From: Macrostomum lignano | Taxonomy: Eukaryota | Length of the DNA: 64,000 bases | NCBI GenBank assembly: GCA_002269645.1 | Contig: NIVC01000666.1 | Coordinates: forward strand, 248,001 to 312,000 | Direction of reading: 5' to 3' | Part shown: positions 1 to 64,000 of the stretch, one piece after another | Layout of the letters: the number at the start of each line of letters is the position of its first letter | Numbering within the stretch: the stretch's first letter is position 1 | Made by a program: the position numbers and the translations under genes | Notes under the pieces: model-generated | The model's database searches: none | Told to the model about the DNA's origin: nothing | What the model saw: the letters and a program-made list of their open reading frames with translations, nothing else

Positions 1-408
1 GATAGATAGAAAGATAGATAGATAGATAGAAAGACAGATAGATAGATACATAGATAGATAGAGAGATAGATAGATAGATAGATAAATAGACAGATAGATA
101 GATAGATAGAAAGATAGATAGATAGATAAAAAGATAGATAGATAGATAGACAGATAGATAGATATATAGATATATAGATAGATAGACAGATAGACAGATA
201 GACAGATAGATAGACAGATAGATAGATAGATAGATAGACAGATAGACAGATAGACAGATAGATATATAGACAAATAGACAGATAGATAGATAGACAGATA
301 GATATATAGACAGATAGATAGATATATAGATAGATAGATAGACAGATAGATAGATATATAGATAGATAGACAGATAGATATATAGACAAATAGACAGATA
401 GATAGATA
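1..408. repeat. (GATA)n/(GACA)n microsatellite
   Basis: Continuous gata/gaca tetramers from the window start. Confidence 0.98.
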
Positions 409-869
409 AGCAACACTTACAGCCAGATGCAGCACAGCCTGTGCCCCACCCACTCAAGCTCAGTCTAAAGAGTTAAACTGGATTCAGCCAGGCAGCAACA
501 GACATAAATTAGGGGCAGGAGAAAGCAGACGCCACCCCAGAGTCAAAATTGGAATGCAGTCAGACGAGTGGGCAGGGGGGCTAATTAATAAAAGCCGCCA
601 GTGAAATGGAGACTGTAAATAAACCAGTCAGACTGACTTTTTTAAACACTGTCGCTCCAGCAGCACAATGGAATGCTCAAGCCAGGAAGGCGCATGAACT
701 GACAAATGAGACTTGAGGGGGCGGGGGAGGGGGCGATGACTGGCATTCCTGCTCCGCGCTCTTTGATCTCAAACGAAATACCGCATTGTTTATCTTCATT
801 TGCTGTTATAACCATTTTATTATAACTTCTGGGTTATATTTTACGAATAATTCAGACCTAGCCTTACGG

Positions 870-1885
870 GGGAATGCAGACTCAGAGGAGAATGAAGACT
901 CAAAGAGGAATGCAGACTCACAGGGGAATGCAAGCTCACAGGGGAATGCAGACTCAAGAGAGGAATGCAGACTCAAGAGGGGAATGCAGACTCAAGAGAG
1001 GAATGCAGACTCAAGAGGGGAATGCAGACTCAAGAGGGGAATGCAGACTCAAGAGGGGAATGCAGACTCAAGAGGGGAATGCAGACTCAAGAGGGGAATG
1101 CAGACTCAAGAGGGGAATGCAGACTCAAGAGGGGAATGCAGACTCAAGAGGGGAATGCAGACTCAAGAGAGGAATGCAGACTCAAGAGGGGAATGCAGAC
1201 TCAAGAGGGGAATGCAGACTCAAGAGGGGAATGCAGACTCAAGAGAGGAATGCAGACTCAAGAGGGGAATGCAGACTCAAGAGGGGAATGCAGACTCAAG
1301 AGAGGAATGCAGACTTAAGAGGGGAATGCAGACTCAAGAGGGGAATGCAGACTCAAGAGAGGAATGCAGACTTAAGAGGGGAATGCAGACTCAAGAGGGG
1401 AATGCAGACTCAAGAGAGGAATGCAGACTCAAGAGAGGAATGCAGACTCAAGAGAGGAATGCAGACTCAAGAGGGGAATGCAGACTCAAGAGAGGAATGC
1501 AGACTCAAGAGAGGAATGCAGACTCAAGAGAGGAATGCAGACTCAAGAGGGGAATGCAGACTCAAGAGGGGAATGCAGACTCAAGAGGGGAATGCAGACT
1601 CACAGGGGAATGCAGACTCAAGAGAGGAATGCAGACTCACAGGGGAATGCAGACTCAGAGGAGAATGAAGACTCAAAGAGGAATGCAGACTTAAAAGGGG
1701 AATGCAGACTCACAGGGGAATGCAGACTCAAGAGAGGAATGCAGACTCACAGGGGAATGCAGTCTCAAGAGGGGAATGCAGACTCACAGGGGAATTCAGA
1801 CTCACAGGGGAATGCAGACTCACAGGGGAATGCAGACTCACAGGGGAATGCAGACTCACAGGGGAATGCAGACTCAGAGGAATGT
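870..1885. repeat. 19-bp minisatellite (GAATGCAGACTCAAGAGGG) with an 18-bp variant
   Basis: Direct tandem copies; explains the repetitive ORFs at 786-1982. Confidence 0.97.
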
Positions 1886-2369
1886 AGACTCAGAAATGCA
1901 GATATGTTCTCAAGCTGCTCATTTTGCGCCGCAGTCAGAACAGCGAAAAAAAACAGCCAAATTTGGCAGTCAACCCACTTGACATGCGCATGTTTGGGGG
2001 ACACCCAACCCACTACTATGAGCGTATGCTGTTTTACATTTGCTCACATGGGTCTAAATTTAGCAACAGTAAAGTCTACTTTTTCATAATTATCAGGCGA
2101 CTCCAGACTGCACTGCCAATAAACTAGTGACTCATGACTCATGCCATCCACAGCAAAGATTAATAAAAATGATCGTAACTTATCTTTGCTTTGCTACTAT
2201 GAGTAGACAAAGAGAAAAACAATCGGGTCATAATTTCTCTTCTTTAGATTTGGCGGTGAATAAAAATTCTAATAGATAAAACCGTTTTATTGAAGTCGAT
2301 TCATACTACTATAGAGAGTCATCAGTAGTCTAATTAGTCTAAAATGCATTTTATCATTTGCGTCACAAA

Positions 2370-5300
2370 TCAAATCGAGCCGAACAGGAGGCCGGCCAGG
2401 GCGCGCAGAAACTCGGCCTTCTTGGCTGACTCGACTTCGTGCAGCCAGTCGGGCCGGTTGCACGAGTTCAGCTCCATGGCGCGGGCCGCGCGCACGAATT
2501 TGTCCCGTTTGGCTAGGGCGCCGCGGCGGGCGCTGGACACAGTGAGGATCTCCAACAGGCTGAGATCCCACAGGTAGGGCAGCGTGCAGTCCGACAGATC
2601 GGGACCGCCGGACGGGTCGGACAGAAGGCGGACAGCCGATGCCTGCGGTGGGGCGGACAGGTCATTGAGCTCCATAGAGACGCTATTGTAACCAAGGTAA
2701 CACTGTAACAGGCCTAGAAATGAATACAACAGCCCTAGCAACCAACCTAACAGCCCTAGCAACAAACCCAACAGCCCTAGAAACCAACCTAACAGCCCTA
2801 GCAACAAACCCAACAGCCCTAGCAACAAACCCAACAGCCCTAGCAACCAACCCAACAGCCCTCGCAACAAACCCAACAGCCCTCGCAACAAACCCAAAAG
2901 CCCTCGCAACTAACCCAACAGCCCTAGCAACAAACTCAACAGCCCTAGCAACTAACAACCCAACAGCCCTAGCAACAAACCCAACAGCCCTGCAACCAAC
3001 CCAACAGCCCTAGCAACAAACCCAACAGCCCTAGCAACAAACCCAACAGCCCTGCAACCAACCCAACAGCCCTAGCAACAAACCCAACAGCCCTAGCAAC
3101 AAACCCAACAGCCCTGCAACCAACCCAACAGCCCTAGCAACAAACCCAACAGCCCTAGCACTGTATCTACAGATCCCATAGCATACAGAAGCCCCAGTAA
3201 CAAAGCAAGCAGCCATAGCAACTAGCCCATTTCCTTGGCAACATCCGGTCGGCAACTAACCTGGTCTGGCACAGACTGGGCCAATATACCGGCGCAGCTG
3301 CGCATTCCAAGCAGCTCGCAGCAGCGCGCCATCCTGCGCACAGCATCGTCGCTAAACAGTTGAATCGGCAGGGGCCGTTCGAACAGTTCGGTAGCGGCGA
3401 TGGCGGCCTCCAAGTAGCAGCGCAGGGCCAGCGAAGGCTCGCGCTCTGCATAAGCCAGGTCGGCCCTGGTCAGCAGCCAGCTGGGGTTGGCGGGCTGAAG
3501 CCGAACTGCGGTGTCCAGCAGCTCGCCAAGAGCTCGCCGGGTCACGGCCCGATGAAGCGCGGTGGGCAGGCGGACTGGCAGCTGGTCCGGCCACAGCTGC
3601 GGACAGGAGGAGTGCACTGGCGAGTTCAGGTCGGTGCAGGCCAGGCAGGTGAGCTTGGCCAGCAGCGACAGCAGCAGGTCGACGTGCTGCTCGGAGCGGA
3701 GGCTGCGCAACAGGCGGTGCAGGCAGCGACGAGCGAAGCCCAGCTCGGCCGGGCTGCCTGCCGAGGCGCCGCCGTTGCCCGCCGGGGCTCCAGCTGGTGT
3801 CCTGCGGGGTCGGCAATCAAGTTATTAGAGAATAAAATCAATTCATCGCTACGATGTCGCCGAAGGTGTTGCGCCAGGGTGCCCGCAGCCCTCCTGAGAA
3901 TATTTATTTTATTGCTTTGCCTACAGACAGCTGGTCACGTGACAGCTCACAAGTCTAGAAGTTAGAGATGGCGACATCCACTGGCCCATAAGTTAGGAGG
4001 TCACGTGACCTCTGTCATAAGTTAGGAGGTCACGTGACCTCTGTCAGACCCATAAGTTCAGAGGTCATGTGACCTGTCAGACCCATAAGTTAGTAGATCA
4101 CGTGACCTCTGTCAGACCATAAGTTAGGTCATGTGACCTGTCAGACCCATAAGTTTGGAGGTCACGTGACCTGTCAGACCCATAAGTTCAGAGGTCATGT
4201 GACCTGTCAGACCCATAAGTTAGGAGGTCACGTGACCTGTCAGACCCATAAGTTAGTAGGTCACGTGACCTCTATTAGACCCATAAGTTAAGAGGTCACG
4301 TGACCTCTGTCATAAGTTAGGTCACGTGACCTCTGTCAGACCCATAAGAAACGAGTTGTAAAGCAGTGGTCACGTGACTTACACCTAAACTAGGTCATTA
4401 ATCCAAGGAGGGGTCAATTGACGTACTGTGGTTTTTCCGCACTAGTCTGTTGGTGAGTTTTAAGCTACCGCTAACCGATTATAAAAACCCGATCTCCTCA
4501 CCTCTTGCCGCCGCCCAGTGTCACAAAGAATCGTCCAATTCGAGCCCAAAGGTCGGCGTGACTTGGCGACTTCTGAGCCAACAAGCCGGAGCTGGCACTG
4601 CTGGCGGCGGTCGCGGCTGAGTCCCGGTCGGCGGCAGCCAGCATGAGCAGTCTGGCAAAATCGATACAGTAGTTGGCAGCCGTGGCCTGCTGATGATGCC
4701 GCCCGCCTCCGCCACCGCCGCCAACGAACTGGGGCGGCAGGCGGCCGGCGGCGAGCAGCACGCAGCTGCCCAGCACCGCCAGATCCTCCGAGAAGCCCCC
4801 AGAGCTGCCGCCGCCGCCTTCCTGCATCTGGCGGAGCGCGGATTCAACAGCCGGGGCCAGGTCGGCGGGACGGGGCAGGCCCGTTGCTAAGCAACTGGTC
4901 GCGTCTAAAAGCAGCAACGAGAGCTGATACTGCTGTTGCTGCTTCTGCTGCTGGGATTGGGAGGCCAGCAACCGTCTGGCCAGCTGGAACTCCTCGGTTC
5001 GCTGCAGAACGGAAGCTTTCCCTGCCAGCACCGCGGCAGTTGCTGCTGTCGTCGTGTTGACCGGCGCCAGAAGCTGCTGCTGGCGCTGATGATGAGGCTG
5101 ATGCAGAAGAGGCTGCACCGCCTGCTGCTGCCGGGAGGTGGGCGGCAGCCAGGCCTGGCACAGCCCGGCCACGGACTGCGGGCTCCAGCTGTGCTGACGG
5201 CACAGGCGCTCCACCAGGCTGGCCACCTCGGCAGGCTGGTAGGTGTACAGCAGGCGGAGGTCGTCAGCCGACTGTCCGGGAGTCGCCGCCTCCACCTCCT

Positions 5301-8300
5301 GGTGGAACGCCTTGGCCTCGTCGTCGGCAGCCGACGGCCCGGCATCGTCGGCATCTTCAGCATCGTCGTCGGTGTCGAGTCCGCAGTCCAAGTCTGCGTC
5401 GTCGCACCCGGCACCAGCGTCGGGATGTTCGCCGAGGAGCCGCTGCCGCTCCTCCTGCAGCAGGTTGTCCTCGGCCAGGGCCAGCCGGCCAAGTCGGCCG
5501 CAGCTGGCGCGGGCTTCAAACGGCGCAACACGTGGCGCAACAAACGGCGCAGCGACTGCCGGCGTTTGTCGACGCCTGGGCCGCCGCAGGAGCTCCGGTT
5601 TGGGCCAACCGCTGCGGCGGTGGCCGCGTTCAGGAGAAAGCGAAGGCCGCGACCGCCGTGGGCAGCCAGCAAGCGGTGATAGTCCAGCAGCATGGAGCCG
5701 CAGGAGGCGGCGGCGGCCTCTCCACTAACAGCCTGGGTGGCCGCTTGGCGAACCAGGCGACAGGTGCGAACCTTGGTAGGAAGGAGTTGGAATTTGATGA
5801 CCCCGGCAAGAAATGAATTATTACCATTTTTATCATTTACAGATTCCCGTGTAACTTATTGGACTTCAAATCCTATATGACAATCTACTACGATCCCAGA
5901 TCCCAATCTGATCCCAGATCACAATCCGATCCCAGATCCCAATCTGATCCCAGATCCCAATCTGATTCCAGATCCCAATCCGATCCCAGATCCCAATCTG
6001 ATTCCAGATCCCAATCTGATCCCAGATTCCAATCCGATCCCAGATCCCTATCTGATCCCAGATCCCAATCTGATTCCAGATCCCAATCTGATTCCAGATC
6101 CCAATCTGATTCCAGATCCCAATCTGATCCCAGATTTCAATCCGATCCCAGATCCCAAACCGATCCCAAATCCCAATCTGATCCCAAATCAATCTGATCC
6201 CAGATCCCAATCTGATCCCAGATCACAATTTGATCCCAGATCCCAATCTGATCAAAGATCACAATCTGATCCCAGATCCCTATCTGATCCCAGATCCCAA
6301 TCTGATCCCAAATCAATCTGATCCCAGATCCCAATCTGATCCCAAATCAATCTGATCCCAGATCCCAATCTGATCCCAGATCCCAATCTGATCCCAGATC
6401 ACAATTTGATCCCAGATCCCAATCTGATCCCAGATCAAAATCTGATCCCAGATCCCAATCTGATCCCAGATCCCAAACCGATCCCAGATCCCAAACCGAC
6501 CCCAGATCCCAATCTGATCCCAGATCCCAAACCGATCCTAGATCCCAATCTGATCGCAGATCCTAGATCCAAATCCGATCCCAGATCCCAATCCGATCCC
6601 AGATCCCAATCTGATCCCAAATCCCAATCCGATCCCAGATCCCAAACCGATCCCAATCCGATCCCAGATCCCAATCAAATCCCAGATCCTTCATCCCTCA
6701 CCTGGAACTTGACATCCGAGCTAACAGCGTCGCTGCTCTCGACCTCCTCGGCCATGCGGTCCCAGTAGAAGTCGGGCACAGGCGAGCTCTCGCCCCGGCC
6801 AATAAACCCGGCCAGCTCTTCGTCGACCAGCAGGCGGCCCAGACCGTCGCAGGAGCCGCCGGCGGCAGCTTGGCAAGCGTCCAGCTGGCGGAGCAGCGCC
6901 GATCGAGCCTCCAGGAGACGCGAGACGGAGCTGATTGGTTGGGAAAGGAGGAAAAAGACAGGTGAGACATTAATAACAATCGGCAATGATTGACAGGTGT
7001 AGCCAGATGTCATCTGGACTAAAAAATTTACCCTTATAGATGCTTTGCATGTGATTGGCTAAAATCATCAAATTTTTTAAAATAAAATTACTCTTTATAC
7101 TGTACTGTGGTTTGAATCATACATGCGAAACACCCGGCCAAAAATGCCCCACCAGAAAAATGCAGACGTAGTACTAATTAGATGCCGAGGTATTTAGCCT
7201 TGATAACACAGTCACTGTTACTCCTGCCGTTTACCCAAAAATTACGTCAATTATGGGTTGTTTCTTTCGTAGGCAAGTTGCAATTTTGGTCAAAAAGCAA
7301 GTCGCACGGCCGGTGTAAATCAGAGAGGGTTGCGCATGTATGCTTTGAATGTAGGTCTAAATATCAATGGAAGCTGAGAGCTCATCTCAGTCATACTTGG
7401 CAATGTCTACCCTATCATCACCATGTACCAGATCTATATTTACTCAGCTAAGTACCAACCCAATTGGGTGTTGGTACTGTCTGCGTCTATCCAGTTATCG
7501 ATAATGACCCAGGATTATCCTACCTGGCAACAAGGCATATTTTCAGACTCTGAGATCAGCTCGATGAGCGTTTCGCTCTACTTAGGCTCACTTTTTATTC
7601 TAGAGATCTTACTTTATAAAATTACAATATAAAAATAATATTTATATTTTGCGCGTACCGAATCGCAGTCAGGTAGGCCTCCAACAGCTGACGCGGCACC
7701 TCGGCGGAGTCCTCGGCGCTATAGGGGTCCTCGTTGAAACTCGCCATTGCTTCGTCAGATGCGGCCGGGCCGGCTGACACGAAATGATCGAATGCTTGCG
7801 AGTAGCGGCGCTGCATGAAGTAGTACTGGCCCAGCTCGAAGTGCACCAGGCACCTGCGAATGTGGGAGTTGCATGACCTCATTAGCTAGCTTCTTTGGGG
7901 ATTCTTACTATGTAGGATTTGGATTCTTAGATTGGGGATCTGGGTGTTTAGATTGGGGATCTAGGTGTTTAGATTGAGGATCTGGGTGTTTAGATTGGGG
8001 ATCTGGGTGTTTTGATTGGGGATATGGGTGTTTTGATTGGGGATCTGGATTCTTAGATTTGGGATCTGGGTGTTTAGATTGGGGATCTGGGTGTTTAGAT
8101 TGGGGATCTGGGTGTTTTGATTGGGGATCTGGATTCTTAGATTTGGGATCTGGGTGTTTAGATTGGGGATCTGGGTGCTTTGATTGGGGATCTGGATTCT
8201 TAGATTGGGGATCTGGGTGTTTAGATTGGGGATCTGGGTGTTTAGATTGGGGATCTGGGTGTTTTGATTGGGGATCTGGGTGTTTTGATTGGGGATCTGA

Positions 8301-10638
8301 ATTCTTAGATTGGGGATCTGGGTGTTTAGATTGGGGATCTGGATTCTTAGATTGGGGATCTGGGTTCTTAGATTGGGGATCTGGAATTTTAGATTTGGGA
8401 TCTGGATTCTTAGATTGGGGATCTGGATTCTTAGATTGGGGATCTGGATTATTAGATTGGGGATCTGGATTCTTAGATTGGGGATCTGGATTCTTAGATT
8501 GGGGATCTGGATTCTTAGATTGGGGATCTGGATTCTTAGATTAGGGATCCAGAATCTTAAGATTGGGATCCTGGATTCTTAGATTGGGGAACTGTATTCT
8601 TAGATTGGGGATCTGGATTCTTAGATTGGGGATCTGGATTCTTAAATTGGGGATCTGGATTCTTAAATTGGGGATCTGGATGTCTTGATTGGGGATCTAG
8701 ATCCCTAGCTTTTAAAGCCTAGAATCCAGAACAACCCAGCCAGTGCAAAGCCGAGACGCGCACCGCCAATAAGAGTTGTCCACAGGCTCGCAGGCAGACC
8801 AGTCAGGCTCAATCTCCGGCTCCGCAAGGGTCGGCACCAGAAAAGCGGCTGGTAACGGCCTGGCAACGCAGCCGTCTCCGTCTCGCTGTTGCTGATCTAA
8901 TTCGCCAATTAGGCATTCGAGACTGCGATCGACTCTGGCCATGAGGTGGCCAGCGATCTCCTGGGACTGGGCGCAGTGCAGCTCAGTGGACCTGTCCGTG
9001 ATGCCAGCCACGCCTTGCACCATTGAGCGGAGCGGCTTCTTCACGTAGTTCTCTTCAACTAGACAGCGCAGGGCCCACCGGTGGTACAGCTGGTACAGCC
9101 AGCGGGCGCACGGCCGCAGCCCGCTGTCCGCTGGCGGGCTGTAGGGGTCCGGGAGACCGGCACAGGCACACAGCCATAGGAACAGGCGGTGAGCCAGTGC
9201 TATGGGCAATTTGCGTGCGGTTCTGCCCAGGCGGTAGTGCAGCTGGGCCAGGATCTTGGCTGAGAGGCTGAGCAGGACTCGCCACTGCTGCGACTCGCTG
9301 CCCTGGTAGGTTGAAGAGATTCTGGGTTATATACCCAATCAGTCTTGGTAGTGTCTACCCAATCAGTCTTGGTAGTGTCTACCCAATCAGTCTTGGTAGT
9401 GTCTACCCAATCAGTCTTGGTTGTGTCTACCCAACCACACTTAGTAGTGTCTACCCAATCAGTCTTGGTAGTGTCTACCCAATCAGTCTTGGTAGTGTCT
9501 ACCCAATCCGTCTTGGTAGTGTCTACCCAATCCGTCTTGGTAGTGTCTACCCAATCAGTCTTGGTAGTGTCTACCCAATAACACTTGGTAGTGTCTACCC
9601 AACCACACTTAGTAGTGTCTACCCAATCAGTCTTGGTTGTGTCTACCCAACCACACTTAGTAGTGTCTACCCAATCAGTCTTGGTAGTGTCTACCCAATC
9701 AGTCTTGGTAGTGTCTACCCAATCAGTCTTGGTTGTGTCTACCCAATCAGTCTTGGTTGTGTCTACCCAACCACACTTAGTAGTGTCTACCCAACCACAC
9801 TTAATAGTGTCTACCCAATCAGACTTGGTAGTGTCTACCCAAACACATGTGGCACAGTCTTCCCAATCATACTTGATACTGTGTCAACAAAATTATCACT
9901 ATTTACAAAATATCTCTTGGTTCTTTCTCATAATTATGTATTCATCAATGCATCAATACAAATTGTCAACCCATTGACCCATTCAGTATTTATGATAGTC
10001 CACTCAACTTTACATTGATTTTTTCTATCTACTTGTAATTTATAACCTAATTATAGAACCAGCATATAGAATTTAATTTATTAATAAAACATCCAATAAT
10101 GTAATCATCTTGCTTAATATAATTTGTCCCATTTTTTGTTTTTATTATTATTTTAATAATAATAATAATATTAATAATAATAATATAACTGATTACACCT
10201 GCCCCAATTGGGCAGCACATCTGAAGGCTGTGTATAGCTATTCAGTCCAGGGACTGGGGGGTCGCCACACACACCCTCAATTACCCCAGCTAATGCTGAC
10301 ACCCATTTTACAGCTGGGTAAACTGAAGCAATGCAGAGTTAAGTGTCTTGCTCAAGGACACAAATTGTTCCAGTGGGATTGGGAATCGAACCCCCAGCCT
10401 TCAAGTTGTGAGTCCAATGCTCTAACCACTAGGCTATAACAAATTATTTTATACATTGATAAAACAATAATTTTATAGTACTCACTTGTTCTTTGCCATC
10501 ATATTGCCTTGAATGATCTAGAAAATGCCGCAAATACTTTAGAAGCTGTTTATCAGAGGCTGAGCCAGTATTTAATAAGGAATCCAAATTTTCAGGATTG
10601 ATTACAAAGTTGAACCAATCTTCATGTGCATGAATCAT
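2370..10638 (-). CDS. INTS8: Integrator complex subunit 8; exons complement(10486-10638, 8764-9302, 7659-7853, 6702-6930, 4502-5771, 3261-3801, 2370-2642), ~1066 aa; one base appears to be missing in exon 5
   Basis: N-terminal DWFNFVINPENL..QLLKYLRHFL, LYHRWALRCLVEENYVKK and CLVHFELGQYYF, plus C-terminal LRCYLEAAIAATELF..DDAVRRMARCC and YLWDLSLLEIL..MELNSCN..KKAEFLRALAGLLF, match INTS8 as I recall it. All introns are GT-AG and phases agree except in exon 5. Confidence 0.92.
2705..3160. repeat. 21-bp minisatellite (ACAGCCCTAGCAACAAACCCA), INTS8 intron 6
   Basis: Tandem copies fill the intron. Confidence 0.95.
3985..4380. repeat. ~33-35-bp minisatellite carrying the palindrome GTCACGTGAC, INTS8 intron 5
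   Basis: Repeated ggtcacgtgacc(tc)tgtcagacccataagtt units. Confidence 0.9.
5890..6690. repeat. 18-bp minisatellite (GATCCCAGATCCCAATCT), INTS8 intron 4
   Basis: Tandem copies fill the intron. Confidence 0.96.
7915..8700. repeat. 21-bp minisatellite (GATTGGGGATCTGGATTCTTA / ...GGGTGTTTA), INTS8 intron 2
   Basis: Tandem copies fill the intron. Confidence 0.96.
9330..9850. repeat. 24-bp minisatellite (GTAGTGTCTACCCAATCAGTCTTG), INTS8 intron 1
   Basis: Tandem copies. Confidence 0.96.
10140..10438 (-). mobile_element. tRNA-derived SINE with a CORE-like domain and (ATT)n tail
   Basis: Minus strand reads TAGCCTAGTGG (A box) and GGTTCGATTCC (B box). It continues GTGTCCTTGAGCAAGACACTTAACTCTGCATTGCTTCAGTTTACCCAGCTGTAAAATGGG, which resembles the MIR CORE as I recall it (GTGACCTTGGGCAAGTCACTTAACCTC..CTCAGTTTCCTCATCTGTAAAATGGG). 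The tail is at ~10140-10190. Confidence 0.8.
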
Positions 10639-12438
10639 TATTATACTTATCTGCCAATGACTATATTCTATGTTGCTGGAATGTAATAATCATTTACATA
10701 TATTAAAAAATCAATATTTTGATAAAACAACAATGGCTTTAACTCAAATCAATAGGGTATGTAGACCTACACTATATATGTTGGCATGCAAATTTTAAAT
10801 AAAATTGTAACCAAGTAATGAACTAACTAAAACAGTCCTACCATAGCTATATAATTAGCTATGGGAAGTATAGATACTTCAATATAAATACTTTGCAGAA
10901 CATATATATGGTTAAAGGAATGCATATTTCCCCTATATCTAGTTCTTATTAGGTTGATAAGAAAGTTCTTGCTGTTTCTAGAAAATTCCAGAAACTTTTT
11001 TACAGAATGTTCTGGAACTTTTTTCTAGAATTACTGAATTACTTTGTTTGAATTACTTCGTTGAATAACTTTGTTGTTATACTCATAAAATCTCGGTTTA
11101 TTAAAATGAAGAGAAAATGGCAAGAACTTTCTTATCAACCGGATATATCTAATAATATTAGCTACTCAACAATAGAGACTTAAAAGATCATTTGAGCTTT
11201 TGGTTTAATAGATAATAAGGGGGTAGAGTAGTAGAAATAAATTAATTTTACTAGTTTCAAAATTTTTATGAAAGGAACTCCTTGATATTAGACTTAAGCA
11301 ATAAAGATTTTGCATAATTAAGGTAGCAAGACCTAATATTAAAATGAATATAGTCCTAACTATTTTCTTCTACAAAAATGATACATTAATGAATAAAAGA
11401 AAACTATTATCATTGGATTAAATATCATTAAAAGTTTACTGTAATCTATTGCTTAAACATATCAAAAAACAAACTTTGAATAACTGTTTTTATTTCTTTT
11501 AGGTGCTTTTTAATTAAACTGTTATATTCCTATGAAACCCTAATTATGTTGCCTACAAACTGTAATCTAAATAGCAGCTATTAGTGCAGTAAACAGACAG
11601 ACATGCTAATAGATAGATAAGAAGGTAGGCACATAGGTAGGCAGTCTAAATTATTGCAATTTGGGTGGCATTTAATTTGGCAATGTTTTTACTTTGTTCA
11701 TTTTCTTTGCCAATGAACTTTATACTCTATATGATACTATTATTATAATAGCAATTATACAATAAAATATACATTTAGAACATATATATTAAAGGTTAGA
11801 TAGACTATTTTTTACCTTAAGACCAGATAGAGATAGAGAACCTAGCATATGATTGCAGGTCCAGAAGAGGAGAAGAAAAAAAAGAAGAAAGATGAAGAAA
11901 GAAAAGGTGAGGACAAGAGAGAGATAAGAGAGAAAGATTAAAGAGTAGGGACCTAAGAAGTAAAAATGTTTTTGTATATATATTCTTCACTAAGGAGCCT
12001 AGGGACCCTGGGGTTTTAGCAAAAAAATCTTTTGGTATCCAAGGCACAATTTTTTTAGGGAATTGGCACCCCTAAGCTAGGTCAATATTATATATATATA
12101 AATAGGCCAAGGCTATAGGAAAAATTTAGATATGGCAACAAATATAGTATAGCCTAAATATAGGAAAATTTTGGTAGAACTCCTAAAAATATAATTTTTA
12201 ATAAGAAAATATTTATATAAACCTTACTTTTAAATAAAACTATTATTTTTTTGCTTTTAACTTTGCTTTTAATTGGCAATGCTTATTCCTACAGTACTAT
12301 AGAAATATTAAAATATTAAGAATATTTTCTATTCTTATAGGCCTACATTACTGTAAAGATAGGCCTAAACTTTGCTTTTATTTAATATCTATTTTACTAT
12401 TGAATATTAAGCCTTGTAATAGGTCTATAAAGCTTAAT

Positions 12439-15400
12439 GGGTAATTCCACGAGATGACGGTCGTTGGGTTGGAGCAAATAATAATCAGTAATCATACAAA
12501 AGACAAACTAAATTGAGACTTTGTGAGTTCTATATTTATGGGCGTGACCTCTAGATTGAGATGAGATACATTTTAAAGTCATTTGTCTTACTGTGTTGAT
12601 TTAGCAGAGAGAAACTTTCGATGACGGTCGTTTTTGGTGAAAGTTTATGTATCCAACTTTATAACTTAAGTTTAAGATTCCTGCGAATCAGGCAAGTTTT
12701 TGTCTCAATTGATCATTAATTGTAGTAAACAATAGCTAGATGAATGGTTACAAACAATTATTACATTTTAGTAGACAACTTTAACTGTGTTGCACATTTT
12801 TTCTTAAATGACGGTTGTTGACTGACGGTCGTTTGTTTCAAAAAACGACCTTCAGTTTTAAAAAGTGTATTAGGATGCTCTATTTTTAGATACAATCTTG
12901 GTTAAAAGATTGTTTATAATCCATAGTTGTTCATATAAAAACTATAACTTGCTTGTCTAACCATAAAATTTATTATACCTGTTTCACATTTCAGATCAAA
13001 CGTACTTATGCACCTTCAACAAAAACATCACTTCATGATTGCACAACTCAACATATGATCATAAAGATGGACAGTCCTAATCTATTCAAGAATTCAAAGA
13101 ATAGAATATAACAATTAACAAAACCAAAGGCAAATACAGATTATTTGTTAGGCAATAAGCAGTAGCACCAATGGATAGTAAAAACTTGAGTCTAGTTAGA
13201 CTACTTATACTGAAGATTGGGGCATGTGTTAAGGTGCATTGCAAACTAAAGTGGAGAGTTCTAGGTGCATGGTTAGTAATTGGAACAACCTTTTTAAAAG
13301 TTCAGGTTGAAAATGATTTTAAGGTATCAAACAAGTAATTGACAGTATACATTTTTAATAAAAGACTTGAATTCCACTATATTTTTCTTTACAATCAAAA
13401 CTGTAAAAACTTTGAAAGAGAAATTGAATAAGTAATTCACATTAAAAAAAGACATGATTTTAGAATATCAGTAAATTCAGTTTTTTGTATAAAATTTAGG
13501 AATAAATGATAGTAATTCAGGTTTTATAAAGATCAACAAATTTCAGAATACTAGAAAATGATGGTCGTTAGGTAACTTTGCAGGGTTTTTTTAGCATGAT
13601 ACACTTATCATAAACTAACAAAAATGACTATAAACTTAAATATAGGCTCAGAAAATATTTTAGCAAAAAATTATCAACTTATAAACCTCTTGAAAATTAG
13701 TACAACAACTTTTTGTAAAAAAAAATGATGGTTGTTTTTAACACTTAAAAAAGGGAAGTCAAACTTTTTAAAATAAAAAATTATGATAGATAGAACTATT
13801 GAAGTGAAACGAAGGCGCCGTTAGCAAGAGGATGGGAGAAATCAGCCGACACGCGCATGATGCGTGAACAAGCATCCAGCCTTGGCAGCAACTCCCCAGA
13901 TGCACAAGATCTGCATGCCTAAAAATAGTCCTGATGATCGGCGAGCAAGAAGCCCAGCCATGCGACCCTCGCGTGATGCATGCACAACCTCTGACCGACA
14001 CTGCCTATTGGGCCTCGAAATCCCACTCTCTCCCCCTACTGCTCCTATTCCTCGTTGCTCGCGTACAGTGTGCTAGCTTATAAAATATACTGATTGAAGA
14101 GGAAAGATCCTCGCCTGAAGTTTGAGAATGTGACTCTAGAGATCACACAGAGAAAGTTACCATCGAGGTCCATTGTTCGTTGTCTTCCTGAACTGTTGGC
14201 AGAAGGAAACGAATAATATGGGAAAAACCCATATAAATTGTCGTTTCAATTGGTTCCACTGACCGCGTGAGTCACCGCTAGACAGAAGTCTCAGACACCA
14301 TGCAGTTATCGCTCTGCTGCATGTCTTCCACAGCCATCCGAGTAAATCGAGAACTGAGACTTTCCTGCCTTCAGTAAAGGAAAACTTCGAACTAGACAAG
14401 ACCAATGGATGAAGATCAAGAAGCGACACAGTTTACCCTTCCAAGAAGAAACTTTCGTTGAGAGATCTACACAATCAATTTGGTCAAGACGGTATTTTTC
14501 GACGTCCTATTTAACTGCAATGTACCTTCAGCCAGCATCCCGATCTGACTGTCTACCAGACGCTGTTTCAATTTGTCGAGTCTCCGTGTCCAGTCCTATT
14601 TGCGTCACTGTTTAGGGCATCGAAAAGCCCATTCAATTTGTCGAGTTTCCGAGTTCACGTCAATCCCCCTCTCAGATCTGATTAAATAGTCAGGAGGATA
14701 TGCTGGTACAATTCATCCACTGTTGTCACAAGTTCACTTTGCCCCTTGACCAAGTTTCGTGTTTCAACAACATCAACTCAACTGCAAGTTACCAAGTGGG
14801 ACTGCGTATCGCAAGCAAATGCACAACTGTACGCCATGTCATCATTGCTCCAAGCTTATTTTCAACAGAGCTCGGAGGGCCTCGCTTCCCTGAAAAAAGA
14901 GCGACTGAAGTGAAACGAAGGCGCCGTTAGCAAGAGGATGGGAGAAATCAGCCGACACGCGCGTGATGCGTGAACAAGCATCCAGCCTTGGCAGCAACTC
15001 CCCAGATGCACAAGATCTGCATGCCTAAAAATAGTCCTGATGATCGGCGAGCAAGAAGCCCAGCCATGCGACCCTCGCGTGATGCATGCACAACCTCTGA
15101 CCGACACTGCCTATTGGGCCTCGAAATCCCACTCTCTCCCCCTACTGCTCCTATTCCTCGTTGCTCGCGTACAGTGTGCTAGCTTATAAAATATACTGAT
15201 TGAAGAGGAAAGATCCTCGCCTGAAGTTTGAGAATGTGACTCTAGAGATCACACAGAGAAAGTTACCATCGAGGTCCATTGTTCGTTGTCTTCCTGAACT
15301 GTTGGCAGAAGGAAACGAATAATATGGGAAAAACCCATATAAATTGTCGTTTCACTATATTAGATCATAAAACTTTATAATTTCAGTCTTTAGATATAAG

Positions 15401-15684
15401 AAAGAAAGATTTTTATTATTTATGCACTTGATGCATTATGTTTATTAACTTTTTTTCTTATTGAAAACTAGATTAAACTTTTTATAATGTCCCGCGGGAC
15501 ATTTAAAATCTTGCAAGGGTACCATGATCAAAACAAAATATATATACCTAGAGGTAGATAAATGTGTATGAAACTACATAAAAATGAAACTATACATAAT
15601 TATATGCAAAATGAAATATTCACATTTGCAAATAATTTTTAAAAAAATTTCTATACCTTTGATGACCCTATCATGGAATAACCC
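12439..15684. mobile_element. Possible degenerate TIR DNA element hosting the LTR insertion
   Basis: Left end GGGTAATTCCACGAGA; reverse complement of the right end GGGTTATTCCATGATA (13/16 match). Internal repeated GATGACGGTCGT motifs. No clean TSD. Confidence 0.3.
13800..15354 (+). mobile_element. Non-autonomous LTR retrotransposon, 1555 bp, with two 449-bp LTRs (13800-14248, 14906-15354)
   Basis: Both LTRs run TG...CA and I saw only one substitution between them. 4-bp TSD CTAT. PBS-like TGGTTCCACTGACCG at 14251-14265 and purine tract GAAAAAAGAG at 14892-14901. No gag/pol ORF in the 657-bp interior. Confidence 0.92.
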
Positions 15685-18489
15685 TAAATATAAATGAAAA
15701 GCTAGGTGATAGTTCTTTGGTTTAGAATACCAGATCTATTACACAATATTAGATAGAAAACATAAGGAGATTGTATATTTGATCTACATTTATTTATAGT
15801 ATTATAAAAAGACAATATTATTAGAAAATTCTAAAGTTCTAGAAACTTCTTTTTATTTTTACTAATACTAGATACATAAAAGAAAATGTATTAAATTTCT
15901 TTATTAAATGTGCCAGCATCTGCTTGATAATAATAGGGGGACTTATAGAGTTTTGATATTAGAAATACTTTGAGATATCAAGGGACAAAGCTAAATTATA
16001 GAGGTCATAGGCCATAGGCCTATTTGAATCCCTGACCTGAATGTTCTTGTTTTTTAAAACAGACTAACGTCGATAGATAGGACTACTAAATAATGATTTG
16101 AAAACGAAGTTGGAACCCTTCAAAGAATGAACATATTTCAAAATTCTGCTACTTATCAATTATTGCAGCATCATCATGCTGATCTCTATCGAAAAAAAAA
16201 TTTCTTAATCTTTACGCATGAAAATAATTTTTAAAAAAGTCCCCTGCAGCCTTTTACATAGTATAACAAATTTTAGAAAGCAATGTTAAGTTAAAAATTT
16301 GCGCTTTATCGCTTTGCTTTGAACCAAATAACTCTACGTAGGTTAGCCTACCTTTATAGTTTAAAATAATGCTAAATTTTGTCTGCACTTTGGTACGCTT
16401 CAAAATGAGACTAGGCCCTGGCCTAGACTTTTAAAGCTGCGTAAGTGTAATTTTATTTTATTTATGGCCAATACTTCAATAGTCCAAGACTAAATAGTTG
16501 CAGATGCTAAACAGAGACACTGAACAGGTTCTGGTACCGCCTTAATAAAATATCAATATTATACAGACCTATTGTATTAATAAAATTAAGCTAACTGCTA
16601 ACTTGTAATTCAGAATTTCAGACAGAAATTACAAGTTTTATGTTAATGATTAAATTAAAGCCAAAATGTGCTAGGCCCTAGTATTTTATTTTATTTTAAC
16701 AATAAAACTTTGAAGTTTTACTTTTTAGTAATAGCCTAGTTTTAGTTAAGGCTTTATAGAGATTTAGTTTTAGTATAATTGGATAGGGGGGCTTATTAGG
16801 CCTACTATAGGCCCCTACAGCCTAGGCTTAACTATAGGTATAAGGCCTAGTTTATGCCTAGAGTGATAAATGCTAATAGCTAAGTATAGGCCTTTGATTT
16901 GAACCTTTTTAGATGCCACATTAATCATTATACTGATACAATGTCCCTGGACATTTCTGTGACAAGATATTTTGAAGATAATTTATAAATTTAGAACATT
17001 TAGAATATTGACAAAATTTTAATACAATGTTGCTGTTGCCATAAGAATCATTAATACTATTATTTACACATGCAAAATTTACACACGTGTGCAAGCGCCT
17101 AATGCTACTAATAGTAATAATAATAGTTTTTGTAAATAAATTTGTCAATAATAATTTCGAGTTTTATCACTCAAGAATAGTATTCACATATTATTTGTTT
17201 TAATCTTCTAACGTTTAATAATAATATTCATGTAAAAATTGTATGTATTTTTAAACCGAAAACTAATTTTAGCCCTATTTGTTTTAATACTGCATATATC
17301 AAAATTAATATTGATCAAGTCTCAAAATAGTATAAATAGACGGGATCTGGCCAGAGAGCCACCAACTGGCTGATTGCTTGTTCCTAAATTAGTCTCAAGT
17401 CTCGCTACTTGTTGAGCCTTAAACTGTTACTTAGAAATCTTTTCAAGACTTAGTAAATTTTTCGATTCAAAGAGTGAAGTGGAAGTTAATCATATCACAG
17501 ATACTACTGATACTCAGAATACCAAGGAGATTGAAGTAAAACAAAGTAGATCTCGGGAATACATATACAGTATTGAGAAGGCTGTGACCCTCTAATCTCG
17601 GGAACGCCTAAACGACTGGACTAGACGATCAGACACTTAAATAACTACAAAAGAATTACAAGGAAGATCATTCTGAGAAATACATTCCAGGCCAATAGTA
17701 GACCACTCGGCATATACTAAGAACGCTACCAATACATATACTAAGAACGCTACCAATAGAAGTAGATACTTAGACTAATCCTTAGACATATACCTAGACT
17801 TATTCTTAGACTTATACTTAGACTGATACTTAAAGACTTATACTCAGACCTATTCTAAGAAACATTTCTCAGATTATTCTAATATTGATAAACTCATAAT
17901 TTATTAATCAAATAATCTTGGTGGCAGCTACCAACCTAAGAAGAACACTTAAGAGATTAGTAAATTAGCCCTGTGACAGCTTTTGGTGACAGTGTGAAAT
18001 TATTATTAGAGACAGAAGTAACCCCTAGGACACACGCAAGCACTCATATACATACACACATATATATATATAGCTAGCTTTTTTAACATTTGACTTTGAA
18101 CCTCCACTTGTATATATTATACAAGCTGCAGGCATGCCACTTTTTACCTTGCTTTGTATATGCATGTGTATGAGTGTTTTTGTGGATAAATTTTGCAAAT
18201 ATAATGCTATACTTATGGCAATGTTATATTATAATTTTGTCTCTTATATATCTTATATTCGTGAATAGATTGCATGAGTTTACATACACGAAAAAAAAGA
18301 AAGTTGGAAGGAAACTAAACGGTTGGAGATATTTGCTTCTGGCTTTGTGTATTTAAATGCAACATATTAGCTCCGGAACTTTCAGAAAAATCCTAGCATT
18401 ATAATAAATTATAATTAATAAGACATTTACATTACACTTCCATGCGAAGCTTGATGACATAATTAGTTATTCCGATTTATATATTATAT

Positions 18490-18576
18490 ATATTGGCAGA
18501 CGAAACGACTATATCGTATATTGGCAGACGAAAAGGCGGCAGACGAAAAGGCGGCAGACGAAATGACCGTCGAACC
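18490..18576. mobile_element. Single end of a DNA transposon with subterminal GGCAGACGAAA repeats (ends ...ATGACCGTCGAACC)
   Basis: Four GGCAGACGAAA copies ending at a TIR-like sequence; the partner end was not found. Confidence 0.3.
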
Positions 18577-19478
18577 TATATTTGGCTCTTTTAGCTAGGC
18601 CCTATAGGCATGCCACTTTTCATCTTGCTTTATGTGTGCATGTGTATGAGTGCTTTTGTGCATAAATTTTGCAAATAAAATGATATATTTATGGCAATGT
18701 TATGTTACAATTTTGTCAATACTGGTTGCAAATGACAAAAGTGATTAACATTTTATTTTAAATCAGGCTGTTACATAGGCCACCTTATATTTCTTCTTTA
18801 GTTTAATTCAAAAAAAGTAATTAAAAAGCTCAATAATAGTTTTGTACAATATATATTATTATTGTAATAAATACTTATTTAAACAATTTAGATCTAATAA
18901 AAAATTGTATAAAAACTAGCAACTATTAGGTCCTAACTTACTAGACCTAACTGCAACAATCAATATATTTTGTGGCATATAGTAAAACAAAATTAAAAGA
19001 AGTAGCATTGAATATATCATTATTAGAATGCCTAACTAACATTGCTATACAAAAATCATAATATAGATAATATATTCAAAATATGTTATTCTTTTTTATT
19101 GAAAACATAGGCCTAGTGCATTACATTATTGCATTTGACTTTACAAGTAAATTTATGTTTGTTTATATTGTGTCCCTTAGTATAGGCTTCTAGGACAAGT
19201 GTATCAAAATCTACTTAGGTTGGTAATGAAGTTAGTAAGTCACTATTCTATTCTGCCATTAACATAGATGGCTATAGGCAATGAGATCTATATATAAACA
19301 AAGGATAGTTTAACATATATCTCTTTGGAAGATACTTTGTTATAGTTATAACAAATGACTTGATATATCCTTTTGCAATCCAAAAATTTGGAGTTTATCC
19401 ATGCTATTTAGTGCTATTAGTTACCTAGGAATTTAGTTTTTTACTTAGTCTTGGGATGGGTATCAGTTTCTGTCTATA

Positions 19479-20096
19479 AGGGTTATCCCAGAAATAGCCG
19501 AAAAACCAGTACAGAGGCTGACTGTGATATTCAAATTTGATGCAACTTGTGTCATAAGTAGAAAAAAGTCCAACAGTTGTTTTGCTTTTTAAATGGGGTA
19601 AAAATGTCAAGTCATTCAAAAGTTATGCCTATAATTAGAACAAAAGATAGGAGGTAGAGTTATACCAAGTCAAAGGGTCTGCAAAGTCATTGTCCTTGAC
19701 TGATGACTTTTCGACGAAGTCACCCCTCAGCCTGCAGCCTGCAGCTGTTCTGCTTCTGCTTCTGCTTCAGATTAGCTTCTGCTTTTTTTCAAGAGCTTAT
19801 GTGATCTTTTGTTTCTTTTCAGCTTCTTTGTTTGCTTTTCTTTTCGAATTGATGGTTCTGACTAAACATCAAAATTTTAGTCTATGGCCAGCATAGTAGG
19901 CTCGACTTGGTGTTACTCTACCCCCTACCCTTTGTTCTAATTATAGGCATAACTTTTGAATGAATTGACATTTTTACCCCATTTAAAAAGCAAAACAACC
20001 ATTGGATTTTTTTCTACTTATGATGCAAGTTGCATCGAATTTGAATATCACAGTCAGCCTCTATACCAGTTTTCCCACTATTTCTGGGACAACCCT
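19479..20096. mobile_element. MITE-like element with ~190-bp terminal inverted repeats
   Basis: Arms ~19479-19670 and ~19903-20096 are reverse complements (mirrored ORFs MNDLTFLPHLKSKTT / MNELTFLPHLKSKTT). Ends AGGGTT...AACCCT, flanked by TATA on both sides. Confidence 0.85.
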
Positions 20097-20429
20097 TATA
20101 TATCTCTAGTCCTTGGTATGAGCTTCTATTATTCTACTTATAGACCTTGGTATGAGCTGCTGCCTCCCTTTGACTTATTTGTCTTAGCTAAAAGGTAGTC
20201 CAAAGACACAATGGGAAGGCAAGCATTGTCTATATCAGATACTACTAATCCCTGAGAAGCCCACATAGGCTAAGCACAGGGCTAGTCAAGGAAGACCTAT
20301 CTGCAATGTGGTCTTCAGTGGTAACTGGTAACAGTCTCATTTGGTAGCCTAGAGAAACTGGATGAGCTGTGGGATATTCTTGGGCTAGCAAGCATTGTAC
20401 AAAGATGGGTTAGGCCTAAGATAGTTGAG

Positions 20430-21175
20430 CTAGTCTTGGTTGAAGGCTGGGCAGTGGCAGACAAAATGCTTGGCATTTTCATTCTTAAGTTATAGAAGGG
20501 GCAGAGTTCACTCTGGCCTGGTAATGCCTGGCAAGGCAACCATGACCTATGAAGTTCACAGTAAGAATGCGGATGTTTTTTGATTTTGGTTCAAAGGGAT
20601 TCTCCGCAGCTTGAGGGATGGATTGGGCACTGCCATTTGGGATTGGCGGCAGTTTGGAATGCCATCCCATCTGTGTATATTGGGGAGTAGAGGTTCTGAC
20701 AGGAGCGGGTGTACATTGGGGGTAGAGGTTCTGATGGGAGTGGGTGTACATTGGGGTAGAGGTTCTGATGGGAGTGGGTGTACATTGGGGGGTAGAGGTT
20801 CTGATGAGAGTGGGTGTACATTGGGGGGTAGAGGTTCTGATGGGAGTGGTACATTGGGGGTAGAGGTTCTGATGGGAGTGGGTGTACATTGGGGGGTAGA
20901 GGTTCTGATGGGAGTGGGTGTACATTGGGGGTAGAGGTTCTGATAGGAGTGGGTGTACATTGGGGGTAGAGGTTCTGACGGGAGCAGGTGTACATTGGGG
21001 AGTAGAGGTTTCACAGGTGTGTAGGTGCAGGATATCCGCCCAGTCGTTAATCTGATGATCAATGACCGCGGCGCGGATGGGGGCCAGAGGCACGGGACCA
21101 AGGAGCAAGCTGGAGCTACCCGTCTTAGCGAGGGAGTCAGCGAGCTCGTTACCTTTGAAACCGGCGTGTCGTGTT
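20430..21175 (-). mobile_element. Degenerate 3' fragment of a non-LTR retrotransposon (RNase H C-terminus, then zinc-knuckle region)
   Basis: HAGFKGNELADSLAK (RNase H motif), FIGHGCLARH, and in a shifted frame ENAKHFVCHCPAF (H..C end of a CCHC knuckle); frameshifted and interrupted. Confidence 0.8.
20690..21010. repeat. ~34-36-bp minisatellite inside the LINE remnant
   Basis: Tandem GGTTCTGATGGGAGTGGGTGTACATTGGGG(G)TAGA. Confidence 0.93.
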
Positions 21176-21339
21176 CCTCCAATTTGTAGTGGTGGTGTGG
21201 CACAGGGCCTGCAAGGCAGCCTGACTGTCAAACCGAACCCACACAAAACCCATTTTCAGCGCTAATCGGAGCACCCAAAAGCTGCCTTGAGGAGATTCCC
21301 TGAGCACCACAGGCAACACACAGGAAGCACAGATTCGCA

Positions 21340-21561
21340 ATGAAGTTCCTTGGTCGCCGATTCGTGAAGGCGCCCAAATACTTGACGCCTCGCCGGCTCG
21401 AGGCCGTGTCCAACTGGTCCTTCACCGCCGGCACCTATGCGGCCTCGGCCATCGTCCTGCTGTTGTTCGTGACCGACTGGCGGGTCACCAACCGCTTCAT
21501 CCCAATCTACGGCAGGAAGTTCGCCGAGATGGACAAAGCCGAGGAGGAGCGACTGAACTAG
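21340..21561 (+). CDS. UQCR11: Cytochrome b-c1 complex subunit 10 (6.4 kDa subunit), 73 aa, single coding exon
   Basis: NWSFTAGTYAASAIVLLLFVTDWRVTNRFIPIYGRKF matches the family pattern NW.PT...WG...LVW.TDWR.I...VPY...KF; one TM helix; AATAAA shortly downstream. Confidence 0.88.
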   Translation: MKFLGRRFVKAPKYLTPRRLEAVSNWSFTAGTYAASAIVLLLFVTDWRVTNRFIPIYGRKFAEMDKAEEERLN

Positions 21562-21884
21562 CGATCTTGACTAAACCAATAGCAGATTTGACGCTGTAAA
21601 CAAACTTTAATAAACTAATTTAGTTCTTACTACTAACCGAAGTAGCATTAGTAGGAAGTGTTTTTCTTCAAACTACAATCTAAGCGATGCGTGTTTTTAA
21701 CGGCAGACAAATTAGTGTAGTAAATGATACTTTGTCATCAACCGAAATTCTTGTGTACTGAGTGTCCAGTCCAGGCCTAGATAAAAATAAATGCGATTGA
21801 AACAACAGAGTTCACATCCACTTTTGCTTAGCTTTGAAGTTATTTATTTTTATTGAAAGTATGTAGATATTAATTTGTGAAATT

Positions 21885-22395
21885 AGCTACCGATATGTGA
21901 AATTAGCATCCCAATATGTGGAATTAGCATCCCATATGTGGAATTAGCATCCCAATATTTGGAATTAGCATCCCATATGTGGAATTAGCATCCCATATGT
22001 GAAATTAGCATCCCAATATGTGGAATTAGCATCCCACATGTGAAATTAGCATCCCATATGTGGAATTAGCATCCCATATGTGAAATTAGCATCCCATATG
22101 TGGAATTAGCATCCCATATGTGGAATTAGCTACCCACATGTGAAATTAGCTACCCACATGTGAAATTAGCTACTCATATGTGAATTTGGTATCCCATATG
22201 TTAAAGAAGCATCCCATGTGTAAAATTAGCATCCCATATGGGAAATTAGCATCCCATATGTGAAATTAGCATCCCATATGGGAAATTAGCATCCCATGTG
22301 TAAAATTAGCATCCCAAATGTGAAATTAGCATCCCATATATGAAATTAGCATCCCATATGTGAAATTAGCATCCCATATGTGAAATTAGCATAGC
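21885..22395. repeat. 19-20-bp minisatellite (TGTGAAATTAGCATCCCATA)
   Basis: Tandem copies. Confidence 0.95.
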
Positions 22396-22537
22396 AATTG
22401 TGAAATAAAACTGTCTTCTCTTTGAAATTAATTTCAGAAACGCGCCAAAATTTACAGAATTATGAGCCATTAATATTTTGTTAAACTCGGTGAGTACATT
22501 ATGGGTGCTGTTTATAAAGAGTTTATCCCATTTATTA

Positions 22538-22770
22538 ATAAATCCCATGATGACAAACTCACATTTGAAATTTCCGGGCATCATTGCAGTGCAGATTTTA
22601 CACTTGATTCTTTTGTCTTTACTTTTTTGTTTTATTATCTAATGAGTGCCTGATTATTCGTTATCTTTTACATTGTTTGCTAGTTATTATTCTACAATTC
22701 GTTACGCCATTAATCAGTGCTGCAGTGCAGTCCCGTTCACACATGATACGGGTTATGAGATCTGATTATA
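22538..22770 (+). ncRNA. Box C/D guide RNA copy 1, SNORD97-like; predicted guide for Cm34 of elongator tRNA-Met
   Basis: C box ATGATGA 22547-22553; D box CTGA 22762-22765; guide CGGGTTATGAGA(T) just upstream of D; long internal hairpin with an AT-rich loop; intronic, 89 nt from the 3' splice site. Confidence 0.75.
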
Positions 22771-22916
22771 ATTCAAAGCACCTTTGTTTTATGTAAGCAA
22801 AGTTTACCTCAGGATTCAAATTTTAATGACAACAAAATAATTGATCTATTTTAGGCAATTCGAGAACTGCACTACTGATGGTAAGTAGTTGGATTATTTA
22901 CCTAGATATATTCTCA

Positions 22917-23150
22917 TAGTAGCACAATGATGACAAAACACAATTTGAAGCAAAGATCACCGCGTCGAGCTGACTCAGGTTGATGAAATCGAATTTATGT
23001 TTTAGCTTTACCTAATTTATGTAAAAATTAATCTTTATTTTTATTTTATTTTTGTTATAATTACTTTTATAAACCAGCTTTGACTTGAGCTCGGCTTTGC
23101 TCGTGTAGTCTTTGATCCGTGATACAGGTTATGAGAGCTGAGTGCTACTG
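22917..23150 (+). ncRNA. Box C/D guide RNA copy 2, SNORD97-like; predicted guide for Cm34 of elongator tRNA-Met
   Basis: C box ATGATGA 22927-22933; D box CTGA 23138-23141; 8-bp terminal stem AGTAGCAC/GTGCTACT; guide CAGGTTATGAGA(G); internal hairpin; intronic, 100 nt from the 3' splice site. Confidence 0.82.
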
Positions 23151-23519
23151 CTGTGTTTCATTAGCTCTGTCTGTTTAGGTAGCAAATTCATGTGGTGTGA
23201 CACTAATCTAATTATACTTTGTTTTTTGTGGAAATTTTTAGACTGAGATCAGCTTCCAAGATGATGGATGATGCTGCAACCTGAGAACCCGAGTGACCGT
23301 TGACAACTGTATAATGTTTATTATCTTTACAAATATAGCAATGGTATTGTCTTTTCGGAGAGCTTTTCTTCTCTACTAAGATTTTGTGCTTTAATTTTTT
23401 TATGTGCGTTTCACATTTATGTGGAGTACGGCACGTTCACGATCATAGGTAAAGCATTGAAGGCTTGGGTGAACTTATAATTGGAGACATTCTTGCAGGG
23501 ACGGTTGAAGGAATGAGGG

Positions 23520-24790
23520 TTTCATTGAAGGGTTGGTTGGGTGAAGGGATCATTGAAGGGTTAGTTGGGTGAAGGGATCATTGAAGGGTTGGGTGGGTGA
23601 AGGGATCATTGAAGGGTTAGTTGGGTGAAGGGATCATTGAAGGGTTGGGTGGGTGAAGGTATCATTGAAGGGTTAGTTGGATGAAGGGATCATTGAAGGG
23701 TTGGGGGGTGGGTGAAGGGATCATTGAAGGGTTGGGTGGGTGAAGGGATCATTGAAGGGTTGGTTGGGTGAAGGGATCATTGAAGGGTTGGTTGGGTGAA
23801 GGGATCATTGAAGGGTTGGGTGGGTGAAGGGATCATTGAAGGGTTGGGTGAGTGAAGGGATCATTGAAGGGTTGGGTGGGTGAAGGGATCATTGAAGGGT
23901 TGGGTGGGTGAAGGGATCATTGAAGGGTTGGGTGGGTGAAGGGATCATTGAAGGGTTGGTTGGGTGAAGGGATCATTGAAGGGTTGGTTGGGTGAAGGGA
24001 TTATTGAAGGTTTGGGTGAAGGGATCATTGAAGGGTTGGGGGGTGGGTGAAGGGATCATTGAAGGGTTGGGTGGGTGAAGGGATCATTGAAGGGTTGGTT
24101 GGGTGAAGGGATCATTGAAGGGTTGGTTGGGTGAAGGGATTATTGAAGGTTTGGGTGAAGGGATTATTGAAGGTTTGGGTGAAGGGATTATTGAAGGTTT
24201 GGGTGAAGGGATCATTGAAGGGTTGGGTGGGTGAAGGGATCATTGAAGGGTTGGTTGGGTGAAGAGATCATTGAAGGGTTGGTTGGGTGAAGGGATCATT
24301 GAAGGGTTGGGTGGGTGAAGGGATCATTGAAGGGTTAGTTGGGTGAAGGGATTATTGAAGGTTTGGGTGAAGGGATCATTGAAGGGTTGGGGGGTGGGTG
24401 AAGGGATCATTGAAGGGTTGGGTGGGTGAAGGGATCATTGAAGGGTTGGTTGGGTGAAGGGATCATTGAAGGGTTGGTTGGGTGAAGGGATCATTGAAGG
24501 GTTGGGTGGGTGAAGGGATCATTGAAGGGTTGGGTGGGTGAAAGAATCATTGAAGGGTTGGTTGGGTAAAGGGATCATTGAAGGGTTGGTTGGGTAAAGG
24601 GATCATTGAAGGGTTGGGTGGGTGAAGGGATCATTAAAGGGTTGGGTGGGTGAAGGGATCATTAAAGGTTGGTTGGTTTGAATAGATTATTGAAGGTTTG
24701 GGTGAAGGGATCATTGGGGTAAAGGGATGATTGAAGGGTTAGGTGAAGGGAGTATTGAAAGGTTATGTGTAGGGATTATTGAAAGGTTGG
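23520..24790. repeat. ~25-33-bp minisatellite (GGGTGAAGGGATCATTGAAGGGTTGGKT)
   Basis: Tandem G-rich copies. Confidence 0.96.
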
Positions 24791-25104
24791 GTGAGGAGAT
24801 GATTGATAAGTTGAACACATCTATCTGTGTTTTTGATATGCGAGAGATTCAATCTATACTACTGAGAAAAAGTAGGCGAATAAAGATTTGAATTGTAAAA
24901 TCTCTCACATAACCCGAGAAATGTCGCCATAAAAGAAACGTCTGTGCCCACAGAGAGTAGATGTTTAAATCTTATTCGTCTACTTTCTCAGTAGTCTGAA
25001 TTGAAAATCTCCACAATAAAAGGTATCACTGTAAGGTTAGTAAAGCTTAGAATAATCGATTTATACCCATATTTCTGTGCCAAGAGAACACAGCAGTGAC
25101 TAGC

Positions 25105-26121
25105 ATGGACCGGCAGGCCAAGATAGAGAAGCTGAAGGCGCAGGTGGACTCTGTCCGTATCGGCGGCAAGGGCTCCGCCCGCCGCAAGAAGAAGGTTCTG
25201 CACAAGAACACTGGGACTGACGAGCGGAAGGTCACCGCCACGCTGAAGAAGCTGGGCGTCAATTCCATACCCGGCATCGAGGAGGTGAACATGTTCAAGG
25301 ATAACAACGAGGTCATTCACTTCAACAATCCCAAGGTGCAGGCCTCTCTGCAGGCCAACACCTTCGCCATCACTGGCCAGTCTGAGACCAAGCGGCTCAC
25401 CGAGCTGCTGCCCACAGTCTGGAACCAGATGGGGCCGGACAACTTCGCCAACCTCAAGAGGCTGGCTACTGGTGCCGGGGGCCTTGGTGAGTGCTGCAGC
25501 TGCTGCTGCGCTTTTTGCTGGGCTCTGGCGTTCACTTATCCTTCACCCATCCCTTCACCCATCCCACTTCACCCATCCCACTTCACCCATCCCTTCACCC
25601 ATCCCTTTACCTATCCCTTCACCCATCCCTTCACCCATCCCACTTCACCCATCCCACTTCATTCATCCCTTCACCCATCCCTTCACTCATCCCTTCATTC
25701 ATCCCTTCACTCATTCCTTCACCCATCCCCTCACTCACCCCTTCACTCATTCCTTCACCCATCCCCTCACTCACCCCTTCACTCATTCCTTCACCCATCC
25801 CCTCACTCACCCCTTCACTTATTCCTTCACCCATCCCTTCACTCATCCCTTCACCCATCCCTTCACTCATCCCTTCACCTATCTCCTCACTCATCCCTTC
25901 ACTCATCCCTTCACGCATCCCTTCACTCATCCCTTCACTCATCCCTTCACTCATCCCTTCACCCTCGTCACCCCGTAGGCCTGTCTCAGCCAGAGGAAGG
26001 CGCCGCTGGAGGCGCTGTCGACAGCGCTGGGACGGCGGCCTCGGGCGCTGCCGCCGCTGCCGACGACGACGACGTCCCGGAGCTGGTCGGCAACTTCGAC
26101 GAGGCCGCCAAGACCGAATGA
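25105..26121 (+). CDS. BTF3: Nascent polypeptide-associated complex beta subunit; exons 25105-25486, 25979-26121; 174 aa
   Basis: [52 protein letters not shown] and C-terminal [16 protein letters not shown]; phase-1 GT-AG intron. Confidence 0.97.
25530..25965. repeat. 12-bp minisatellite (ATCCCTTCACYC), BTF3 intron
   Basis: Tandem copies fill the intron. Confidence 0.93.
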
Positions 26122-26484
26122 AATTCGGGGCAAAATTGTTGTGACCGCTCGCGCCCTACTACAAGTATGGATTTGTCAGTTATTATTCTGTTAAGCAAAG
26201 CGCGCAAACTTTAGTGCGCTTCTGTCCCAATGCATTCATCATTCTAATATCTGTTTGAGTCGGATTTTTGTTCCAAAATATTTTGCTAAATTTTGCTTGC
26301 CTTAATATTTCTCGTCTGAGCTGGTGTCACGGCGGCTAAAGGGTTCCCCTCTTTGCGATTCAGGTCCCCTATATGTGTGTGCTTAGCATTGTACTTTTAG
26401 CTCTTATTTTCTCTTATTGTCCAGGTCGTTGAACCTAGTCAACGAGTTACTGAGTTACCAATTTTTGTGTCCTCCGCAATCCCA

Positions 26485-27010
26485 TTGGGATGAGATTCTT
26501 TGGGATTTAAATCCCATAGGGATGAGATTCTTTGGGATTTAAATCCCATAGGGATGAGATTCTTTGGGATTTAAATCCTATAGGGATGAGATTCTTTGGG
26601 ATTTAAATCCCATAGGAATGAGATTCTTTAGAATTTAGATCACATAGGGATGAGATTCTTTGGGATTTAAATCCAATAGAGATGAGATTCTTTGGGATTT
26701 AAATCCCATAGGGATGAGATTCTTTGGGATTTAAATCCAATAGAGATGAGATTCTTTGGGATTTAAATCCCATAGGGATGAGATTCTTTGGGATTTAAAT
26801 CCAATAGGGATGAGATTCTTTGGGATTTAAATCCGATAGGGATGAGATTCTTTGGGATTTAAATCCGATAGGGATGAGATTCTTTGGGATTTAAATCCGA
26901 TAGGGATGAGATTCTTTGGGATTTAATTCCATAGGGATGAGATTCTTTGGGATTTAAATCCCATAGGGATGAGATTCTTTGGGATTTAACTCCCATAGGG
27001 ATGAGATTGT
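26485..27010. repeat. 32-bp minisatellite containing the palindrome TGGGATTTAAATCCCA
   Basis: Unit GGGATGAGATTCTTTGGGATTTAAATCCCATA. Confidence 0.96.
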
Positions 27011-27299
27011 TTGTGTTAACCGACCCGACTGCAGTTGAGTGGAGAATCTGCAATGTTCTGAGCAACCCCCGTGTCTGTCTGTCCCATCAATAATTTAAAA
27101 ATAAGCTCAAATTAAAACAGATTTTGAGTACATGTTGTGCTTTTGTAACTGTCTTGAGTCCTGGGCTTAAATGTGGTAAATATATACGCTAACAGTAAAT
27201 GAATTGTTGTTGTAGCCTGCTGTGGGGTCAGACTTTTTGGCAATAATGCTTTTTAATATTATTTTTTATGAGAATAAAATGGGTCATTTTTACTTACCT

Positions 27300-29380
27300 T
27301 TGCCTGCCCTTCCCCTGTCCCCTCTCCCCCTCTTCCCTGTCCCCACTTCCCTATCCCCTCTTCCCTATCCCCTCTTCCCTGTCCCCACTTCCCTATCCCC
27401 TCTTCCCTATCCCCTCTTCCCTATCCCCTCCTCCCTATCCCCTCTTCCCTGTCCCCTCTTCCATATCCCCTCCTCCCTATCCCCTCTTCCCTATCCCCTC
27501 TTCCCAATCCTCTCTTCCCTATCCCCTCCTCCCTATCCCCTCTTCCCTATCCCCTCTTCCCTGTCCCCTCTTCCCTATCCCCTTCTCCCTATCCCCTCTT
27601 CCCTGTCCCCTCTTCCCTATCCCCTCTTCTCTATCCCCTCTTCCTTATCCCCTCTTCCTTATCCCCTCTTCCCTATCCCCTCTTCCCTATCCCCTCCTCC
27701 CTATCCCCTCTTCCCTATCCCTTCTTCCCTGTCCCCACTTCCCTATCCCCTCTTCCCTGTCCCCTCTTCCCTATCCTCTCTTCCCTATCCTCTCTTCCCT
27801 ATCCCCTCTTCCCTATCCTCTCTTCCCTATCCCCTCCTCCCTATCCCCTCTTCCCTATCCCCTCTTCCCTGTCCCCTCTTCCCTATCCCCTCTTCCCTGT
27901 CCCCTCTTCCCTATCCCCTCTTCCCTGTCCCCTCTTCCCTATCCTCTCTTCCCTCTTCCCTATCCTCTCTTCCCTATCCCTCCTCCCAATCCTCTCTTCC
28001 CTATCCCCTCTTCCCTATCCCCTCCTCCCTATCCCCTCTTCCCTGTCCCCTCTTCCCTATCCCCTCTTCCCTATCCCCTCTTCCCTATCCCCTCTTCCCT
28101 ATCCCCTCCTCCCTATCCCCTCTTCCCTATCCCCTCTTCCCTGTCCCCTCTTCCCTATCCCCTCCCTATCCCCTCTTCCCTATCCCCTCTTCCCAATCCT
28201 CTCTTCCCTGTCCTCTCTTCCCTATCCCCTCTACCCTATCCCCTCTTCCTTGTCCCCTCTTCCCTATCCTCCTCCCTGTCCCCTCTTCCCTATCCTCTCT
28301 TCCCTCTTCCCTATCCTCTCTTCCCTATCCCCTCCTCCCTATCCTCTCCTCCCTGTCCCCTCTTCCCTATCCCCTCCTCCCTATCCCCTCTTCCCTATCC
28401 CCTCCTCCCTATCCCCTCTTCCCTATCCTCCTCCCTGTCCCCTCTTCCCTATCCTCTCTTCCCTCTTCCCTATCCTCTTTTTCCTTATCCCCTCCTCCCT
28501 ATCCTCTCCTCCCTGTCCCCTCTTCCCTATCCCCTCCTCCCTATCCCCTCTTCCCTATCCCCTCCTCCCTATCCCCTCTTCCCTATCCTCTCTTCCTTAT
28601 CCTCTCTTCCCTATCCCCTTCTCCCTATCCCCTCTTCCCTATCCCCTCCTCCCTATCCCCTCTTCCCTATCCCCTCCTCCCTATCCCCTCTTCCCTATCC
28701 TCTCTTCCTTATCCTCTCTTCCCTATCCCCTTCTCCCTATCCCCTCTTCCCTATCCCCTCCTCCCTATCCCCTCTTCCCTATCCCCTCCTCCCTATCCCC
28801 TCTTCCCTATCCTCTCTTCCTTATCCTCTCTTCCCTATCCCCTCTTCTCTATCCCCTCTTCCCTATCCCCTCCTCCCTATCCCCTCTTCCCTATCCTCTC
28901 TTCCCTATCCCCTCCTCCCTATCCTCTCCTCCCTGTCCCCTCTTCCCTATCCCCTCCTCCCTATCCCCTCTTCCCTATCCCCTCCTCCCTATCCCCTCTT
29001 CCCTATCCTCTCTTCCTTATCCTCTCTTCCCTATCCCCTTCTCCCTATCCCCTCTTCCCTATCCCCTCCTCCCTATCCCCTCTTCCCTATCCCCTCCTCC
29101 CTATCCCCTCTTCCCTATCCCCTCTTCCCTATCCTCTCTTCCTTATCCTCTCTTCCCTATCCCCTTCTCCCTATCCCCTCTTCCCTATCCCCTCCTCCCT
29201 ATCCCCTCTTCCCTATCCCCTCCTCCCTATCCCCTCTTCCCTATCCTCTCTTCCCTATCCCCTCTTTATCCCCTCTCGCCTGTCACCTCTTCCCCCTCTT
29301 CTCACCCTCTTCTCTTTCTTTCCCGTCCTCTTCTCTGCCCTCTCCCCTGTCCCTCTTCCCAGTCCCATTTCCCTGATCAA
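27300..29380. repeat. ~2-kb polypyrimidine minisatellite (14-bp CCCCTCTTCCCTAT)
   Basis: Tandem copies; source of the 700-aa Pro/Leu/Ser pseudo-ORFs. Confidence 0.97.
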
Positions 29381-29454
29381 ACACACGTAAGCACTAGCTA
29401 TTCAAAGCTAATATTCCTAATTAATGATCCACAAGCCTGTCCGGTCGCTATCCG

Positions 29455-32400
29455 ATGCATGCACCCACTGCCGGCCGCACAGGCATGCTGAAAATAAACA
29501 AAAAGTTTGCTAAAAAATACGACGAGTATCGTCGCAAAGAGGAGCTGCAAAAGTGTGAGTGGGGCCCGGGTTTTTGGTGACAAGAGGGGATTAGAATTGC
29601 GATTAAGCAGAAAGTTAATAAAGTCAATGGATATACATTCTGGGGATCAGAGAGACGGTGAGAATAAGAAACAGGGGGGCAGTGGCACACAGGGGGCATC
29701 CGGTAGGTTTTAGGACACAATCAGGCAGTGACACACAGGGGCAATGACTTACAATCAGGCAGTGACACACAGGGGCAATGACTTACAATCAGGCAGTGAC
29801 ACACAATCCAGCAGTGACACACAATCAGGCAGTGACACACAGGGGCAATGACTTACAATCAGGCAGTGACACACATGGGCAATGACTTACAATCAGGCAG
29901 TGACACACAGGGGGCATCCGGTAGGTTTTAGGACACAATCAGGCAGTGACACACAGGGGCAATGACTTACAATCAGGCAGTGACACACAGGGGCAATGAC
30001 TTACAATCAGGCAGTGACACACAATCCAGCAGTGACACACAATCAGGCAGTGACACACAGGGGCAATGACTTACAATCAGGCAGTGACACACATGGGCAA
30101 TGACTTACAATCAGGCAGTGACACACAGGGGCAATGACTTACAATCAGGCAGTGACACACAATCCAGCAGTGACACACAATCAGGCAGTGACACTCAATC
30201 AGGCAGTGACACACAGGGGCAATGACTTACAATCAGGCAGTGACACACAATCTGGCAATGACACAATCAGGCAGTGACACACAATCAAGCAGTGACACAA
30301 TCAGGCAGTGACACACAATCAGGCAATGACACACAATCAAGCAGTGACACACAATCAGGCAGTGACACACAATCAAGCAGTGACACAATCAGGCAATGAC
30401 ACACAATCAAGCAGTGACACAATCAGGCAATGACACACAATCAAGCAGTGACACAATCAGGCAGTGACACACAATCAGGCAATGACACACAATCAAGCAG
30501 TGACACACAATCAGGCAGTGACACACAATCAAGCAGTGACACAATCAGGCAATGACACACAATCAAGCAGTGACACACAATCAGGCAGTGACACACAATC
30601 AGGCGGTGACACACAATCAAGCAGTGACACACAATCAGGCAGTGACACACAATCAGGCAGTGACACACAATCAGGCAATGACACAATCAGGCAGTGACAC
30701 ACAATCAAGCAGTGGCACACAATCAAGCAGTGACACACAATCAGGCAGTGACACACAATCAGGCAGTGACACACAATCAGGCAGTGACACACAATCAGGC
30801 AATGACACAATCAGGCAATGACACAATCAGGCAGTGACACACAATCAGGCAATGACACAATCAGGCAGTGACACACAATCAGGCAGTGACACACAAGCGT
30901 CTCTAATCCACGCCCCCGCCTCCCGGCAGTCAAGGACAAATACGGAGATGTAAAGCTGAGCCAGGCAAAGTCAGCCACAGAGGCTGCGGACGCCTCAGAG
31001 TCATCCGAGTCCTCTGAGTCTAGCTCAGACTCGGAGCCCCAGGGCTGGACCCCTGGCACAGAGACCGGCTTCCTCCGGGTCTACGCGGCCCTTCAGTCTG
31101 GGGACTCCCGGCTGTACGATCCCAAAGTCAACTGGTTCCAGGAGGACGAGGAGGCCAGCGATGAAGCTGAGGATGCTGGAAGCGATGAGGCGGAGAAGGA
31201 AGAAAAACACAAGCCGATGTACTATAATGAGTTTCATAGGAAATTCCTGCTCGAAGGAGCGTAGTAAGTGTTCTAAAAGTACATTGAAAGCTATTAAAAG
31301 TACATTAGAGACTAAACCAATGACAAATATTTGCGTTTGTGTCTTCAAGACTTTTTTAATTCATTGCTTTGCATTTCCAACTGTGACAGCAAGACAGGCG
31401 AGGACTCCGCAACTGCCGCTGCGCCCGATGCCGAGGTGCGGGAGAATCTCCGAGAGGCTGAACGGATACGGGACTCGCTGGCTAAGGCTCAGTGAGTGCT
31501 GCTGTGTACTGCTCGCCTTCCGCCTCCTTCTCTCGCTCTCCCCTCCGCCCTCTCCCTCCGCCCTCCGTCTGCCCTCTCCCTCCGCCCTCCGTCTGCCCTC
31601 TCCCTCCGCCCTCCCTCCGCCCTCTCCCTCCGCCCTCCGTCTGCCCTCTCCCTCCGCCCTCTCCCTCTGCCCTCCCCCTCTCCCTCTGCTCTGCCCTCTC
31701 CCTCCGCCCTCTCCCTCTGCCCTCCCCCTCTCCCTCTGCTCTGCCCTCTCCCTCCGCCCTCTCCGTCTGCCCCCTTCTCCATCTCTTTTCCTCCACCTCT
31801 CCCACTGCCCCCTACCAAAGCCTTTACCTTCTCTTTAGTTTCCCTCCCATACCTATAGGCCTGCAATCTTCTCCCCGCTGCTTCTCACGACCCTGCTTGT
31901 GTTCCACTTCTACCTTTGCAGCGCCAATTACTCCAAAGCCAAGGCTAACGGCAAGGATGGCAGCGAAGAGGAAGACGAGGAGGATTTTCTGGTGAAACGC
32001 CGACCCGGCGACCAGCAGGCGAATGGCGAGGGCGACGGCGATGACCCGATGCTGCGCTTGCACCGATTTGTTGCCGAGCCCAGCGACTCCGGGGATGGGC
32101 TGGAGCCCGAGTGCAAGGCTGACCTGGTAGGGTTTGAGTAGATCCGGCAGGGTTTTGGTAGATCTGGTAGGGTTTGAGTAGATCTGGTAGGGTTTGAGTA
32201 GATCTGGTGGGATTTGGGTAGATCTCGTAGGGTTTGAGTAGATCTGAGGTTTGGGAACATCCTGTAGGTTTTGGGAACATCCGGTAGGTTTTGGAAACAT
32301 CCGGTAGGTTTTGAAAACACCCGGTAGGTTTTGGGAACTTTCAGTAGGTTTTGGGAACATTCGGTAGGTTTTGGGAACATCCGGTAGGTTTTGGAAACAT

Positions 32401-35400
32401 CCGGTAGGTTTTGAAAACACCCGGTAGGTTTTGGGAACTTTCAGTAGGTTTTGGGAACATCCGGTAGGTTTTGGGAACATCCGGTAGGTTTCGGGAACAT
32501 CCGGTAGGTTTAGGGAACATCCGGTAGGTTTGGGGAACATCCGGTAGGTTTAGGGAACATCCGGTAGGTTTTGGGAACATCCGGTAGGTTTTGGGAACAT
32601 CCGGTAGGTTTCGGGAACATCCGGTAGGTTTTGGGAACATCCGGTAGGTTTCGGGAACATCCGGTAGGTGTTGGGAACATCCGGTAGTTCACGGGCACCC
32701 CAGCGCGAACATCTCGGTCTCCCGCAGGCGCAGCTGAAGCGCCACTGGACAGACGACTCCAAACTGACAGAGGCGGAGCGCTACCTCCGGGACTTCATCA
32801 CCAAGGAGTTCTGGCGCCGGCGGCGGCAGCGCCAGCAGCAACCGGCAGAAGCGCCGTCTGAGTCGAATTCGGAGGCCGCCCTGTCCGAAGACGAGGCCTT
32901 CTTAACCAAACAGTCCGAGTTCGAATCCCGTTGGAACGGCCGGACAGACGAGCGAGATCCGGAGTTCGAGTCCGGCTTCCAGCGCACCTTTGCCAGCGGA
33001 GACGGGCAGCTGGACGGAGACTCCGATGACGATGAGCTGTTCGTGGCCAAGAAGGCCTGCCCGGCGACTGCCCAGGAGCTCGAGCTGGACGAACAGACCG
33101 CTGAACTGCTGCGGCTGGAGGAGCGGCGAGGCCGGAAGCCTCCACAGCCGGCAGGCGAGGATGAGGAAGCTGAGCGGCTGCCGGATGATGACGATGAGGC
33201 AGCTGGGGGCGAGGCTGGGGAGGCTGGCATCCGCAGCTACCCTCGCCGAATCGGCGATTCGCTTCGCCAGTCGACCGCCGACGCCGACCGGTCACGCCGT
33301 CGCGCCGAGCTCCGGGAGCGTCGGCGGGCGGATCGGCTGACCAGGCGGCGCGAGTTCGACGCGGCGGCCAGGATGAAGGCAGCCGAGCTGGAGCGGCGGC
33401 TGGAGCGGCTGCGGCGAAATGCCGGCATCGGCGACGTCGCCAAGGACTGCGAAGGCGAGGACGAGGCCGGCCGGGACCGACTGGCCGACACCCTGGGCGG
33501 CGACTTCCTCGACGAGGACTTCGACCCGGTCGAGCACGACCGCCGGATGGCCAGCCTGTTCGGCGAGGATTTCTACGGCGAGGCTCACGGTGACGAGAAG
33601 GCGGCGAAGAAGCCGCAGTTCAGCGAGGACGAAGATGAAGGCGAGGGCGAGACCGGCGAGTCGGTGGAGGAGCTTCGCCGCAGGCTGCAGGACGAGGCCG
33701 ACCGGCTTGGGGCGGAGGATCTGATCCGGGCCGGCCCCGGGGAGGCCGACCTGCCGTGCCGGTTCAACTATCGGCAGGTGAGCGGCGGGTTCACAGGCTC
33801 CGTTCACGGACTGTTCACACACTATTCACAGACTGTTCACACACTATTCACAGACTGTTCACACACTATTCACAGACTGTTCACACACTATTCACAGACT
33901 GTTCACACACTATTCACAGACTGTTCACACACTATTCACAGACTGTTCACACACTATTCACAGACTGTTCACACACTATTCACAGACTGTTCACACACTA
34001 TTCACAGACTGTTCACACACTATTCACAGACTGTTCACACACTATTCACAGACTGTTCACACACTATTCACAGACTGTTCACACACTATTCACAGACTGT
34101 TCGCACACTATTCACAGACTGTTCACACACTATTCACAGACTGTTCACACACTATTCACAGACTGTTCACACACTATTCACAGACTGTTCACACACTATT
34201 CACAGACTGTTCACACACTATTCACAGACTGTTCACACACTATTCACAGACTGTTCACACACTATTCACAGACTGTTCACACACTATTCACAGACTGTTC
34301 ACACACTATTCACAGACTGTTCACACACTATTCACAGACTGTTCGCACACTATTCACAGACTGTTCACACACTATTCACAGACTGTTCACACACTATTCA
34401 CAGACTGTTCACACACTATTCACAGACTGTTCACACACTATTCACAGACTGTTCACACACTATTCACAGACTGTTCACACACTATTCACAGACTGTTCAC
34501 ACACTATTCACAGACTGTTCACACACTATTCACAGACTGTTCACACACTATTCACAGACTGTTCACACACTATTCACAGACTGTTCACACACTATTCACA
34601 GACTGTTCACACAATATTCACAGACTGTTCACACACTATTCACAGACTGTTCACACACTATTCACAGACTGTTCACACACTATTCACATACTGTTCACAC
34701 ACTATTCACAGGTTGTTCACACAATATTCACAGACTGTTCACACACTATTCACAGACTGTTCACACACTATTCACAGACTGTTCACACACTATTCACATA
34801 CTGTTCACACACTATTCACAGGTTGTTCACACTCCATTCAGACTGTTCACACTCCATTCACAGACTGTTCACACCATTCACTGACTGTTCCCACACTATT
34901 CAGACTGTTCACACACCATTTACTGACTGTTCACACCATTCACTGACTGTTCACACCATTTACCGACTATTTACACACCATTCACAGACTGTTTACACCA
35001 TTCACAGACTGTTCACACTTAATTCACATATTGATCCTACTCTATTCACGCTCACATTCACCGACTCCATCCCCTGTCAGGTGGAGCCCAATGATTTCGG
35101 TCTGAGCGCCGTGGAGATTCTGCTGGCAGACGACCGGGAGCTGAACAGCTGGTGCTCGGTGCGCAAGGCCAGCCAGTACCGCGAGCGCGAGGCCGACTGG
35201 CGCGACCGGCGCCGATTTCGAAGCGCGCGCGCTCAGGAGCGCAAGACGCAACTCATGCCCGGCATGATGAAGCGGCTGGAGGCTGCGGCGGCCTATCCGG
35301 ACGCGAGGGCCTGGGCCGCAGCAGCCGCCGCCGGGCTGGACTTGGCGGGCGAGCCGGCCGGCGCGGCAGTTCAAAAGAAACGCCGGCGAAAGAAGCGAAA

Positions 35401-35716
35401 GCAGCAGCAGCAGCAGCAGGCGAAAGAAGAAACTGGAGAAGACGCTGAGCAGCAGCCGCGTTCGCGGAAGAAGCGACGCCTCCTATCGCAGCCTGAGCAG
35501 CAGGTTGCGGCAGCCGGTTCACAAGCCGCAGAATCAGCAACTACTTCGCAAAAGCAGAAGACGGTGCAGCAGAAAATTAAGAAGCACCAGAAGCAGAAGA
35601 AAAAGCCGGGCTCTGACGGGCGACTGCAGATCAGCGAGCAGCGACTGGCGGAGCTGGGCATCGATCCCAGGCAGTTCCGCCGGATGCAGAAGCAGAAAAA
35701 AGCTTCAGCATCGTGA
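29455..35716 (+). CDS. KRI1: KRI1 homolog (40S biogenesis factor); exons 29455 (or 29485)-29554, 30930-31263, 31390-31491, 31922-32126, 32728-33777, 35081-35716; ~800 aa
   Basis: [103 protein letters not shown]; all splice phases agree. Confidence 0.95.
29715..30895. repeat. 16-18-bp minisatellite (CAATCAGGCAGTGACACA) with higher-order duplications, KRI1 intron 1
   Basis: Tandem copies. Confidence 0.95.
31510..31770. repeat. C-rich repeat (CTCTCCCTCCGCC), KRI1 intron 3
   Basis: Tandem degenerate copies. Confidence 0.88.
32121..32690. repeat. Two successive 20-bp minisatellites (CTGGTAGGGTTTGAGTAGAT, then CATCCGGTAGGTTTTGGGAA), KRI1 intron 4
   Basis: Tandem copies starting at the donor site. 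Confidence 0.95.
33800..35020. repeat. 22-bp minisatellite (TTCACAGACTGTTCACACACTA), KRI1 intron 5
   Basis: Highly homogeneous tandem copies. Confidence 0.97.
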
Positions 35717-36538
35717 TTGACACCTCATTAATTATGTGGCTGCTCACGCATTTCTTAGAAAACTAAATAAAGCCGGCTGCTCACCGAGTTTTGAAATCAA
35801 ATTGACAAGTGAACGCGATATGAGCACTGCAATTTTTCATTTATTTAAAACTTCGATGTGTTTTGAATCATAAATACATGTATATTTTTATGATAATATA
35901 AAAATTCGAATAACACGCGGCTAATAATAATATTGGGTAATTGGATTAGCAGTACTGTACTACTGATGTACATGTAAGTAGTGTATAATAAAACTCCGGC
36001 TATTACGGAAAACCACAGTTCACGGAATATGCAACACGGAAAGACGAAGAAAATATATAATAGTCCGGTATTATCAAGTTATAATCCGCCTAGAACAGAG
36101 TTCCTGATTCATCCCAATTAAAAATGTTCGCAAAATTTACTGACAAAAAACTTACTAGCAGTAGATGCGAAGCCTTGACAGCTACCAAGATTATTGATTT
36201 TGCTAATCCCGATCCCGGGGGGAGGGGGTCAAGGCTGACCCCTCGCCAAGAAATGGCCCCCGGGAAATTTTTTCTTCGTTTGCCCTTTCGCGGTTACTGG
36301 TGGATCCGGGGGGTCAAGGGGGTTAACTGCCCCCCTCTCCGGGAAAATCCTGGATTCCCGCCACTGAATCAGCTGAATTTGGGATTCTGAAATCCGGGAT
36401 TTCGGGATTTTAATGCCGAAAAACCTGAAAGCTTCAATCCCGCTAGAGCAGTTTGCAGAAGCAATACGTCACACTGAAGCAAGTATAAATCATTTGATTA
36501 GTTCCGCGTTCCATGTAGGGGTTGCCATGGCAACAGCG

Positions 36539-39500
36539 TCAGAGCAGCAGCTGCAGCACGCCGCCACCTGCCGGACTCTTCACCAGCCGCGGCCCGCCGC
36601 CCGCCTCGGCCGCCTGCTTGACCTCCACCTGGCAGGCCGGCTTGCTGTTGCCATGGCAACGGAATGTCAACCGGTCGGCCAGGCGCACCGGCAGATCCCG
36701 GCCGGCCAGCTGGCAGGCCCGGCGGAGCACCGCCACCAGCTCCGTCAGCCGCTCCTCGCCGGTGAGCGGCGCGCCCGCCTCCGTGGTCAGAATCTGGCGC
36801 GCGGGGGAGGCGGAGAGTGGCTTATTCACCCTCATATTAGCTGTATCGCTCCCCATCCGCCCGTATATCCGCTCCCTATCCGCCCTTATATCCGCTCCCT
36901 ATCCGCCCGAATATCCGCTCTCCATCCGCCTCAATATCCGCTCTCCATCCGCCCCAATATCCGCTCTCCATCCGCCTCAATATCCGCTCTTCATCCGCCC
37001 CCAAATCCGCTCCCCATCCGCCCCAATATCCGCTCTCCATCCGCCTCAATATCCGCTCTTCATCCGCCCCCAAATCCGCTCCCCATCCGCCCCAATATCC
37101 GCTCTCCATCCGCCTCAATATCCGCTCCCCATCCGCCCCAATATCCGCTCCCCATCCGCCCCAATATCCGCTCCCCATCCGCCCCAATATCCGCTCTCCA
37201 TCCGCCTCAATATCCGCTCCCCATCCGCCCCAATATCCGCTCTCCATCCGCCTCAATATCCGCTCTCCATCCGCCCCAATATCCGCTCCCCATCCGCCCC
37301 TCACCATCAGCAGGTCGCCGCCGGCGCCGCGCCCGTCGAAGGCCAGGCAGACGGCGGGGTCGCCGGCCGAGCGGGTGAGGGACAGCCAGGCCAGACCAGC
37401 CAGGGGCCGCACCGGCCCCACCAGGTTGGCGCCGCGCTGGTCCGCCTTGGCGACGCCCAGGCCGCTGATCAGCAGGCAGCGCCGGGTCATCTTGAAGGCG
37501 CCGCCCCGCTCAGCCTTGACCACAGGGTGGGAGAACAGCAGCTGGCCGGGAATCTTGGCAGCCGCCCGCGGCCTGGGAAGCTGGTACTCGCCAAGCCAGC
37601 GCCGCGGCAGGCCGGCCCTCAGGCGGTCGGTGCCGAGCAGCAGCTCGCAGCTGGCCAGCTTCAGCCGGAACTCCGGCCTCTCGTGCCTGGGAATCGAGGC
37701 CAGCATGCGCTCGGCACGCCAGCGGTTGTGCACCCGGCGCAGCTCGGCCAGCAGGCCGGCCAAGGCCGCCGGCGGTCTCTCCGGCCATTCGACGCCTCGG
37801 CCGAGGTCCTTCCGCCTGGCGACGCCGTCGAATGCGGCGCAGACGCGCAAGATGTAGGCGCGGATTTTGTAGCGCCGATAGCGCCGGGCGATGATGCAGG
37901 CGGCGCGCAGGCGGGCGAACCGACGCCGGGCCAGCAGGCCGCGAACTCGCTGCGGTTTTTTTATCAATATTGTAGAGAAAAATTGCTAGCCACAATAATT
38001 TTTTTCCGGCTATGTGCGTTATAGTTACTAAACTACTTACAGTAGAGCAATTAACAATTTTCGCGAAATCGATTTTTTCACGTTCAATAATATTATTATT
38101 ATTGATTGCTTCATCGATTTGAGTAAAATAATCGAATTTTTGTTTCAGGCTGTCACGATAAAAACAAAAAATAAAGTTAAAAATAAGACAATCAAATCAA
38201 TGTTTCTATGAAAGACGGCACAAACGTTTGGATATAGAAACTCGTATGCATGCTAAAACTGTGCAGCATTTTGAGCAGTGGCAATAAAAGATGGGGATCA
38301 AGGTGGGAGAATTGGGAGATTAACTAGGTGAGAACTGTAAGATCAGGGATGAGAAGTGCTAGACTAAAGGTGAGAAGTGTGAGATTAAGGGTGAGAAGTG
38401 CGAGACTAAAGGCGAGAAGTGTGAGATCAAAGGTGAGGTGTGAGATCAGGGGTGAGATGAGGAAGATGCAGGGTTGCGGAGTCCAACCGCAGCCCAAACC
38501 CAAGCACAGTTAACTCTAAGAAGCGAGATTTTCAAAAGCGCAATTCGATAGCAACAACATCGGCATGCAGAGGGAAGGCTTGGGTCCAGAACTGAAGAGC
38601 ACTTACAGTCTGAATCCACACGGCCAGCCGGTACTTGGCAAAGTAGATCCTGCCAAGCCTACCCCTATAATGCTGCGATTGCGTAATCAGGGTGAAAGTG
38701 GTTTTAAGTAGCATCTGTTGCGGATTGTATGGCAACATTTTAAAGAAATTAAATAGAATTAAGCAATATTAGCTAAAAATGCAAACCACACTACTGTGGC
38801 AAGTAGAGTAATAAGAAAAGTTGCACCATGTTTACGCCTAAAAAGCGATTGTATTCTGCACTTATTAAAATCTAACTTTGGCCAACTAAATAAAAACATT
38901 TTTCAAAGCAATTAAAATGATGAATAGTTGTTAAGCGAAGGCAATGCTTGGGCTTATAGTAAAACTGCTAAATATAGAAGCAACTGGCTGAATTGTAATT
39001 CAGTTGCCAAACCCACCCAATTAATTTCTAATGTGCATCTACAATTGGCTTAAAAGGCGAATGACTAACATAAACTGCAGCACGTAAATGTATTTTTTTA
39101 TACCTGACGCATCTTTAACCGCCTCTGCTTTATGTGTGGATTGCTATTTCACATTTTCAAGCGTTTGCACCCTTGCATGACTTATGTTGCTTCACCATCC
39201 TCTCCTCACCATTGCCTTTGATGACTTTGATCTTTCCCGTCCCTTCATCTCCCTTCCCGTCCCTTCATCTCCCTTCCCGTCCCTTCATCTCCCTTCCCGT
39301 CCCTTCATCTCCCTTCCCGTCCCTTCATCTCCCTTCCCATCCCTTCATCTCCCTTCCCGTCCCTTCATCTCCTCTCCTGTCCCTTCATCTCCTCTCCTGT
39401 CCCTTCATCTCCCTTCCTGTCCCTTCATCTCCCCTCTCACCCTTTATCTCCTACTCTCACCCTTCATCTCCCCCTCTCACCCTTTATCTCCCCTTCCATC

Positions 39501-42500
39501 CTTCATCTCCCCTCTCACCCTTCATCTCCCACTCTCACCCTTCATCTCCTCCTGCAGCCCAGCCTCACCTTCTGTATAACGGTAACCACAGCGGGCAGGG
39601 CTCGAACCCGGGCCTGCTCAAGCGCGAACACGGTCCTGGCGTGCCGCACGAACAGCTTGCTGACTCCGTAGCGAACCCTGTCCTCGGAGTCCAGCTGCAG
39701 GCGGGCCAGGATGCTGCGAGCCGCATCTCTGGGCGGCATGCCGGGCGGCGGGTGCGGCCAGACCGCTGGCGAGTCGCACAGCTTGTAGCGCTGCAGGAAG
39801 TAGGGGTACGGCAGCCGCAGGGCGAAGCCGGCTCTCCGCACTCTGGCGCTCTCCAGCAGGTTCAGGTAGCGGGCCTGGTGCTCCACCAGCCGGCTATCGA
39901 AGCTGCCAGGCTGCTTGGAGCCGTTGGGCTTCAGGCAGCGAACGTAGTGAGGCCTCATGCCCGCCAGCCGCTGCACCAGAGCCTGGATGCTCTGCTTGAA
40001 CAGCAGCCCAGCTGATGGCGGCCGCTTCTGGACTCTGTTGGCCGCCTCTGCGCCCTCCGGCCACTGGGAGGACAGGTGCCGGTCCGAGCTGAGGGGTGTG
40101 TTTATGGAGGCCAGGTCTGGTCTAGAGCGTGTGTTTATGGAGGCCGGGTCTGGTCTAGAGCGTGTTTATGGAGGCCGGGTCTGGTCTAGAGCGTGTTTAT
40201 GGAGGCCGGGTCTGGTCTAGAGCGTGTGTTTATGGAGGCCGGGTCTGGTCTAGAGCGTGTTTATGGAGGCCGGGTCTGGTCTAGAGCGTGTTTATGGAGG
40301 CCGGGTCTGGTCTAGAGCGTGTGTTTATGGAGGCCGGGTCTGGTTAAAAGCGTGTTTATGGAGGCCGGGTCTGGTCTAGAGCGTGTTTATGGAGGCCGGG
40401 TCTGGTCTAGAGCGTGTGTTTATGGAGGCCGGGTCTGGTCTAGAGCGTGTTTATGGAGGCCGGGTCTGGTCTAGAGCGTGTTTATGGAGGCCGGGTCTGG
40501 TCTAGAGCGTGTTTATGAAGGTTTAATCTGTGTAGAGTGTGGTTAAGGATGTTTACTCTGTCTACATTGTGTTTATGGAGGTATAATCTGGTTTAGAGTG
40601 TGTTCCAGAGGCGGATCGGGCAGCACTTCAATGCAATATTCGCAGGCCAATCTCAGACCTCAGGCACAGGTGGCCAAATAAACCAATTAGCCAACCCAGG
40701 GCGGCAAGGTGCAAATTTGTGGCAGGCGAGAGAAAGCAGTGAAGCTTTAATTCGCTGAATAAATATGAACTGCAATATTTTTGCTGTAATTGATATGTCA
40801 GATTAGCTATGAAAATTTCAGAAAGGATGGGGTTACCGAGCCACTGGAGTTAGAGGTGAATTTTTAATGACAGATTAATTTGCGCACCTGGCATTAAGAA
40901 TGAATATTTGTGTGCACGCGACTTTTGCGAAGCCTGCGTCGTGCGAAGGTAAATAAAAAATTGGTCACGGGTAGATGGCAGGGGTCGTACAGGTACTAAG
41001 GCAGTAGGGTACAGTGTAGATGCTTGGTAGTCTACAGCAGAAGGTAGATTGCAGGCTAAATATGCTGAGGGTACACAGAATAGCGGACATAGAGGGTAGA
41101 TCAGACAGGGTAAATAGGGAGGGCAGACAGGCACAATCTACAGAAAGGTAGATAGGAGGGGTAGACAGGCACAATCTACAGAAAGGTAGATAGGAGGGGT
41201 AGACAGGCACAATCTACAGAAAGGTAGATAGGAGGGGTAGACAGGCACAATCTACAGAAAGGTAGATAGGAAGGGTAGACAGGCACAATCTACAGAAAGG
41301 TAGATAGGAGGGGTAGACAGGAGCAATCTACAGAAAGGTAGATAGGAAGGGTAGACAGGCACAATCTACAGAAAGGTAGATAGGGAGGGTAGACAGGAGC
41401 AATCTACAGAAAGGTAGATAGAGAGGGTAGACAGGCACAATCTACAGAAAGGTAGATAGGAGGGGTAGACAGGCACAATCTACAGAAAGGTAGATAGCAA
41501 GGGTAGACAGGCACAATCTACAGAAAGGTAGATAGGAAGGGTAGACAGGCACAATCTACAGAAAGGTAGATAGGAAGGGTAGACAGGCACAATCTACAGA
41601 AAGGTAGATAGGAGGGGTAGACAGGCACAATCTACAGAAAGGTAGATAGGAAGGGTAGACAGGCACAATCTACAGAAAGGTAGATAGGGAGGGTAGACAG
41701 GCACAATCTACAGAAGGGTAGATAGGAAGGGTAGACAGGCACAATCTACAGAAAGGTAGATAGGGAGGGTAGACAGGAGCAATCTACAGAAAGGTAGATA
41801 GAGAGGGTAGACAGGCACAATCTACAGAAAGGTAGATAGGAAGGGTAGACAGGCACAATCTACAGAAAGGTAGATAGGAAGGGTAGACAGGCCCGCACCT
41901 GCTGTACAGCAGCCGCTTGAAGTCCTGGTACAACGTGTCCTTGTTCTTGTCCAGAAAGTTCTCCACTGAGTACACCACGGCTCCAGCGTAATGGGTGATG
42001 CGGAAGTCCCTCTCGTGCTGCATCGCCTTGTCGGCCGGGCTCAGCTTCCGGCTGTCAAAGTGCGGGCTCGGCCGCTGCTGGAACTCGCGCTCGCAGCGGG
42101 CGAGGAACTCGCGGTCGGTGAGCTGGCCGGGGCGCAGGCAGGTCTCGTCCAGCAGGGCGAACAGCCCGCTGGTGGGCCGGTCAATGAGCTCGCAGATTGG
42201 CTCGTTGTTGAAGTATTGGATCTGCGGCCAGGGCAGTGGTTGGCGTCACTTTTGCTTGATGGGGTCACTTAGGATTAAATGGGATCACGTAGGATCAATT
42301 GGGATCACGTAGGATCAATTAGGATCACATAGGATCAATTTGGATCACGTAGGATCAATTGGGATCACGTAGGATCAATTGGGATCACGTAGGATCAATT
42401 GGGATCACGTAGGATCAATTGGGATCACGTAGGATCAATTGGGATCACGTAGGATCAATTGGGATCACGTAGGATCAATTGGGATCACGTAGGATCAATT

Positions 42501-45500
42501 GGGATCACGTAGGATCAATTGGGGTCGTCACTTAGGATCAATTAGGATCACATAGGATCAATTGGGGTCACTGAGAGTCAGTTAGGGTCACTGAGAGTCA
42601 GTTAGGGTCACTGAGAGTCAGTTAGGGTCACTGAGAGTCAGTTAGGGTCACTGAGAGTCAGTTAGGGTCACTCTGAGTCAGTTAGGGTCACTGAGAGTCA
42701 GTTAGGGTCACTGAGAGTCAGTTAGGGTCACTGAGAGTCAGTTAGGGTCACTGAGAGTCAGTTAGGGTCACTGAGAGTCAGTTAGGGTCACTGAGAGTCA
42801 GTTAGGGTCACTGGGAGTCAAATTTGGTCACTCTGAGTCAGTTAGGGTCACTGAGAGTCATTTAGGGTCACTCTGAGTCAGTTAGGGTCACTGAGAGTCA
42901 TTTAGGGTCACTGAGAGTCAGTTAGGGTCACTGAGAGTGGTCACTGAGAGTCAGTTAGGGTCACTGAGAGTCAGTTAGGGTCACTGAGAGTGGTCACTGA
43001 GAGTCAGTTAGGGTCACTGAGAGTCAGTTAGGGTCACTGAGAGTCAGTTAGGGTCACTGAGAGTCAGTTAGGGTCACTGAGAGTCATTTAGGGTCACTGA
43101 GAGTCAGTTAGGGTCACTGAGAGTCAGTTAGGGTCACTGAGAGTCAGTTAGGGTCACTGAGAGTCAGTTAGGGTCACTGAGAGTCAGTTAGGGTCACTGG
43201 GAGTCAGTTAGGGTCACTGAGAGTCATTTAGGGTCACTGAGAGTCAGTTAGGGTCACTGGGAGTCAAATTTGGTCACTCTGAGTCAGTTAGGGTCACTGA
43301 GAGTCATTTAGGGTCACTGAGAGTCAGTTAGGGTCACTGAGAGTCAGTTAGGGTCACTCTGAGTCAGTTAGGGTCACTGAGAGTCAGTTAGGGTCACTGA
43401 GAGTCAGTTAGGGTCACTGAGAGTCAGTTAGGGTCACTGAGAGTCAGTTAGGGTCACTGAGAGTCAGTTAGGGTCACTGGGAGTCAAATTTGGTCACTCT
43501 GAGTCATTTAGGGTCACTGAGAGTCAGTTGGGGTCACTGAGAGTCATTTAGGGTCACTGAGAGTCAGTTAGGGTCACTGAGAGTCATTTAGAGTCACTGA
43601 GAGTCATTTAGGGTCACTGAGAGTCAAATGTGGTCACTGAGAGTCAGTTGGGGTCACTGAGAGACATTCAGAAATATGCAACCGAAAAGCAATGGAAGCC
43701 AGCCAGTGTGAAGCAATGTTCTACAGGCAGGAACTTGTCGCGTAACTGCTGTGTCAAATTCAAATAATCTGTTATAAACAAAAGCCAAGTTAAAAACGGG
43801 GCACCCCTCAAGGCTTAAAATCTTGTCAGAATAACTTTCTCAGCGAAGCCGCTGGGTACAGGGCCTTACGATGTTCAAAGTTTTGCTAATGACATCGCGC
43901 TAAGCGTTTCACTGTTTCACTGCGTCATGAAATGCCTTAAAGTTGGTTTGCAGTCTGCATAGAGCCAAGTGAAACTGACTGCATTGAGGGGCGGGAGAGC
44001 AACAAGAGGGCAAGAGATAAGGGAGAGAGAGAGGCTATAAAGGGAAAATAATGAGATTAGAATGAAGCGGGGAGATGGGGAGGGAGAGACAGAGACTGGG
44101 GGGCAGAGGGAGGACGGAGAGAATGAGTGGGGAGGGAGAGAAGGGAGTGGAAAGGGAGAAGTGGATCGGGAGGGAGAGAAGGGGTGGGAGGGAGAGAAGG
44201 GGCTGGGGAGGGAGAAGTGGATGGGGAGGGAGAGAAGGGGGTGGGGAGGGAGAAGTGGATGGGGAGGGAGAGAAGGAGGTGGGGAGGGAGAAGTGGATGG
44301 GGAGGGAGAGAAGGGGGTGGGGAGGGAGAAGTGGATGGGGAGGGAGAGAAGGGGGTGGGGAGGGAGAAGTGGATGGGGAGGGAGAGAAGGAGGTGGGGAG
44401 GGAGAAGTGGATGGGGAGGGAGAGAAGGGGGTGGGGAGGGAGAAGTGGATGGGGAAGGAGAGAAGGGGGTGGGGAGGGAGAAGTGGATGGGGAGGGAGAA
44501 GTGGATGGGGAGGGAGAAGTGGATGGGGAGGGAGAAGTGGATGGGGAGGGAGAGAAGGGGGTGGGAGGGAGAGAAGGGGGTGGGAGGGAGAAGTGGATGG
44601 GGAGGGAGAGAAGGAGGTGGGGAGGGAGAAGTGGATGGGGAGGGAGAGAAGGGGGTGGGGAGGGAGAAGTGGATGGGGAGGGAGAGAAGGGGGTGGGGAG
44701 GGAGAAGTGGATCGGGAGAGAGAAGTGGATGGGGAGGGAGAAGTGGATGGGGAGGGAGAAGTGGATGGGGAGGGAGAGAAGAAGGTGGGGAGGGAGAAGT
44801 GGATGGGGAGGGAGAAGTGGATGGGGAGGGAGAAGTGGATGGGGAGGGAGAAGTGGATGGGGAGAGAAGGGGGTGGAAGGGAGAAGGGGTGGAAGGGAGA
44901 AGGGGTGGAAGGGAGAAGGGGTGGAAGGGAGAAGGGGTGGAAGGGAGAAGGGGTGGAAGGGAGAAGGGGTGGAAGGGAGAAGGGGTGGAAGGGAGAAGGG
45001 GTGGAAGGGAGAAGGGGTGGAAGGGAGAAGGGGTGGAAGGGAGAAGGGGTGGAAGGGAGAAGGGGTGGAAGGGAGAAGAGGTGGAAGGGAGAAGAGGTGG
45101 AAGGGAGATAAGTGAGGTTAGAACAAGGCCAGGAACAGATGCATGCAAAGCGCAGAGCAAAGATTCAGGTGACGTGAGCACAGACTCAGAACACACCTGA
45201 ACGCATTAACTAAGCAGCGCTAATCAAGACAGACGGCATTCAATAACCACACAGTCCTGCATAAGCCTTATTAGCTCGCACAAAAAACAAAAACTGTAAA
45301 AGGAGATCAAGACGGCGGGAACCGCCCATATCCGCTCTCGAATCCACATCTCTTCCAATTCATTTCTGTCACGCATTCGCTCACTTGACACGCCCAAAAC
45401 CTGATCCACAAGGCAATGGATGGGCAGGAGGCGGTCACGCCGCTCCCGAGAGAGGAAGATCGAAACGGCACGGGTCGGAAAAGCCTCGACAAAAAAGCAG

Positions 45501-48500
45501 CAGAGCTGTCACGCGAGTTCAACAGAGAGCGCATAGCAGACACAATAGAGTGCTCAAACAAGCAGAGACAGGAGCGAGAGAGAGAGAGAGAGAGAAGAGA
45601 GACATTAAGCAATAAACTAAACAATGAACTCAGCTTAGAAGTGTACGCTGGGGACCCTCAACTACATTTCACGCAGTAATAAATGCAGAATGGCTCGCAC
45701 AATGTCTTCACCACACCGAACATTGAATAGCTGGGAGGCCAAGTGGCTGAGGGTGAGACAGGAATTCCTGGCGTGCCAATTGACTGCTCAGCTTTGAGTT
45801 GTGCTCTGCGGTATTCACTAGGCAAAGTGCTCAGAGAATTCTGGTACTGGTCAACTGCTGATGCCTACGGTGGAATACAGCGTTTTGGAGAGGAGAGAAG
45901 AGATGTGGTGGAGTTGGGACGGAGAAAATGGAATAGGGGAGGAGAGGGAGAGAAGGGAGAGGCACAGAAGGGAGAGGCACAGAAGCGAGAGGCACAGAAG
46001 GGAGAGGCACAGAAAGGAGAGGCACAGAAGGGAGAGGCACAGAAGGGAGAGGCACAGAAGGGAGAGGCACAGAAGGGAGAGGCACAGAAGGGAGAGGCAC
46101 AGAAGGGAGAGGCACAGAAGGGAGAGGCACAGAAGGGAGAGGCACAGAAGGGAGAGGCACAGAAGGGAGAGGCACAGAAGGGAGAGGCACAGAAGGGAGA
46201 GGCACAGAAGGGAGAGGCACAGAAGGGAGAGGCACAGAAGGGAGAGGCACAGAAGGGAGAGGCACAGAAGCGAGAGGCACAGAAGGGAGAGGCACAGAAG
46301 GGAGAGGCACAGAAGGGAGAGGCACAGAAGCGAGAGGCACAGAAGGGAGAGGCACAGAAGGGAGAGGCACAGAAGCGAGAGGCACAGAAGGGAGAGGCAC
46401 AGAAGCGAGAGGCACAGAAGGGAGAGGCACAGAAGCGAGAGGCACAGAAGCGAGAGGCACAGAAGGGAGAGGCACAGAAGGGAGAGAAAGAGATAAGTGA
46501 TCTGAGAATGCGAGCTGTAAATGACATTCGTAGAAGAAGAAATTCAAGAATATCAGCAAAGCCTAAAACCATCAAAGAAAAGCACAAAAAGTGAGGCGGT
46601 GCCTCACTAGCGAGCAAAGGCTGCAGTTGTAGCAGCAGTCAACCTTATCAGCAAGAGCTGCAGAAAATCTTGTTCTAAACTTAACCGGCTTGCTTATCTT
46701 AAAAAAACAGTCTGTTTCTCCGGTGCTAAACAGACAGCATGGAGCCCCCTAAAATTACGACTATTGCACAAAATAAAAGAGCTTTATGAATGAAACGTCT
46801 ATTTGCAGAATTTAGAATTAAAAAAGCCTGGGGCAATGATATAAACAAATGCTCTGAATATGGAGTCCAGGCGAAATGGAAGGAGAGAGGCGAATAGGTG
46901 AGGCATTACAGAATAAGAGGGAGTGCTGAAGGGAGAGAGGGGAAGGGAGAGAGGAAGGGAGAGAGAAGAAGAGAGGAAGGAAGAGAGGAGGAGAGAGGAG
47001 TGGAAAGAGGAAGGGAGAGAGGAAGGGAGAGGAAGGGAGAGAGGAAGGGAGAGAGGAAGAAGAGACGAAGGGAGAGAGGAAGGGAGAGAGGAAGGGAGAG
47101 AGGAGGGGAGAAAGGAAGGGAGAGAGGAAGGGAGAGAGGAAGGGAGAGAGGAAAGGAGAGAGGAAAGGAGAGAGGAAGGGAGAGAGGAAGGGAGAGAGGA
47201 AGAAGAGACGAAGGGAGAGAGGAAGGGAGAGAGGGAGAGAGGAAGGGTGAGAGGAAGGGAGAGAGGAATAAGAGAGGAATGGAGAGAGGAAGGGAGAGAG
47301 GAATGGAGAGGAAGGGAGAGAGGAAGGGAGAGGAAGGGAGAGGAAGGGAGAGAGGAAGGGAGAGAGGAAGGGTGACAGTGAAAAGACCAAAAAGATCAAC
47401 ACTGATTCAAAACTAAACTCGAGCTACCGGGCAGCAGAGGCAACTCACATGCTCCCACTGGATGCCTTCCCTCTCGTACTCCTCCTGCTCCTGCTTGAGG
47501 ATGAGCTCGATAAACAGCTGCTGCAGGCGCTCGTTGCAGTAGTTGATGCAGAACTGCTCGAAGCTGCAAAATCAGAATTAAGAATTTTGTCTTTTATTTG
47601 TTTTTAAGATCAATAAAAACTATACTTAAAACCCAATGGTCCTAAAACTGAAGAGACGGAAGCGACTCAAAGCTGAAGCCTGAAGAATTCAAACCCGAAG
47701 TGACTCAAACCTGAAGCGACTCAAACCTGAAGCGACTCAAACCTGAAGCGACTCAAACCTGAAGCGACTCAAACCTGAAGCGACTCAAACCTGAAGCGAC
47801 TCAAACCTGAAGCGACTCAAACCTGAAGCGACTCAAACCTGAAGCGACTCAAACCTGAAGCGACTCAAACCTGAAGCGACTCAAACCTGAAGCGACTCAA
47901 ACCTGAAGCGACTCAAACCTGAAGCGACTCAAACCTGAAGGACTCAAACCTGAAGGACTCAAACCTGAAGGACTCAAACCTGAAGGACTCAAACCTGAAG
48001 GACTCAAACCTGAAGGACTCAAACCTGAAGGACTCAAACCTGAAGGACTCAAACCTGAAGCCTGAAGCTCCTCAAACCTGAAGTCTGAAGCTACTCAAAC
48101 CTGAAGGACTCAAACCTGAAGCTCCTCAAACCTGAAGCCTGAAGCTCCTCAAACCTGAAGCCTGAAGCTACTCAAACCTGAAGCCTGAAGCTACTCAAAC
48201 CTGAAGCCTGAAGCTACTCAAACCTGAAGCCTGAAGCTACTCAAACCTGAATCCTGAAGCTACTCAAACCTGAAGCCTGAAGCTACTCAAACCTGAATCC
48301 TGAAGCTACTCAAACCTGAAGCCTGAAGTCATGCACCAGCAGCCTGAAGCCCCACCCAAAGCCCCAGTCCCCAACCTGTTAATCTCGAAGATCTCGAACC
48401 CGTAGATGTCGAGAATGCCGATGGCCCGCCGTTTGTCGCCGTCGCTGTCGAAGTGGCCAGCGGCAGCCAGCGCCGAGTTCACTTTCTCGAAGACGAAGTT

Positions 48501-51500
48501 GAACAGGCGGTCGTAGATGGCCTTGGCCAGGGCGTCCCTGGCGTAGGTGGCCTGCGGCAAGTCGTAGGCCTTATCGACCGAGTCGCTGGCCGTCACAATG
48601 CGCCGGGAGGTCAGCGCCTTGACGAGGCCGTCGGGCGGCACTCTGAGCAGGCCGGCGAGCTGCGCCACGGCCTGGCGGCACGAGGACTTCACCCGAACCG
48701 AGCTGTTGCTCCGGTCCTCCGGGTCGGCCTCGTACTCCATGTTGCCCTGCGAGTTTGAGTAACCCCCGAATTAGGCTGCCTGTCTACGGGAATTCGAGTT
48801 CAAGACCAACAGTGGCAGGTGACTCACCAGCAGCATGACGGCAGCGGTGACCCTCAGGCAGCTGTCCTTCTCGTCCGATGAGAACTGAACGGAGTCCATG
48901 GCCTGCGTCACTTTGCGGAAGTTGGCGGCGTCCTCCTTCTGAAGGGAGGCGGGTGTGGTCAGTGAGCAAATCTGTGTGGTGAATCCGTGAGTGAGTGATT
49001 GAATCATACCTGAAGTGATTGAATCCGTGAGTGATTGAATCCGTGAGTGAGTGAATCAGTGAGTGAATCAGTGAGTGAATCAGTGAGTGAATCAGTGAGT
49101 GAATCAGTGAGTGAATCAGTGAGTGAATCAGTTAGTGAATCAGTTAGTGAATCAGTGAGTGAATCAGTGAGTGAATCAGTGAGTGAATCAGTGAGTGAAT
49201 CAGTTAGTGAATCAGTTAGTGAATCAGTGAGTGAATCAGTGAGTGAATCAGTTAGTGAATCAGTGAGTGAATCAGTGAGTGAATCAGTGAGTGAATCAGT
49301 TAGTGAATCAGTGAGTGAATCAGTGAGTGAATCAGTTAGTGAATCAGTTAGTGAATCAGTTAGTGAATCAGTGAGTGAATCAGTTAGTGAATCAGTGAGT
49401 GAATCAGTTAGTGAATCAGTTAGTGAATCAGTGAGTGAATCAGTGAGTGAATCAGTTAGTGAATCAGTGAGTGAATCAGTCAGTGAATCAGTCAGTGAAT
49501 CAGTCAGTGAATCGGTCGGTCAGATAGGTATGTAAATCAGTGAGTTTGGTGAGTGAGCCAGCGAGATTGGTGAGTGAGTCAGTGAATCGGTGAGTGAGTC
49601 AGTGAATTGGTGAGTGAGTCAGTGAATCGGTGAGTGAGTCAGTGAATCGGTGAGTGAGTCAGTGAATTGGTGAGTGAGTCAGTGAATCGGTGAGTGAGTC
49701 AGTGAATCGGTGAGTGAGTCAGTGAATCGGTAAGTGAGTCAGTGAATCGGTGAGTGAGTCAGTGAATCGGTGAGTGAGTCAGTGAATCGGTGAGTGAGTC
49801 AGTGAATCGGTGAGTGAGTCAGTGAATCGGTGAGTGAGTCAGTGAATTGGTGAGTGAGTCAGTGAATCGGTGAGTGAGTCAGTGAATCGGTAAGTGAGTC
49901 AGTGAATCGGTGAGTGAGTCAGTGAATCGGTAAGTGAGTCAGTGAATCGGTGAGTGAGTCAGTGAATCGGTGAGTGAGTCATTGAATCGGTGAGTGAGTC
50001 AGCTCACCCCCAGCGCAGCGCAGCCGCCCTGCACCAGATACGCGAAGTCGCGCAGGGAGCCCTGCGGCAGGCCCAGCCGTTTTCTCTCCGTCTCGGGCAG
50101 CCCCGCCAGCATCTGGTAGAAAATGTGAAAGTTGCGCTCCCCAGCCTGCTGGTGCACAACGCGGCTCTTCTCCAGCAGGTAGTTCCGCATGCTGCCACCG
50201 GCGGGGTCGCCTTTGAAGTCGAACATGATGTCCATGTACTTGCCGAACCGGCTGGAGTTGTCGTTCCGCGTTGTCTGCGCGTTGCCGTAGGCCTCCAGCA
50301 GGCTGGTGGACTGGATGAGGATCTCCGCTACCCTGGATGAAGATCATTGTGTGAGTCATCGGAGTGCTGGGATCATTGTGTGAGTCATCGGAGTGCTGGG
50401 ATCATTGTGTGAGTCATCGAGTGCTGGGATCATTGTGAGTCATCGAGTGCTGGGATCATTGTGAGTCATCGAGTGCTGGGATCATTGTGAGTCATCGAAT
50501 TTGGGTCATAGAATCGGGGGCATTGTGGGTCATAGAATCGGGAGCATTATGGGTCATACATGTATAATCTGGAGCATTGTGGGTCATAGAATCTGGAGCA
50601 TTGTTGGTCATAGAATCTGGAGCATTGTGGGTCATAGAATCTGGAGCATTGTTGATCATAGAATCTGGAGCATTGTGGGTCATAGAATCTGGAGCATTGT
50701 GGGTCATAGAATCTGGAGCATTGTGGGTCATAGAATCTGGAGCATTGTGGGTCATAGAATCTGGAGCATTGTTGGTCATAGAATCTGGAGCATTGTGGGT
50801 CATAGAATCTGGAGCATTGTAGATCATAGAATCTGGAGCATTGTGGGTCATAGAATCTGGAGCATTGTGGGTCATAGAATCTGGAGCATTGTGGGTCATA
50901 GAATCTGGAGCATTGTTGGTCATAGAATCTGGAGCATTGTGGGTCATAGAATCTGGAGCATTGTGGGTCATAGAATCTGGAGCATTGTGGGTCATAGAAT
51001 CTGGAGCATTGTGGGTCATAGAATCTGGAGCATTGTGGGTCATAGAATCGGGAGCATTGTGGGTCATAGAATCTGGAGCATTGTGGGTCATAGAATCTGG
51101 AGCATTGTTAGTCATAGAATCTGGAGCATTGTGGGTCATAGAATCTGGAGCATTGTGGGTCATAGAATCTGGAGCATTGTGGGTCATAGAATCTGGAGCA
51201 TTGTGGGTCATAGAATCTGGAGCATTGTGGGTCATAGAATCTGGAGCATTGTGGGTCATAGAATCGGGAGCATTGTGGGTCACAGAATCTGGAGCATTGT
51301 GGGTCATATAATCTGGAGCATTGTGGGTCACAGAATCTGGAGCATTGTTGGTCATAGAATCTGGAGCATTGTGGGTCATAGAATCTGGAGCATTGTGGGT
51401 CATAGAATCTGGAGCATTGTGGGTCATAGAATCTGGAGCATTGTGGGTCATAGAATCGGGAGCATTGTTGGTCATAGAATCTGGAGCATTGTGGGTCATA

Positions 51501-53426
51501 GAATCTGGAGCATTGTTGGTCATAGAATCTGGAGCATTGTTGGTCATAGAATCTGGAGCATTGTGGGTCATATAATCTGGAGCATTGTTGGTCATAGAAT
51601 CTGGAGCATTGTTGGTCATAGAATCTGGAGCATTGTGGGTCATATAATCGGGAGCATTGTGGGTCATAGAATCGAGAGTATTGTGAGTCACAAGAAGAAC
51701 AAGAAATGAAAGTCAATATTAACAATCGCGATATAATAAAAAATAAAAGCACAGAAATTGGTGAGTTTGATTAAGTGCAGACTTCCTCACAAGGCCTGAG
51801 TCACAAGCCGTGAGCTGCCAGTCCCATAGCCGGGTCAGGGCGTGCAGATTGCGCAAAAACTGCAACCACCTTCCCTCAGCTAATAGACGGAGACCGGAAA
51901 ACCTGGGGCATAGAAATTGCAACATTTTCGCTACATTTCAATTTGCTGCATTCGAGTCCGAGAAATGAATGAGCGCCTTGGGCCGCACACCTCATTTCTT
52001 CATCTTTTAGTTTTACTTTTCAGATTGTTTTGTTTTAGTTTTCGTCGCGATTGTTGTTTAGTATAGTGGAAGAAAAATGAAACTACTACAGTTAATAAAA
52101 ATTTAAATACGCATTTAATCATAAAGCTATAACAAAAGTACACATCAATAAGACAACTCTCGTATCATTGTACTTCGTGTTAGATTTTTATTTCATTTTT
52201 AAAGTACATGTGCACTTTTGTCGGAGAAAAGTCAAAGTCTGAATAATATTGCATTAAAAAGGCTTAGAGACTTTTCATCGAGCAAATATTAGTACACATG
52301 TACTTTTGTCTAAAAGTACACAGCAGTACTAACCGATCCACCTGAGCTCGAACTCGCTGCCGATCGATCGATCGACTCTGCCGGGAGCCGGCGGGTGCGG
52401 CCCCAGCACCGAAGGCGGCATTGTGGGCTAAATACTGCAGAATGACTTTGCTGGCCTCTGTCTTGCCAGAACCGCTCTCACCGGAGATCAGAATGCAGGT
52501 GTCCTGCCCGAATCTGGCCAGAGTTTTGTGCGCCGTGTCCGCCACCCAATAGATGTGCGGCGGCCGCTCGTAGCGCTCTCGGTTTCGATAGTCCGCAATG
52601 TACTTTTCAGTGTAGAGCTGCAGGTCTCGATAGGGGTTCACGGAGACCAGAATCTCGCCAATATAGGTGTAGATCTTGTTCTTAGCGAATCTATGATGGT
52701 TTAATGTTCAAATTACAGTTATAGGACCAAGTTTTCTAAAATAAGCAGATATCAATTTTTCAATTCACATCTAAGTAAAAGCCAAACCCAAAGGCTGAAT
52801 TACTTCTTTTGACTAAAATGCAAGTATGCATAAAAAAAAATATTTCAATCAAAATTAACTAAATTTATAACAAAATTTTACATTTTCTGTCCTAAAATGA
52901 ACTAAAATTACATCAAGTAAGTATAAAGTTAACAAATCGAATAAGTAAGTTTTAAAAGCTAAAATCTAAAATTCAATAAACCATTTAAATAGAGCAACTT
53001 TTCTAAATCTACTGCTAAGTAAATACTGATAATAAATATCCTCTTTTATCAAAGAATTGCAGCCTAATTTTTTGGTAACTAAATTAGGTATAGTCCAAAA
53101 CATCTTCCATACATATTTCTTCAATCTTCAACACTACAAATCTTCAACACTACAAAAAATTAAATGAACAAAATACAGCCTTTCATAATAAAGAGAACTA
53201 AAAATTATTAGCTACATTTCAACTGGTTAAAGTAAGTCTTTGCTTCACGTTTTTTATCAAGAAAACAGCGGAAAATATATGCGTAAAACGGCACTTATTT
53301 TGTGCCAGGATGGCGGTTGTGGACTCACCGTTCTTGAAGGTTTTCGACAATGTCCTCGTTGGTAAGAGTGTCGTATAAAATAAAATCAGATATTCCAACT
53401 CTATCTTCGTTGCTCTGCCCTTCCAT
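36539..53426 (-). CDS. MYO1D: Class I myosin, MYO1D/G type; exons complement(53329-53426, 52334-52690, 50008-50332, 48828-48938, 48376-48746, 47449-47563, 41899-42221, 39569-40088, 38607-38672, 37305-37949, 36539-36793); ~1061 aa
   Basis: [18 protein letters not shown]-like [10 protein letters not shown]-loop [34 protein letters not shown] motifs and a TH1 tail ([20 protein letters not shown]); all phases agree. Assignment to subclass D rather than G is by resemblance only. Confidence 0.93.
36850..37300. repeat. 23-bp minisatellite (ATATCCGCTCCCCATCCGCCCCA), myosin intron 10
   Basis: Tandem copies. Confidence 0.94.
39235..39550. repeat. 20-bp pyrimidine minisatellite (CCCTTCATCTCCCTTCCCGT), myosin intron 8
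   Basis: Tandem copies. Confidence 0.92.
40095..40520. repeat. 31/33-bp minisatellite (GTGTTTATGGAGGCCGGGTCTGGTCTAGAGC), myosin intron 7
   Basis: Tandem copies. Confidence 0.95.
41120..41890. repeat. 38-bp minisatellite (GGGTAGACAGGCACAATCTACAGAAAGGTAGATAGGAR), myosin intron 7
   Basis: Tandem copies. Confidence 0.96.
42275..43660. repeat. Two adjacent 20-bp minisatellites (GGGATCACGTAGGATCAATT; GAGAGTCAGTTAGGGTCACT), myosin intron 6
   Basis: Tandem copies; switch near 42560. Confidence 0.96.
44060..47375. repeat. Three polypurine arrays (44060-45110 mixed; 45950-46485 15-bp GGGAGAGGCACAGAA; 46930-47375 12-bp GGGAGAGAGGAA), myosin intron 6
   Basis: Purine-rich tandem arrays separated by unique blocks. 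Confidence 0.95.
47690..48330. repeat. 15/16/23-bp minisatellite built on ACTCAAACCTGAAG, myosin intron 5
   Basis: Tandem copies with three unit lengths. Confidence 0.95.
49030..50005. repeat. 12-bp (GTGAGTGAATCA) and 20-bp (CAGTGAATCGGTGAGTGAGT) minisatellites, myosin intron 3
   Basis: Tandem copies. Confidence 0.96.
50335..51690. repeat. 27-bp minisatellite (GGGTCATAGAATCTGGAGCATTGTG-type) plus a related ~27-30-bp array, myosin intron 2
   Basis: Tandem copies; source of the MTHNAPDS pseudo-ORF. Confidence 0.96.
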
Positions 53427-54767
53427 AATGAAGGCTTCGGGTGATTAAATTACAAAAAGTTCAATTTTCCGACACAGAAAAACATTAGCTAAGTATCACG
53501 CAGGCTGAGCTTTTTTGAAGTAAAGCAGGTGCAGTGGGCGAGCTCACGCGCTATATTGAGGGTTCATGGAAAGATTAAAATTTAAAAAGAAATCCACTTT
53601 TTGTCTAAATTATTAGTTATCAAGCAAATAAAATATACCAAATTTAATTTATACTTTTACTAGAATCTATAATTGTAATAATTACAGAATCAACTCGCGC
53701 TTCTGAACTTGCTTCTGTGATTTTTGTTTTAATCTTTGAAGAAATTTCATGCATTTTTCATTTTCATGCATTTTTCATTTTTCATTTTTCATGCAAATTT
53801 CACGCATTTTTTTTATTTTTAGGTGCAGGAAATGTATATAGACTTAAAAATTGACACAGAATCCTTAATTTTCTGACGGAAAAGATTTTTGAATATCAAT
53901 AGAGCTATAAGAAAGGCACAACGTACATATCAAAAGACGAACATTGGGTCTGCCTCCTATCTAAAGCAATAATAATTTTTGCTGAAAAATGAAAGCTTCC
54001 TATCTTCGTAGTGTATTTTTCGGCGAAAAGAATCCTTCAAAACATTTTCCATGGATTTCGAGTGTTGCGTCCTTCTACTTTTTAGTAGCACTTGGCCCAG
54101 AGATGCATAAATACACATATACATGTACATGTACGATCGAGTAGCCTGAATATGAGAACATACATTTAATGCACCCGCGTACTGGCACCCGCGTACTGTA
54201 CATGTACTAATGCGTCTGTGTGGCTGCTCGGAGACCATGCAGCAAAAATGGTAAACTGTACTGTAACTGCTTGCTTGATCCAATTCAATTGCTGGCTGGC
54301 TGGGGGCCGCGTCAGCTGTGACCCGCAAGTGCTCAAAGCCTTCTGCAAACAGACAAATTAAACCAAAATCAATCATCTATCTGCTTGCCTCGCATAACTG
54401 GCCAACAAAAATCTTTAAACAGCAGGAAGGTTGCTTTTAAAGAAAAAAAATAATTCACAGAGGTAATTAAAATAAGATTTGATTATTGTAATATTTAGAT
54501 ATTTAGATATTAAATAGAAAGAACAATGTGTACCTGAAATAACAATTTTAAGTTTATTAATTAGTTAATTATAAATATTAATTTAATGCTGAATAAATGA
54601 TTTACGATAAAATAAAAATTTAATAGTCCTGGAAAATACTCGTAAAATGTGTCTCAAAAGCAAGCCAAAAACAAAGATCTTGACTAAAATATCAAAGATT
54701 GACCATTCTGCAGGAAATTCTGAAGAGTCTTTAACAGTAGGAATAAAAAGCCATTTTTCGGCCCGTC

Positions 54768-55407
54768 GAACTACCAAGAGGGGGAATTCCCCCCCCCCCA
54801 ACAATTTTTTTGCTGCGCCTTATTGGAGAAACGCAGGCAAACGAAATTCAAGAACACGGGCCAACTTTCTGTTGCGCACCTTTTCAAAAAAGAATCAAGC
54901 CGCCAGCCCTCCAGACCGTCGAGACATTCAACGACTCTGCCAGAAGGTCGGATCCCTCCCATAAGTGCTAGTGTTTTCAGTAGTGTATTCAGGCTTGCCC
55001 ACTGTCAAGGCTTGATAGGTGAAACTTGAGAAATTCGCATCAGGGTGCCCATAGTCACCTGGTGCCACCTGTTGAAGGTCCAGAAGCTCCGCCTGGGTGA
55101 AGGCTAGTGACCAACGAAGTTACAGCTGATGCAGACACATGTGGTCGACGTGCTGATGAAATTTGGAGGCTTGGCAAGGCTGCACTGAGGTGCAGTGCTG
55201 GTTGGCGCACATGGGTGTACTGAATACACTAGCGCTTATGGAAAAAATCCGACCTTCTGGCAGAACCGTCGAACATCTCGACGGTCTGGAGGGCTGGCGA
55301 CTTGATTCCCGTTTGAGAAGGTGCGCAATTGAATTTCGTGTGCCTGCGTTGCTCCAATACGGCGCAGCAAAAAAATTGTCAGGGGGGATTCCCCCTCTTG
55401 GTAGTTC
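54768..55407. mobile_element. MITE-like element with ~200-bp terminal inverted repeats (GAACTACCAAGAGG...CCTCTTGGTAGTTC)
   Basis: Arms ~54768-54985 and ~55215-55407 are reverse complements (mirrored IRPSGR..LDGLEGWRLDS ORFs); non-coding interior. Confidence 0.85.
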
Positions 55408-56135
55408 TACTGTTAAGTATATTATAAGAGGATACTAGAAGGTTATTCGAATTTATAGTGGTTTTTGTGTGCTGATACAGGATGGTGCAAGCAAAAATAT
55501 ATAGTAGCATGCTTAGCAGGGAGAAATGGTATCTTTAGAATGCTGACTGAATTCTGAATCGAACTCTTTCTCATCTCGGGTTCCAACGATTAACGAATGA
55601 AGGCCATCAAATGAGGCCATTTTTTTTGTCATCATTTTTCAAATTTAAGCAATGCTACAATGGATCATTCAATAGTAACACGACCTTATGAATGGCACTT
55701 GAAGGTGAAAAACAAGCATATCAATTGGTTTGATTCAGTGGTTTTGTCAGCATCCGGTCTCAGGGATCCATTCTACGAGCTTAAGTTCAAATATCAACAA
55801 AATGTTCATCTGTTTCCTTTTAGACCTTACGAGCGTAGGACCGAATAGGAAGCACTTAGATTGGAATTCTAGAAGCTAGGTGGCTCTAAACCAATCCTAG
55901 AATAAAGTATCACTTGTCTTAGTTTGGGCTTTGGGGTCCATTGATCGAGGTGCTGAAGTTACCACTATTGGTCAAAGAAAAATTACGTACAAAATCTTAT
56001 CATAGCTCGTAATAAGCTACCAAATTTAATACGAGCGTAAATACAGAAGAAACAGTTAATTTTGGTCAGGACAACCTGCTCAGCAGCAATTTCACCAGTT
56101 ACTCGTAGAGATGCCAGCCTTTCCTAACGCAGTCC

Positions 56136-59100
56136 CTACTGAAACCTGATGAGGTACCTCGGCGCCGCCTGCTCCGGTCGGTACACAATGTACTCATCGT
56201 TCAGCACTCCTCCTGTGCCCTTCGTGTTCCGTCTGGCGAACACCGAGTCGTAGCCGGCACCATTGACGGCACTCAGGTTCAGGTGGTTCTGCGGCTTGTC
56301 GCACACCATCGTTCTCCCAAGTAGGACGTCGCAGAGCAGAAGCGACATTGTTCCGGACTCGCAACAGTACTGAATACTCTTCGTGGTGTCCGTGGCAAAG
56401 TAGATCCCTGCACCGTACATTCCACGTGAGCCCACCTTGAATCCTTCTTTGATGATGAGCTCGGCGATTGCGTTTCTAGTTCCATGGAAGAACAGCTCTG
56501 GAACGGCGTCCTTCTTGACCAGCTGGCTGCTCACATCCAGAAGACGTCGGTCTAGAGCTGGGTTCTCAATCTTCTCGATGCTCAGAATTGCTCTCACCGT
56601 GACTGAGTGCTCACTCTTGATGTACCGCATCACCCGATCGTGCACTTTGAAGTATTCGACTGCCGTGTTCTCGTCGGTCTCCGTCAGCATTTTTCGCTTG
56701 ATTTCGCTTCCATGAGCTGACTGCAGCTGGCGCAGCCTCATCTGCTTCTCCAAACCCCAACAGGCAGAGCACGACTGACCCTCAAGCAGTCTGGCAAGAG
56801 CGCAGCAAGCAACTGTCTCTTCGTGACCGCACTGAAACTTCTTGGTCACATCGGTGAGACATTCTTCAGAAAGCTCCCAGCACTGACACTCATGGCGACA
56901 GAGTTTCCTAAATGCCTTCTCCGGACATGGAGGACAGGGCGAGGTTGAGCACACAGACTGGCATTTGTGTCCACACGGCAGCGTCTTCTCGCATTGTCTC
57001 TTACACGCAGCCAGCGACGCTGTGGAAGATTGGCTGCACGGAGTTCTGAGCGCGTGATCACACGAGAGCTTCACAGTCCTAATTCGGTCACAATGAGTTT
57101 GATTCTTCCCACACGGACTCCCAAATTGCTCTTTGCATGCGAGGCACCGTTTGGAAACGTTCACGATGCACAGCTGAGGAGAGCAAGTCTCGAAACACTT
57201 CTGTGTGCATTGGTGGCCACACGGCAGCTTCTTGGAGCACGTTTCTGTGCACTTTACGATTTTGTATTTCGTATTTTTCGTATTACTTTGTATTATTTTC
57301 GTATTTCGTATTACTTTCTTCCACTCAAAGCACAGCATTTGCTTCACGTGTCCACACGGCAGAGTCTTTGCAACAGATTCTTGGCATGTTCCAAACGGCT
57401 GGTTGCACAGCTTGGATTGGACGTGGCCGCAGCTCAGCTGAGCTTCGATATTCTGGGTGCAGTGCTTCGAATCACATATTTCTGAGCACTTGAGCGGACA
57501 AGGATGACCACAACTCAGCATGCGAATGCACTTTTCTTCGCATTTCAAGTGCCTAGGGTCTGATGACAAGAAGCACTGGATTTTTGTGGTGTGTGAGCAC
57601 GGCAGCTTCACAATGACCATTTTGTCGCACCGATCATGCTCATGCCAAGGCTGGCACAGCTTCGGACAGACGTGTTCACCACATGGCATGGTTTCCACGC
57701 ACTTGCTTCTGCAGAAGACTCCCTTCATTCTAGACAATTCGGCTGCACTTCTCCAGCTGTGCTCTGTTCCGTGCTTCCGGCACACCACCGGAAAGTCGGA
57801 TCGCAGAACGCCGTCCTCCTCAAAAGCGGTCAGCAGCTGGCTCCACTCGGCGCACTTTCTCAGCAAAGAAGCTTTGCCGATGAAGACCAGACCGCAGTGC
57901 GACCTCGACTGCGCGACGCATCGGCGGTTGAGCGATGCGAGAAATCCGGGCTTCTCGCTGCGAACAAGCGACACCAAGACAATGTCGTTCTCGTCGCCTT
58001 GGTACACATCGATACTGTGCACTTTGATGAAGCCTTCGTTAGCCTCATTCGCGAGTGCTGAACGATTTGAAACGTCTCTCTCCCAATCCTCCAAACGTGG
58101 TCGCAGTTCCCGTCGGATGAGCCGCACCTGGCCCTGATACGGAGTGAGGATGGTGAGCTGGCTTGGCTTGTACCCGAACCTCAGGAACGTCATCGCTACT
58201 TCAACGATCAGCTCTGCCTCACCGTCGTTAACGTAGCTTCGCTCGCCTGACTCCGACATGTTCTTTACGTCCCAGAATGCAACGGCCTTCGGCATGAACG
58301 ATGGAATGTCGTGACCCTTCACGCTGTCTATATTGTCCTGCAGGTCCGGATAGACGTCGAGTTTCAGATACTTGGAAATGTCAGGTCGCATTCGGTTCTG
58401 GAACTGTAAGCAGTCAAACGGAAAACCGCAGTTGATCAGTCTCTCCATCATCGAGACATCCAGGTGGCAGTGCTTCACTAGCTCATAGTTCTCGACGGTC
58501 GGCCGAAGCTGCTTGTGATCACCGATCAGGAAGAGTCGCTCCGTCCAGTCACCAAGACAGCCAAGAAGCATTGGCTCCATGATCTCTGCTGCTTCCTCCA
58601 CAATAACTGTGTTCGGTCTGAGCCTCTTCAGCAACTCGTTATTGATTGAAGCACCCGTGATGGTCATCGCAATCACGTCGACATCTTGACAGATCTTGAC
58701 ATCTCTGTTCAAGTTAGCTTCCTTGTACTCGTCTCGATGTCGTTCATACTGTCTGAACAAAAAGTTCAGTTTGGAGCTGTGTCTCGTCCAAGCTTTGTCA
58801 AAGTGGTCCAACAAGCAACCCTGCATGAACAGAAATCGGTCTTCAGGCTTGAGCTCCCACAGGTTTTGGGTGTAGCGCAACGTATGCCATTTCTCTGAGA
58901 CGATTCGAATCAGTCGTTGGTCCAGTCTCACGGGGCTGGGTTCTTGCTGACTCAAGTTCAGGCTGAAGGTGGTTCGACTGTCTCCTCCTGAAGCCAGAAG
59001 CCGCTCTGTCTTTATCTGTTCCTGTTCGTCGTTGAGTTCGTCCTCTTCTGCCTCTTCGTCAGTCTTATTGGTCGTGCCGCTGCTCGCAGTGCAAGAGCCT

Positions 59101-61604
59101 GTCTGCAATGCCTGAAGCAGATTTGGCATGAACTTATCAATTACATACTGTGGCGGAATCCACTGCCGCACAGCAAACCTCAGCTTATCGATAGGATTAG
59201 GCAATCCTGCGAGTTGGCTTCGATATTTGATTCCGGCCGGGTGATAAAAAAACTGTTTGCAGAATCGGATTTGGTTCTCTTCACTCCAAAATTTGGACAG
59301 GAAGAGCTCATCAAAAAATATACTTTCCTGAAGACAAACATTTTCCAGATGTTCCAACAGAGCTTTCTTCGCATCATCAACAAGACGCCACTGTTCCCTG
59401 GAGTCCGTGTCCTGCACGGCGTCTCTCCTGGAGCGGATGTCTAAATCTTTGGTTAGCTCAGTCTTCTTTGAACGACCACCAAAGCGAATCAAGTCGACTT
59501 TCGAACTTTGCTGCGTGAGAATCTTACGAATGAACTCGTCTAAAGCGTTGTTCTTGTAGGTGACCAACAGAACGGGACCATTCCTGTGTCTCTTGGTCTC
59601 CTGCGCTGTGAGGTACCTCACGAGGTGTGTACCAACGTAGGTCTTTCCACAGCCTGGCGGTCCCTGGATGACGGAGATTTTTCGCTGAGTACAGTTTCTA
59701 AACGCTTGCGTTTGCGACTCATCTAACCGACTGGAGATCTCGTCTTTAAATAATTTAATCGCGCTTTTCTCACGTTGAGCAGATGAAAGCCTCGATCGTA
59801 GAATACCTGAGTGAGGCCATCTAGAGGTTAAAGAGTCTCGCGAATAAGCCAGCACATCTGACTCTGCTGGCTCATCTTCACTGTCTGATTCTTCCACTTG
59901 TATTGAATCGAAAGTGCACGACACCAGCTCCTTCTCCAGTGGCAACGTCTTGCCGTTCAGAGCCTGCACGTTTGCCAGCACGTGCCGGTAAGCTTGGAAG
60001 TAAGTCGGAGACTCGGCCAACCACAGACTCGACTTCTGAAGTCGAAGCCGTCGTAGCAGATCACACAGCTCAATGCTGCCCGATTCGAATATCGGCTCGA
60101 CAAAGATCAGACCGAACTGGTTCAGCAGACCGGAGTCCCTGTTACTCACCGTCACGCAAACAAACTCTGTGAAAGTTTCGTCAAACGACAAGCAGAGCAA
60201 ATTTCCGAACATCAGCAACGGAGACTTCTCCCAGTTTTTCACCACCCTATTGAACGGCTCGATCTTGAGCACCAAGGACAACTCTTTGTGAGTAATATCG
60301 ATGCCTCTGAGCTCGACTTGATGGTAGACTGTCATGTCTCGGCGATTCAAATTGCCGCCAATGAACTGCTGGATGCCGGATCTCAGCTTCTCGAAGCAGT
60401 CCGCACGCAGCAGCTTCAGGTTCGTCTCGAGATAATCGGCCACCGAGTCGTACGGAGCATGAGTTTGCATTGGCGGAAGCAGCCGGATTGTCTCGCCCAT
60501 GTCGGTCGAGCTCAACACCTCCTCCTTACTCAAGGTGGCTGACAGCTCGTGCCAGCTCAGGTCGGAGTTTCTCACTGGCAGGAACCTCCGGCACATCAGC
60601 TTGGCCAGCTCGAAAGCATCTTTGCCAGAAAAGTGAGTGTCGTAGAACTGCTGGCACAGCTGCATGATGAGGTAGCATCTGTCTGGAACCAGCTGACCAA
60701 CCATCTCGCAGAACGTCTTGAGTGTACTCACTTTGTCTGCTGAGTACCTTTTGCTCGCTGCCTCTGTGAACAGCTGGCGACAGGCGCCTCGATCGAGCTG
60801 GAAGTTCTTCTCGTGCATGAGATGCTGGATGCTCAGGCCGATGTCGCGCTGCTGGTATGCACTCGCTCTACTGTTGACTCGTACGAAGAACTCCAACACA
60901 GTGTACAGCGAGTCAGCACTCAGTCGGGGCCACTGACCGACGATCGACCAGCCAGGAGGAACCTCCAGCAACTGCTGAATGTCTCTGTTACTCGTCTTGC
61001 TACTCAGCGACTCAATGAAGCTGCTGACTTTTTGATCGCTTCGTTGGACGGGCTTCTCCAGCCGCATGTCCATTGTCGGCTTCTGGCCAGGCTTCGCCTC
61101 GCGCGGTGTGCAGGTGACCTGGTCTCCATGCTCGGGGTCCCAGCCGCTAAAGTACAGCTTCCGAGGCAGAACTGTTTGCTTACCGGTGTCGGTCGTCACG
61201 TGGTATATTTTCAATGGCCTATCGTCAAGCACGTGGCTGTTCGTAATAGTCCCTGCGATTATCGGACGAACCATTAGTTGTGTAGCCACTTGTTGCTTTT
61301 GTGCCTGCAGTTGAGCCGCTTCTTGTGAAGTGTTTGAAGGCAAGTCAGCTACTTGGGATGAGGCTTCAGGTCGCGAGCTGCCCAATGGAGCCCGGCTGAT
61401 GTCGACCGCAGATGTTTTGTTTCCTTTGTGCTCGATTCGGTACCGCAGCCTGTCTCCAACCTGCAGGTTGAGCTGCTGAACCCAGTAGTACCAGAAAATG
61501 ACCCCGTGGCGGGCTGACGGGTCATCCTCAAACGATACAAATCCATGTTTGCCCAGTGTGATGCTGCTGACGTAACCTAGAGAAGCAGATGGCAAAAATC
61601 GCAT
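56136..61604 (-). CDS. ZNFX1: ZNFX1-like SF1 helicase / NF-X1 zinc-finger protein fused to a C-terminal PARP-type ADP-ribosyltransferase domain; 1822 aa, single coding exon
   Basis: IQGPPGCGKT, VIVEEAAE, LIGDHKQLRP, QNRMRP, ILTPYQGQ, IDVYQGDENDIVLVSLVRS, SLNRRCVAQSR; many CGH.C...C zinc fingers; FHGT...GMYGAGIYFA...KS.QY...DEYIVY. An in-frame TAG lies 12 nt before the ATG. The symbol denotes family, not proven orthology. Confidence 0.93.
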   Translation of the reverse strand: MRFLPSASLGYVSSITLGKHGFVSFEDDPSARHGVIFWYYWVQQLNLQVGDRLRYRIEHKGNKTSAVDISRAPLGSSRPEASSQVADLPSNTSQEAAQLQAQKQQVATQLMVRPIIAGTITNSHVLDDRPLKIYHVTTDTGKQTVLPRKLYFSGWDPEHGDQVTCTPREAKPGQKPTMDMRLEKPVQRSDQKVSSFIESLSSKTSNRDIQQLLEVPPGWSIVGQWPRLSADSLYTVLEFFVRVNSRASAYQQRDIGLSIQHLMHEKNFQLDRGACRQLFTEAASKRYSADKVSTLKTFCEMVGQLVPDRCYLIMQLCQQFYDTHFSGKDAFELAKLMCRRFLPVRNSDLSWHELSATLSKEEVLSSTDMGETIRLLPPMQTHAPYDSVADYLETNLKLLRADCFEKLRSGIQQFIGGNLNRRDMTVYHQVELRGIDITHKELSLVLKIEPFNRVVKNWEKSPLLMFGNLLCLSFDETFTEFVCVTVSNRDSGLLNQFGLIFVEPIFESGSIELCDLLRRLRLQKSSLWLAESPTYFQAYRHVLANVQALNGKTLPLEKELVSCTFDSIQVEESDSEDEPAESDVLAYSRDSLTSRWPHSGILRSRLSSAQREKSAIKLFKDEISSRLDESQTQAFRNCTQRKISVIQGPPGCGKTYVGTHLVRYLTAQETKRHRNGPVLLVTYKNNALDEFIRKILTQQSSKVDLIRFGGRSKKTELTKDLDIRSRRDAVQDTDSREQWRLVDDAKKALLEHLENVCLQESIFFDELFLSKFWSEENQIRFCKQFFYHPAGIKYRSQLAGLPNPIDKLRFAVRQWIPPQYVIDKFMPNLLQALQTGSCTASSGTTNKTDEEAEEDELNDEQEQIKTERLLASGGDSRTTFSLNLSQQEPSPVRLDQRLIRIVSEKWHTLRYTQNLWELKPEDRFLFMQGCLLDHFDKAWTRHSSKLNFLFRQYERHRDEYKEANLNRDVKICQDVDVIAMTITGASINNELLKRLRPNTVIVEEAAEIMEPMLLGCLGDWTERLFLIGDHKQLRPTVENYELVKHCHLDVSMMERLINCGFPFDCLQFQNRMRPDISKYLKLDVYPDLQDNIDSVKGHDIPSFMPKAVAFWDVKNMSESGERSYVNDGEAELIVEVAMTFLRFGYKPSQLTILTPYQGQVRLIRRELRPRLEDWERDVSNRSALANEANEGFIKVHSIDVYQGDENDIVLVSLVRSEKPGFLASLNRRCVAQSRSHCGLVFIGKASLLRKCAEWSQLLTAFEEDGVLRSDFPVVCRKHGTEHSWRSAAELSRMKGVFCRSKCVETMPCGEHVCPKLCQPWHEHDRCDKMVIVKLPCSHTTKIQCFLSSDPRHLKCEEKCIRMLSCGHPCPLKCSEICDSKHCTQNIEAQLSCGHVQSKLCNQPFGTCQESVAKTLPCGHVKQMLCFEWKKVIRNTKIIQSNTKNTKYKIVKCTETCSKKLPCGHQCTQKCFETCSPQLCIVNVSKRCLACKEQFGSPCGKNQTHCDRIRTVKLSCDHALRTPCSQSSTASLAACKRQCEKTLPCGHKCQSVCSTSPCPPCPEKAFRKLCRHECQCWELSEECLTDVTKKFQCGHEETVACCALARLLEGQSCSACWGLEKQMRLRQLQSAHGSEIKRKMLTETDENTAVEYFKVHDRVMRYIKSEHSVTVRAILSIEKIENPALDRRLLDVSSQLVKKDAVPELFFHGTRNAIAELIIKEGFKVGSRGMYGAGIYFATDTTKSIQYCCESGTMSLLLCDVLLGRTMVCDKPQNHLNLSAVNGAGYDSVFARRNTKGTGGVLNDEYIVYRPEQAAPRYLIRFQ

Positions 61605-61834
61605 TGTTGATTCCTAATTTCTGAGTTGGGGAAAAGATGTTTAAAAGATTGTCATGGCCTACCAAAAGTAGACTGATATACCGTCTTCTCTTCACCCTGA
61701 TGGGAAGCGACCTGCCTGCTCAGTTTCCCACACAGTACACTAGTTTTCTTCTGCTTATCTGAGTAACTTCATTCCAAAAAGTTTCATTCATTTCTCAGCT
61801 TCATCCACATCAACTTCAGTGTAGAAGCACACAG

Positions 61835-62076
61835 TGCAAGCACACTTCAGTGGATAGTAGCACACAATGTATGCAAGCACACTTTAGTGGATAGTAGCAC
61901 ACAATGTATGCAAGCACACTTTAGTGGATAGTAGCACACAATGGAGGGTTCATCGGAAGTCAGAGTTTAAGGCAATGGAGGGTTCATCGGAAGTCAGAGT
62001 TTAAGGCAATGGAGGGTTGGCGGCGGTAGCCGCTCGTGTCAATTAGGCCATTGCCTTAAACTCTGACTTCCGATGA
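61835..62076. repeat. 37-bp x3 and 34-bp x2.3 direct repeats ending in a perfect 29-bp inverted repeat (61984-62012 / 62048-62076)
   Basis: TCATCGGAAGTCAGAGTTTAAGGCAATGG ... CCATTGCCTTAAACTCTGACTTCCGATGA with a 35-nt loop. Confidence 0.95.
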
Positions 62077-62332
62077 GCATCATTGCTAAAAATTTCAAAA
62101 CTCTTACGTAATCTACGCACTTTATGTACACTATCGTGAATTCTTATCAGTCGATGCTTCTAAGGGGGTTTGAAATAAGGTTACCTCCACCTCGCCTATG
62201 TCTCACCTTTAAGTCGCGCACCTGAAGTCACCCACCCCTTACTCTGCACCCACCCCTAAATTAATTACAAATATAAATATTTGCGTGTCTAGAGATCAAA
62301 TCTCAGATAGAGAAAAGCGGACGGCTGCAGAG

Positions 62333-63822
62333 ATGGAGGCACCGCTCATTAATTGGAAGCATTTGCCCTGCAGTGAGCTGGGCAACGTGACTAAGGACGA
62401 ATTGAATTTTGTTTCGGAGGCTTCTTACAATGACAGAAGGGACGACGAGTTCGCTAGATTTCTCGAATTCATTCAAAAGGAGCCCGAGCCCGATGAGCAT
62501 CTGCCGCTCCTGCAGGAAGGCGGCGTAGATATCAGCGCCATGGACATCGCCGAGATTGACAGCCTACCAGCAGACAGCAGGAAGCAGATGATCAGCCATG
62601 GACAGCGGTTCAAGACATTCCTCACAGAGGAAAATCTTCAGCGCAATTTACAAACCATTCCGAATTCGGTGCTCAACCAATACATTCGCTACTTCTACTT
62701 TAAACTGAAGAAGATTGACGGCGAACCCTACTCTCCTGCATCGCTGGTGTGCATCAGGGCTGGACTGCAGCGCTATTTGCGGATGATCGAGAAGCTAACC
62801 GTTGACATCATCAATGGAGAAGACTTTTCTTCTGCAAATAGCATGCTGCGTGTGAAGGTTCGAGACTTTCACCAGAGTGGTGGGAGGACGCAGCAGTTTG
62901 AGCCAATCGAGGAGGGGGACATGAGGAAGCTGATGATCTACTTCCAAGGCAGCACAGCTGAAGTTGAGCAGGACAAATTCTTATTCTACATCATATACAG
63001 CTTTGGCGAGCGAGGCCAGGAGCACCTCAAGTTCTTGAAGGATAGAAGCTCACTTCAATTGCACGTCGACTCTGATGGAAAGCCGTACTACTGTCTGCCT
63101 CCGTTGCCCTCGAAAAATAAGTCAGCAGATCCAGAGAAGGCCAAGAAGCAGCCGGACAACAAGCAGGCCAGAATTTACGACGTGGAAAAGGTGGAGAAAT
63201 ACCTCAAGCTGCTTCCAGTTACAACGAAGGACAACAATCTGTTTCCTCGTCCTTTGGCCAGCCGCAACGATGAAGGCCCTGTTTTCTCCTCGAAGCAGAA
63301 CCGTGGAGAGAATTATCTGAGTGGCTTCATGAGAAACTTGAGTACGAAGGCGGGACTTGCGAAGACCTACACGAATCATTGCATTCGGTAAGACTGATAA
63401 ATTAATAATAGTAACTTTAATTATGTTATGATACATGTTATGTTACCAGTTACTCATGAATCCAACTATATAAATTTGCACTCTAAAACAGGGTCACGCG
63501 AATATGCGATCTCGAGGCGGCAGGGCACAGCATGAGCGATATAATGAGCATTACTGGACAGCTGAGCGAGCGAACGACTAGGAGGTACCTAGCCAAGCGT
63601 CGCGACCGGTCGCTTCAAAAGACGAGTGAGTCTGTTCAGGTGGCGTTGAATCGTCATGATCTAGAGCAAGAAGCTGGGCCACCCGAACATGCTGATGCTG
63701 TTGAGATTGTCGGTGAGACTGCAGTATCGACGGAGGTTAGTGTTAGCACTGAAGCTGCCTATTCTGTTGGTACGAAGTTTGCCTTCAACAATTGCACCTT
63801 TCACGGATGTTCCTTTAATTAG
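62333..63822 (+). CDS. Crypton-type tyrosine recombinase (DUF3504-like); exons 62333-63387, 63492-63822; 461 aa
   Basis: LKKIDGEPYSPASLVCIRAGLQRYL, FGERGQEH, SKNK, RGENYLSGFM, YTNHCIR|VT, SITGQ...RRY and C-terminal FAFNNCTF; phase-2 GT-AG intron inside the HxxR arginine codon. Confidence 0.88.
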
Positions 63823-64000
63823 GCATGCAATCTTTACTTCTACAGGAATCAGCAAATTGTACTCGTAGAATTACTGAAAGAATAAGAACGACAGTCTAGT
63901 TTAATATTTTTTATTTAATGACTTTTAGTACTTTGCTCGACCAGTATGATGTTCATCACCGACAAAAATTTACATGATATACTGACACCAGCTGTGCTTT

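What the first reader, a model, noticed from the sequence alone, without database searches (positions are those of the whole stretch)
22538..23150. Tandem pair of long box C/D RNAs predicted to 2'-O-methylate the wobble C34 of elongator tRNA-Met
Seen: two paralogous ~230-nt intronic units share C box ATGATGACAAA..CA..TTTGAA and 3' end TGATAC(G/A)GGTTATGAGA(T/G)CTGA, while the hairpin between them has diverged but still base-pairs. The 12-nt guide pairs with the eukaryotic eMet anticodon arm UCUCAUAAUCUG (one or two G-U pairs), and the fifth nucleotide upstream of box D (G) falls on C34. Established: human SNORD97 and SCARNA97 guide Cm34 of eMet tRNA and have a similar GATTATGAGAT guide and long hairpin; tRNA-targeting C/D guides are rare in eukaryotes. 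Inference: these are likely unannotated invertebrate members, and the pair may mirror the nucleolar/Cajal-body duo.
Basis: partly seen in the sequence, partly recalled or inferred. Interest (0 to 1): 0.8.

Follow-up and report, generated by a model that had tools for sequence, protein, structure and literature searches.

The report
Flatworm pair of tRNA-Met methylation guides
Two neighbouring introns of a Macrostomum lignano (flatworm) gene each carry a box C/D guide RNA whose guide matches the human SNORD97/SCARNA97 guide that methylates the wobble base of elongator methionine tRNA, so this is a new member of a known family, duplicated in this lineage.

Summary
Two roughly 220-nt units lie in consecutive short introns: U1 at 22547-22765 and U2 at 22918-23149. 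Each has a perfect C box (AUGAUGA), a perfect D box (CUGA), a degenerate D' (UUGA) and C' (UGAUAC), and a long internal hairpin with a U-rich loop. Each also has a 12-nt guide, GGGUUAUGAGAU in U1 and AGGUUAUGAGAG in U2.

In the canonical register the fifth nucleotide upstream of box D pairs with C34 of the conserved elongator tRNA-Met anticodon arm. That gives 11-13 contiguous pairs. The last 13 nt of U1 are identical to the 3' end of human SCARNA97.

The window is Macrostomum lignano. All three homeologous copies of the locus keep both units. There are 0 of 107 variable columns in boxes, guides and terminal stem, against about 8-9% in loops and intron flanks.

So these are SNORD97/SCARNA97-type Cm34 guides. 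Single homologues in invertebrates and plants were already reported (Vitali and Kiss 2019), which makes this a new member and not a new kind. The proposed nucleolar/Cajal-body parallel has no support here. The duplication is lineage-specific and both copies are of the long type.

Three things could not be tested: the species' own tRNA-Met, expression of the RNAs, and competing rRNA or snRNA targets. Interest is modest.

The parts
22438..22489 (+). Putative host-transcript exon 1. It is 52 nt, non-coding, preceded by tttcag and followed by GTGAGT.
   Evidence: Splice consensus read from the sequence. It has 1 of 52 variable columns among homeologs, against about 8% in intron flanks. There is no RNA evidence.
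22547..22765 (+). U1, a box C/D RNA measuring 219 nt from C box to D box. Parts: C box 22547-22553; D'-like UUGA 22565-22568; long stem 22575-22597 paired with 22712-22735, enclosing a U-rich loop; C'-like UGAUAC 22744-22749; guide GGGUUAUGAGAU 22750-22761; D box 22762-22765. It has no terminal stem.
22855..22880 (+). Putative host exon 2. It is 26 nt, preceded by ttttag and followed by GTAAGT. It starts 89 nt downstream of the U1 D box.
22918..23149 (+). U2, a box C/D RNA. Parts: 8-bp terminal stem AGUAGCAC/GUGCUACU (22918-22925 paired with 23142-23149); C box 22927-22933; D'-like UUGA 22945-22948; long stem 22951-22985 paired with 23078-23114, enclosing a U/A-rich loop; C'-like UGAUAC 23120-23125; guide AGGUUAUGAGAG 23126-23137; D box 23138-23141.
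23242..23300 (+). Putative host exon 3. It is preceded by tttttag and starts 92 nt downstream of the U2 terminal stem. Its 3' boundary is not determined.
   Evidence: The weak sR9-like C/D motif here loses its CUGA in L002 and L003.

Best explanation
U1 and U2 are two paralogous, intron-encoded box C/D guide RNA genes of the SNORD97/SCARNA97 family in the flatworm Macrostomum lignano.

Proposed mechanism, with the basis of each step:
1. Each RNA is released from its own short intron of a host transcript with short exons and no evident coding potential. That transcript lies between a UQCR11-like gene and the BTF3/NAC-beta gene. The splice sites are inferred from consensus only.
2. Each RNA assembles through its C and D boxes with the Snu13, Nop56, Nop58 and fibrillarin core. 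This follows from family knowledge and was not tested.
3. The 12-nt element between the C'-like box and box D pairs with nucleotides 30/31-41 of the elongator tRNA-Met(CAU) anticodon stem-loop. This was shown in silico against the arm that is invariant in animals and plants.
4. Fibrillarin then 2'-O-methylates the nucleotide opposite D+5, the wobble cytidine C34. This is inferred from the D+5 rule and from the human knockout data.

The long internal hairpin most likely brings the degenerate D' and C' boxes together. The pair arose by an old tandem duplication in the flatworm lineage, well before the recent genome duplication that produced the three homeologous loci.
For: - Canonical C and D boxes in both units, and a strong terminal stem in U2.
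- One unit per intron. The D box lies 89 nt (U1) and 100 nt (U2) upstream of a consensus 3' splice site.
- Pairing register: U1 forms 13 contiguous pairs, 3 of them G-U. U2 forms 12, with 1 G-U. D+5 pairs with C34 in both. Duplex energies are about -14 to -17 kcal/mol, comparable to the human SCARNA97 guide.
- The tRNA core GUCUCAUAAUCU is invariant from human to Drosophila, Bombyx, Ciona and Arabidopsis.
- The U1 3' end UUAUGAGAUCUGA is identical to the 3' end of human SCARNA97, deduced from its FISH probe.
- Human SNORD97 and SCARNA97 are experimentally required for Cm34.
- Organism and copies: the neighbouring UQCR11-like protein is found exactly in M. lignano assembly GCA_002269645.1 on three contigs, and each carries both units.
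- Among the homeologs there are 0 of 107 variable columns in boxes, guides and terminal stem. The long stems have 3 of 124, the loops 19 of 206 and the intron flanks 27 of 326. The probability of zero changes in the core is about 7e-4.
- The same signature appears elsewhere. It consists of AUGAUGACAA, an 11-nt spacer, NUGAA, then UGAUAC-N-GRUUAUGAGAG-CUGA. It occurs in a 118-nt C/D RNA within a snoRNA cluster on an AT-rich metagenomic contig. It also matches the Rfam consensus of C. elegans ceN56, an RNA that falls after C/D snoRNP depletion.
Against: - There is no expression, processing or methylation data for this species.
- The M. lignano tRNA-Met(CAU) sequence could not be obtained. No tRNA genes occur in the window or in four M. 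lignano loci.
- No Rfam family reaches its threshold, and no SNORD97-named family appears even at E <= 10.
- U1 lacks a terminal stem.
- Both guides need a G-U pair at U39, where the human, nematode and metagenomic guides have A-U.
- Whole-unit folding energies are not unusual, with z-scores of +0.58 and -1.59.
- The homeologs are about 97% identical, so the conservation test has limited power.
- M. lignano rRNA and snRNA were not available to rule out a better target.
Confidence: 0.8

Rival explanations
1. Only U2 is a functional guide. U1 would be a decaying or poorly processed duplicate that keeps its box and guide sequences by recent descent.
For: U1 has no terminal 5'/3' stem: flank pairing is 0 kcal/mol and 735 of 1000 shuffles do as well. 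U2 has 8-9 bp at -14.5 kcal/mol. The U1 guide needs three G-U pairs.
Against: The U1 C box, D box, C'/D' modules and guide are perfect and invariant in all three homeologs. Its loop accumulates 10 changes in 115 nt, and its 20-bp internal stem is kept. U1 and U2 have diverged to saturation elsewhere, so the shared modules have been retained over a long time. Some intronic snoRNAs are processed without a terminal stem (my own knowledge).
Confidence: 0.12
2. The two paralogues have divided the work, either by compartment (a nucleolar/Cajal-body duo) or by target. For example, U1 may also recognise initiator tRNA-Met.
For: - The units differ in terminal stem, in D+1 (U versus G), in D+12 (G versus A) and in internal domains.
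- The GGG at D+10 to D+12 of U1 forms G-U, G-C and G-U pairs with the elongator. With positions C39-C41 of the human-type initiator arm it forms three G-C pairs.
- That gives 8 contiguous Watson-Crick pairs at -13.3 kcal/mol, against -2.9 for the human and metagenomic guides.
- The U-rich internal loops are 62-70% pyrimidine, against 51-58% in the intron flanks. This loosely recalls the SCARNA97 pyrimidine-rich Cajal-body signal.
Against: - No localisation data exist.
- Both units carry the long U-rich domain, so nothing separates a 'sno' form from a 'sca' form.
- The loops are far less pyrimidine-pure than described for SCARNA97.
- With a C33-type initiator, C34 would sit at the end of the helix next to a D+4 mismatch. 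That is normally incompatible with guided methylation (my own knowledge).
- The M. lignano initiator sequence is unknown.
- The vertebrate duo arose in vertebrates.
Confidence: 0.1
3. The guide's real target is another RNA, such as an rRNA or snRNA, and the tRNA-Met match is secondary.
For: The rRNA and snRNA sequences of this species could not be examined. Most C/D guides target rRNA.
Against: The guide core is the same as in human SNORD97/SCARNA97. For those RNAs a screen of rRNA, snRNA, snoRNA, tRNA and miRNA sequences found tRNA-Met, and knockouts abolished Cm34. The guide element is conserved from this flatworm to a nematode family consensus, an AT-rich microbial contig and human. This parallels the invariance of the tRNA arm.
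Confidence: 0.04
4. The motifs co-occur by chance in AT-rich intron sequence and there is no RNA gene.
For: Rfam gives no significant hit. Whole-unit folding z-scores are unremarkable.
Against: The 15-mer occurs twice and in none of 100 shuffles. Each copy sits at the same distance from a perfect C box, at the same position in its intron, and with significant internal stems. No substitutions fall in the core among homeologs. An independent metagenomic homologue has the same 5' module, which was not part of the search pattern.
Confidence: 0.01

Closest known systems
Human SCARNA97 (formerly SNORD133). It is 216 nt, lies in a LARP4 intron and is Cajal-body specific.
   Same: - It is an intronic box C/D RNA of about the same length.
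- Its D-box guide ends in UUAUGAGAU-CUGA, identical over 13 nt to U1.
- D+5 falls on C34 of elongator tRNA-Met.
- It has a long U/pyrimidine-rich internal insert between the D' and C' regions.
   Different: - The host gene differs.
- The human insert is a 93-nt purine-poor tract said not to fold. The flatworm units instead have a 20-33-bp stem closing a loop of 62-70% pyrimidine.
- The human guide has A at D+10 and D+12, where U1 has G.
- No full-length sequence similarity was detectable with the tools at hand.
Human SNORD97 (U97). It lies in an EIF4G2 intron and is nucleolar.
   Same: It has the same conserved D-box antisense element and the same target, Cm34 of tRNA-Met(CAU). It works together with a paralogue.
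   Different: Neither flatworm unit is of the short type. The vertebrate SNORD97/SCARNA97 split is reported as vertebrate-specific, so U1 and U2 are not orthologues of the two human genes.
Caenorhabditis ceN56 (Rfam RF01643, typed only as 'sRNA')
   Same: The Rfam consensus has the 5' module AAUGAUuACAAAC and the 3' module CCaUGAUACaGAUUAUGAGAG. These are almost identical to U2 (CCGUGAUACAGGUUAUGAGAG). It also has terminal pairing. CeN56 levels fall when C/D snoRNP proteins are depleted.
   Different: It is about 125 nt and lacks the long hairpin. Its D box reads AUGA in the consensus. The match is only 16.4 bits (E = 2.4), far below the gathering score of 60. I found no paper that links ceN56 to tRNA-Met.
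Single SNORD97/SCARNA97-like candidates reported in Drosophila, silkworm, honey bee, Ciona, Arabidopsis and rape (Vitali and Kiss 2019, Supplemental Fig. S3C)
   Same: They are non-vertebrate members with the invariant D-box antisense element.
   Different: They are reported as one gene per genome. Here there are two ancient paralogues in tandem, times three homeologous loci. Their sequences are only in a figure image, so I could not compare them.
Archaeal box C/D sRNA guiding Cm34 of elongator pre-tRNA-Met (Haloferax volcanii; Joardar et al. 2011, as cited)
   Same: It performs RNA-guided 2'-O-methylation of the same nucleotide of the same tRNA.
   Different: It is a short archaeal sRNA from a different domain of life. 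No sequence comparison was made here.

Membership tests
Box C/D snoRNA/scaRNA | 5' C box RUGAUGA | tested here: met
   The C box reads cAUGAUGA at 22547-22553 (U1) and aAUGAUGA at 22927-22933 (U2). It is invariant in three homeologs.
Box C/D snoRNA/scaRNA | 3' D box CUGA | tested here: met
   The D boxes are at 22762-22765 and 23138-23141 and are invariant.
Box C/D snoRNA/scaRNA | Terminal 5'/3' stem bringing the C and D boxes together | tested here: inconclusive
   U2 meets this feature with 8-9 bp at -14.5 kcal/mol, and only 1 of 1000 shuffles does as well. U1 does not: its flanks pair at 0 kcal/mol and 735 of 1000 shuffles do as well.
Box C/D snoRNA/scaRNA | Internal D' and C' boxes | tested here: inconclusive
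   Both units have degenerate copies at the expected places: UUGA 11 nt after box C, and UGAUAC 12 nt before box D. The same is seen in the L007 homologue. Degenerate boxes are common, and protein binding cannot be tested here.
Box C/D snoRNA/scaRNA | Intronic position, one RNA per intron, tens of nucleotides upstream of the 3' splice site | tested here: met
   Consensus GT and AG sites define introns of 365 and 361 nt. The D boxes lie 89 and 100 nt upstream of the acceptors. The exons are more conserved than the introns. The splice sites are not confirmed by RNA.
Box C/D snoRNA/scaRNA | A stable RNA bound by fibrillarin, Nop56, Nop58 and Snu13 | not testable with these tools
   No expression data were reachable. 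Exact look-ups of ORFs overlapping the units found no transcript contigs.
SNORD97/SCARNA97 (tRNA-Met Cm34 guides) | The D-box antisense element is complementary to the elongator tRNA-Met(CAU) anticodon stem-loop, with C34 opposite D+5 | tested here: met
   The register was computed against the vertebrate/Ciona, insect and plant arms. It gives 11-13 contiguous pairs with D+5 G paired to C34. The species' own tRNA was not available.
SNORD97/SCARNA97 (tRNA-Met Cm34 guides) | The phylogenetically invariant antisense sequence shared with the human RNAs | tested here: met
   UUAUGAGAU-CUGA in U1 is identical to the 3' end of human SCARNA97, deduced from the published probe. U2 differs only at D+1. 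Both differ from human at D+10 (G instead of A).
SNORD97/SCARNA97 (tRNA-Met Cm34 guides) | Detectable full-length homology, such as an Rfam covariance-model hit | tested here: not met
   There is no hit at gathering score in the window. No SNORD97 or U97 family is listed at E <= 10 over the units or over the L007 homologue. I could not confirm that such a model is in the library. The units are about 100 nt longer than typical members.
SNORD97/SCARNA97 (tRNA-Met Cm34 guides) | Host gene EIF4G2 (SNORD97) or LARP4 (SCARNA97) | tested here: not met
   The host here is a short-exon transcript between a UQCR11-like gene and BTF3/NAC-beta. Host identity is a vertebrate feature and probably does not define the wider family.
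SCARNA97 subtype | A pyrimidine-rich internal tract that acts as a Cajal-body localisation signal | tested here: inconclusive
   The loops are 54% and 53% U and 70% and 62% pyrimidine, against 51-58% pyrimidine in the intron flanks. This is a much weaker bias than the purine-poor human tract. Localisation is not testable here.
SNORD97/SCARNA97 (tRNA-Met Cm34 guides) | Cm34 on tRNA-Met depends on the RNA | not testable with these tools
   This needs an experiment. It has been shown only for the human RNAs.

The most novel reading that the evidence does not exclude
The flatworm pair may be a second, independent case of elongator tRNA-Met Cm34 being served by two diverged guide RNAs with divided roles. 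The division could be by compartment or by substrate. On the substrate side, the G residues at D+10 and D+12 of U1 are the only bases that pair both with U39/U41 of the elongator and with C39/C41 of the initiator. This gives U1 an 8-10-bp Watson-Crick match to initiator tRNA-Met that the human, nematode-consensus and metagenomic guides lack. If so, a two-guide arrangement would be a recurrent solution, not a vertebrate accident, and a C/D guide might reach initiator tRNA.
Probability: 0.1. Interest if true: 0.6.

Novelty: new member of a known kind. Interest (0 to 1): 0.33.

Why it matters
RNA-guided modification of a eukaryotic tRNA is known for essentially one family, SNORD97/SCARNA97. In human cells its product, Cm34, protects elongator tRNA-Met from stress-induced cleavage.

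This finding does four things:
- It adds Platyhelminthes to the family's range.
- It shows that at least one invertebrate carries two old paralogues, where single genes had been reported. That gives a tractable, transgenesis-capable flatworm in which to ask why two guides serve one nucleotide.
- It points to a recognisable family signature: AUGAUGACAA, an 11-nt spacer, NUGAA, then UGAUAC-N-GRUUAUGAGAK-CUGA.
- That signature appears to tie the uncharacterised nematode family ceN56 and a microbial-eukaryote-like snoRNA cluster to the same function.

It does not reveal a new mechanism.

Tried and rejected
- Rfam at gathering score on the whole window gave nothing.
- Rfam at E <= 10 on the units, on the 4.9-kb host region and on L007 gave no SNORD97-type hit, only the weak ceN56 match.
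- ARAGORN found no tRNA genes in the window, in four M. lignano loci or in the metagenomic loci. The species' tRNA-Met could therefore not be checked.
- A literature string search for flatworm tRNA-Met sequences returned nothing usable.
- An exact look-up of the ZNFX1-like ORF found nothing on record.
- Exact look-ups of two ORFs overlapping U1, tried as a back door to transcript contigs, also found nothing.
- The second M. lignano BTF3 paralogue locus (L008) has no SNORD97-like unit.
- Transcript contigs of a 74%-identical BTF3 (L009-L011) have a 39-nt 5' UTR unrelated to the host exons. They do not settle whether the host exons belong to BTF3.
- No other Macrostomum genome was reachable, so the duplication could not be dated by comparison.
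- The D' spacer as a second guide was rejected. It is only 11 nt and is not conserved between U1, U2 and L007 beyond CAA. The 7-nt match of U1 to the tRNA T arm is absent from U2.
- Metagenome hits L004 and L005 were rejected as chance matches inside coding-like sequence. About two such hits are expected for a pattern of this information content.
- The near-complement of the guide in the loop of the 24839-25012 hairpin was rejected as chance. It is not kept in the homeologs.

Full report
**1. What is in the sequence**

Reading 22200-23500 shows two units with the same layout.

U1:
- C box AUGAUGA at 22547-22553.
- An 11-nt spacer beginning CAAA.
- A D'-like UUGA at 22565-22568.
- A long hairpin, 22575-22597 paired with 22712-22735, around a loop of about 115 nt.
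- A C'-like UGAUAC at 22744-22749.
- The 12-nt element GGGUUAUGAGAU at 22750-22761.
- D box CUGA at 22762-22765.

U2 repeats this plan:
- C box at 22927-22933.
- UUGA at 22945-22948.
- Hairpin 22951-22985 paired with 23078-23114.
- UGAUAC at 23120-23125.
- AGGUUAUGAGAG at 23126-23137.
- CUGA at 23138-23141.
- In addition, an 8-bp terminal stem AGUAGCAC/GUGCUACU at 22918-22925 and 23142-23149.

The shared 15-mer GGTTATGAGANCTGA occurs exactly twice in the window and in none of 100 shuffles.

Outside the box and guide modules the two units have no detectable similarity. BLAST recovers only the 22-nt 3' module, and a forced global alignment gives 58% identity.

The internal hairpin arms pair far better than shuffled arms:
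- U1: -26.4 kcal/mol, 0 of 1000 shuffles as good.
- U2: -35.2 kcal/mol, 1 of 1000 shuffles as good.

Whole-unit folding energies are not exceptional, with z-scores of +0.58 and -1.59.

U2 has a significant terminal stem (-14.5 kcal/mol, 1 of 1000 shuffles). U1 has none.

**2. Genomic setting and organism**

The small ORF at 21340-21562 is a UQCR11-like protein (Pfam UCR_6-4kD). It is found exactly on three contigs of NCBI assembly GCA_002269645.1. That assembly is Mlig_3_7 of the neopolyploid flatworm Macrostomum lignano. The downstream BTF3/NAC-beta protein is 99% identical to an M. lignano entry.

The order on the + strand is:
- the UQCR11-like gene;
- a 20-nt minisatellite at 21876-22392;
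- a 52-nt exon at 22438-22489;
- intron 1, containing U1;
- a 26-nt exon at 22855-22880;
- intron 2, containing U2;
- an exon starting at 23242;
- a 28-nt minisatellite at 23522-24716;
- a strong hairpin at 24839-25012;
- the BTF3 coding sequence from 25105.

The exons have consensus splice sites and no meaningful ORF. The D boxes lie 89 and 100 nt upstream of the acceptors. This is the usual arrangement for intronic C/D snoRNAs (my own knowledge).

I could not decide whether these exons form a separate non-coding host gene or the 5' UTR of BTF3.

**3. Conservation**

All three homeologous loci carry both units. The window is identical to L001, and L002 and L003 are about 97% identical to it.

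Variable columns are distributed unevenly:

| Region | Variable columns |
|---|---|
| Boxes, spacers, guides and terminal stem | 0 of 107 |
| Long stems | 3 of 124 |
| Loops | 19 of 206 |
| Intron flanks | 27 of 326 |
| Exons | 3 of 132 |

Of the three changes in the long stems, one is A-U to G-U, one falls in a bulge, and one breaks the closing pair.

At the background rate, zero changes in the core has a probability of about 7e-4. With only three distinct sequences there is no compensatory covariation to report.

**4. Target**

Vitali and Kiss (PMC6601510) showed that human SNORD97 and SCARNA97 guide 2'-O-methylation of C34 of elongator tRNA-Met(CAU). Their Supplemental Fig. S4 shows that the arm core GUCUCAUAAUCU is invariant in vertebrates, Ciona, Drosophila, Bombyx, Arabidopsis and Brassica.

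I computed the ungapped register:
- U1 pairs D+1 to D+13 with nucleotides 30-42, with G-U pairs at positions 30, 39 and 41.
- U2 pairs D+2 to D+13 with nucleotides 31-42, with one G-U pair at position 39.
- In both units, D+5 (G) pairs with C34.

Duplex energies for the 12-mers are -13 to -15 kcal/mol, the same range as the human SCARNA97 12-mer.

The SCARNA97 FISH probe in the paper gives the human 3' end as GUGAAGGGUAAGAUUAUGAGAUCUGA. Its last 13 nt are identical to U1.

**5. Relatives**

Rfam gives no hit at gathering score and no SNORD97-type hit at E <= 10.

The one suggestive weak hit is ceN56 (RF01643; 16.4 bits, E = 2.4). Its consensus 3' end CCaUGAUACaGAUUAUGAGAG-AUGA and 5' end AAUGAUuACAAAC mirror U2. 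CeN56 is an unclassified C. elegans RNA that drops after C/D snoRNP depletion (PMC2442092).

A metagenome scan with TGATACNGRTTATGAGAKMTGA returned four loci:
- Two, L004 and L005, are coding-like chance hits.
- Two, L006 and L007 at 27-29% GC, carry a 118-nt C/D RNA. It has AUGAUGACAA, an 11-nt spacer, AUGAA, and then UUGAUACUGAUUAUGAGAGCUGA.
- In L007 this RNA sits inside a cluster with other C/D snoRNAs.

The 5' module of that RNA was not part of the search pattern, so it independently corroborates a conserved family signature.

**6. Interpretation**

The units are best read as two SNORD97/SCARNA97-type Cm34 guides.

The published view is that invertebrates and plants have one such gene and that the two vertebrate genes arose early in vertebrate evolution (the review PMC7038934). 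U1 and U2 share derived states: G at D+10, UGAUAC, CAAA and UUUGAA. They are also saturated with change elsewhere. They therefore represent an old duplication in the flatworm lineage, later multiplied by the recent genome duplication.

Nothing here supports a nucleolar/Cajal-body division of labour. Both units are long and both have U-rich loops. Those loops are 70% and 62% pyrimidine, against 51-58% in the flanks. That bias is much weaker than the purine-poor human tract.

**7. A lead that remains speculative**

G at D+10 and D+12 of U1 pairs with U39 and U41 of the elongator by wobble. It pairs with C39 and C41 of the initiator by Watson-Crick pairing.

Against the human initiator arm (sequence from PMC8216282), U1 forms 8 contiguous Watson-Crick pairs at -13.3 kcal/mol. 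The human and L007 guides reach only -2.9 kcal/mol.

With a C33 initiator, the D+4 mismatch next to C34 argues against methylation. With a U33 initiator, the match would be 10 bp.

**8. Limits**

There is no RNA evidence. The tRNA, rRNA and snRNA sequences of this species were not available. No second flatworm genome could be reached.

Noticed in passing
window 24839-25012 (+): A strong single-copy hairpin lies about 90 nt upstream of the BTF3 start codon, with a stem of about 45 bp (-62.9 kcal/mol, z = -8.1). The stem is invariant in the two other homeologs, and the substitutions fall in the loop. It is not repeated elsewhere in the window or the fetched loci, so it does not look like a MITE in these data. 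Its function is unknown.
   Followed up: partly
Rfam RF01643 (ceN56) versus window 23045-23146: The consensus of the nematode 'sRNA' family ceN56 carries the same 5' and 3' modules as U2, including the guide GAUUAUGAGAG. This places C34 of tRNA-Met at D+5. ceN56 therefore looks like the nematode SNORD97-type guide. I found no paper that says so.
   Followed up: partly
L007 1187-1521 and L006 1-180: AT-rich freshwater metagenomic contigs hold a cluster of three box C/D snoRNAs: 1187-1245, the SNORD97-like RNA at 1297-1414, and about 1464-1521. The cluster lies next to a GDT1/UPF0016-like ORF. The source organism was not identified but is probably a microbial eukaryote.
   Followed up: partly
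window 22556-22562: The U1 spacer AACUCAC, just after box C, is complementary to GUGAGUU (nucleotides 49-55, T arm) of the vertebrate/fly-type elongator tRNA-Met. The match is absent from U2 and may be chance.
   Followed up: partly
window 22453-22469: Host exon 1 contains TTACAGAATTATGAGCC, which resembles the C'-guide module ACAGGTTATGAGAGC. It could be a relic of a further copy or a coincidence.
   Followed up: no
window 23239-23294: Exon 3 gives a weak archaeal sR9-like C/D hit (22.3 bits, E = 0.067) with GAUGAUG and CUGA motifs. The CUGA reads CUGC in homeologs L002 and L003, so it is probably not a snoRNA.
   Followed up: yes
window 21876-22392, 23522-24716, 25540-25964 and many other stretches: The window is packed with minisatellites with units of 20, 28 and 12 nt. 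One lies inside the BTF3 intron. The 28-nt array appears to be about 680 nt shorter in homeologs L002 and L003, judging from the shorter distance between U2 and the BTF3 start. Many long 'ORFs' in the window are artefacts of these repeats.
   Followed up: partly
window 56136-61604 (-): An uninterrupted 1822-aa ORF looks like a ZNFX1-type helicase/NFX zinc-finger protein with a C-terminal PARP-like domain. This is judged by eye only. The exact product is not on record in the protein collection.
   Followed up: no
L008 (NIVC01000016.1): M. lignano has a second BTF3 paralogue, 73% identical, at another locus near LSM and ribosomal L30-family genes. That locus has no SNORD97-like unit.
   Followed up: yes

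Follow-up and report, generated by a model that had tools for sequence, protein, structure and literature searches.

A ZNFX1-like RNA helicase of Macrostomum lignano that carries a PARP domain at its C-terminus

Results

The helicase and the PARP domain share one open reading frame

The window analysed in this work is a stretch of 64,000 nucleotides from Macrostomum lignano. Its segment 56136-61604 on the reverse strand is a single uninterrupted open frame of 1822 aa, in agreement with the first-pass annotation of this DNA. The following features were assigned to it:

61577..61598 (-), probable 3' splice site: polypyrimidine tract tttttgccatctgcttctct, then AG at 61578/61577
56136..61576 (-), giant 3' exon in the gene of the helicase-PARP protein: codes for ORF residues 10-1822, with the stop codon at 56136-56138
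61395..61577 (-), diverged cold-shock-like (CSD/OB) domain, weakly assigned: residues about 10-70
60084..60341 (-), ZNFX1 domain PF25396: residues 422-507, E 2.5e-13, 50.4 bits versus a cut-off of 27
58494..59726 (-), SF1 helicase lobe 1, AAA_11: residues 627-1037, Pfam E 5.8e-29
57870..58463 (-), SF1 helicase lobe 2, AAA_12: residues 1048-1245, Pfam E 1.7e-31
56757..57782 (-), Cys/His-rich NF-X1-type zinc-finger array: residues about 1275-1616
56139..56747 (-), PARP-type ADP-ribosyltransferase (ART) domain: Pfam match to residues 1650-1821, modelled residues 1620-1822

The first ATG of the ORF (61602-61604) lies just upstream of the polypyrimidine tract, and translation probably does not begin there, as a splice acceptor follows at 61578/61577; the ATG at 61604 would be intronic, and the real exon would begin at the acceptor. 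The similarity of two related gene models, P0001 and P0002, to the ORF begins at 61577-61580, and the body of the paralogue is likewise a single exon, collinear with ORF residues 10-1821. The intron is in phase 1, within the Gly codon that precedes a Tyr, and its position matches that of the intron of the paralogue P0002 (cacag, then GC TAC across the junction). Upstream of this point P0001 and P0002 extend into RGG-rich exons. A tblastn search of the window revealed no RGG-rich 5' exon in 61605-64000, the only matches elsewhere being low-complexity repeats, and 5.3 kb of sequence preceding the L004 copy also lacked such an exon; the corresponding exon of the window gene is predicted to be located beyond the window. 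A transposon-like ORF lies within the 2.4 kb upstream of the helicase-PARP frame. The P0001 gene model skips in-frame segments, and for residues 756-831 a true intron was considered and rejected, given that this segment is homologous to coding sequence of P0002 and includes W815 and P817, which are invariant in 25 family members.

The N-terminal part and the helicase resemble ZNFX1

The SF1 helicase that had been claimed for this ORF was found, with AAA_11, AAA_12 and intact motifs, namely the Walker A sequence GPPGCGKT at residue 648 (59640-59663, -) and motif II, VEEAAE, at residue 1002 (58584-58601, -). In a PDB sequence search the best solved relative was the human ZNFX1 chain 9q9z_A (E 2e-91), and UPF1 gave E 8e-34. 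The AAA_11 match spans 411 residues against 253 profile positions, which points to a large insertion in lobe 1 of the kind described for ZNFX1. Within AAA_12, the sequence GFLASLNRR shows a Phe and an Arg with the spacing of the RNA-binding pair of ZNFX1/UPF1, F1210/R1216, and in the alignment of the family the conservation of these residues is 90% or higher. The RNA-binding role of the F1210/R1216 pair has been reported in a preprint (10.1101/2025.09.05.674436), and from the spacing we infer that the Phe and Arg of GFLASLNRR are the equivalents of these human residues.

At the N-terminus, the assignment of a cold-shock-like domain is weak. Pfam CSD (PF00313) did not match the window ORF, and a CSD profile built from the family matched residues 16-64 with only 11 bits (E 1.7e-5 for one target). 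PF00313 was matched in 10 of 25 family members, with a best E of 2.9e-12, and the UniProt name of P0001 is "CSD domain-containing protein". An AlphaFold2 model of the N-terminal 192 residues was uninformative (pLDDT 35, with an alignment of only four sequences).

The Cys-rich region that follows the helicase had been described as an array of NF-X1 fingers, and this description was sustained by four matches to the NF-X1 finger pattern (residues 1308, 1365, 1462 and 1544), by BLASTP similarity to the finger array of vertebrate ZNFX1 (E 2e-11), and by the alignment to 9q9z_A, which covers the zinc-finger part of that chain through to its last residue and ends at residue 1451. Pfam zf-NF-X1 gave no match on this region even at E <= 10; this was not counted against the fingers, because zf-NF-X1 is not listed for vertebrate ZNFX1 either.

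The C-terminal domain is predicted to adopt an ART fold

The C-terminal domain matches PARP (PF00644) with 71.8 bits versus a cut-off of 26.7 (E 7e-20), and the AlphaFold2 model of this domain reached a pLDDT of 90.7 and a pTM of 0.86. Foldseek retrieved 383 PDB matches at E <= 0.001, led by the catalytic domains of tankyrase 1/2 (E 2e-17, TM 0.77) and PARP4 (E 1e-15); in the PDB sequence search, the values were 1e-10 for PARP4 and 7e-10 for tankyrase-2. The ART fold that had been postulated is thus borne out by the Pfam, AlphaFold2 and Foldseek results, and the H-Y-E triad lies exactly at the claimed coordinates: His1707 at 56484-56486, Tyr1735 at 56400-56402 and Glu1804 at 56193-56195. These three residues line up with the triad of tankyrase-2, with GMYGAGIYFATDTTKSIQY of the ORF opposite GMFGAGIYFAENSSKSNQY.

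The term "tankyrase-like", which had been applied to this domain, holds for the catalytic fold only, given that PARP4 scores equally. The window domain has in common with tankyrase 1/2 (PARP5a/b) and PARP4 the H-Y-E triad and the GxGIYFA motif, at a sequence identity of only about 26%. In contrast, the ankyrin repeats and the SAM domain of tankyrase are missing from the window protein (Pfam, E <= 0.1), the accessory domains of PARP4 gave no Pfam match in it, and the zinc-binding Cys/His loop of tankyrase is deleted: GCPVHKDRSCYICH of tankyrase-2 stands opposite a gap and a few residues that include no Cys or His. By sequence, the nearest relatives of the window domain are short or fused PARPs that make up a subfamily of their own, with members in flatworm, octocoral, cryptophyte, haptophyte and environmental eukaryotes; the profile search with the PARP domain returned only proteins under about 370 aa, and the taxa with fusions were named from cluster look-ups. 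The product may be mono- or poly-ADP-ribose, since the H-Y-E triad alone is no guarantee of polymerase activity; PARP3 and PARP4 are H-Y-E carriers that are regarded as mono-transferases, and in the window domain the loop from GF to GMYG is short.

Transcripts and copies of the gene in M. lignano

The GenBank model P0002 (1858 aa) runs from the RGG-rich region to the PARP domain, and P0045 runs from the helicase lobe to the PARP domain. Both come from an annotation built on an RNA-seq transcriptome assembly; they join the helicase and PARP parts in single gene models of M. lignano, at copies other than that of the window. These models bear on the idea that the frame is a reading artefact, in which a helicase gene and a neighbouring small PARP gene happen to share a frame. 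This idea draws on the fact that in M. lignano PARPs of this subfamily do exist as genes of their own, three of them within 8 kb at one locus (L002), and that many transcripts of this worm are trans-spliced, as stated in the M. lignano transgenesis paper. We consider it very improbable, given that no stop codon separates the helicase from the PARP part, that the transcript-derived models cross the junction, and that at least 91 representatives, spread over distant taxa, have their domains in the same order.

The M. lignano assembly shows extensive near-identical duplication, according to the same transgenesis paper, and the window locus could be a decaying duplicate, i.e. a recent and unused copy in a highly redundant genome. 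A copy from another assembly (given as NIVC01000666.1), 97% identical at the DNA level, carries a TAG opposite Glu854, and because of this nonsense codon not every copy may be functional. Decay would also be in line with the lack of the 5' exon in the 2.4 kb upstream, where the transposon-like ORF lies, and with the exact look-up of the 1822-aa product, which found no identical protein, and hence no gene with exactly this product, on record. For the window copy we nevertheless regard decay as improbable: the 5.4-kb frame is intact with every catalytic motif present, dN/dS against the 97% identical copy is 0.34, and a near-identical gene model, P0001, was obtained in another annotation. The full architecture is also retained in a paralogue at 38% identity.

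A widespread family with one or two PARP domains

The search for this architecture in other taxa, proposed along with the initial description of the ORF, showed a helicase combined with PARP in at least 91 of the 150 best database representatives (clusters at 50% identity, local classification). The named fusion proteins belong to Limulus, Hydractinia, Symsagittifera, Sycon and Taxus, and are annotated merely as uncharacterised or "ZNFX1-like"; similar fusions are thus present in automated annotations, a possibility that had been left open. The taxa include sponges, cnidarians, acoels, flatworms, horseshoe crabs and a conifer, together with many unnamed eukaryotic contigs, so that the invertebrate setting initially assumed for this protein does not hold: the architecture also occurs in a gymnosperm. 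All 25 members that were scanned carry PARP and AAA_11/AAA_12, and 22 of them carry the ZNFX1 domain. From these comparisons, the layout of the family is deduced to be (RGG-rich exon) - cold-shock-like domain - ZNFX1 domain - UPF1-like helicase - NF-X1-type fingers - PARP domain(s), and by sequence the window gene falls into a branch of the ZNFX1-like SF1 RNA helicases that is widespread and uncharacterised.

The family carries one or two PARP domains, and the flatworm form has one, with the triad H-Y-E. Among 69 family members, which come from very distant taxa, 58 retain this triad and the other 11 have lost it in the first PARP domain; in the second PARP domain of most relatives the third triad position is variable.

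The PARP domain occupies the place of the ubiquitin-ligase module

In canonical ZNFX1 the C-terminal part includes a Z-RING/Miz-like E2-binding domain (Z-RING, human residues about 1533-1632) and an RZ finger. A Z-RING profile made from 19 sequences matched 20 PARP-less ZNFX1-like proteins (E <= 1e-13), whereas with phmmer and with this profile no match was found in the window ORF or in any fusion. Similarly, a query with the RZ region matched PARP-less proteins only and no fusion, and PF20173 is listed for vertebrate ZNFX1 and not for the fusions. The window protein terminates at its PARP domain. Since it lacks both Z-RING and RZ, its PARP domain represents a replacement and not an addition to ZNFX1, and these searches indicate that in the family the entire E3 module has given way to the PARP domain(s). 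The description of the protein as a ZNFX1-type helicase plus an ART is accordingly right in that the fusion is real, and wrong if taken to mean ZNFX1 with an extra domain.

In a tree of the helicase lobes, one split has every one of the 19 Z-RING proteins on one side and every one of the 69 PARP proteins on the other. Bootstrap support for this split is modest (100 fast bootstraps), 30% for the exact split and 56% when one stray is allowed; the test is independent of rooting. A measure based on the largest pure clade was dropped given that it depended on midpoint rooting.

Discussion

The protein encoded in the window shares with canonical ZNFX1 the ZNFX1 domain, the UPF1-like helicase with its large insertion, and the NF-X1-type array that follows the helicase. 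It differs from canonical ZNFX1 in the cold-shock-like N-terminus, in the RGG exon present in its paralogues, and in the PARP domain that takes the position of the Z-RING/Miz-like domain and the RZ finger; a third of the protein can be aligned to vertebrate ZNFX1, with an identity of just about 31%. In 2025 ZNFX1 was reported to be an E3 ligase that is activated by RNA and traps the RNA of viruses: in the human protein, nucleotide-dependent RNA binding turns on the ligase and the resulting chains trap the RNA (10.1101/2025.09.05.674436, 10.1101/2025.10.14.682297). It is likely that the two proteins follow the same logic, in which a helicase binds RNA and a modifying enzyme at the C-terminus is coupled to it. 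By analogy, the most likely function of the window protein would be an RNA-activated ADP-ribosylation that stands in for the RNA-activated ubiquitination of ZNFX1. Overall, we favour (with a probability of about 0.6) an explanation in which the gene belongs to a branch of ZNFX1-like helicases with PARP in the place of the E3 and functions as an RNA-activated ART. As in human ZNFX1, the helicase would bind RNA, aided by the CSD and RGG parts, and this binding would switch on the ART. The activated enzyme would then ADP-ribosylate its own protein and/or components of the bound RNP, and the marked RNA would be sequestered or silenced, either in antiviral or anti-transposon defence or in the small-RNA pathways of germ granules.

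The target of the ART could instead be the nucleic acid, so that, with the helicase loaded on RNA or moving along it, the PARP domain would ADP-ribosylate an RNA end or base, and foreign RNA would be blocked from being translated, replicated or ligated. In vitro, a number of enzymes of the PARP family can ADP-ribosylate the phosphorylated ends of RNA or DNA, and in the window protein a covalent link joins the ART to modules that bind RNA (CSD-like, SF1 helicase). A precedent for RNA as a substrate comes from canonical ZNFX1, which can ubiquitylate RNA in vitro (work cited in 10.1101/2025.10.14.682297). Nonetheless, the nearest folds, tankyrase and PARP4, are modifiers of proteins, and no feature observed here separates an ART directed to protein from one directed to RNA; we judge this mode of action unlikely.

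We assign a similarly small likelihood to a regulatory role, in which the PARP domain would be a regulatory or auto-modifying mono-ART, or mainly a module that binds NAD+ or ADP-ribose, and, instead of serving as an effector on targets, would tune the turnover, localisation or condensation of a helicase with a core housekeeping job in RNA decay or in germ granules. H-Y-E enzymes can be mono-ARTs, and RGG-rich N-termini, such as those of P0001 and P0002, are typical of granule proteins. The loss of the triad in the first PARP domain of 11 of the 69 members and the variable third position of the second domain would suit such a role, as would the trapping of RNAs in nucleoprotein granules that is reported for C. 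elegans ZNFX-1 (cited in 10.1101/2025.10.14.682297). On the other hand, the retention of the triad in the 58 other members, across large distances, argues for retained catalysis, and the PARP domain sits exactly where ZNFX1 has its effector E3 module.

Returning to the RNA-activated ART, a broader proposal, which we put forward tentatively and hold to be rather doubtful, is that the family constitutes the ADP-ribose counterpart of the ubiquitin-based RNA quarantine of ZNFX1, that is, an ancient eukaryotic sensor in which a helicase loaded on foreign or aberrant RNA would switch on a tethered H-Y-E ART, and either poly-ADP-ribose would form scaffolds around the RNA or the RNA itself would be modified. 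If this were true, ubiquitin ligases and ADP-ribosyltransferases would be interchangeable effector cassettes on one sensor chassis, a modularity that is best known from bacterial defence systems. The architecture extends over sponges, cnidarians, acoels, flatworms, chelicerates and gymnosperms, a distribution that points to an old eukaryotic invention; it may have been lost in vertebrates and in the classical model invertebrates, which would explain why the family was left unstudied. No description of a ZNFX1-PARP or helicase-PARP protein was found in the literature within the scope of this work, outside of which the survey of Blasi et al. 2022 may mention such variants, and the two PARP-family surveys consulted make no mention of a helicase-linked PARP.

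A large sister family that retains the sensor (helicase and finger array) and has the E3 swapped for PARP represents a natural experiment on the coupling of sensor and effector. With it, the PARP family would gain a class whose members are coupled to a helicase, and a connection between ubiquitin and ADP-ribose signalling would be made in RNA surveillance. M. lignano, which supports RNAi and transgenesis, offers a tractable system to test these ideas.

Two other groups of proteins are relevant for comparison. The RNA-binding antiviral PARPs (ZAP/PARP13, PARP12 and PARP14) have, like the window protein, RNA-binding modules placed N-terminal to the PARP domain, and they have an established part in the conflict between host and virus, as described in PARP-family surveys; in contrast with the window protein, they carry CCCH fingers, WWE, RRM or macro domains, mostly non-H-Y-E triads, and no helicase. 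C. elegans ZNFX-1 is a helicase of the ZNFX1 family without an RZ finger that is found in germ granules and acts in small-RNA inheritance, and for which no PARP domain has been reported; an N-terminus rich in RGG, as in the flatworm paralogues, would be fitting for a protein of granules.

Domain organization of the helicase-PARP frame

The minus-strand frame located at 56136..61604 includes 1822 codons with no interruption in the window ORF scan, and the encoded protein, numbered from the first ATG, shows the following features, all on the minus strand:

Residues 422-507, ZNFX1 domain (Pfam)
Residues 627-1037, AAA_11 (Pfam)
Residue 648, helicase Walker A GPPGCGKT, intact
Residue 1002, helicase motif II VEEAAE, intact
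Residues 1048-1245, AAA_12 (Pfam)
Residues 1650-1821, PARP catalytic domain (Pfam, 71.8 bits; curated cut-off, 26.7)
56484-56486, triad residue His1707
56400-56402, triad residue Tyr1735
56193-56195, triad residue Glu1804

The first-pass annotation had described a single ORF that joins SF1 helicase motifs to an ADP-ribosyltransferase (ART), and the frame, the Pfam domains and the motifs agree with it; the three residues of the H-Y-E triad are exactly where it had placed them. These residues align onto the catalytic triad of tankyrase-2, and the motif GMYGAGIYFATDTTKSIQY lies opposite GMFGAGIYFAENSSKSNQY of tankyrase-2. AlphaFold2 gives a confident model for residues 1620-1822 (pLDDT 90.7, pTM 0.86), and the nearest solved folds to this model are the catalytic domains of tankyrase 1/2 (E 2e-17, TM 0.77), with PARP4 close behind; the predicted fold of the C-terminus is that of an ART. 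Sequence, fold and triad place the domain in the PARP family. The term tankyrase-like holds for the nearest catalytic fold but requires correction for the protein, given that no ankyrin repeats or SAM domain were detected with Pfam and that the tankyrase zinc loop is missing in the alignment to tankyrase-2.

Pfam zf-NF-X1 gave no match in the Cys-rich stretch of the ORF. Nonetheless, the NF-X1 finger pattern matches four times (residues 1308, 1365, 1462 and 1544), the stretch can be aligned to the finger array of vertebrate ZNFX1, and the alignment to the human ZNFX1 chain 9q9z_A extends to the end of this chain at residue 1451. Among solved structures, this chain is the closest to the helicase-finger part by a wide margin (E 2e-91 vs 8e-34 for UPF1). 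These matches identify the stretch as an NF-X1-type array, as had been proposed. Taken together, the domains, the triad, the fold and the finger evidence confirm the helicase-finger-PARP arrangement far above chance.

Gene boundaries and transcript support

The closest database proteins are also from Macrostomum lignano: P0001, 92% identical in the best local alignment, and the paralogue P0002, 38% identical. Both extend upstream of 'GYVSS...' into RGG-rich sequence, and their similarity to the window protein begins at 61577-61580, where the DNA reads tttttgccatctgcttctctag|GT TAC GTC, a standard 3' splice site in phase 1 that splits a Gly codon. The P0002 locus has an intron whose end falls at this codon position too (cacag|GC TAC); beyond it, the gene consists of a single giant exon that is collinear with residues 10-1821. 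Given this splice site and the matching intron of the paralogue, the ATG at 61604 most likely lies within an intron. The frame described for 56136-61604 is thus uninterrupted, but its start is most likely a mere mechanical ORF boundary with the acceptor inside the frame, and the gene boundaries require correction. The RGG-rich 5' exon was not found in 61605-64000, where the plus strand instead carries an ORF that weakly matches a QRICH1-type domain.

This ORF (62285-63391, 368 aa) lies opposite to the helicase-PARP gene, probably within its first intron; the QRICH1-type match (E 8e-5) is under the Pfam cut-off, and a 37-bp tandem repeat is located beside it at 61835-61943. It may represent a domesticated or decaying transposon-derived gene of Crypton-like type, and could be the reason for the remoteness of the 5' exon.

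The proposal that helicase and ART share one transcript is supported by two GenBank models, P0002 (1858 aa, RGG through PARP) and P0045 (helicase lobe through PARP, 98% identical to the window protein). Since the annotation of GCA_002269645.1 was built on an RNA-seq-based transcriptome assembly, this is transcript-level support, and it concerns these sister copies, not the window copy itself.

The PARP domain in place of the E3 module

In human ZNFX1, RNA stimulates an E3 ligase made up of two modules, an E2-binding Z-RING/Miz-like domain (residues about 1533-1632) and a C-terminal RZ finger, and the ubiquitin chains that it forms drive aggregation and RNA entrapment (10.1101/2025.09.05.674436, 10.1101/2025.10.14.682297). 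A Z-RING profile made from 19 ZNFX1-like proteins matched 20 PARP-less relatives at E <= 1e-13 and neither the window ORF nor any PARP fusion; likewise, the RZ region as query matched PARP-less proteins and no fusions. Therefore, the PARP domain or domains occupy the place of the entire E3 module: the sensor chassis is conserved and its effector has been swapped, as opposed to the addition of a domain. A neighbour-joining tree built on helicase lobe 2 contains a split that parts 19/19 Z-RING proteins from 69/69 PARP proteins, with a modest bootstrap (30% exact, 56% with one stray allowed). The window protein shares with the ZNFX1 family the helicase, the ZNFX1 domain and the finger array, but lacks both the Z-RING and the RZ finger; it is filed as a ZNFX1-like paralogous branch and not among the ZNFX1 orthologues.

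If the protein works as ZNFX1 does, its helicase, together with the cold-shock-like and RGG parts, would bind RNA and thereby activate the ART, which would then ADP-ribosylate the protein itself, neighbouring RNP proteins or possibly the RNA, and this modification would lead to sequestration or silencing. We infer that a ZNFX1-type RNA sensor may here have ADP-ribosylation as its output in place of ubiquitination; sequence cannot decide between mono- and poly-ADP-ribose as the product. The protein may plausibly act in defence against viruses or transposons, or in small-RNA pathways of germ granules.

Distribution of the fusion family

A search with residues 1040-1822 against 1.84 billion representative proteins gave 448 matches at E <= 1e-30. 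Local domain mapping of the best 150 found the ZNFX1-type helicase and PARP together in at least 91, most of them with two tandem PARP domains; three further proteins carry diverged PARP domains overlooked by the phmmer scan. Among 25 full-length members, Pfam detected PARP, AAA_11 and AAA_12 in all (25/25 each); 22 of them also have the ZNFX1 domain, and 10 a cold-shock domain. The family profile of the cold-shock segment matched residues 16-64 of the ORF just weakly. The first PARP domain retains H-Y-E in 58/69 members; the second retains His and Tyr, with a variable third position. The M. lignano proteins have the first domain only. Whether such fusions were already present in automated annotation had been left open; they are, as these records and their source names illustrate:

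Limulus polyphemus, XP_013775656.1, uncharacterized protein
Hydractinia symbiolongicarpus, XP_057299698.1, NFX1-type zinc finger-containing protein 1-like
Symsagittifera roscoffensis, XP_063714960.1, uncharacterized protein
Sycon ciliatum, XP_065186319.1, uncharacterized protein
Taxus chinensis (P0099), KAH9314167.1, on a 785-Mb chromosome record, hypothetical protein

P0099 and P0024 (eukprot Gb_32246) are full-length members from a gymnosperm genome. The PARP subfamily has short forms as well, in an octocoral, a cryptophyte and a haptophyte. Many of its environmental fragments open with CGHxC-type finger motifs and thus represent truncated fusions. A eukaryotic contig (L001, ENA ERZ25069859 ctg21175, 10001-15379) carries an intronless member of 1792 aa that has two PARP domains; fragments of reverse transcriptase lie on its flanks. 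A single giant exon seems typical of the family, M. lignano included.

The fusion is not described in the literature covered: the PARP-family surveys consulted mention no helicase-linked PARP and the 2025 ZNFX1 preprints no PARP. It is, as far as the literature could be checked, uncharacterised. The family is large, probably old and unstudied, the window gene is one real, well-conserved member, and the interest resides in the family more than in this locus.

Copies and PARP expansion in M. lignano

Conservation is evident from the paralogue, which retains the same layout at 38% identity, and from a dN/dS of 0.34 against a second copy, which shows 97% DNA identity across most of its length (L004, NIVC01000666.1, 5320-10691, aligned with window 56139-61577). 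This copy has a nonsense codon, TAG, opposite Glu854 and is mosaic, with strong divergence in residues 745-835 (dS about 2) and just 50% identity in residues 10-156. This pattern suggests that paralogues have recombined or undergone gene conversion, as in fast-evolving gene families.

True stand-alone PARP copies exist in this species, three of them inside 8 kb. This cluster of PARP-only genes of the same subfamily (L002, NIVC01001462.1) lies beside the gene for a PARP protein of 939 aa that faintly matches spectrin; the features of the locus are 4508-5083 (-), 10154-10774 (+), 11505-12068 (+) and 18176-20786 (+). This PARP domain has been expanded and shuffled in M. lignano.

Other features of the window

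Minisatellites crowd the window (47 rows in Tandem Repeats Finder, score >= 200), in keeping with a reported tandem-repeat content of 15% in M. lignano. They cause pronounced local skews in GC and AT, as well as many long ORFs that are spurious. Among these arrays and the remaining genes are:

23522-24716, minisatellite, 28 bp x43
27307-29294, minisatellite, 14 bp x144
33803-35018, minisatellite, 22 bp x56
50502-51690, minisatellite, 24 bp x49
25096-25530, plus strand, NAC-domain exon of a BTF3/NAC-beta homologue (PF01849, E 1e-24)
32668-35716, plus strand, KRI1 homologue (Kri1 domain E 1.7e-16, Kri1_C E 1.2e-15)

Kri1 and Kri1_C lie in two ORFs parted by, and partly running through, the 22-bp array, which is either intronic or an in-frame expansion within the KRI1 homologue. 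The ORF of the NAC exon continues into a 12-bp repeat at 25540-25964.
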